From contig DAOVER010000007.1 of NCBI GenBank assembly GCA_030668875.1, positions 30,001 to 62,000 on the forward strand: DNA of 32,000 nucleotides. The letters are read 5' to 3'. The notes under the pieces are model-generated. The model ran no database searches and had not been told where the DNA came from. It worked only from the letters and a program-made list of their open reading frames with translations. The DNA is from Candidatus Heimdallarchaeota archaeon (GTDB lineage Archaea > Asgardarchaeota > Heimdallarchaeia > Heimdallarchaeales > Heimdallarchaeaceae). A program made the position numbers and the translations under genes. Below are positions 1-32,000 of the stretch, piece after piece (position 1 is the first letter of the stretch; each line of letters opens with the position of its first letter).

Positions 1-1
1 A

Positions 2-910
2 ATAGAAGAAGAGAAAGAAGAAACTATTCTCGAAAAATACCAAAAAGCTGGAGATGTTGCTAAGAGTGTTTTGCAACATGTAAAAGGAATGGCTAAACCA
101 GGTGTTAAAGCTCTTGACTTATGTGAAACTGCAGATAGACTTATAGAAGAAGCAGGGATGAAAACTGCTTTTCCACTAAATGTATCTGTTAATAATCATT
201 GTGCACATTATACCTGTCCTTGGGAAGACGACCTTGTTCTAAAGGAAGGAGATGTTGTAAAGCTTGATTGTGGGGTGCATTATGAAGGTTATATAGCAGA
301 CACTGCATTAACTGTAGCTTTTGATGATCTTCACAACGACCTGATTAAAGCCAGTAAGGAAGCAACAGACACAGCTGTTAAAGTGATTCGTGTTGGTGGA
401 TATACTGGAAAATTGGGTGATTTGATAGAAAGTATCATTGAAGGATATGGATTTACAACAATTAAAGATCTATCTGGTCACATGCTGATGCAATACAGAG
501 TCCATGGACCAAAAACCATTCCAAATGTTGCAGGAAGGAAAGGTAATCTTATACTACAAGATGAAGCATTTGCAATAGAAACATTCGCTTCAACTGGAGC
601 TGGAGAATCTGGTCAAGATAAAAATAAATTGTATATTGTACGTCTAGCAGATGGAAGGTTTCCTCTCAGAACAGACGCAGCAAAGCAAATTCGAAGACTT
701 CTTGATAAGGAATATAACCGCTTACCCGTATCTACCAGATGGATCTATAAGCATGTGGGTGTCGCAAAAGCTAAGATGGGTTTGAGGGAATTAAAGCAAG
801 TGGGTGCATTGTATCAATATCATGTTTTATCTGATGTTGCAGGATCGTTCGTTTCTCAACATGAACACTCCGTTTATATGACACCTGAAGGACCAGTTCG
901 TACTACATGA
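2..910 (+). CDS. map: Methionine aminopeptidase type II (archaeal/eukaryotic type), 5'-truncated by window edge
   Basis: Frame is open from position 2 (IEEEKEETILEKYQKAGDVAKSV...), so the true start is upstream of the window. Motifs CAHY, KLDCGVH..GYIADTA, LSGH, FAIETF and QHEHS supply the D,D,H,E,E metal ligands; the type II helical insertion is present. Confidence 0.95.
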   Translation: MEEEKEETILEKYQKAGDVAKSVLQHVKGMAKPGVKALDLCETADRLIEEAGMKTAFPLNVSVNNHCAHYTCPWEDDLVLKEGDVVKLDCGVHYEGYIADTALTVAFDDLHNDLIKASKEATDTAVKVIRVGGYTGKLGDLIESIIEGYGFTTIKDLSGHMLMQYRVHGPKTIPNVAGRKGNLILQDEAFAIETFASTGAGESGQDKNKLYIVRLADGRFPLRTDAAKQIRRLLDKEYNRLPVSTRWIYKHVGVAKAKMGLRELKQVGALYQYHVLSDVAGSFVSQHEHSVYMTPEGPVRTT

Positions 911-926
911 TAATCCTTCAAATTAA

Positions 927-943
927 CTTTCTTTTCTTTCTTT
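927..943 (+). terminator. U-rich archaeal-type terminator candidate after map
   Basis: CTTTCTTTTCTTTCTTT tract 16 nt after the map stop codon. Confidence 0.45.
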
Positions 944-1022
944 ATCTTAGAAGCATGGTTATTTGATATTTCACTGATGTTAACCTAAAACATTTTTAAA
1001 CATTGTAGATTTCTTGATACAT

Positions 1023-2510
1023 ATGAATTTAATCCTCAGCATTGATCAAGGGACAACAGGAACACGGTCAATTCTATTTAATTCTAAAGGAGAAGAAGTA
1101 GCAAAATCATATGAGGAACATAAGCAAATCTTCCCTTCTCCTGGATTGGTAGAACATGACCCCTCCGAGATTTGGCTGAAAACATTGAAAACAATTAGAG
1201 ATACAGTTAATGTTGCAAAAATAGAATTTTCGGAAGTTTCAGGAATTGGTATAACTAATCAAAGAGAAACAATCGTTGCTTGGGATAAGAATACAGGGAT
1301 TCCCCTGCACAATGCTATAGTTTGGCAATGTAGAAGAACTGCAGGAATATGTGAGGATCTAAAAAGCTCAGGTTATGCTGAAATCTTCAAGAAGAAAACA
1401 GGATTAGTGTTGGATCCTTACTTCTCTGGAACAAAGATAAAATGGTTATTAGAGAATTCAGAAAAAATACAATGCAAACTAGCTGATGACTCACTAGCAG
1501 TTGGAACAATTGACAGCTGGTTGATCTATAATTTAACTGGTAATCATTTTACTGATTATTCAAATGCTTCCAGAACTCTTCTTTTTAATATACAAACTGG
1601 AACTTGGGATGACGAATTACTCGAAATCTTACAAATTCCTAAACACATACTTCCAGAGGTTCGTCCAAGTAGCGATAAAGAAACCTACGGTGATGTAGGC
1701 TCACTATTCAACCACCCCATACCCGTTGCTGGAAATGCAGGAGATCAACAAGCGGCTCTTTTCGGACAATATTGCTTTGATCAAGGAGAAGTGAAAAATA
1801 CTTATGGGACTGGGAATTTTATGCTGATGAATACAGGTGAAGATATCGTTCATTCTAATAATGGTCTTCTTACTACCATTGCATGGAAATTAGACCATAC
1901 TATCACATATGCTTTGGAAGGTAGTGTCTTCATCACAGGAGCAAGCATTCAATGGTTAGAACAAGGATTAGGTGTATTGGAGGACAAATCAGAACTTATA
2001 GATATAATGAATAATCAACCAACTACTGAAGGAGTGTATTTTGTTCCAGCTTTTGTGGGTTTGGGAGCTCCTGACTGGGATCCTTATGCTAGAGGAATAA
2101 TTGTTGGTCTTACTAGAGGATCTACACGAGAGCATATTATCAGAGCAGCTTTAGAATCCATATGTTATCAATCTGAGGATGTTTTCAAAGCAATGAGCAT
2201 AGATTCTGGTGTAGATATTTCAATACTTAGAGTTGATGGGGGAGTTACAAAATGCTCTCCACTACTACAGTTTCAAGCAGATATCTCAAACGTTAAAGTT
2301 CAAAAACCAGTAACTACTGAAACAACTGCGCTTGGTGCTGCATATCTAGCTGGTTTAGCTGTAGGTTATTGGAAAAACTTAGAAGACATTAAACGAAATT
2401 TCTTGATTGAGCAAGAGTTTTTTTCTTCAATGGAATCAGAGAAAAGAGAAGCGCTATTAAGTAACTGGAAAAAAGCTAAAAGAAGATCAAAAAATTGGAT
2501 AGAAAATTGA
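1023..2510 (+). CDS. glpK: Glycerol kinase
   Basis: DQGTTG, TNQRET, WQCRRT, DPYFSGTK, TDYSNASRT, GDQQAALFGQ, KNTYGTG, YALEG, GLGAP.WD, RVDGG. ATG at 1023 preferred over TTG at 1014. Confidence 0.97.
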   Translation: MNLILSIDQGTTGTRSILFNSKGEEVAKSYEEHKQIFPSPGLVEHDPSEIWLKTLKTIRDTVNVAKIEFSEVSGIGITNQRETIVAWDKNTGIPLHNAIVWQCRRTAGICEDLKSSGYAEIFKKKTGLVLDPYFSGTKIKWLLENSEKIQCKLADDSLAVGTIDSWLIYNLTGNHFTDYSNASRTLLFNIQTGTWDDELLEILQIPKHILPEVRPSSDKETYGDVGSLFNHPIPVAGNAGDQQAALFGQYCFDQGEVKNTYGTGNFMLMNTGEDIVHSNNGLLTTIAWKLDHTITYALEGSVFITGASIQWLEQGLGVLEDKSELIDIMNNQPTTEGVYFVPAFVGLGAPDWDPYARGIIVGLTRGSTREHIIRAALESICYQSEDVFKAMSIDSGVDISILRVDGGVTKCSPLLQFQADISNVKVQKPVTTETTALGAAYLAGLAVGYWKNLEDIKRNFLIEQEFFSSMESEKREALLSNWKKAKRRSKNWIEN

Positions 2511-3095
2511 TTATTTCACCATTTATTTCAATAAATCATCTTCTAATCGTAATATGTTTCACTTATAACACAAAATAATTGTATAAGTAACTTTTATACT
2601 ATCTTTTACACTAAAAATATAATAGATACTTGTCTAGTATATTAACTATGTACTATCTTCTTTCTTTCAATTGTTTTACTAAATTTAATTAGATTTTCTT
2701 TTAGCTTTATTTTTCTTCCTTTAATACTTAAATATGTCTAGTTGTGCGATATTATTACTAGGGAAATAAATACACAGCTACACGGGCAGAAGTCTGAAAG
2801 TAGACTCACTAATTGTCCAAACACGATATGCATTACATGATTGTTCTTCCTGTTTCTTGTTTTATAGTGTGATTTTCTATTCTAGTAACTTGTTTATGAT
2901 ATATTGAATCATTCATCTTAGTGACTAAATTCACAATCACCCAAATGAATAGAATCTTAACCTAACTAAATTATCTTTAGAACAAAAAAATAGTTTTTCA
3001 ATGAAACAGAAACTTTGTTTGATTAACGTATTACAAAACATTTTTTTAGTGTAATTGTATCTCTTAACATCGAGACTTGAGAATGGGGTAAACGA

Positions 3096-3479
3096 TTGAC
3101 AACTTTACATGATTATATAGGGGAAAACGAAAAAAAGCTTGAAGCTGAGAGAAAAAGAGAGGCGAAATTGCACAACGAGATTTTAGAGCAAATTCAACGT
3201 CAAAAGAAGCAAGACGTTAATTTTACAGGTTTTGAAGGCAAATTAAGTGAATTGATATCTGGAATAAGAACAATTCCAAACTATGGCAATCTGAAGGGGT
3301 ATATCAGAGAAAAAATTCTACCAAAGAATCCAAACATAAATTATAAGAAACTGTCAGTTCTTGCAGGAGTACATCAAGGAGTTGCTTTAGTTATCTTGTA
3401 CGACCTCTACAATGATAAATTAGAAGCAGAATTTAATGATCTCCAAGATCCTTCGTTAGATTATCATTACCGAGATTAA
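3096..3479 (+). CDS. Hypothetical protein: N-terminal coiled coil, possible C-terminal helix-turn-helix
   Basis: 127-aa ORF, TTG start preceded by GGGGTA. Charged N-terminal helix; segment INYKKLSVLAGVHQGVALVILYDL has HTH-like spacing. Confidence 0.6.
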   Translation: MTTLHDYIGENEKKLEAERKREAKLHNEILEQIQRQKKQDVNFTGFEGKLSELISGIRTIPNYGNLKGYIREKILPKNPNINYKKLSVLAGVHQGVALVILYDLYNDKLEAEFNDLQDPSLDYHYRD

Positions 3480-3491
3480 ATCTGACAAAAT

Positions 3492-4196
3492 TCAGAGACC
3501 TTTGTCTAATCTTAAACTCAAAGATTTAGGAAGGTTTAATTCTTTCATTTTTTCTTGAACTGGTTTATGGTCATATTTCACTTGAACCATCGTTACATTG
3601 AGAGGAGTTGTGTTTACAATACTATAATATGCTCCAGGTTTACCATTTCTTGGCTGTCCCACAGATCCAGGATTGAGGACATGGAATTTTTTATATCTGT
3701 CTTTAATTGGAATGTGAGTATGACCTACAAAAAGCATGTCAGTCATAGTCTTCTCAGAAGCTTCCTTGAGCATATTTTTCCATTCACTTCCACTAGGGGC
3801 GTCAAAATAATCAAATGTTTGAAACGGTGATCCATGAACAAGATATATTTTCTTTCCATTTCTTTCTATTATTTTCTTACGAGGTAGTTTTGATAACCAA
3901 ATTAGGTTGTTTTTTTTAAGAAATTTCTTGGTCCAGATAATCATTTCATACGCTATAGGGTTAAAATAGAAGGCTGGTTCGTCTCCTACAACTCCTGCAT
4001 CGTGATTACCGTACATACTTATTGAACATTTTTCTCTAACAAGATCAACACACTCATTCGGGAAAGGATAGTAACCAACAATGTCTCCTAAACAGATGAT
4101 TTCATCAATATTTCGACGTTTTTCAATATCTTTTAGAACAGCTTCTAATCCATAAATGTTAGAATGTATGTCGGAAATAACTGCTATTCTTACCAA
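3492..4196 (-). CDS. Calcineurin-like metallophosphoesterase (YfcE/ApaH-like superfamily)
   Basis: SDIH, GDIVGY, GNHD, HG, GHTH and NPGSVG motifs; TTG start with AGGTGG RBS. Confidence 0.9.
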   Translation of the reverse strand: MVRIAVISDIHSNIYGLEAVLKDIEKRRNIDEIICLGDIVGYYPFPNECVDLVREKCSISMYGNHDAGVVGDEPAFYFNPIAYEMIIWTKKFLKKNNLIWLSKLPRKKIIERNGKKIYLVHGSPFQTFDYFDAPSGSEWKNMLKEASEKTMTDMLFVGHTHIPIKDRYKKFHVLNPGSVGQPRNGKPGAYYSIVNTTPLNVTMVQVKYDHKPVQEKMKELNLPKSLSLRLDKGL

Positions 4197-4339
4197 ATAA
4201 GTCCACCTAGACGATTATTGTTCAGCCCTTAACCTTAAGTTAGTATTATATATTTGAAATTTGTTATACGTAAATGAATCTTGTTATCAAAAGAGCTAAA
4301 GTTAGTAAGACTTTTCAAGTTGCTATTATCTGTCTTCTC

Positions 4340-5260
4340 ATGAGTATTGAAACCTTCATTGGTTCCATTGAGATTAGAAACCCTCTTATGCTTGCTTCAG
4401 GAGTATTAGGAACTACATACTCAACTCTTCAACGAGCATATAAAGCAGGTTTAGGAGCAGTTATAACAAAAAGTATAGGACCACGTTCAAGAAGTGGAAA
4501 TCCCAATCCAAGTGTGTTTGCATTACATGAAATTAGAAGCTTGATTAATTCTGTAGGGTTGGCAAATCCTGGATATCAAACATTTAGACAAGATATTGAA
4601 CAATTAGTAAAAAGTGAGACTCCAACAGTAGTTTCTATCTTCGGAGAAAATCAAACCGAATTCTCAGAAGTACTTGATGGGTTAAAAGACCTTAACATCC
4701 TGGGGTTTGAATTAAATTTAAGTTGTCCAAATACTGAGAAAGGAGGGTCACAAATAGGGACCGATACTGAAGCAGTATATAGCATTGTAAAAGCATTGAA
4801 ATCCAAAACTAATCTTCCCCTATGGGTTAAATTAACTCCTAATGTTAGTGATATAATAGAAATTGCAGATGCAGCTGTTAAAGGAGGGTGTGATGCTATC
4901 GTTGCAATTAATACTCTAAAAGCCATGGTTATAGATATTCAAACCAAACAACCCATTCTAGGTTTCAAAAGAGGAGGATTGTCAGGTTCAGCAATAAAAC
5001 CGATAGGCATTCGTTATATTTATGATCTTTATGAAAACTTCAGAGAAAAAATTCCTCTAATTGGTGTAGGTGGGATTTACAAAGGAGAAGATGTTGTAGA
5101 ATATCTCCTAGCTGGAGCTACAGCTGTTGAAATAGGGTCTGCAATTGGTGTTGCTTATCCTGAAAACATTATAAGAACTATAACGATGAAGATTAAGAAA
5201 TACATGAAAGAACACGACTATTCATCTATTGGAGAAATTACAGGAGGAGCTCACAGATGA
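4340..5260 (+). CDS. pyrD: Dihydroorotate dehydrogenase family 1B, catalytic subunit
   Basis: NPLMLASG, NSVGLANPG, ELNLSCPN (catalytic Cys), KLTPN, INT, GGLSG, GVGGI; adjacent pyrK. ATG at 4340 matches the usual N-terminus (ORF track starts at 4274). Confidence 0.96.
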   Translation: MSIETFIGSIEIRNPLMLASGVLGTTYSTLQRAYKAGLGAVITKSIGPRSRSGNPNPSVFALHEIRSLINSVGLANPGYQTFRQDIEQLVKSETPTVVSIFGENQTEFSEVLDGLKDLNILGFELNLSCPNTEKGGSQIGTDTEAVYSIVKALKSKTNLPLWVKLTPNVSDIIEIADAAVKGGCDAIVAINTLKAMVIDIQTKQPILGFKRGGLSGSAIKPIGIRYIYDLYENFREKIPLIGVGGIYKGEDVVEYLLAGATAVEIGSAIGVAYPENIIRTITMKIKKYMKEHDYSSIGEITGGAHR

Positions 5261-6114
5261 TAAAACAAACATTACCCAACACAAAACCAATTATGTGCAA
5301 AATTGTTGATAAAGAAGAAGAATGTGAAGATACTTACACATTTCTGCTTGAGGTTCCAGTAGAAGTAAAAAGTGCAAAACCAGGTCAATTCATTATGTTG
5401 TGGGTACCAGGAGTTGACGAATTTCCCATAGGAATAGCAGGTTTTGAGAATAATATATTGGAAATAGGTATTGCTAAAATGGGTGAGGGAACCGAAGCAC
5501 TACTTAAGAAGGAAATAGGTGACTATTTAGGTATTAGAGGTTTTTATGGAAAGCCATTCAAAACTCCAAAAAAAGTGAAAGTCAATCACCTGTTAATTGG
5601 GGGTGGTTTTGGGATGACACCGTTAAAGCTGCTTACAACCAATCTAATCCATCAAGAAGAAAAACAAGAAATTCATGTATTTGAAGGAGCAAGAAACAAA
5701 AGTAGGTTAATGTATCTGAAATGGTTTCAACATCTGCATGATGAGGGAAAACTCATTTTTCATGCATGTACTGATGATGGTTCATATGGGTATAAAGGGT
5801 TTCCAACTGTTGACCTGGAGAAATTTCTTCAAGAAGTTGAAGGTCCTTCAATCTTCTATGTAGCAGGACCAGAACGTATGATGAAAGCTATATTTGATAT
5901 TGGTAAAAAATATGATAAAGTCATAGACATGCAAATGAGTCTTGCTGATAGATATATGCGATGCGGTTTTGGTGTATGTAGCTATTGTGCAGTGGATCCA
6001 ACAGGATGGCGAATCTGTGTTGATGGACCAATTTTCAATACGAAACAGCTGGAACAGATAACTGATTTTGGCGTGTATAAAAGGTTAGAGACTGGAGAAA
6101 AAGAGAGGATTTGA
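5257..6114 (+). CDS. pyrK: Dihydroorotate dehydrogenase electron-transfer subunit (FAD, 2Fe-2S)
   Basis: PGQFIMLW, GGGFG, MRCGFGVCSYC...CVDGPIF; ATGA overlap with pyrD. Confidence 0.93.
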   Translation: MIKQTLPNTKPIMCKIVDKEEECEDTYTFLLEVPVEVKSAKPGQFIMLWVPGVDEFPIGIAGFENNILEIGIAKMGEGTEALLKKEIGDYLGIRGFYGKPFKTPKKVKVNHLLIGGGFGMTPLKLLTTNLIHQEEKQEIHVFEGARNKSRLMYLKWFQHLHDEGKLIFHACTDDGSYGYKGFPTVDLEKFLQEVEGPSIFYVAGPERMMKAIFDIGKKYDKVIDMQMSLADRYMRCGFGVCSYCAVDPTGWRICVDGPIFNTKQLEQITDFGVYKRLETGEKERI

Positions 6115-6117
6115 CCA

Positions 6118-7344
6118 ATGGTAATATTTTCAAATCTTAGGGTATGGGATATAGAAAAAAGAGAATTTGTGCACCAAGATTTAGATTTTCAAAAAGATGA
6201 ATCAGCAATAAATTTTTCTAACACTGAAATAGATGCATCTGAATTAATAGCTCTCCCTCCTTTGGTTGATATACATGTTCATTTTCGTGAACCAGGCTAT
6301 GAGCATAAGGAAAACATCCTTTCTGGAGCAAAAGCGGCACTCTCTAGCGGAATTTTCACTGTTCTAGATATGCCAAATACAAACCCTATTACAGATTCAG
6401 TAAACACAATTTTGCAGAAAAAAGAATTAGCAGAAAAACAACATTATGTGAAATTACTTGTTGCTTCGGCTTTAACAGAAAGAAATTATAATGAATTGGA
6501 TGAGATTAATGTTCATGCAGATGCGTATAAGGTGTTTATGTCAGAATCCTTCGGTAATCTTTCTGTTAGCTATGAGACAATTGAAAATAGTTTAGCAAAA
6601 TTGGAAAGTATTGAATCGAGTAAACCGATTTTCTTCCATGCTGAAGACCCTAAAATTCTTGAGAATAGCAAATCATATAGTAGTCATAATAAAAGAAGAC
6701 CTCCTGAAGCAGAAGCCATTGCAATTCAGCAAGTGCTATCTTGGGCTCTTGATTTTCCTAAATTGAAATTCCATATAACTCATATTAGTAGCGGTTTATC
6801 ATTGAGAATTTTAGAACTGTCTAAACATGAAAACGTAACTTTGGATACTTGCCCTAGATACATTTACTTTGACCAAACCTCAGAGCTTGAAGACAAATTG
6901 AAGCAAGTTAATCCCCCTCTTAGAAACCGTATCGATAGTGATCTACTTCTGAAATCATTAGCTACAGGTCTTATAGATATGGTGTGTTCAGATCATTCTC
7001 CACATACACTCGAAGAAAAGCTGGAGAAATCTATCAGTGGAATGCCAGGTGTTCAGGAACTTGTTCCATCAACACTTTCATTGATAAATAAAGGGGAAAT
7101 TGAATGGGATAGAGCAATAGAAGCTCTGTATACCTTTCCTTCTTCATTACTCAATCTCCCGAAAATAGAGCTAAATCAAAATATGATTATTTTGAACATG
7201 TCTGATCCGATAGAAATAACTAAAAACTGGGTGAAATCAAAGGCTAAATGGTCTCCATTTGAGAAACAGCTGTTTGTTGGTCAGATGTTTTATGCTGTTA
7301 AAGAAGGTAAAATAGTATTCGAGAATGAGAACTATATTAACTAA
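6118..7344 (+). CDS. pyrC: Dihydroorotase
   Basis: DIHVHFREPG, DMPNT, KVFM, HAED, HITH, VNPPLR, SDHSPH, WSPF; pyr operon context. Confidence 0.93.
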   Translation: MVIFSNLRVWDIEKREFVHQDLDFQKDESAINFSNTEIDASELIALPPLVDIHVHFREPGYEHKENILSGAKAALSSGIFTVLDMPNTNPITDSVNTILQKKELAEKQHYVKLLVASALTERNYNELDEINVHADAYKVFMSESFGNLSVSYETIENSLAKLESIESSKPIFFHAEDPKILENSKSYSSHNKRRPPEAEAIAIQQVLSWALDFPKLKFHITHISSGLSLRILELSKHENVTLDTCPRYIYFDQTSELEDKLKQVNPPLRNRIDSDLLLKSLATGLIDMVCSDHSPHTLEEKLEKSISGMPGVQELVPSTLSLINKGEIEWDRAIEALYTFPSSLLNLPKIELNQNMIILNMSDPIEITKNWVKSKAKWSPFEKQLFVGQMFYAVKEGKIVFENENYIN

Positions 7345-7402
7345 AATAGTACTTCTAGAGTTCAAAAACAATAATTAAAAATGGTTGATTATTTCTATAC
7401 TT

Positions 7403-8188
7403 ATGAGTGTTAGAGCGCCTGTTTTTGTTAAAAAGTATGAGGAAGTAGCTAAGAAGAAGAATAGTATTCTTAGTGTTGGTTTGGATCCAGCAATACCTCG
7501 TCAAAGAGATAAGAATGTGATACCTACAGAGGAAAGAGTAAGCTTTATGGAGAATATTATCGATCTGGTTTCTCCATATACAAGTGTAATCAAGATAAAT
7601 CGTCAATATACCTTAGGATTAACCATTGATGATATTCGTACAATTAACAGGCAAATACATTCAAAGAAAATGCTCTCCATGTCTGACCACAAACTAGGCG
7701 ACATAGGTTCTTCTAACGAATCAGCTATATTCTGGTTTAAAGAGGAAGAATTTGATGCCTTTACATTTAATCCCTATAGTGGTAATGTGCTTGAAACAAC
7801 AGAAATGGCTCATAAACTTGACTTAGGTATCATAGTGCTTACTTTGATGTCAAACCCACAAGCGATCCTACAAAAACACGCAAACGTGCAAGGAAAACCC
7901 CTGTTTCAGCATATCGCCAGTTTATGTAAAGAAGCTAATTCAGATGGATGCGTTATAGGTGCAACAGCTCATGTTGAACCATCTGATATATTAGAAATTA
8001 AGCGAATTGTTGGTGATAATACTATAGCACTAGCACCTGGTGTGGGTGCTCAAGGTGGGAGTGCTGATACGCTTCTTAAGAGCTTTAAGACAAAAACTAT
8101 GGTTAATGTAAGTAGAGGAGTAATCTATTCTCAGTCTCCAGGAGAAAAAGCGAAAGAAATACAAGAAAAGCTTAATGGGCTTTTGTGA
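7403..8188 (+). CDS. pyrF: Orotidine-5'-phosphate decarboxylase, canonical copy
   Basis: VGLDP, VIK, DHKLGDIG, GAT, PGVGAQGG and NVSR all intact. ATG at 7403 preferred over TTG at 7385. Confidence 0.93.
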   Translation: MSVRAPVFVKKYEEVAKKKNSILSVGLDPAIPRQRDKNVIPTEERVSFMENIIDLVSPYTSVIKINRQYTLGLTIDDIRTINRQIHSKKMLSMSDHKLGDIGSSNESAIFWFKEEEFDAFTFNPYSGNVLETTEMAHKLDLGIIVLTLMSNPQAILQKHANVQGKPLFQHIASLCKEANSDGCVIGATAHVEPSDILEIKRIVGDNTIALAPGVGAQGGSADTLLKSFKTKTMVNVSRGVIYSQSPGEKAKEIQEKLNGLL

Positions 8189-8210
8189 GCTTGAAAATTT
8201 CCTTTTCCCT

Positions 8211-8810
8211 TTACAAATTATTTTCTATTAATTTCTTGTCTTGTTCCGAAATATATTCTTCATCTATTTCCAAGCATAATTTGAATATTTCATTTATCGT
8301 AATAAAAGAATGAAGTTTTATATTTAGATTTTCTAATTCTTCCAATTTACTTTGACTTCGATCGATAAGTACGATCATATTATCGACTACAAAACCATTA
8401 TCTCTTAATGCTAATATTCCAGGTATTTTACTACTACCTGTAGTAATTAGATCATCTATGAGTACAACTCTTGATGCAGATGGAATACTTCCTTCAATTA
8501 TTTTTTTCAATCCGTGTTCTTTCATTTGAGGTCTAACAATAATTGAGGGGATACCTAACTTGTATCCAGCAACTGCAGAAAAAGGAATACCAGCTACTGC
8601 AACTCCAGCTAATGCATCAACCCCATGAATCTTCTTGATCATATCTATATAACAGTCAATGACGAATTCGAAAGTTTCTGGGTAGGAAGAAATCAATCTT
8701 AAATCAACATAAAACCAAGACTTCTTTCCAGATTTAAGTGTGAAATCTCCATATTTCAAAATCTTATTTTTCAAGAGATGTTCAGTTAGCTCTCTTTTCT
8801 TTACGTCCAT
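8211..8810 (-). CDS. pyrE: Orotate phosphoribosyltransferase
   Basis: FTLKSG..S.FYVDLR, AVAGIP, KEHG, VVLIDDLITTG PRPP loop. Confidence 0.95.
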   Translation of the reverse strand: MDVKKRELTEHLLKNKILKYGDFTLKSGKKSWFYVDLRLISSYPETFEFVIDCYIDMIKKIHGVDALAGVAVAGIPFSAVAGYKLGIPSIIVRPQMKEHGLKKIIEGSIPSASRVVLIDDLITTGSSKIPGILALRDNGFVVDNMIVLIDRSQSKLEELENLNIKLHSFITINEIFKLCLEIDEEYISEQDKKLIENNL

Positions 8811-8822
8811 TATTTACGCCCT

Positions 8823-10340
8823 TCATTCATATTCTATCGTGCCCGGAGGTTTAGATGTAATATCATATAGAACTCTATTGATACCCGGAACTTTGTTTAT
8901 AAGCTGATTTGATATTTCTTCTAACACTTCATAAGGTAATTTGCTCCAATCAGCTGTCATTGCGTCAAGTGATTCAACTGCTCGAACAGTTAGCATATAT
9001 TCATATGTTCTTTTATCTCCCATAACGCCAACTGATTTTATAGGTATGAGCGCAGGAAACACTTGCCAAAGGGAATCATATAGTCCATTTTCCTCAATGA
9101 TTTGATGAACTACCACGTCTGCTTTCTTTAAAATTTCAAGACGATCTTTTGTGATGTCACCTAAAATTCTAATGGCTAACCCTGGCCCAGGGAAAGGATG
9201 ACGATTAATGAATTTCATGGGTATATCCAGCATCCTACCTATTTTTCTAACTTCATCCTTATAGAGATCATTAAGTGGTTCTATAATCTTAAGAGACATT
9301 TTTTCAGGAAGACCACCAACATTATGGTGTGATTTGATAACATTTGCATGCTGGCTAGGTTGAGCACTCTCAATTCTATCTGGATAAATGGTACCCTGTC
9401 CGAGGAAATCGAAACTTCCTATTTTAGTAGCATTTTCCTCAAAAACTTCTATAAACAGTTTACCTATTATTTTGCGTTTCTTCTCAGGATCTATAACTCC
9501 CTCAAGAGCTTTTACAAATCTCTCTTCCTCGTTCACGACAACGAAATTTCCTACACCTAAATCAGAGAAGATTGTCTTGACTTCTTCTGTGTCATAATCT
9601 CTCATTAATCCAGTATCAACATAAATGAAGTGAGAATCAATGTCTGCTCTAGAAAGCATAACTGCCGCTACGGTGCTATCGACACCGCCACTCACTCCCA
9701 TAATTACTTTCTTTTCTCCCACAGTTGCTTTAATTTCATCTAGTTTTTCTTCTACCCATCCTTCCAATTTCCATTCCCTTTTACAATTAACTATTTTTAG
9801 AAAATTATCTAGAACTTTTGTACCATTAGTTGTATGAACAACTTCAGGATGAAATTGAACTCCAAAGATTTTCCTTTCGAGATTTTGATAAGCAGCTATA
9901 TCACAGATATCTGTACTTCCTATAGTTTCAAAACCTTCAGGTAAGATTTTAACTTCATCAAAGTGCGACATCCAAGCTCTCTCTTCTTCCTCTAATCCCT
10001 CAAAGAGAGCTGATAATAGATTGAGTTTAACCATTTTTCTTCCATATTCTCTCTCCTTCCCAAGGTTTACATCTCCTCCCAATGATTGAGCAATCATTTG
10101 ATGACCATAACATATGCCCAAAACTGGAACGCTTACCTTATTAAAAAAATTATTTGGTAATTTGGGTGATTCTTCCCTGTATACATCACCTGGACCACCA
10201 GATAGAATAAATCCATTATATTCCTCTGTAGGTTCATAGATTATTTCTGCATAAACTCCTAGATCACGTACCCTTCTAGCAATCAGATGACAGTATTGTC
10301 CACCAAAGTCAAAGATACCAATTTTATCCATATCCTTCAT
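8823..10340 (-). CDS. guaA: GMP synthase, single-chain (GATase + ATP pyrophosphatase)
   Basis: DFGGQY, SGGP, GICYGHQ, QFHPEV, SGGVDS, QGTIYPD, IKSHHNVGGLP, RHPFPGPGL, DITSKPPGTIE. Start may be 10331. Confidence 0.97.
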   Translation of the reverse strand: MKDMDKIGIFDFGGQYCHLIARRVRDLGVYAEIIYEPTEEYNGFILSGGPGDVYREESPKLPNNFFNKVSVPVLGICYGHQMIAQSLGGDVNLGKEREYGRKMVKLNLLSALFEGLEEEERAWMSHFDEVKILPEGFETIGSTDICDIAAYQNLERKIFGVQFHPEVVHTTNGTKVLDNFLKIVNCKREWKLEGWVEEKLDEIKATVGEKKVIMGVSGGVDSTVAAVMLSRADIDSHFIYVDTGLMRDYDTEEVKTIFSDLGVGNFVVVNEEERFVKALEGVIDPEKKRKIIGKLFIEVFEENATKIGSFDFLGQGTIYPDRIESAQPSQHANVIKSHHNVGGLPEKMSLKIIEPLNDLYKDEVRKIGRMLDIPMKFINRHPFPGPGLAIRILGDITKDRLEILKKADVVVHQIIEENGLYDSLWQVFPALIPIKSVGVMGDKRTYEYMLTVRAVESLDAMTADWSKLPYEVLEEISNQLINKVPGINRVLYDITSKPPGTIEYE

Positions 10341-10352
10341 GTCCTAAATCAT

Positions 10353-11357
10353 TTAAGTTAAGAGTTCCTTTAATCTTCTTTGGCCCATTGCTTGCTTTAT
10401 CTCTCTACATATTCTTCGAGCCATACTCATGTCCTCATCAAATAGAAAACGTGAATAAGGTGAACCGTTAACATAGAGAGTTGTGCCAGCTACTATCCTA
10501 CTTGTAAATTCAAAAGCCACAATTTCCTCTGAAGTAATTGCCAATTCTATGCAGAAAGGACCTAATAAGCCAGGAGGGAACAATTTTGCAGCTGCTTCCA
10601 TTAATCTATCTCCACAATCAAGTAGTTCTGGGACTAATGATTCTCTTGCAATAAGAGGTTGGTTGCCAACTACTTTATAGCTGGGTTTTATTTTGAAATT
10701 ATTTTGAGATAATCTACCTAAAGCATCCGCATTTGTTTCGTATCTCCTATCGATTCCAAGCATTTCTACTCTATTATGAATGACAGAATGGAAATAATGA
10801 GGATACATTGTAACACCTGTGATATATTCTTGAATTTGTGCTGATTTGGCAGCATCTTCAGAGATTGAATCTGTTGAAAGTAGTTCAGCTATTTGTTGTT
10901 CATATTCAGAGTGAGAGGAACATAGGAAATAGCCTAGTCCTCCTTTTGCACCAGGAAACTTAACAATTGATAACCTATCAATTTTATCTGAACTATATGT
11001 CTTTGGAGTTCTGATATTGGCTTCTTTTAACAACTGATGATTTTTGTCTCTTACCATCTCCCAGTGCATTCCTTCTTTATTGCCAAAGACAGGAATCTGA
11101 ATATCAAGAGCTCTTTTTCCAAGAGTTGCAATGAGAGTTCCATGAGGCACAAAAATTTCATTCAAATCAGGTTCTTGAGTTAGTAAATCATCATAAGAAC
11201 CAAGCGTTACAATTTCTTGTGCTACAGGATATCTTTTGTACAGATCTTCTTTCCCTTTAATACAATAGACCTTTGTATTGAACCCTTCTTGTTTAGCTCC
11301 ATACAGAATTTGAAGGGCAGAATGACTGCCAATTGTTGAGATTATCAATATACTCAA
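10353..11357 (-). CDS. purP: PurP (formate-dependent FAICAR synthetase, ATP-grasp), short Pyrococcus PF1517-like form
   Basis: GSHSALQIL.GAK.EGF, GAKGG.GYF, IQEY..G...YPHYF, IDRRYE, GNQP...RESL, GPFC, RIVAGT, NGSPY. Confidence 0.9.
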   Translation of the reverse strand: MSILIISTIGSHSALQILYGAKQEGFNTKVYCIKGKEDLYKRYPVAQEIVTLGSYDDLLTQEPDLNEIFVPHGTLIATLGKRALDIQIPVFGNKEGMHWEMVRDKNHQLLKEANIRTPKTYSSDKIDRLSIVKFPGAKGGLGYFLCSSHSEYEQQIAELLSTDSISEDAAKSAQIQEYITGVTMYPHYFHSVIHNRVEMLGIDRRYETNADALGRLSQNNFKIKPSYKVVGNQPLIARESLVPELLDCGDRLMEAAAKLFPPGLLGPFCIELAITSEEIVAFEFTSRIVAGTTLYVNGSPYSRFLFDEDMSMARRICREIKQAMGQRRLKELLT

Positions 11358-11532
11358 GGAAACGCGAAAGAAATTGCTTTTTAATTTTTTAGTTTAGTGT
11401 ATATTTTAAGTTGCTTCGATTTGGCGTGAAATTGAGTTGGAATGAAGTTTAACGTGAGAATAACTATTTAGTTCATGCAACTGATGTTTGCAAAACTATG
11501 TAAAACATGCTTATTCTTGCTTAACTTCAGAT

Positions 11533-11570
11533 AAAGTCAACATAGATTTTATTTAAGTCATGTTGATTTT
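11533..11570. repeat. Inverted repeat (10/11 bp arms, 16-nt spacer) just after the purP-like stop codon
   Basis: AAAGTCAACAT (11533-11543) and ATGTTGATTTT (11560-11570). Confidence 0.55.
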
Positions 11571-11571
11571 T

Positions 11572-12654
11572 CTATGTTAGGATGTATTCTAATCTACTAT
11601 ATTCTATTGCCTCTTTTATCTCCATGCTCACTCTTTTACCTGCAGAAGTTGGTTGTCCCCAATATACTGCAGAATATTGACTACCAATTCCCATAAAGCT
11701 ATTTGTTCCTCCACCCATTCTTGTGGATACATCAAAGACGATAAATTCATAATCTTTAGTAATCATCGTTTGCAAGGCAAAAGGTCCTATCATCCCTGGA
11801 GGATAAAGATGTTTTGTAGCATCAACAAAATAGTCACCCATGGGATAAACTTTTCTTAACATTGATTCTCTTAAGGTAACTGCATAGTTTCCAATCTCTT
11901 TCATTTCTTCATCAAAACCCATCTTGATTTGTTGATTAGCAGGTAATCTGACAATTCCATCTAGGTCAGTAACAAATCTTCTATCTATACCTAATAATTC
12001 TGTTCTTTTGAATAATGGTGAATAGAAGAAGTTAAAGTTGAAAGTAACTCCAGAGATGAATTCTTCAATAGATGCCTTGTGCAAATCTTTCTCAAGAATT
12101 GATCCATTTTCTATTCGCTTTTCTAGTTCTTCCTCAAAATCCTCACGATTCTTAGCCACAAAGAACCCTCTCTCTACTCTCTGTTTTGCATGATGAATTT
12201 TACATATGACTGGTCCATCGATTTCTTTAGCATTCTTGTAAACTTTTGGGTATCGAATATTAGCTTCTTCAAGTATTCTATAGTAGTTGTGATATCCTGT
12301 TCTCTCTTCAGTCTTTAATAACTCCCGACTACCAAAAATAGGCACTCTGAATTCTCTTTCTATTCTATTAAACCCACAATAAACAACAAAAGATCTGTTA
12401 GGAATAAAAATGCAATTCTTCTCGATCAACTGCTCTTGAATGTCAAATATATCTGAAAAATTGTCTACTACGATCATGTCATCAATAATTCTATTATATC
12501 TTGTGTAGGGTTCTTCTCTCCCCTTTTCGACAATAACAACAGTTTTGAATCCAACTCGTTTTGCTCCATCTAGAACATCTAAAGCTGAATGCGAACCTAT
12601 AACTCCAATAGTTATATCTTCTTGATTGTAACTCTCTAATACCTCTGTAATCAT
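11572..12654 (-). CDS. PurP-like ATP-grasp paralog (second PurP subfamily)
   Basis: GSHSALD..DGAK..GF, PNRSF, ERGFF, IEEF..G..FNFNFFYSP, IDRR, GPFALQ, RMGGGTN; GGTGA RBS. Confidence 0.88.
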   Translation of the reverse strand: MITEVLESYNQEDITIGVIGSHSALDVLDGAKRVGFKTVVIVEKGREEPYTRYNRIIDDMIVVDNFSDIFDIQEQLIEKNCIFIPNRSFVVYCGFNRIEREFRVPIFGSRELLKTEERTGYHNYYRILEEANIRYPKVYKNAKEIDGPVICKIHHAKQRVERGFFVAKNREDFEEELEKRIENGSILEKDLHKASIEEFISGVTFNFNFFYSPLFKRTELLGIDRRFVTDLDGIVRLPANQQIKMGFDEEMKEIGNYAVTLRESMLRKVYPMGDYFVDATKHLYPPGMIGPFALQTMITKDYEFIVFDVSTRMGGGTNSFMGIGSQYSAVYWGQPTSAGKRVSMEIKEAIEYSRLEYILT

Positions 12655-12671
12655 TTTATCACCTAATTTAG

Positions 12672-13451
12672 TTAAGTGTCCTCTGGATAAGATTTTAGTA
12701 CCTTGAATGGAATTCTATTGAGTTCTGTTATCTTTCCCCAGTGCTTGCCAACGCCAGCAAGGATTATTACTTTGATTGGAACGCCACTTGAACGACGAAC
12801 AAGTTCAACTAATGCTTTTTGAGTTGATCCTGATCTAATTACATCATCAACAATCAATACTCGTTCATCATGTTTAATGAATTTTTCAGGAAGATAAATT
12901 GTTTCAACTCTTCCAGAAGTCATAGATTGAATGTCCTCAGCAATACATTCAGTTGTTCCCAAAGGTTTTTTCCTACGAGCATATACACAATCTATGTTGA
13001 GTAAATGTGCTAACGTCAGTGCAACAGGTATTCCATCCACTTCAGCTGTTATTATCTTATCCACATCTCTTGGGATAATGCCTTGTTGAATGGCTAAAAA
13101 TAGAATAGCTTTCAGTGTTTTTGAATCATTCAGCAAGTATGTATTATTTACAGCTGTATTGCCAAAACTATCTGTCCATTCATGAATATGACTGCCAATT
13201 AGACTTTTAATTGTTAAACCTAGATCTTTATTTCCTATCAAAACCTTGAGAATTTCACTTTTCAATTTTGATTTAGGCAAAGCTTTCCCATTAATATATC
13301 GTGATAGATTAGCAATAGAAACTTCAACATCTGATTTTGCTAAATAATCTTTCATAGATTCCAATGTTTCAAACCCTTTGAAAGCCATTTTTAGAAGGTT
13401 AAGAGTCATCAACTTTTCTTGAGCATCAATATAACTTTCTGCTGAACTCAT
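12672..13451 (-). CDS. HTH + phosphoribosyltransferase-domain transcriptional regulator (PurR-like PRPP sensor)
   Basis: N-terminal HTH-like LSRYINGKALP; C-terminal TAEVDGIP and VLIVDDVIRSGST PRPP loop; divergent from the pur operon. Confidence 0.8.
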   Translation of the reverse strand: MSSAESYIDAQEKLMTLNLLKMAFKGFETLESMKDYLAKSDVEVSIANLSRYINGKALPKSKLKSEILKVLIGNKDLGLTIKSLIGSHIHEWTDSFGNTAVNNTYLLNDSKTLKAILFLAIQQGIIPRDVDKIITAEVDGIPVALTLAHLLNIDCVYARRKKPLGTTECIAEDIQSMTSGRVETIYLPEKFIKHDERVLIVDDVIRSGSTQKALVELVRRSSGVPIKVIILAGVGKHWGKITELNRIPFKVLKSYPEDT

Positions 13452-13545
13452 TGATACAACGAATTTCTTTTCAAGTAATATATTTTTGGTTGAGCACTAG
13501 AATTATGTTAAAACTACAGTAAAACCTCCATGTATTTTTAAGTAG

Positions 13546-13578
13546 TTTATAAAGACTAATTTGCATTACATTGCAATG
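13546..13578 (+). promoter_or_regulatory. TATA-like TTTATAAA followed by perfect palindrome CATTGCAATG (candidate promoter/operator)
   Basis: TTTATAAA at 13546-13553; palindrome at 13569-13578, at about the expected transcription-start distance. Confidence 0.5.
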
Positions 13579-13601
13579 CGGTCTATTACACAGTCTGCTT
13601 A

Positions 13602-13633
13602 CCTCCCACCAGATATTTCTACCACCATATATT
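13602..13633. repeat. Tandem imperfect 16-bp direct repeat
   Basis: CCTCCCACCAGATATT / TCTACCACCATATATT, 13/16 identical. Confidence 0.6.
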
Positions 13634-13747
13634 CTTCATTTGTTCTAACACCGTTTAGTAGTAAAATTTATTAATGATGTCCGATTTTGGTTGCAGATAC
13701 AGACAGCTAACTGTTTGCATTATGGTGTAAAAACGGGGATATTTGCA

Positions 13748-14749
13748 TTGGTAACTTATTCTGGGAAAGCAAAAGATGTTGTAGTATTGAATGATAAAGA
13801 AGTTCAGATTATTTTTCGAGATTCTATATCTGCTTTTGATGGTGTTAAAAAGGAAGAGTTAGCTGAAAAAGGAATAATTAACTGCCTTACATCTGTAAAA
13901 CTGTTTGAAATTCTGGATGAGTATGGATTCAACACACATTTCATATCAAAAATAAGTGATTCGAAATTGCTTTGCAAAAAAGTAACAATATTGCCTGTTG
14001 AAGTTGTATGCAGAAATATTAGTGCTGGTAGTTTTTGTAGAAGATATGGTTTTGAAGAAGGCATTAAATTTAAGCAACCATTAATTGAGTTTTTCGTGAA
14101 GGATGATGAACACCATGATCCACTAATAACAGAGTCAGTTGCTGTTCAAATGAAACTCATTACAGATAATGAAGCTATTTTAATGGAAGCTATTACAAGG
14201 GCAGTGAATGAGGTTCTACTAAAGATATTTGATTTAATCTCCCTACAACTTGTAGATTTCAAACTTGAATTTGGAAGAACTACTGAAGGTCAATTATTAC
14301 TTGCCGATGAGATTTCAGCAGATACTATGAGATTATGGGAGAAAAAAACAGGGGAGAAAAAAGATAAGGATAGGTATAGACAAGAACTTGGAGATGTTAT
14401 AGTTCATTATAAGGATATTCTGGATCGACTAAATTCAATTCAAAAGCTTCCGAATTATAAGCCTTTGAGTACAGCTCGAGTGATTATAAAACTAAGAAAG
14501 TCTGTTCTTGATCCTGCAGGTGAAGTGACATTTCGTTCTCTTTCCAGAAAAGGTTTCAAAAGAATTGAGTCAGTGAGGTTGGGTAAAAGTGCAGAGATTG
14601 CGTTCAATGCGGTCCCTTCATCTGAATTGCAAACAGAGATAGAAGAGATTTCAGCAAAGATTCTATCCAATCCTCTTATAGAGGATTTTGATTTAACAAT
14701 ACGACATCATTTAGAAAAAAGTGAAAAAGAACACGTTAAAGAAGAATAG
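13748..14749 (+). CDS. purC: SAICAR synthetase fused in frame to PurS (FGAM synthetase subunit)
   Basis: PurC: YSGKAK, SAFDG, PVEVVCRN, EFFVKDD, DFKLEFG, ADEIS.DT.RLW, DKD.YR. PurS from about 14468: VIIKL...VLDPAG...L...GF..I..VRLGK...ILSNPLIEDF. Probable TTG start at 13748 after GGGGAT (ORF track starts at 13691). Confidence 0.92.
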   Translation: MVTYSGKAKDVVVLNDKEVQIIFRDSISAFDGVKKEELAEKGIINCLTSVKLFEILDEYGFNTHFISKISDSKLLCKKVTILPVEVVCRNISAGSFCRRYGFEEGIKFKQPLIEFFVKDDEHHDPLITESVAVQMKLITDNEAILMEAITRAVNEVLLKIFDLISLQLVDFKLEFGRTTEGQLLLADEISADTMRLWEKKTGEKKDKDRYRQELGDVIVHYKDILDRLNSIQKLPNYKPLSTARVIIKLRKSVLDPAGEVTFRSLSRKGFKRIESVRLGKSAEIAFNAVPSSELQTEIEEISAKILSNPLIEDFDLTIRHHLEKSEKEHVKEE

Positions 14750-14757
14750 GTGACTAT

Positions 14758-15444
14758 ATGCGAATTGGAATCACCAAATTTCCGGGAACTAATAATGAAC
14801 AAGATGTTCTCAGAGCATTGAGTATTTTAGATGTTAAGGGTGAACTAATTTATCCTTGGGATGATAAGAAACTGGAAAATTTGGATGCTTTAGTTATAGC
14901 AGGTGGTTTTTCTTATGGAGACTACCTAAGACCTGGTGGCATAGCTGCTCAATCTCCAGTAGCGGAAAAACTAATCGATTTTGAAAAAAATGGTAAGTTT
15001 ATCATAGGTATATGTAACGGTTTCCAAATTTTATGTGAAACAAAAATTCTTCCGGGCGTGCTGACAACTAATCTATCAACTAAGTTTATCTGTAAGTGGA
15101 TAAATATCAAAACTGAGAATTCCCAAAGTCCCCTTTTACAAAATTTAGAATCAATAATTAAGATTCCAATTGCTCATTATGAAGGTAGATATTATCATGA
15201 TTCAAATGGAATCAAGAAAATAAATGACGATGATTCTGTAGCTTTTCGTTATTGTAATGAACATGGTGAGATTACTCAAAAAAGTAATCCTAATGGATCA
15301 TTGGAAAATATTGCTGGTATCACAAATACCAAAGGTAACGTTTTGGGTATGATGCCACATCCTGAACGAGCTAGTTTTGATTATTTAGGCTCGGATACTG
15401 GAAGACAAATCTTTGCAAATTTAATAGAGGAAATAAAATGCTAA
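14758..15444 (+). CDS. purQ: FGAM synthetase glutaminase subunit
   Basis: FPGTN, GGFSYGDYLR.G, GICNGFQ, PIAH.EG, NPNGS, GMMPHPER; GGTGA RBS. Confidence 0.96.
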   Translation: MRIGITKFPGTNNEQDVLRALSILDVKGELIYPWDDKKLENLDALVIAGGFSYGDYLRPGGIAAQSPVAEKLIDFEKNGKFIIGICNGFQILCETKILPGVLTTNLSTKFICKWINIKTENSQSPLLQNLESIIKIPIAHYEGRYYHDSNGIKKINDDDSVAFRYCNEHGEITQKSNPNGSLENIAGITNTKGNVLGMMPHPERASFDYLGSDTGRQIFANLIEEIKC

Positions 15445-17615
15445 CAACAGAAGAATATAGTAAAATTCTTGATGTATTAGAAAGAGAGCCCAATAAGGGA
15501 GAAGTAGCTGTTTTTGAAGCTATGTGGTCTGAACACTGCTCTTACAAATCTTCCAAGAGATGGTTTCACCTGTTCAACGAAAAAGCCCCATATATCGAGC
15601 TTGGGATTGGAGAAGGTGCGGGTTTAATAAATCTTGGAGATGATTTACTTGTTGGTTTAGGATTAGAAAGCCATAATCATCCATCTGCAATTTCACCCTA
15701 TGATGGTGCTGCAACAGGTGTTGGTGGTATTATTAGAGATATACTATCTCAGGGATGTAAACCAATCGCTGTTCTAGATGCTATTAGATTTGGCAATATA
15801 GAAAAATCTCAACACTCTCAGTATCTTTTGGAGAACGTTGTTAGAGGTATTTCGTTCTATGGTAATTGTTGTGGAATTCCTACAGTTGGAGGAGAAGTAG
15901 AGTTTGCACCACAATTTGAACATAATTGTTTGGTAAATGCAATGTGTGTTGGAGTGGTTCAGAAAAACAAGGTAGTGAGAAGTATGGCTACAAAGCTAGG
16001 ATCATTTCTTGTTCTCTATGGAGCAAGAACTGGAAGAGATGGGATACATGGTGTTTCTTTTGCTTCCAAAGATTTGAGCGATAAGAGTGATAGGGATCGA
16101 CCAGCCGTTCAAATTGGGGATCCTTTAATGGAGAAAATACTAATTGATGTTACTTTAGAGTTAGTAGAAAAAGAGCTTCTTGAAGGATTGCAAGATCTAG
16201 GAGGAGGGGGATTGAGCTGTGCTGTATCTGAAATGGCACACAAAGGAAATACTGGTGCAATAATCAGGTTGGAAGACGTTCATCTAAGAGAAGATGATAT
16301 GCTACCTTGGGAAATATTGGTTTCTGAATCTCAAGAAAGAATGTTAGCTGTAGTTGAACCTGATAAATTAGATGAAGTTGTAAGTATTCTAGACAAACAG
16401 GATTTAACCTATGGAGTAATTGGTGAAGTTACAGATAATAGCCATTGTATTGCATATTTTAGAGGAGAAAAAATTATTAATTTACCAGTTGAATTAATAG
16501 TTGATGGTTTTCCAGAACCTGAAAGGATTGCAGAAAAACCAAGCTACTTGGATGAAGAAGATTTTCTTATTCCTAAAATTGAAGATATAAAGCACGAAAT
16601 TCTCAAACTTCTATCCTCTCCAAATATTGGAAGCAAAGCTTGGGTGTATCAACAGTATGATCAGCATGTTCAAACGCAAACAGTTGTTCCCGCTGGATCT
16701 GATTCAGCTGTTTTGAGACTTGATAATGGGAAATACGTTGCTCTCTCGTTAGATTGTAATTCATTTATGGTTTATCTCGATCCATATAATGGAACCGCAA
16801 ATAGTGCAACTGAAGCAATGAGAAATTTAATTGCAACTGGAGCGAAACCATTAGCATTTGTGGATTGCTTGAATTTTGGTAATCCAGAACATCCTGATTC
16901 TTATTGGCAATTCGTTGAATCAATAAAGGGTTTAGGGCAATTCTCGCACGATTTTAATATTCCTGTTGTTGGAGGAAATGTTTCCTTGTATAATGAAAGT
17001 TTCATTGAAGATAAGAGAGAAAGAATAAACCCCACACCTACAATAGGAATGATTGGTATCATTGAAAATCCAGAAAAATTGATAAAAAACAACTTTCAAG
17101 AAAAAGGAACCTTTGTTGTGAGTATCGGAGAGTGCGACGGTAATCTTAATGGTTCCGAATTTTTAAGAAATAATTTTGGAATTCTTCAAGGAAAAATATC
17201 ACAATATGATAAAAAGAACGAAGAATCTTCTCGAAAAGCTATTGAAAATTTAAATCAAGCAGGATATATTAAGAGTTGTCACGACATCTCAAATGGAGGT
17301 CTAATTACAGCTTTAGCAGAAATGACTTTTAAAAATGAAATTGGTGTGAAATTAGATTTATTAGACAATGACTCCTTTAAAATACTCAAACCAGAAGAAT
17401 TTCTTTTTGCTGAAACACCTTCAAGATATATTATAGAAATATCATCAGAGTACATTGAAGGTGCATCCAAAATGATTGAAGGTAAGGTTTCTTTTAGCAT
17501 TCTAGGAAAAACTATTACTAAACAAAAAATAGAGATTGAGAATTTTCTTTCTATGGACATTAAACAGCTGAAAAATGCGTGGAAAAAAACTATTTCACAA
17601 TATATGGAGAACTAA
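15438..17615 (+). CDS. purL: FGAM synthetase, small PurL
   Basis: [62 protein letters not shown]. Confidence 0.97.
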
Positions 17616-17617
17616 AG

Positions 17618-18028
17618 ATGATTGATATTATAGCAGGAAGCAAAAGTGATGAAAAGATTGTACAGAAAGCAGTAACAATCTTAGAAAAGAATGGAACATC
17701 ATTCAATGTTTATTATATCTCAGCACACAGAGAGCATGATAAATTGGTAGAGACAATTAAAGCATCTTCATCAGATGTTTTTATTTGTATAGCTGGTTTA
17801 GCAGCAGCGTTACCAGGAGTAGTAGCATCTTTAACTGACAAACCTGTAATAGGTGTGCCTGTTTCTGCTACCTTAAACGGATTAGATGCGTTACTATCTA
17901 TGGTCCAAATGCCTAAGGGGGTACCAGTTGCAACCGTAGGAATTGATAATGGTCAAAATGCTGCTCATTTAGCTATTAGAATTTTACAATTAAAAAGAAA
18001 GGAAGGAATAAGTGAAAAGAATGACTGA
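17618..18028 (+). CDS. purE: PurE (N5-CAIR mutase / AIR carboxylase)
   Basis: [43 protein letters not shown] at 17618 follows the purL stop. Confidence 0.94.
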
Positions 18029-19058
18029 TAATAAAAAACCTCCTTCAACATATGCAGAAGCTGGAATCGATTTGTCAATAGAAGCTCAAATTCTAAAAAC
18101 AATTAATGATTATGTGAAAAAATCCTTTCAATTTGGTGATGTAGTTGCAAAGGAAGGTCATTACGCAAATATGATTAAATTAGGCGATATTGGTTTAGCA
18201 CTCACTTCAGACGGGGTTGGTACTAAATTACTTATTGCTCAAGATACTGGGAAACTTGACACAATAGGAATCGACTGTGTAGCAATGAATGTTAATGATT
18301 TGCTTTCAATGGGAATTCCTCCAAAAGCATTTGTAGATTATTTAGCAGTATCTGAATTGAACAAATCTCAAATCGAGCAAATAATTTCTGGAATTTATAA
18401 GGGATGTGAATTATCAGGAATTCCCTTGCTAGGTGGAGAGCTAGCAACAGTACCTGAGTTATTAGTTGATAAGAAAAATGCTTTTGATGTTGCCGGAACC
18501 GCTTTGGGAATAGTTTCTCTTGATAGTGTTATTGATGGGTCTAAAATCAAACTTGGTGACTCTGTTATTGGAATAACAAGCAGTGGATTACATTCAAATG
18601 GATATACTATTGTAAGAAAAATTCTTTCAATCAAGTATCTTCTAAGTGAGAGTTTTCCATGGGGAAGAGAAGTGTATGAAGAGCTCTTAGAACCAACGAG
18701 GATTTATGTTAAAGCAATACTAGATCTTATAGAAAGTTGTTCAGTATCAGGTTTAGCTCATATTACAGGTGGTGGTTTTAAGAAATTATTCAGACTAACC
18801 AATTATGGTTTTGAGTTGAATAATTTCCCCAAACTATCGAATATATTTGAGGAAATTCATATTTTGGGTAGAATTTCCTTCCAAGAGATGTTTTCAATTT
18901 TCAACATGGGAATTGGCTTTGTTGCTGTTGTTCCAAAAGAAGAGGAAGAGAAAGCGCTTAAGCTATTAAATAAGCATTTCAAAAGCATCACAATCGGAGA
19001 GGTTGTAGAAGATCCAATAGTATCTATTTCTAAGTATGATGTGTTATTTACAAGGTGA
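18021..19058 (+). CDS. purM: AIR synthetase
   Basis: [54 protein letters not shown]. Start is 18021 (ATG) or 18012 (GTG). Confidence 0.96.
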
Positions 19059-19062
19059 TATG

Positions 19063-19665
19063 ATGAAAATAGCTGTTCTAATATCTGGAAGAGGTTCTAA
19101 TCTTCAGGCCATACTTAAAGCTGAAAATGAAAAAAAGTTAGGTAATGCTGAAGTTTTCTTGATTATCAGCAGTAATCCTAATGCAGCAGGTTTAGAATTT
19201 GCAAAAAACTATAACAAATACGCCGTTGTACTTGATCCAAAGGATTATGCTAATAAAACTGAATATGATAAGAAATTGAAATCTATAATGCTTGAAAATG
19301 ATATTGAATTGATAGTTTTAGCTGGATTTATGAAAGTTTTATCACATTCATTTGTTGATTATTTTAAGAACAAAATTATCAATATTCATCCGTCCTTACT
19401 CCCAGCTTTTCCAGGTTTAAATATTCATGAAAGGGTATTAGAATATGGAGTGAAATATTCTGGATGCACAGTTCATTTTGTGAATGCAGATGTTGACGGA
19501 GGACCTATTATTGCTCAAAGAGTGGTTGAAGTGTTAGATGGGGATTCACCTGATTCATTAGCTGCCAGAATATTGATCAAAGAACATATTCTGCTACCAG
19601 AAGTGATAAAGAAAATTTCAGAAAATAAGATTATTGTAAATCAAAGAAGAGTGAAGGTAAATTAA
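19063..19665 (+). CDS. purN: GAR transformylase (10-formyl-THF dependent)
   Basis: ISGRGSNLQA, VLAGFMKVL, NIHPSLLPAFPG, GCTVHFV..DVDGGPII; GGTGA RBS before tandem ATGs at 19060/19063. Confidence 0.96.
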   Translation: MKIAVLISGRGSNLQAILKAENEKKLGNAEVFLIISSNPNAAGLEFAKNYNKYAVVLDPKDYANKTEYDKKLKSIMLENDIELIVLAGFMKVLSHSFVDYFKNKIINIHPSLLPAFPGLNIHERVLEYGVKYSGCTVHFVNADVDGGPIIAQRVVEVLDGDSPDSLAARILIKEHILLPEVIKKISENKIIVNQRRVKVN

Positions 19666-19666
19666 G

Positions 19667-21064
19667 ATGTGTGGTGTTTTAGGTATAATTGGACCAACAA
19701 CACTTGGTCAAGGTAAAGTTTTGCTTCAGATGCTAACACATAGAGGACAAGATGCAAGTGGGGTTGGGTGGATTGAAGAAAAAACAAGCAATATTAAGAT
19801 TATTAAGAAAGATAGCTATCCAGATTTACTAGATTTGGATGAAACTAAAGAAACTTCTCAATTAATTGGATCTACAAGATATCCCACATTTGGAACAAGA
19901 ACTGACAGTTCTAATATAGAAAAATATGCACAACCCTTTACCTTCAAAACCAAGTATGGTACATTAGCAATAGTACACAATGGTAATATCACCAATATTC
20001 ATAACATGATAACTAGAGACTATGAAAGTGATACCGAATTCATCGTTGAGTTCCTTGGAAGCTTACTAAATAAAACCCAAGGGAATCTGAATGAATCAGT
20101 CAAAATGTTTATGGAAAGAGTGGATGGAAGCTATTCAATTATAGGGACGCTGGATGAAACACTATTTTCTTTCAGGGATCCAAGGGGTATAAGACCTTTA
20201 GTGATGGGAAGTAATGAAAATATTACTGTTATTAGTTCAGAAAGCGTTGTACTTCAAAATATTGGTGTTGAAAATATAAGAGATATAAAACCTGGAGAAT
20301 TAATTATTTTCAAAAAACAAGATATCCAAAGTTTTCAGATTTTAGTGAAAGATCATGCACATTGTATGTTTGAGTATGTTTACTTTGCTAATCCATGTTC
20401 AATTATTGAAGAGCGACTAGTTTATGATGTGAGGTTGGATTTAGGCAAGGAACTAGGGTTAAGAATAAAGGAGAATAATCTGGATATTGATTATATTGTT
20501 CCTGTTCCTGATACTTCAAGACCCGCTTCCCAGGGGTTATCCGAAGTATTGAACCTTCCCATACGAGAAGCAATAATCAAGAATAGATATCTTCAACGTA
20601 CCTTTATTATGAAGAGCAAACAAGAACGAACAAAAATTGCAAAAAGCAAATATCTCTATACAGCCAAATATATCAAAAATAAAAACATCCTAGTTGTAGA
20701 TGATTCAATAGTTAGAGGGTTGACAAGTCAAAAAATAGTCAAAGATTTAAGAAAACTGGGAGCTAATAAGATATACTTTGCCGTAACTTGTCCTGCAATA
20801 AGATTTGCTTGTTATTATGGTATAGATTTTCCAACTGATGAAGAATTGATTGCTTCAGGTCACACAGTAGAAAAAATCAAAGAAGTTCTTGATGTAGACG
20901 GAGTATTTTATCAGAACATTGATTCATTAAAAACTGCAATCGGTTTCTCTGATTTATGTACCGCTTGTTTATCTGGAAGTTATCCAACACCTTATGCTCA
21001 AGAAATCAGGATTAAATATTTGAACGGGGAATTAAAAGGGAGAAGTCATTATGAAGAGGTCTAA
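19667..21064 (+). CDS. purF: Amidophosphoribosyltransferase (Fe-S type)
   Basis: N-terminal MCG, HRGQD, HNGN, RDPRGIRPL, CMFEYVYFA, VVDDSIVRG, CYYGID, CTAC. Confidence 0.96.
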   Translation: MCGVLGIIGPTTLGQGKVLLQMLTHRGQDASGVGWIEEKTSNIKIIKKDSYPDLLDLDETKETSQLIGSTRYPTFGTRTDSSNIEKYAQPFTFKTKYGTLAIVHNGNITNIHNMITRDYESDTEFIVEFLGSLLNKTQGNLNESVKMFMERVDGSYSIIGTLDETLFSFRDPRGIRPLVMGSNENITVISSESVVLQNIGVENIRDIKPGELIIFKKQDIQSFQILVKDHAHCMFEYVYFANPCSIIEERLVYDVRLDLGKELGLRIKENNLDIDYIVPVPDTSRPASQGLSEVLNLPIREAIIKNRYLQRTFIMKSKQERTKIAKSKYLYTAKYIKNKNILVVDDSIVRGLTSQKIVKDLRKLGANKIYFAVTCPAIRFACYYGIDFPTDEELIASGHTVEKIKEVLDVDGVFYQNIDSLKTAIGFSDLCTACLSGSYPTPYAQEIRIKYLNGELKGRSHYEEV

Positions 21065-21066
21065 AA

Positions 21067-22320
21067 ATGTCTGAAAAAATACTGTTAATAGGTAATGGTG
21101 CAAGAGAGCATGCTATTGCGAAAAAGATTGTAGAAAATGAGGGGATTTTATATTCCTATATGTCAAGAGAAAATCCTGGTATAGCAGATTTATCCAAGAA
21201 ATTTAGTGTTGGTAAACTTGAGGACTTCAATAAGCTAAAGAAATATAGAAATGTTGACTATGCAATTGTGGGACCTGAATCACCTCTCTCTGAAGGTATA
21301 ACTAATTACTTGGAAGATAAACTGAAAATTCCAACTTGTGGTCCAAGAAAAGAAGTTGCAAAAATAGAGTCAAGTAAGATTTTTGCCAGATATTTACTTG
21401 ATGCATATGATATACCAGGAAATATACCATATACAATCTGTAGAACAATTGATGATTTAGAAGACGCAATTCAAGAATTTGGCTTGGAAATCGTTATTAA
21501 ACCAGATGGCTTAACTGGGGGAAAAGGTGTAAAGGTCTATGGTGATCATTTCAATTGTTTTAAAGAAGCAAGAAATTATGCAAAACAATTACTAGCTCAA
21601 GATGCAGAATTTCTCGTTGAAGAGAAAATCAAAGGAAAAGAGTTTTCATTACAAGTTTTTACAGATGGGAAAACAATAACTCCTATGCCATTGGTTCGAG
21701 ATTACAAAAGAGCCTATGATGAAGAGAAAGGCCCAAATACTGGAGGCATGGGATCATATAGTTTACCTTCTCATGATTTACCATTTTTGTCAGAGAAAGA
21801 TATCAAATCCGCGAATGAAATTCTAGGGAAAACAGTTACTGCAATGAAAAAGGAAACCGGTATTGACTATAAAGGAATATTATATGGTCAATTTATGAAA
21901 ACAAATGGGAAAATTCATGTGATTGAATTTAATGTGAGATTTGGCGATCCTGAAGCTATAAATGTTCTGAAGCTTCTCAAAACAGATTTCAATTTAATCG
22001 CAAACCAAATAATTGATGGAAATCTAGGAAAAACTGAGTTTTCTAATCAGGCAACGGTCTGTACATACCTTGTTCCAGATGGCTATCCAACAAATCCAAA
22101 AGAGAATAGACCTATTGAAGTTGATTCTACCATGAATGCTGATTTATACTATGCTTCAGTATACAGAGAAAGGAAAGAAATCAAAACAACAAAGAGCAGA
22201 GCTATAGCAATAATTGAAACTGGTTCAAATCTAGAAGTAGCAAAACAAAAAATTAATGATAATATAACAAAAATAAAGGGAGATCTCTTCTATAGGAACG
22301 ATATAGGCGTTCTCTTATAG
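21067..22320 (+). CDS. purD: GAR synthetase
   Basis: GNGAREHA, NPG, VGPE, E.SK.FA, KPDGLTGGKGV, DYKR...GPNTGGMG, EFNVRFGDPE. Confidence 0.96.
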   Translation: MSEKILLIGNGAREHAIAKKIVENEGILYSYMSRENPGIADLSKKFSVGKLEDFNKLKKYRNVDYAIVGPESPLSEGITNYLEDKLKIPTCGPRKEVAKIESSKIFARYLLDAYDIPGNIPYTICRTIDDLEDAIQEFGLEIVIKPDGLTGGKGVKVYGDHFNCFKEARNYAKQLLAQDAEFLVEEKIKGKEFSLQVFTDGKTITPMPLVRDYKRAYDEEKGPNTGGMGSYSLPSHDLPFLSEKDIKSANEILGKTVTAMKKETGIDYKGILYGQFMKTNGKIHVIEFNVRFGDPEAINVLKLLKTDFNLIANQIIDGNLGKTEFSNQATVCTYLVPDGYPTNPKENRPIEVDSTMNADLYYASVYRERKEIKTTKSRAIAIIETGSNLEVAKQKINDNITKIKGDLFYRNDIGVLL

Positions 22321-22341
22321 GTAGCTTTAATGAGTTCTAAA

Positions 22342-22812
22342 TCACAGTTTACGATTTAGATATTTCTTATCCAGTAATCGATCACAATATACACATCTTA
22401 AAATAAGTGGATCCTTCGAAACAACATCAAACGAAGATACAATCGGTTCATGAGCATTAGAAACACAGTTTGGATTAACACAGTCAACAAAATCTTCAAC
22501 ATGTTCAGGAATTTTCAGGTATTGTTTCTCTTGAACTTTGTAATCTACAATAATGTTTACAGTTGCAGTTGGGGCAATGAAAGAAAGTTTCTGCGTATCT
22601 TGAGAAGTAAGAGCTTTTCCTCTTATTTTTACAACATCTTTAAGTTTCATCTTTCTAGAAGGAACTCTTATAGCTAAAGCTACAGTATAGGGATAGTTGG
22701 AATCAATACCGAGAATTTCAAGAATCTTCAAAGCTTTACCTGGGGGGATTCTATCAATTACTGTACCATCTTTGATTTTTGTAACAATCAACTTATCATT
22801 ACTTTCACTCAT
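22342..22812 (-). CDS. pyrI: Aspartate carbamoyltransferase regulatory chain
   Basis: I.DGTVID.I, KDVVK, AP.ATVNII, Zn ligands CVNPNC and CVYC. ATG at 22812 follows the pyrB stop. Confidence 0.94.
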   Translation of the reverse strand: MSESNDKLIVTKIKDGTVIDRIPPGKALKILEILGIDSNYPYTVALAIRVPSRKMKLKDVVKIRGKALTSQDTQKLSFIAPTATVNIIVDYKVQEKQYLKIPEHVEDFVDCVNPNCVSNAHEPIVSSFDVVSKDPLILRCVYCDRLLDKKYLNRKL

Positions 22813-22813
22813 T

Positions 22814-23731
22814 TTAATCAAGTCCCAAATATTTTAAAATTAAGGCCATTCTTATCCAAACACCATTATGTGCTTGTTCAAAGTATCTAGAATGCTTGGT
22901 TTTGTCAATTGCATAATCAATCTCATCCACACGAGGAAGAGGATGTAATATGATAAATCGATCCTTAACGTTCTTGATGTCTTCCGTAGATATTTGATAA
23001 ACCCCTTTGAGCCTTTCATAATCCACAGGATCTGGAAATCGCTCTTTTTGAATTCTAGTCATATAAAGAACATCAAGATCAGGGATGATATCTTTTAGAT
23101 TCTCTTCAGTATTAAATTTGAATCCATTTTCCTTTAATCTCAATGCTACATTTTTTCTTAATTTAAGAGCTGGAGGAGCTATCAGATGAAGATCTATATT
23201 ATCATATTTTGCCAAAGCGAATAGAAGTGAAGGAATAGTTCTTCCATAGAGTAAGTCACCCATTACACCAATACTTAGATTGTCGATTCCTTTAAACTCC
23301 TTCTTAATGGAATAAAGGTCAAGTAAAGCCTGAGTTGGGTGTTCTTGCGAACCTGTTCCTCCAGATATCACTGGAATTGAAGCAAATTTTTTGGCTATCT
23401 CTCCTACCCCTTCAATATAGTGTCTAATGACCGCAATATCAGAATAATGATTAATCATTCTTAAAGTATCAGCAATACTTTCACCCTTAACAGTGCTACT
23501 TACTTTAGCATCGGTAAAACCTAAAATTTGTCCACCTAGTCTTAGCATGGCACTCTCAAAAGAAAGCCTAGTTCTAGTGCTTGGTTCAAAGAATAATGAT
23601 GCTAAGATTTTTCCTTTACATTTATCTGCAAATTGGTCAGGGTTTGCTTCTATTTTGGAAGCAAGAGAAAAAATCTGTTCAACAAAATCTTTGGAAATGG
23701 TCCTTGTTGAGAATAAATGTTTTGGTATCAT
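22814..23731 (-). CDS. pyrB: Aspartate carbamoyltransferase catalytic chain
   Basis: FFEPSTRTRLSF, KGES..DT, EHPTQALLD, GDL.YGRT, Y.TRIQKERF, HPLPRVDEI. Confidence 0.97.
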   Translation of the reverse strand: MIPKHLFSTRTISKDFVEQIFSLASKIEANPDQFADKCKGKILASLFFEPSTRTRLSFESAMLRLGGQILGFTDAKVSSTVKGESIADTLRMINHYSDIAVIRHYIEGVGEIAKKFASIPVISGGTGSQEHPTQALLDLYSIKKEFKGIDNLSIGVMGDLLYGRTIPSLLFALAKYDNIDLHLIAPPALKLRKNVALRLKENGFKFNTEENLKDIIPDLDVLYMTRIQKERFPDPVDYERLKGVYQISTEDIKNVKDRFIILHPLPRVDEIDYAIDKTKHSRYFEQAHNGVWIRMALILKYLGLD

Positions 23732-23771
23732 TTTTATACCTTTTTTCCAAAAAGAGTAAAAAGTTACTAAG

Positions 23772-23810
23772 TTATAAAAGATGTGGTGAGCAAGAGAAAT
23801 TTTGCAAAAT
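23772..23810 (+). promoter_or_regulatory. TATA-like TTATAAAA plus perfect 12-bp palindrome ATTTTGCAAAAT in the pyrB / pyrF2 divergent region
   Basis: TATA-like at 23772-23779; palindrome at 23799-23810. Confidence 0.5.
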
Positions 23811-23890
23811 AGTGTAAAATAAATCCAACAAGCTGATTTTTCATGAAAGCTAAAACAAGGATTAAATATGGAAAGGTGAATCTTTTCTAC

Positions 23891-24706
23891 ATGAGTTCAA
23901 TTCTTCCCAGTTTCTTAGACAAATATGCGGAAGTTGTTAAGAAAAAGAATAGTATACTATGCGTTGGTCTAGATCCTGCATTACCAATTCAAAGAATGAG
24001 ACAAGTAATTCCAAATGATGATAGACTCGAATTTATGAAAAGAATAATAGCTGATGTAGCACCTTATGCAAGCGTAATAAAAATGAATAGACAGTACTTA
24101 ATAGGTCTTACAGCTGCTGAGATACGACAATTAAATGTCCTGATACATCAACAGGGAATGCTTTCAATAGTTGATCACAAACTTGCAGATATCAGTTCTT
24201 CAAACTCTTCTGCTATTTTCTGGATAAGAGAGGAAGGTTTTGATGCCTTTACTTTTAATCCTTATGGTGGGAATATCGAGGAAGCTACGAGAATGGCCCA
24301 TGAGAAGAAGCTAGGAATAATTGTAGTAACCTTGATGTCTAATCCCCAAGCAATAATTCAAAAACTGCTTAATATCTACGAAAGTCCCTTCTTTTTACAT
24401 GTTGCAGAAATATGTAAAGTTGCTAAATCAGATGGTTGTATGATTGGAGCTGGAAGTCATATTAAACTAACAGATATTGCCAAAATTAAACAGTTGATTG
24501 GAAATAATGCAATTGCTCTGGTTCCAATAATGGGACAATATAAAGAAAATGCAAAACATACAATATTGCATTTTGGAGATAAAACAATGATTAGTGTTGG
24601 TGGAGCAATTTTATACTCGGATAATCCACCAGAAAAAGCAAGACAATACCAAGAACAGTTTAACGCTTATAGAGATAAATTGAGTCAGAAGAGTTTAGAT
24701 ATTTAG
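23891..24706 (+). CDS. Divergent PyrF (OMP decarboxylase) paralog lacking phosphate-binding residues
   Basis: Aligns gap-free with the 7403-8188 protein (about 56% identity by hand count). Keeps VGLDP, VIK and DHKLADI, but PGVGAQGG is PIMGQYKE and NVSR is SVGG. ATG at 23891 follows a GGTGA RBS. Confidence 0.85.
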   Translation: MSSILPSFLDKYAEVVKKKNSILCVGLDPALPIQRMRQVIPNDDRLEFMKRIIADVAPYASVIKMNRQYLIGLTAAEIRQLNVLIHQQGMLSIVDHKLADISSSNSSAIFWIREEGFDAFTFNPYGGNIEEATRMAHEKKLGIIVVTLMSNPQAIIQKLLNIYESPFFLHVAEICKVAKSDGCMIGAGSHIKLTDIAKIKQLIGNNAIALVPIMGQYKENAKHTILHFGDKTMISVGGAILYSDNPPEKARQYQEQFNAYRDKLSQKSLDI

Positions 24707-24708
24707 AT

Positions 24709-25296
24709 TCATGCACTTGTAAAAACAAGTTCTTCCTCTTTGTAAGTTAGAGTACCTCTAACCAAATTGCTTATTTTTAGTTCAGCTCTACACAATGGAC
24801 AGGTTTCTTTTTCTTTTAACCAATCTTCAAAGTGTTTTGGATGCCCTGCATAATTGCAATTTGGGCAAAGTATCACACCAAGTTTTTCCTTATCTTTAAA
24901 GTCGAATTTTTGCAGACAAATTATACACTTCTCTCCAGAAATAGCTTCTTCTACTTTCCTAACCCAACTGGACAATTCTTTCGCTTCTTCCTTATTTGTT
25001 TCTTTTGGATCCTTCTGTTGAATTTGATGAAGAACATTAAGTATTTTCTCTTTATTAACAAAGGAAATCGATTCAGAAGTTTCTATCTTCTCTTCTGCTT
25101 TTTCTAGAAATTCAGTTACTTGTTTCTTAATAGTTTTGAACGACTTCTGTAATCCAGTAGTGAGTTTATCTGAAAAAGTATCAATGTCTTTTTTCACTTT
25201 TTGCTCCCTTGTAATCCTATTACCACAATATGGACAAAAATCGCTTGCTAAGGGAATCTTTCTTAAACAGAATTTACATGACTTTTTTTCACTCAT
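24709..25296 (-). CDS. Zn-ribbon + RING-like domain protein (putative E3 ligase)
   Basis: N-terminal CKFC/CPYC; C-terminal CIIC-x16-CPNC-x4-H-x2-H-x3-W-x6-CPLCR. Confidence 0.75.
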   Translation of the reverse strand: MSEKKSCKFCLRKIPLASDFCPYCGNRITREQKVKKDIDTFSDKLTTGLQKSFKTIKKQVTEFLEKAEEKIETSESISFVNKEKILNVLHQIQQKDPKETNKEEAKELSSWVRKVEEAISGEKCIICLQKFDFKDKEKLGVILCPNCNYAGHPKHFEDWLKEKETCPLCRAELKISNLVRGTLTYKEEELVFTSA

Positions 25297-25315
25297 TTTA
25301 AATATCCCTTATTTC

Positions 25316-26173
25316 TCATGGTAATTCTTTTTTAGTCTCACACTGGGGACAGTACCACCAACTTCCACCTTGTGGAGGAAAATATCTTGTCATCCCAATT
25401 CCACAGCTCTCGCAAATTTCAGAATGATCTTCAAATTCCAGTGCGATTTGTAGAAAGTCGTGTGTCTCGAAGAAATACTTTGAAAATTTAATAGCATCTA
25501 AAACTTTTTCTACCGCATCTAATTCAAGAACAGTTCCATGAATCCTGTGAGTAGTGATGTAATCGTAAGCTTGACGAGGTTTTAATTTATCCTCAGCTAA
25601 TGGTTTTGTAGCTATGTATAGGTATTCTGAAGAATTAACAATCATTTCCATAAGACTACGATTTTGTAAACCTAATCCAAGCATATTGAAAGGAAACATG
25701 AAGATGCTAAGTTTTGGATTTGATGTTATAAAGAATGAAACTGTACCAATGGGTTCCAAACAATAGATTCCTATATGATTCCCATACTTACCAATGGAAC
25801 TGATATATTTAGTGACGATGTCATTATCTCTTTGATCGACGATAGAATGGTCAAAGAATATAACACATGGTTTAAATTTCAATTTGTGAAATAAAGTAAG
25901 TAGACCATTTATCTCTTCAAAACTAACAATGACCATAATCTTACAATTAGGAATCTCACCATGCAATAAATTAAGAAAATTAACCATTTGTTCATTATAT
26001 AAGTAGAATAAACACGCATTCGAACCTGTCACAGAAGTTCGTTTGAGAATGGGTAAGAGAGCTTCATGGTTTTTTAGTAAATGGTCATCAGGAATATCTT
26101 CAAACTTAGAGTACTTAACTGAACCAACAATAGTTCTAGGAATAATATCTTTCAATCTTTCATATTCACTCAT
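25316..26173 (-). CDS. Hypothetical protein: degenerate aldo-keto-reductase-like barrel with C-terminal Zn ribbon
   Basis: PFN..G and IATKPLA..KL.P..AYDY resemble the AKR C-terminal half; CESC...CPQC at the C-terminus. ATG at 26173 preferred over GTG at 26194. Confidence 0.55.
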   Translation of the reverse strand: MSEYERLKDIIPRTIVGSVKYSKFEDIPDDHLLKNHEALLPILKRTSVTGSNACLFYLYNEQMVNFLNLLHGEIPNCKIMVIVSFEEINGLLTLFHKLKFKPCVIFFDHSIVDQRDNDIVTKYISSIGKYGNHIGIYCLEPIGTVSFFITSNPKLSIFMFPFNMLGLGLQNRSLMEMIVNSSEYLYIATKPLAEDKLKPRQAYDYITTHRIHGTVLELDAVEKVLDAIKFSKYFFETHDFLQIALEFEDHSEICESCGIGMTRYFPPQGGSWWYCPQCETKKELP

Positions 26174-26253
26174 TGAGCTCAAATAGAAATACACTGACGT
26201 TTTATAAAAGTTATCGCATTCACAGATATCAAGTTAATGTCTCATAGAAAGAA

Positions 26254-27492
26254 TCAAGCTCTTTGATAGAACAAATTATCCCATTCTTCATTATTAATAA
26301 GATATTGACAGCTATTGCTTTCTAACATTTCTAGAATGTATGGGTGTGATTCATGATGAAAAGGCATTTTGTCCACTTCGCTCGGGCTCATCTGTTTCAG
26401 GTCTTTTTTAAGCGTTTCAAGTAGGATACTATCCTGTTGAATACGTTTATCTTCTAATGATGAACCTTGCAATATTCTTGATTTTAAGAAAGAAACACGG
26501 GATAATACTGTTGAAACGCGTCGGTTAAAATGCAATTTATCTTCCGGAATATAACGTGGTTCAAAAAAAGGAATTTGATATTTCTTGCTCATCTCATATC
26601 CCATTTTGATTGTATCTACAAGGTTTAATTTATTAGAGTAATATGCATCTGGAATGCCACTTGGATTATTATTTGTATACAATTTTGTATATTGTTCATG
26701 TAGTTCAGAATAGTGCTCCTTTATGACAGAAAACATCTCTTCCTTATGTTTCCCTTGGCGAAGAGTTAATCCTCCGGTTATAACAAACTCAGCATTCACT
26801 TCTTTGCATCTTCTGAATAAATCTTCGAGATTCTTCCTCGTATCACCAATAAATGGCAAAAGAGGTGTCATATACACCCCTGCAGGTAAACCCTCCTCTC
26901 TTAGCTTTTGAACTGCTGAAAATCTTTCCTCAGTTGTGCTTGCTCTTGGCTCAAAAATCTTTTGCTCTTCTTGGTCTGATAATGTTATTGTAAGTGACAT
27001 TCTAGCGAACGATTGCTTATGTATTTTTTTGAAAAGGTCAATATCGCGAAGAACTAGAGAGTTCTTTGTAAGGGTTCTAATAGGAAAATTATAATCATAA
27101 GCAATTTGAAGTAACTTTCTAGTAACTGATAGAACTTCTTCCGCTGGTTGATATACATCACAGATTCCTCCTCCTATAAATAGAATAAATTTACTTGGTA
27201 TATTCTGTTTCGCAAATTCCCTGTAATTAGGAATAAAATCAACCAAAGTCTCTGTGCGTTGTCTGTTAACAGGGTAAAATCCTCTGTTTCTTAGATATTG
27301 TTCTAATAGTTCTGGAGCATTAACTTTGACTTTGATAATGTTACTGAACTCATCATGGAGATAGAACCGTTTTGCTTTCCCGTTACAATATTTGCAATCG
27401 TGATAGCATCCCTGATAAGGATTGAGATGATACTGTGTTTTATGTGCAGTATTATGAATTAATGTTTTAGCAATAATTTTCTCAATCTGCAT
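26254..27492 (-). CDS. SplB/Rv2578c-like radical SAM protein
   Basis: NPYQGC.HDCKYC (CxxxCxxC), DVYQPAE, TK, FEPRAS...ERF, PLLPFI.D; C-terminal helical extension. Confidence 0.85.
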   Translation of the reverse strand: MQIEKIIAKTLIHNTAHKTQYHLNPYQGCYHDCKYCNGKAKRFYLHDEFSNIIKVKVNAPELLEQYLRNRGFYPVNRQRTETLVDFIPNYREFAKQNIPSKFILFIGGGICDVYQPAEEVLSVTRKLLQIAYDYNFPIRTLTKNSLVLRDIDLFKKIHKQSFARMSLTITLSDQEEQKIFEPRASTTEERFSAVQKLREEGLPAGVYMTPLLPFIGDTRKNLEDLFRRCKEVNAEFVITGGLTLRQGKHKEEMFSVIKEHYSELHEQYTKLYTNNNPSGIPDAYYSNKLNLVDTIKMGYEMSKKYQIPFFEPRYIPEDKLHFNRRVSTVLSRVSFLKSRILQGSSLEDKRIQQDSILLETLKKDLKQMSPSEVDKMPFHHESHPYILEMLESNSCQYLINNEEWDNLFYQRA

Positions 27493-27549
27493 CGGGAATC
27501 ACAGAATTATCACGTTGAATAAAAAGAGATATTTGAATATTTAAGGATG

Positions 27550-27584
27550 AAAAAATAGCGAAATAAAAAAGAAACAAGAGAAAA
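27550..27584 (-). terminator. U-rich terminator candidate after fixX
   Basis: Minus strand reads TTTTCTCTTGTTTCTTTTTTATTTCGCTATTTTTT directly after the fixX stop. Confidence 0.5.
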
Positions 27585-27896
27585 TTAGCTGTGCTTAAAT
27601 TCTACTCCAAATCTACCTTTCGGATTGTGCCAATCTACACTTCCATGGGGGCAAACAACGCGACACACTCCACATTCAAGACATGCCACATAATCATATA
27701 ATACGGGTCCTTCTGCATCTTCCCCTTCTGTAAATTTATAACAATCTGCTGGACATCCATAAACACAATCGTGTGTTGTACATTTTGCTTTACATATTTC
27801 TGGATTTATGGTTATATGTTCATAGTTTTGATCTGTTGTGATCTTGGTTAGATCAAGTTTTTCTTCAATTGTCATGACTTTCCTTGCATCACTCAT
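27585..27896 (-). CDS. fixX: FixX ferredoxin-like protein
   Basis: C...C....C...CPA.CY and CLECGVCRVVCP; WHNP.GRFGV; ATGA overlap with fixC. Confidence 0.9.
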   Translation of the reverse strand: MSDARKVMTIEEKLDLTKITTDQNYEHITINPEICKAKCTTHDCVYGCPADCYKFTEGEDAEGPVLYDYVACLECGVCRVVCPHGSVDWHNPKGRFGVEFKHS

Positions 27897-29188
27897 AATG
27901 AAGTCAATCCTCCTACAACATCCTTAACTGTTCCAAGAAGCTTAGCTCGTTTTAATATGTGTTTAATTGCAGCTCTTGTTATCTTCTCTCTTGGTCTTCC
28001 GTTATTTTTCAATAACCTGTAGAAAAGACCATTGATGAGTTCGGGGTAATGTGCGAAAATCCTTTCAGTTTCAAGGAATTTAGCTGCTCTCTTGAAAGTT
28101 TTAAGATCTTGGTAAACGAAGCTTTCTTTGAGTTTCTCTTTGTAAATTTTTGTAGATTTCTTTGTATAGTCATTGGATTCCAGAACTTTCTTTGCCGCCT
28201 CTCCAGCTATTCTTCCGGATTCTAAAGCAAAATTGATTCCTTCAATGTAGAGGCCTGCATTGAGTACCATTCCAGCTGCGTCACCAACTACAATCACTCC
28301 ATTACCATAGAGTTTTGTAAGGTGTTTGAAACCACCTTCAGGGATCATATGAGCAGAATATTCGATCATTTTCGCATCCTTGAGCAATTTTCTGATATAT
28401 GAGTGATTTTTGAAATCTTCTAGAACTTCAGTTGCTTTTAATTTCTTTTTTATTAATGATTTGACATTAAGAATTAAACCAAAAGAAAGAGTATTTTCAT
28501 TAGTATAGAAGAAACCACCACCAGGAACGCCACGATAATGTCCTATAATCTCATTACTTATTCCTTCAGTACCTGTGACATGAAACCTTTCCTCAATTAG
28601 CTTCTTTGGAAGTTCATAAGTTTCTTTCATAGCAACACCATAATGACGTGCATGAGGATGTTTAGCTAATTTTGCTTTTTCAGTTAGAATGCGATTCGCT
28701 CCTTCAGCGATTATGACTAATTTAGCTCGTAATTCTTCATCACCTAATTTAACTCCAACAATTTGTTTGTCTTTCCAGACAAAATCTTCTACAATTGTAT
28801 CAGGAAGGATCATAGCTCCTGCTTCTTCTGCTTTTTCAGCTAACCATCTATCAAATTTAGGTCTTTGAACAGTTATACTATTGTAAGGTGTTTGATTGAA
28901 ATCACGTAAATCTACATCAATTGTCATTGAACGTGCTTCAGACAACATAGTGGTTTTTTTTGTTGTTAGATGTCTCTCAAAAGACCCCTTATCTTCCCAA
29001 TAATTGGGGATTAAGTTGTTCAATACAGGACCATAAAGAGCAGCACCACTGACATTTTTAGCTCCAGGGTACTGTCCTCTTTCTAACATAGCAACCTCGA
29101 CCCCAGTTCGTGCAAGAACCAGAGCAGCTGCACATCCAGCAGGACCTGCCCCAACTACTATTACCTCAAAATCATACTCTTCAGACAT
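27893..29188 (-). CDS. fixC: FixC-type ETF:quinone oxidoreductase flavoprotein
   Basis: VGAGPAG, ERG.YPGAKN.SG, RPKFDRWL, YSAHMIPEGG, VGDAAG, EG..FA.ESG. ATG at 29188 (TTG alternative at 29203). Confidence 0.92.
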   Translation of the reverse strand: MSEEYDFEVIVVGAGPAGCAAALVLARTGVEVAMLERGQYPGAKNVSGAALYGPVLNNLIPNYWEDKGSFERHLTTKKTTMLSEARSMTIDVDLRDFNQTPYNSITVQRPKFDRWLAEKAEEAGAMILPDTIVEDFVWKDKQIVGVKLGDEELRAKLVIIAEGANRILTEKAKLAKHPHARHYGVAMKETYELPKKLIEERFHVTGTEGISNEIIGHYRGVPGGGFFYTNENTLSFGLILNVKSLIKKKLKATEVLEDFKNHSYIRKLLKDAKMIEYSAHMIPEGGFKHLTKLYGNGVIVVGDAAGMVLNAGLYIEGINFALESGRIAGEAAKKVLESNDYTKKSTKIYKEKLKESFVYQDLKTFKRAAKFLETERIFAHYPELINGLFYRLLKNNGRPREKITRAAIKHILKRAKLLGTVKDVVGGLTSL

Positions 29189-29206
29189 ATGATTTGAGCT
29201 CAAAAT

Positions 29207-29228
29207 GTTGATTTATAAATAAATCGAC
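29207..29228. promoter_or_regulatory. 22-bp near-perfect palindrome overlapping a TATA-like box upstream of fixC
   Basis: GTTGATTTAT-AA-ATAAATCGAC (9/10 arm match); TTTATAAA at 29212-29219. Confidence 0.55.
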
Positions 29229-29242
29229 TTAACGCAAAAGGA

Positions 29243-29938
29243 TTAATCCTTCATATTGAGTCCATAACCCCAGTTCCCATCTTCATCATAGTTGAAGGAT
29301 TTAAACATGCCAAAAGCATTCCAAACCTCATCAAAAATAGGTTGCATAAGTCTAGGAATGTCATCGACTTTGTCATAATTTTCAATAAAAATGTCTGTAA
29401 GCTTAAGAATTTCCTCTGGATATTGAGTAGGTTGAACTCCAAGAATTTCATTATTCAATTTCATTGTGTAATCCTTAATTTGGACAAAAGAGAGATACAT
29501 GAATATTGGTGATTCAACACCGATCCTGCGAAACACTTCGAAATAGTATGGAATAACTTTCATAATCTCCTCTTCAAAAGCAACACTAGGTACTTCTTTT
29601 TTTGATACAATAGTTTTGATTAAACTTCCTTCAACAGCTTCAATTATACCTTTACGATAGAGGTGAGCATAAGATCTCGCTTTTCCTTCTAAATCAGTCG
29701 TATAAGTTAGAAAACCATCAAATGTGTGACTGGTTTCAATGCCAATAGCCTTTATTGGAAGTAGATATTTGGGATTTCTTTCTATAATTTCAATATCGTA
29801 ATTAGGATCTATAGCAGACCTACCCTCTGCCATTAGGTGTAGAATGATTTTCGCACCAGGAAGGAATCTTGTTGGAGTACGATTGTTTTGTAATTCTTTT
29901 ACTCTATCATTACGAAATATACTGCTCACAAAATTCAA
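29243..29938 (-). CDS. Stand-alone C-terminal domain of the kind usually fused behind Schlafen/AlbA_2 domains
   Basis: FR..R....TP.....GAKIILHL, FDGFLTY, SY..L.R.GIIEAVE, PS..FE, GV..P....LS, M.P.FD.VWNA.G..S.NYDE.GNW (recalled family pattern). TTG start after AGAAGGA; in-frame stop six codons upstream. Confidence 0.7.
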   Translation of the reverse strand: MNFVSSIFRNDRVKELQNNRTPTRFLPGAKIILHLMAEGRSAIDPNYDIEIIERNPKYLLPIKAIGIETSHTFDGFLTYTTDLEGKARSYAHLYRKGIIEAVEGSLIKTIVSKKEVPSVAFEEEIMKVIPYYFEVFRRIGVESPIFMYLSFVQIKDYTMKLNNEILGVQPTQYPEEILKLTDIFIENYDKVDDIPRLMQPIFDEVWNAFGMFKSFNYDEDGNWGYGLNMKD

Positions 29939-30112
29939 TCCTTCTGTGCTTTTTTAAATATTTTTTTGTAACTAATTTTCTATAATATTACAGATGATGA
30001 AGTACTATATTACATTAGTGGAGTTGGGATGTTTGATAGAAAAATAAACTGAACTATATTTAGTAATTTCGAATAGATTTCCAATAGTCTTATCTTCAAT
30101 TTAACACTTAGT

Positions 30113-30121
30113 AAAAAAAAA
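30113..30121 (-). terminator. Oligo-T (T9) terminator candidate after fixB/etfA
   Basis: Nine consecutive T on the minus strand, 12 nt after the stop codon. Confidence 0.55.
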
Positions 30122-30133
30122 GTGAGAAGATAA

Positions 30134-31090
30134 TTATTTCAATTTCTCTTTTAGGATTGGAAGGATAACATGCATATCACCAATGATGGCATAATCTGCA
30201 TAATTGATGATAGGCGCCCCTTCATCTGTGTTTATGACAATTAGTGTTTTTGCCTTAACACCAGACATGTGTTGAGGAGCACCTGAAATACCAGCAGCTA
30301 TATACAAATCAGGAGATATTGACTGCCCAGTTTGTCCAATTTCATAAGTCTCTTCAACCCAATGAACGTCAGTGCAAGCTCTTGTAGCTCCTATTTGACC
30401 ACCAAGTAAATCTGCTAATTCGCGAATAATCTGGAAGTTTTCTTTACCAGCAACTCCACGACCTGCAGCAACAATTACTTTAGCATCTTTAAGATTGACA
30501 GTTCTCTCTGCTTTCTTTATTTCAATGTGTTTGACTAATTTGTCTGCATCTTCAAAAGTAACTGAGACACTTGTGATTTCTGGGTTAGCACCCGAAGGAT
30601 TTTCATCTATGAAAAAAGCACCAGGTCTAGATGTTGCAAAAATAATGTCTCCTACAACCTGTGTAACTCTCATTGCTTGATCATCTCTAACGGGAGTGTG
30701 GAAATGTAAACTATCCCCTTCGATTGTGAGATCAACTATTCTCTGTGCACAAGAACTAGCATTTCTTACAGCTAATCTGGGAATCAAGTCTTCTCCATAA
30801 ACTGTTCCAGCTGCAACTACAAACCTTGGATTAATTTGGTTGATTATTTCCATCATAGCTCTTGTATATGTAGCGCTGAGATAAAATTCTAATTCAGGAG
30901 CATCAACAGTTACAACTTGTTGTACACCATGTAATCCTAACTCTTGAATCCATTCATCTTTCAAGTCTTTTCCAAGAAATGCACCAATTATTTTAGCTCC
31001 ATCGATGGATGTTTTGATTTTGTTCAAAATTCCAAGAGTGTTTTCTTCGATTTTACCGTCTCTTATTTGAATAAATACTAATGTCTTCAT
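30134..31090 (-). CDS. fixB: Electron transfer flavoprotein alpha subunit (FixB/EtfA)
   Basis: VIVAAGRG, GATR, IGQTG, PDLYIAAGISGA.QH, IN.D..API, ADY.IIGD. Confidence 0.93.
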   Translation of the reverse strand: MKTLVFIQIRDGKIEENTLGILNKIKTSIDGAKIIGAFLGKDLKDEWIQELGLHGVQQVVTVDAPELEFYLSATYTRAMMEIINQINPRFVVAAGTVYGEDLIPRLAVRNASSCAQRIVDLTIEGDSLHFHTPVRDDQAMRVTQVVGDIIFATSRPGAFFIDENPSGANPEITSVSVTFEDADKLVKHIEIKKAERTVNLKDAKVIVAAGRGVAGKENFQIIRELADLLGGQIGATRACTDVHWVEETYEIGQTGQSISPDLYIAAGISGAPQHMSGVKAKTLIVINTDEGAPIINYADYAIIGDMHVILPILKEKLK

Positions 31091-31094
31091 TTTA

Positions 31095-31895
31095 TCACGC
31101 TCCTAGTTTAACCTCATCTTCCTTCAGTTTCGCAAGAAGTTTGTCAACCATTTCTTCAGGTTCTCCTTCTTTAATGAGGAAGGTTTCTTTCTCAATAACA
31201 ATGTTCGAAAGGGATATTTGCTTCAAGGAAGCAGCATCAGCACTAATCTCGCTGATTTCTAAGCCCAAATCAGTAGCTGACCAAATAGGAATTACAGCTT
31301 TCTTTGCAGCAAGAATACCTCTCATTGTTGTATAGCGAGGAATAAAATATTGACTGTCACTACAACTGATTAAAGCTTTCTGTGGGATTGCGACAACCTT
31401 CTTTCCACCTTCTAGAACATGTCCTACTTTAAAACCTTGATTTATTGTTTCCATTTCTTCAGCGCATAAGACACTAGGAATATTCAACATTTCAGCTAGC
31501 ATTGCTGGAGCAGCATAAGAGCTAGAAGATTGTTCTTCAACTCCGAGTAGAATTAAATCATACTCACCAATTTTATCTAATGCTTTAGCATAAATTTTTG
31601 CTAATAGATAAGGATCATCTGTGTAAAAAGCTTCATCAGTTATTTCTATTGCATTTGTGCAACCCATAGCAACTGCTTCTTTGAGAGCTTTGTTAGGCTT
31701 ATTCCCTCTCACACAGACAGCTGTAACCTCAGCTCCTTGACTGTCTTTGAGTTTCAAGGCTCCTTCAATTGCATTTTTACCTGTTGGGTTGATCACTAAA
31801 TCATCAACACTTACTCGTGAAGCATCAAAGTAATCTACACCCTGTAATTTTACTTGTGTGCTCACGATTTGTTGTATAAAAACAACGATTTTCAT
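31095..31895 (-). CDS. fixA: Electron transfer flavoprotein beta subunit (FixA/EtfB), divergent nucleotide-binding loop
   Basis: MKIVV, INP...AIE.ALKLK, L.EA.AMG, DLILLG, LAE.L.IP, PRY.T.RGI.AAKK recognition loop; adjacent to etfA. Confidence 0.88.
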   Translation of the reverse strand: MKIVVFIQQIVSTQVKLQGVDYFDASRVSVDDLVINPTGKNAIEGALKLKDSQGAEVTAVCVRGNKPNKALKEAVAMGCTNAIEITDEAFYTDDPYLLAKIYAKALDKIGEYDLILLGVEEQSSSSYAAPAMLAEMLNIPSVLCAEEMETINQGFKVGHVLEGGKKVVAIPQKALISCSDSQYFIPRYTTMRGILAAKKAVIPIWSATDLGLEISEISADAASLKQISLSNIVIEKETFLIKEGEPEEMVDKLLAKLKEDEVKLGA

Positions 31896-32000
31896 ATTAC
31901 TCAGAGTGTCTGAAGTTGCGTGTTAAATAAACATTACGTCTTTTCAAAAAATTTGTTGTGAGAAAACAGAAGAATTAAGAGGAAAAATATTAAAAGTAGA

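Follow-up and report, generated by a model that had tools for sequence, protein, structure and literature searches.

The window analysed here, a stretch of 32,000 nucleotides from contig DAOVER010000007.1 of a Candidatus Heimdallarchaeota archaeon, carries two genes for homologues of type-2 OMP decarboxylase (OMPDC), the product of pyrF (Table 1). One of them, hereafter CAN, is a canonical copy that is located in a pyrD-pyrK-pyrC-pyrF operon and is convergent with pyrE. The other, hereafter PAR, lies in a nucleotide-biosynthesis supercluster and is divergent from pyrB, an arrangement that is also found in two other genomes (G009 and G016). A longer version of the PAR ORF, starting from an ATG at position 23843, was rejected because orthologue alignments begin at 23891, and because the extra codons overlap a conserved TATA-like box and contain stop codons in the main clade of PAR relatives.

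Table 1. Positions of PAR, CAN and associated features within the window.
Feature	Position	Strand	Basis
CAN, canonical type-2 PyrF (ORF as listed from TTG 7385)	7403..8188	+	PGVGAQGG and NVSR intact; TIGR02127; PDB OMPDC matches
pyrI, adjoining pyrB	22342-22821		
pyrB, divergent neighbour of PAR	22814..23731	-	orthologues 62-95% identical in relatives
ATTTTGCAAAAT palindrome, pyrB/PAR intergenic region	23799..23810	.	TTGCAA comparison across loci
TTAAATAT, TATA-like box, 22-29 nt 5' of the ATG	23862..23869	+	conserved in close orthologues; putative promoter element
GGTGA, candidate RBS	23875-23879	+	sequence
PAR, 271-aa OMPDC-family paralogue without phosphodianion gripper	23891..24706 (stop codon included)	+	ORF, translation, PF00215, gap-free alignment with CAN, AF2, Foldseek
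Asp28 codon, LDP motif, ribose-binding Asp equivalent	23972..23974	+	invariant in 23/23 gripper-less proteins and in canonical PyrF
Lys64 codon, IKMN motif, first catalytic Lys	24080..24082	+	>=90% in gripper-less clade; conserved in canonical PyrF
D95-H-K97-L-A-D100-I, D-x-K-x-x-D catalytic motif	24173..24193	+	D95, K97 and D100 invariant in clade
Ser150 codon, LMSNP, pyrimidine-binding Ser equivalent	24338..24340	+	invariant
G-A-G in place of canonical G-A-T after strand 6	24446..24454	+	comparison with CAN
PIMGQYKE (P212-E219), degenerate former gripper loop, canonical PGVGAQGG	24524..24547	+	alignment with CAN
SVGG (S235-G238) for canonical NVSR/NVGR, phosphate-binding Asn and Arg lost	24593..24604	+	alignment with CAN

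The intact ORF of PAR encodes a protein that spans positions 3 to 221 of the 221-position PF00215 profile with a score of 61.5 bits (gathering cut-off 27). It remains well below the TIGR02127 (pyrF_sub2) equivalog cut-off of 110.6 bits, scoring only 61.4 bits, whereas CAN scores 60.7 bits against PF00215 and a borderline 109.3 bits against TIGR02127. BLASTP aligns PAR with CAN over 259 residues without a gap (144 identities, 56%, E = 2e-108). Identity is unevenly distributed, with 98 of the first 153 residues (64%) and 42 of the last 100 being the same, and the value drops to 27% over residues 211-240. A preliminary description of this DNA, made by reading the sequence, had proposed a gap-free alignment with hand-counted identities of about 65% and about 42% for the two regions, and these counts prove to be exact.

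All members of the catalytic array expected of a functional PyrF (D28, K64, D95, K97, D100 and S150) are present in PAR, and in this respect the protein lacks the usual mark of a pseudoenzyme, which is either the loss of an essential catalytic residue or neutral evolution. What has disappeared is the gripper. In OMPDC, a Gly-rich Gln loop, an Asn and an Arg after strand 8, and a Thr after strand 6 bind the 5'-phosphodianion of the substrate and drive loop closure. None of these elements is retained in PAR. The changes from PGVGAQGG to PIMGQYKE, from NVSR to SVGG and from GAT to GAG, as well as the conservation of the catalytic Lys and the DHKLADI motif, had all been read correctly in the preliminary description, including the positions of the loop and Arg segments. 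Some basic residues nevertheless occur in or near the old loop, namely K218, K222, H223 and H227. An AF2 model of PAR is a confidently predicted TIM barrel (pLDDT 81.1, pTM 0.84), and its top 50 Foldseek matches in the PDB are all OMPDC structures (TMq 0.64-0.80).

The region upstream of PAR was compared with those of its relatives. The TTAAATAT box and an A-rich 5' flank are kept in the loci of the four-genome subclade to which PAR belongs, the largest gripper-less subgroup (KQH) has the box as GTTAAATAT, and loci of the PIYG subgroup carry another TATA-like box about as far from the ATG. Given that the box of PAR lies only 22-29 nucleotides before the ATG, the PAR transcript is probably leaderless or nearly so, and thus the GGTGA sequence, which is present as first described, may not function as an RBS. 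The preliminary description had also proposed that PAR has its own promoter and operator. A candidate promoter element is indeed conserved, but there is little to favour an operator. TTGCAA, the motif of the palindrome ATTTTGCAAAAT, occurs at about -89 in three of the four PAR-subclade loci and in G009, but is absent from five KQH-subgroup loci in which pyrB has been deleted. Since the palindrome has gone along with pyrB in this largest single-homologue group, it is probably an operator on the pyrB side, and a role as an operator of PAR is not supported.

Distribution and selection of the gripper-less clade

The loss of the gripper is common to 23 proteins from the databases and to 17 loci in genomes, and these form one group in the gene tree (SH-aLRT support 96 with all columns and 86 with the trait columns removed). 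They are found exclusively in a single Heimdallarchaeal genus, where 17 of 24 species genomes carry the gene, although all comparison genomes are MAGs of 63-95% completeness and the related species are not independent samples. With 1.84 billion proteins clustered at 50% identity, the whole clade falls under one representative, and apart from a few degenerate singletons, no other lineage in this collection was found to lack the Gln loop, the Asn and the Arg together. By its sequences, the clade has a single origin from the type-2 OMPDC subfamily within this one genus. The sequencing runs listed as carrying the sequence include none of RNA; all are DNA runs of marine-sediment or cold-seep metagenomes, and four of these may represent the source sample.

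The conserved and variable positions of the clade fall into distinct parts of the protein. Residue S104 is invariant together with D28, D95, K97, D100 and S150, and Lys64 is nearly so, with an Arg in one outlier (P0048). This is despite the fact that subclades are only about 50-55% identical to each other; the mean pairwise identity within the genus is 0.68 for the gripper-less clade versus 0.63 for canonical PyrF. The old loop reads PIMGQYKE, PLYGKQHL, PIYGNEHL or PLYGTNYT depending on the subclade. Canonical copies from the same genus show little or no variation at G213, Q217, G218 and G219, positions that vary in the gripper-less clade, and N235 is likewise relaxed among the phosphate binders. 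The position after strand 6 is occupied by G or A, whereas canonical proteins almost always have T. The sole clean fixed switch between the two clades in this genus is Arg238 to Gly (G in 15 of 16 clade members, R in 12 of 12 canonical copies). Basic residues K222 and H227, which are placed one to two helical turns past the old loop, are each found in 16 of the 17 clade loci.

Estimates of dN/dS for the PAR subclade (0.10-0.13) and for the main clade (0.03-0.15) are equivalent to those for CAN orthologues from the same genomes (0.05-0.11). The core of PAR (residues 1-185) has a dN/dS of 0.047, whereas the former gripper segments (loop and Arg segment) have a value of 0.53, with a range of 0.25-0.53 given for the old loop. 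CAN is uniform in this regard (0.055-0.10), and its orthologues show 0.055 over the loop and Arg segment. The core of PAR is therefore under tighter purifying selection than that of CAN, while the former gripper is relaxed.

These values bear on whether PAR is merely a pyrF duplicate in decay, or an incipient pseudogene. The relaxed gripper and the stronger divergence of the C-terminal third from CAN might be expected of such a gene, but the reading frame is uninterrupted in every one of the 17 species genomes, dN/dS stands at about 0.1 for the whole gene and at 0.05 for the core, the putative TATA-like promoter box is conserved, and the gene has survived at least three independent deletions of its upstream-side neighbours (see below). 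Neutral decay, which the preliminary description had set against its own proposals, is rejected on these grounds, and we give it hardly any weight.

Persistence of the gene after pathway loss

There are ten species among the 17 carriers that lack pyrB/I, pyrE, canonical pyrF and the purine genes, and the gripper-less gene is intact in all of them. The best score for TIGR00336 (pyrE) in these species reaches 29 bits where the cut-off is 107, no orthologue of pyrB is present, and most also lack pyrC at the locus. In seven of these species, the pyrB-to-purC and purP-to-pyrF blocks have been cleanly deleted within contiguous sequence, leaving the gripper-less gene intact between its old neighbours. 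The gene tree requires at least three independent losses of the pathway. Thus, the co-occurrence with pyrE that is expected of a PyrF is seen in the genome of the window but not in ten of the 17 carrier species. This persistence, along with the observed selection, speaks against both neutral decay and an obligatory partnership with PyrF, and OMP is accordingly unlikely to be the substrate. The gene would appear to work independently of both de novo UMP synthesis and canonical PyrF.

The preliminary description had raised the possibility that PAR is a pseudoenzyme or regulatory subunit that heterodimerizes with canonical PyrF and tunes its activity. OMPDC acts as an obligate dimer whose active site is shared between the subunits, and the genome of the window encodes both PAR and its 56% identical relative CAN. 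Moreover, pyrE occurs in each of the three remaining genomes of the PAR subclade, of which two also have CAN and one (G026) has a contig that ends beside pyrE, so this arrangement could apply within these four genomes. It is contradicted for the clade at large by the ten species in which the gene is kept under purifying selection with no canonical PyrF. A mere modulator would have no need for invariant catalytic residues, and the core of PAR is more constrained than that of CAN. We consequently judge such a subunit to be very improbable.

The gripper-less gene is monocistronic, with a divergent neighbour upstream and a convergent neighbour downstream, and hence there is no operon partner that points to a pathway. 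In the pathway-less species, it is paired divergently with a gene for an HTH-phosphoribosyltransferase (HTH-PRTase), whose best match is to purine PRTases (PRK08558, 141 bits). Perhaps PAR is a non-catalytic binder of pyrimidine nucleosides or bases, for example a sensor or the partner of a regulator such as this HTH-PRTase. The solitary gene and its divergent neighbour are compatible with such a role, a protein without the clamp that closes the loop should be severely impaired in catalysis, and the strong constraint on the core might stem from ligand binding instead of turnover. However, pseudoenzymes usually lose at least one catalytic residue, and here the Lys/Asp array is constant even between distant subclades, trans-acting Asp100 included, with Lys64 as its one nearly invariant position. 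A purely binding function is thus quite unlikely in our view.

Another alternative is that PAR is a second OMP decarboxylase isozyme in which Lys218, Lys222 and His227 hold the 5'-phosphate in place of the Gln/Arg clamp. Every catalytic, ribose-binding and pyrimidine-binding residue is available for this, K222 and H227 are nearly fixed close after the old loop, and the gene adjoins pyrB within the nucleotide-biosynthesis supercluster. The pyrE-less species also retain pyrD/pyrK in addition to the HTH-PRTase neighbour, and an unconventional route to OMP is possible. Against this, the HTH-PRTase resembles OPRT with only 24 bits, and carriers that lack OPRT and pyrB, and mostly pyrC at the locus, have no known source of OMP. 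Bulky residues now occupy three Gly positions that would contact phosphate through their backbone, and a loop that evolves with relaxed dN/dS and differs by subclade is unlike a re-tooled, precise anion site. Data for the yeast variant Q215A/Y217F/R235A are also relevant, since its kcat/Km for OMP falls from 1.1 × 10^7 to 0.037 per M per s while activity on the phosphate-truncated substrate EO drops only 9-fold (PMC12874384). These data predict a loss of about 3 × 10^8-fold on OMP (PMC12874384), and suggest that a PAR-like residue pattern should be almost inactive on OMP in the canonical manner although its core would be competent. An isozyme is therefore unlikely.

Proposed function of PAR

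We prefer the explanation that PAR, which would derive from a duplicated type-2 OMP decarboxylase, is a functional, neofunctionalised enzyme of the OMPDC type whose substrate is an orotidine-like riboside that lacks the 5'-phosphodianion. We give this reading about even credence. The protein is probably a homodimer and retains the whole catalytic and nucleoside-binding core, consisting of Asp28, Lys64, Asp95-x-Lys97-x-x-Asp100', Ser104' and Ser150. With this core kept, an orotate-type ribofuranoside is most likely still bound and decarboxylated at C6 by the same vinyl-carbanion chemistry. The device that grips the 5'-phosphodianion and closes the active site, comprising the Gly-rich Gln loop, the Thr that followed strand 6 and the Asn and Arg that followed strand 8, is gone and its former segments now drift, and thus the substrate is probably not OMP but more likely a riboside with no 5'-phosphate or with some other 5' group. 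An enzyme for a non-phosphorylated substrate was the other proposal of the preliminary description. It is compatible with all findings and is now the leading reading because the clade is conserved, its core is constrained, its gripper is relaxed, and the gene is kept in species without OPRT or OMP, while the substrate itself is a prediction. Against this reading, K218, K222, H223 and H227 could still hold an anionic group, and there is no obvious source of orotidine in nature.

OMPDC spends the binding energy of the remote phosphodianion, about 12 kcal/mol, on closing and activating its active site. The wild-type enzyme is very slow on phosphate-free substrates, reaching about 0.03 per M per s with EO, and thus an efficient enzyme acting at the nucleoside level would need some other means of active-site closure. 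More tentatively, we envisage a natural phosphate-independent decarboxylase of the OMPDC type that acts on a nucleoside-level or 5'-modified substrate, closes without the phosphodianion switch to which textbooks ascribe the proficiency of OMPDC, and serves nucleoside scavenging or conversion in Heimdallarchaeia that lack de novo purine and pyrimidine synthesis. An example of such a reaction would be the conversion of orotidine, or another 6-carboxy-pyrimidine riboside, to a uridine-type product.

A search of the family's 30 genomes yielded no uridine kinase (TIGR00235), which leaves a route from orotidine via uridine to UMP with no obvious last step. A second ATCase cluster is present in eight of the ten pathway-less species and is absent from G014, G021, G017 and G018. 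Its proteins are 90-99% identical between species whose other proteins are 55-77% identical, and this excess indicates recent lateral spread rather than co-evolution. For these reasons, namely the lateral spread of the cluster, its absence from four genomes and the failure to find a uridine kinase in 30, we rejected as a leading idea a PRPP-independent de novo route at the nucleoside level (carbamate kinase, second ATCase, hydantoinase-like amidohydrolase, PyrDK, nucleoside phosphorylase, PAR and uridine kinase).

Relation to known systems

In the literature covered, from which subscription journals were mostly absent, we found no description of a PyrF paralogue of this kind, a pseudo-OMPDC or an OMPDC acting at the nucleoside level, in line with the preliminary description, which knew of none. 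To our knowledge, work on the gripper-less state of OMPDC has hitherto been limited to engineered mutants with almost no activity on OMP. PAR and its relatives are a natural and fixed version of this state, with a core under stronger purifying selection than that of true PyrF in many species, among them lineages without OPRT, PyrF, ATCase and purine synthesis. If PAR is catalytic, the OMPDC scaffold would have gained a new class of substrate or a new means of activation that needs no dianion. In addition, the repeated loss of nucleotide biosynthesis in one Asgard genus bears on the metabolic dependence of these organisms on partners.

The closest known system is OMPDC subfamily 2 (PyrF; PF00215, TIGR02127), which includes CAN and the enzymes of Plasmodium, Leishmania and Toxoplasma. 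PAR resembles its members in the TIM barrel (Foldseek TM 0.75-0.80), the Asp/Lys/D-x-K-x-x-D' array, the ribose-binding Asp and Ser', and the pyrimidine-binding Ser, and it matches CAN in length with no indels. It differs by lacking the three gripper elements described above (Gly-rich Gln loop, Asn/Arg, Thr), by reaching only about half of the equivalog cut-off (61 versus 111 bits), and by belonging to a clade that is kept in genomes without OPRT or canonical PyrF.

Engineered gripper-less forms of OMPDC (yeast Q215A/Y217F/R235A and the M. thermautotrophicus R203A, T159V and Y206F series) are altered at the same positions as PAR, and mutant OMPDC structures occur among the Foldseek matches of the PAR model. 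The cores of such variants remain competent on a phosphate-truncated substrate while activity on OMP declines by the factor of about 3 × 10^8 given above (PMC12874384). However, these are laboratory constructs of very low absolute activity, whereas PAR is natural, is kept by selection, and has additional bulky replacements of the loop Gly residues.

Finally, 3-hexulose-6-phosphate synthase (HPS) and 3-keto-L-gulonate-6-phosphate decarboxylase have their fold and Pfam family in common with PAR, and the genome of the window contains two HPS-like genes (C27 and C56). Both enzymes are precedents for new chemistry on this scaffold. They are only distant relatives within the suprafamily, keep the phosphate site, use Mg2+ and have other catalytic residues, whereas PAR keeps the Lys/Asp array specific to OMPDC.

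The paralogue and its former phosphate gripper

The PyrF paralogue is an intact gene whose product matches the Pfam OMPdecase family (PF00215) with 61.5 bits and the NCBIfam subfamily-2 PyrF equivalog with 61.4 bits, which is under the cut-off of 110.6. The canonical PyrF of the same window belongs to a pyrD-pyrK-pyrC-pyrF operon, with pyrE in convergent orientation to it. These two proteins align without gaps and share 144 of 259 residues, although identity falls to 27% across residues 211-240. The hand counts of the preliminary description agree fully with this alignment, at 98 of the first 153 residues and 42 of the last 100, and its account of the residues is borne out. The retained motifs are LDP (Asp28), IKMN (Lys64), D95-H-K97-L-A-D100, S104 and LMSNP (Ser150). 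The 'gripper', meaning the phosphodianion-binding parts of OMP decarboxylase (OMPDC), is replaced in both its Gly-rich Gln loop and its Asn/Arg segment after strand 8, and GAT of the canonical copy is GAG in the paralogue. Two more PF00215 genes in this genome (G000:C27:9261-9866 and G000:C56:15835-16389; loci L001 and L004) are like hexulose-6-phosphate synthase (HPS) and are not PyrF, the second being the shorter and weaker match (48 bits).

An AlphaFold2 model made with the clade alignment is a confident (beta/alpha)8 barrel (pLDDT 81, pTM 0.84). Its best PDB matches are all OMPDCs, with TMq values of 0.75-0.80 for the Plasmodium, Leishmania and Toxoplasma enzymes and of approximately 0.65-0.68 for archaeal type-1 OMPDCs.

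Features of the paralogue and of associated loci (window coordinates unless a locus is named)
Feature	Position	Strand	Description
PyrF paralogue	23891-24706	+	intact ORF, 271 codons
Canonical PyrF	7385/7403-8188	+	with PGVGAQGG and NVSR; 109.3 bits to the subfamily-2 equivalog; matches solved OMPDCs
Former gripper loop of paralogue	24524-24547	+	PIMGQYKE in place of PGVGAQGG
Asn/Arg segment of paralogue	24593-24604	+	SVGG in place of NVSR
TATA-like box	22-29 nt upstream of paralogue ATG	+	A-rich 5' flank; AAACAAGGATTAAATAT in the paralogue's four-genome subclade, AAACAAATTGTTAAATAT in the KQH subgroup
Palindrome ATTTTGCAAAAT	23799-23810		conserved at loci where pyrB is neighbour
HTH-PRTase	12672-13451	-	259 aa, PRTase domain in C-terminal part
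Retained pyrD/pyrK	L035:12386-14154		equivalents in L036-L039, L042, L043

The gene had been credited with a promoter/operator candidate of its own and a GGTGA ribosome-binding site. The conserved TATA-like box is indeed a candidate promoter, and at other loci of the clade a TATA-like box of another sequence stands about as far upstream. However, its position suggests a leaderless or short-leader transcript, and thus the GGTGA at 23875-23879 may be unused. The palindrome is missing from the five loci of the KQH subgroup (the largest, with loop PLYGKQHL) in which pyrB is deleted. Because it is lost along with pyrB, it probably belongs to that gene.

Extent and constraint of the gripper-less clade

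There are four orthologues of the paralogue (82-89% identity) among 5.8 billion proteins searched, and approximately 20 further Heimdallarchaeal proteins (48-58% identity) that also lack the loop Gln and glycines and, with one exception, the Arg. These relatives share the motifs G-N-A-x-H, P-[LI]-Y-G-x-x-x and V-G-G. The 23 gripper-less proteins form a single group nested within Heimdallarchaeal type-2 PyrF (SH-aLRT 96 with all columns, 86 with trait columns taken out). One member, P0006 (locus L009, G018), still has the Arg (VDVGR) next to a degenerate loop (PLYGTNYT), reflecting either loop erosion before Arg loss or a regained Arg.

Among whole genomes, the clade is limited to one genus of the order, where 17 of 24 species genomes have it, that of the window among them; in this count the region lies outside the assembly in G020, G022, G027 and G028. 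Four other genera of the family, two closed genomes among them, carry canonical PyrF only. In G010, G011 and G012, of the same genus, the gene is absent and the RING-protein gene adjoins pyrB across 85-94 bp with no remnant, so the gene was either inserted after those lineages split or cleanly removed there.

When 1.84 billion cluster representatives were searched with a profile, the clade reduced to one representative, and joint loss of the Gln loop, Asn and Arg occurred in no other lineage. Some unrelated homologues have Ser or Thr in place of the Arg with the Gln loop intact. The Arg is Ser, Thr or Glu and the G-x-Q-G-G loop is kept in P0086, P0091, P0135, P0155, P0157, P0162, P0177, P0215 and P0225; P0130, P0139 and P0196 appear degenerate throughout. 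Judged by sequence, such unrelated homologues may represent additional ways in which phosphate binding has varied in nature.

Pairwise Nei-Gojobori dN/dS is 0.10-0.13 in the paralogue's subclade, 0.03-0.15 in the main clade (0.23 for one very close pair) and 0.05-0.11 for canonical orthologues from the same genomes. Within the genus, the gripper-less proteins are no less conserved than their canonical counterparts (mean pairwise identity 0.68 versus 0.63). By region, dN/dS for the core (residues 1-185) and the gripper segments is 0.047 and 0.53 in the subclade, 0.065 and 0.25 in the KQH subgroup, and 0.10 and 0.055 in canonical orthologues, values that are descriptive only because counts in the short segments are small and pairs overlap. 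D28, D95, K97, D100, S104 and S150 are invariant in the clade and K64 is nearly so. G213, Q217, G218, G219, A221 and N235, and also G127 and E131, are (nearly) invariant in canonical PyrF of the genus and variable in the clade, and R238 to Gly is the sole clean fixed switch. Thus, the catalytic core is strongly selected, whereas the phosphate-binding side has been freed from constraint and not rebuilt as a new precise site.

Persistence after loss of pyrimidine synthesis

Ten species of the genus (G008, G013, G015, G017, G018, G019, G023, G024, G025 and G029) have no PyrF homologue besides the gripper-less gene; their genomes are 72-90% complete (G023 in 20 contigs), and their remaining PF00215 matches are HPS-like. 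In the same ten genomes, pyrE is absent (best TIGR00336 score 29 bits versus a cut-off of 107, and the window's PyrE unmatched) and no pyrB orthologue was found. Binning does not account for the absence, as in seven of the ten the ancestral supercluster can be followed along contiguous sequence from which two blocks have been neatly removed. Ancestrally, the genes ran in the order ETF/Fix genes, radical SAM, unknown, RING, the paralogue, pyrB pyrI purD purF ... purC/S, HTH-PRTase, purP purP guaA pyrE pyrF, and pyrC pyrK pyrD. Excision of pyrB-to-purC and purP-to-pyrF leaves the gripper-less gene divergent to the HTH-PRTase gene, after which come pyrK and pyrD; pyrC survives only in G023 and G029.

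On the gene tree, pathway loss takes four changes, at least three of them forced by well-supported branches, and the pathway-keeping species (G009; G016/G030) are nested among pathway-losing ones. This pattern indicates that the gene outlived at least three independent deletions of its upstream neighbours; it is still under purifying selection. Decay would fit the freed gripper segments. However, neutral decay, for which the preliminary description had foreseen dN/dS near 1, is ruled out by this survival and by the low dN/dS, and we consider decay exceedingly improbable. A heterodimer partner that tunes PyrF had also been proposed, and the window does encode both proteins. Because the gene stays intact in ten species without canonical PyrF, obligate partnership fails for the clade as a whole, and a tuning role confined to the four-genome subclade is very unlikely.

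The two-block deletion in ten sister species, through at least three independent events, implies that purine and pyrimidine auxotrophy arose repeatedly in a single Heimdallarchaeal genus. The supercluster was compared between the window (4274-23731) and loci L035-L043; in the window it comprises pyrD, pyrK, pyrC, pyrF, pyrE, guaA, two purP, HTH-PRTase, purC/S-purF, purD, pyrI and pyrB. The class 1B dihydroorotate dehydrogenase genes pyrD and pyrK (4274-6114 in the window) persist at 76-77% identity in sister species where pyrB, pyrE and pyrF, and mostly pyrC, are gone, which suggests another role, such as orotate or dihydropyrimidine reductase. The HTH-PRTase is present in all species and, wherever deletion has removed the pyr/pur blocks, lies divergently beside the gripper-less gene. 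It best matches PRK08558 'adenine phosphoribosyltransferase' (141 bits, below cut-off), with similarity also to PurR.

Locus L044 (G000:C61:8000-20000; ORFs 3649-9589) encodes a carbamate kinase, an OTC-like carbamoyltransferase, a second ATCase-like protein (TIGR00670 259 bits, above cut-off; 38% identical to pyrB) and a divergent dihydropyrimidinase/hydantoinase-like amidohydrolase. Such a gene content would suit an ATP-yielding module for the breakdown of ureides or pyrimidines. Between species whose other proteins share 55-77% identity, the ATCase-like protein still shows 90-99%, suggesting that it spread laterally within the genus not long ago.

Possible function

In yeast OMPDC, Gln215, Tyr217 and Arg235 touch no part of the substrate other than the phosphodianion, and by keeping the enzyme closed they jointly contribute approximately 12 kcal/mol; when all three are substituted, kcat/Km for OMP drops from 1.1e7 to 0.037 per M per s, and that for a phosphate-truncated substrate only 9-fold (PMC12874384). 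Core and gripper are thus separable modules. The reading we favour, at even chances, is that the paralogue is a neofunctionalised OMPDC-type enzyme that would act on an orotidine-like riboside with no 5'-phosphodianion or with another 5' group. As Asp100 acts in trans and ten species have no canonical PyrF, the enzyme presumably forms homodimers.

Several observations weaken this new-function reading. Basic residues (K218, K222, H223, H227) still lie near the old site, as might be expected of an OMPDC that binds phosphate in another way, but OMP is an unlikely substrate because ten species lack OPRT (pyrE), and we consider such an enzyme improbable. In absolute terms, the core by itself catalyses poorly, which would suit a non-catalytic nucleoside-binding protein; given the invariant catalytic residues, that alternative too is doubtful. 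In addition, no uridine kinase (TIGR00235) scores above cut-off in the 30 genomes of the family, including species without de novo pyrimidine synthesis, and the gene has no operon partner.

A literature search found no description of such a PyrF paralogue, and the database name of the gripper-less proteins, orotidine 5'-phosphate decarboxylase, is probably a misannotation. The paralogue shares its fold, ancestry and catalytic array with OMPDC; what is unusual is the evolutionary behaviour of the gene. With its core kept and tightly constrained and its gripper gone, the paralogue is a natural counterpart of the gripper-less yeast variant.
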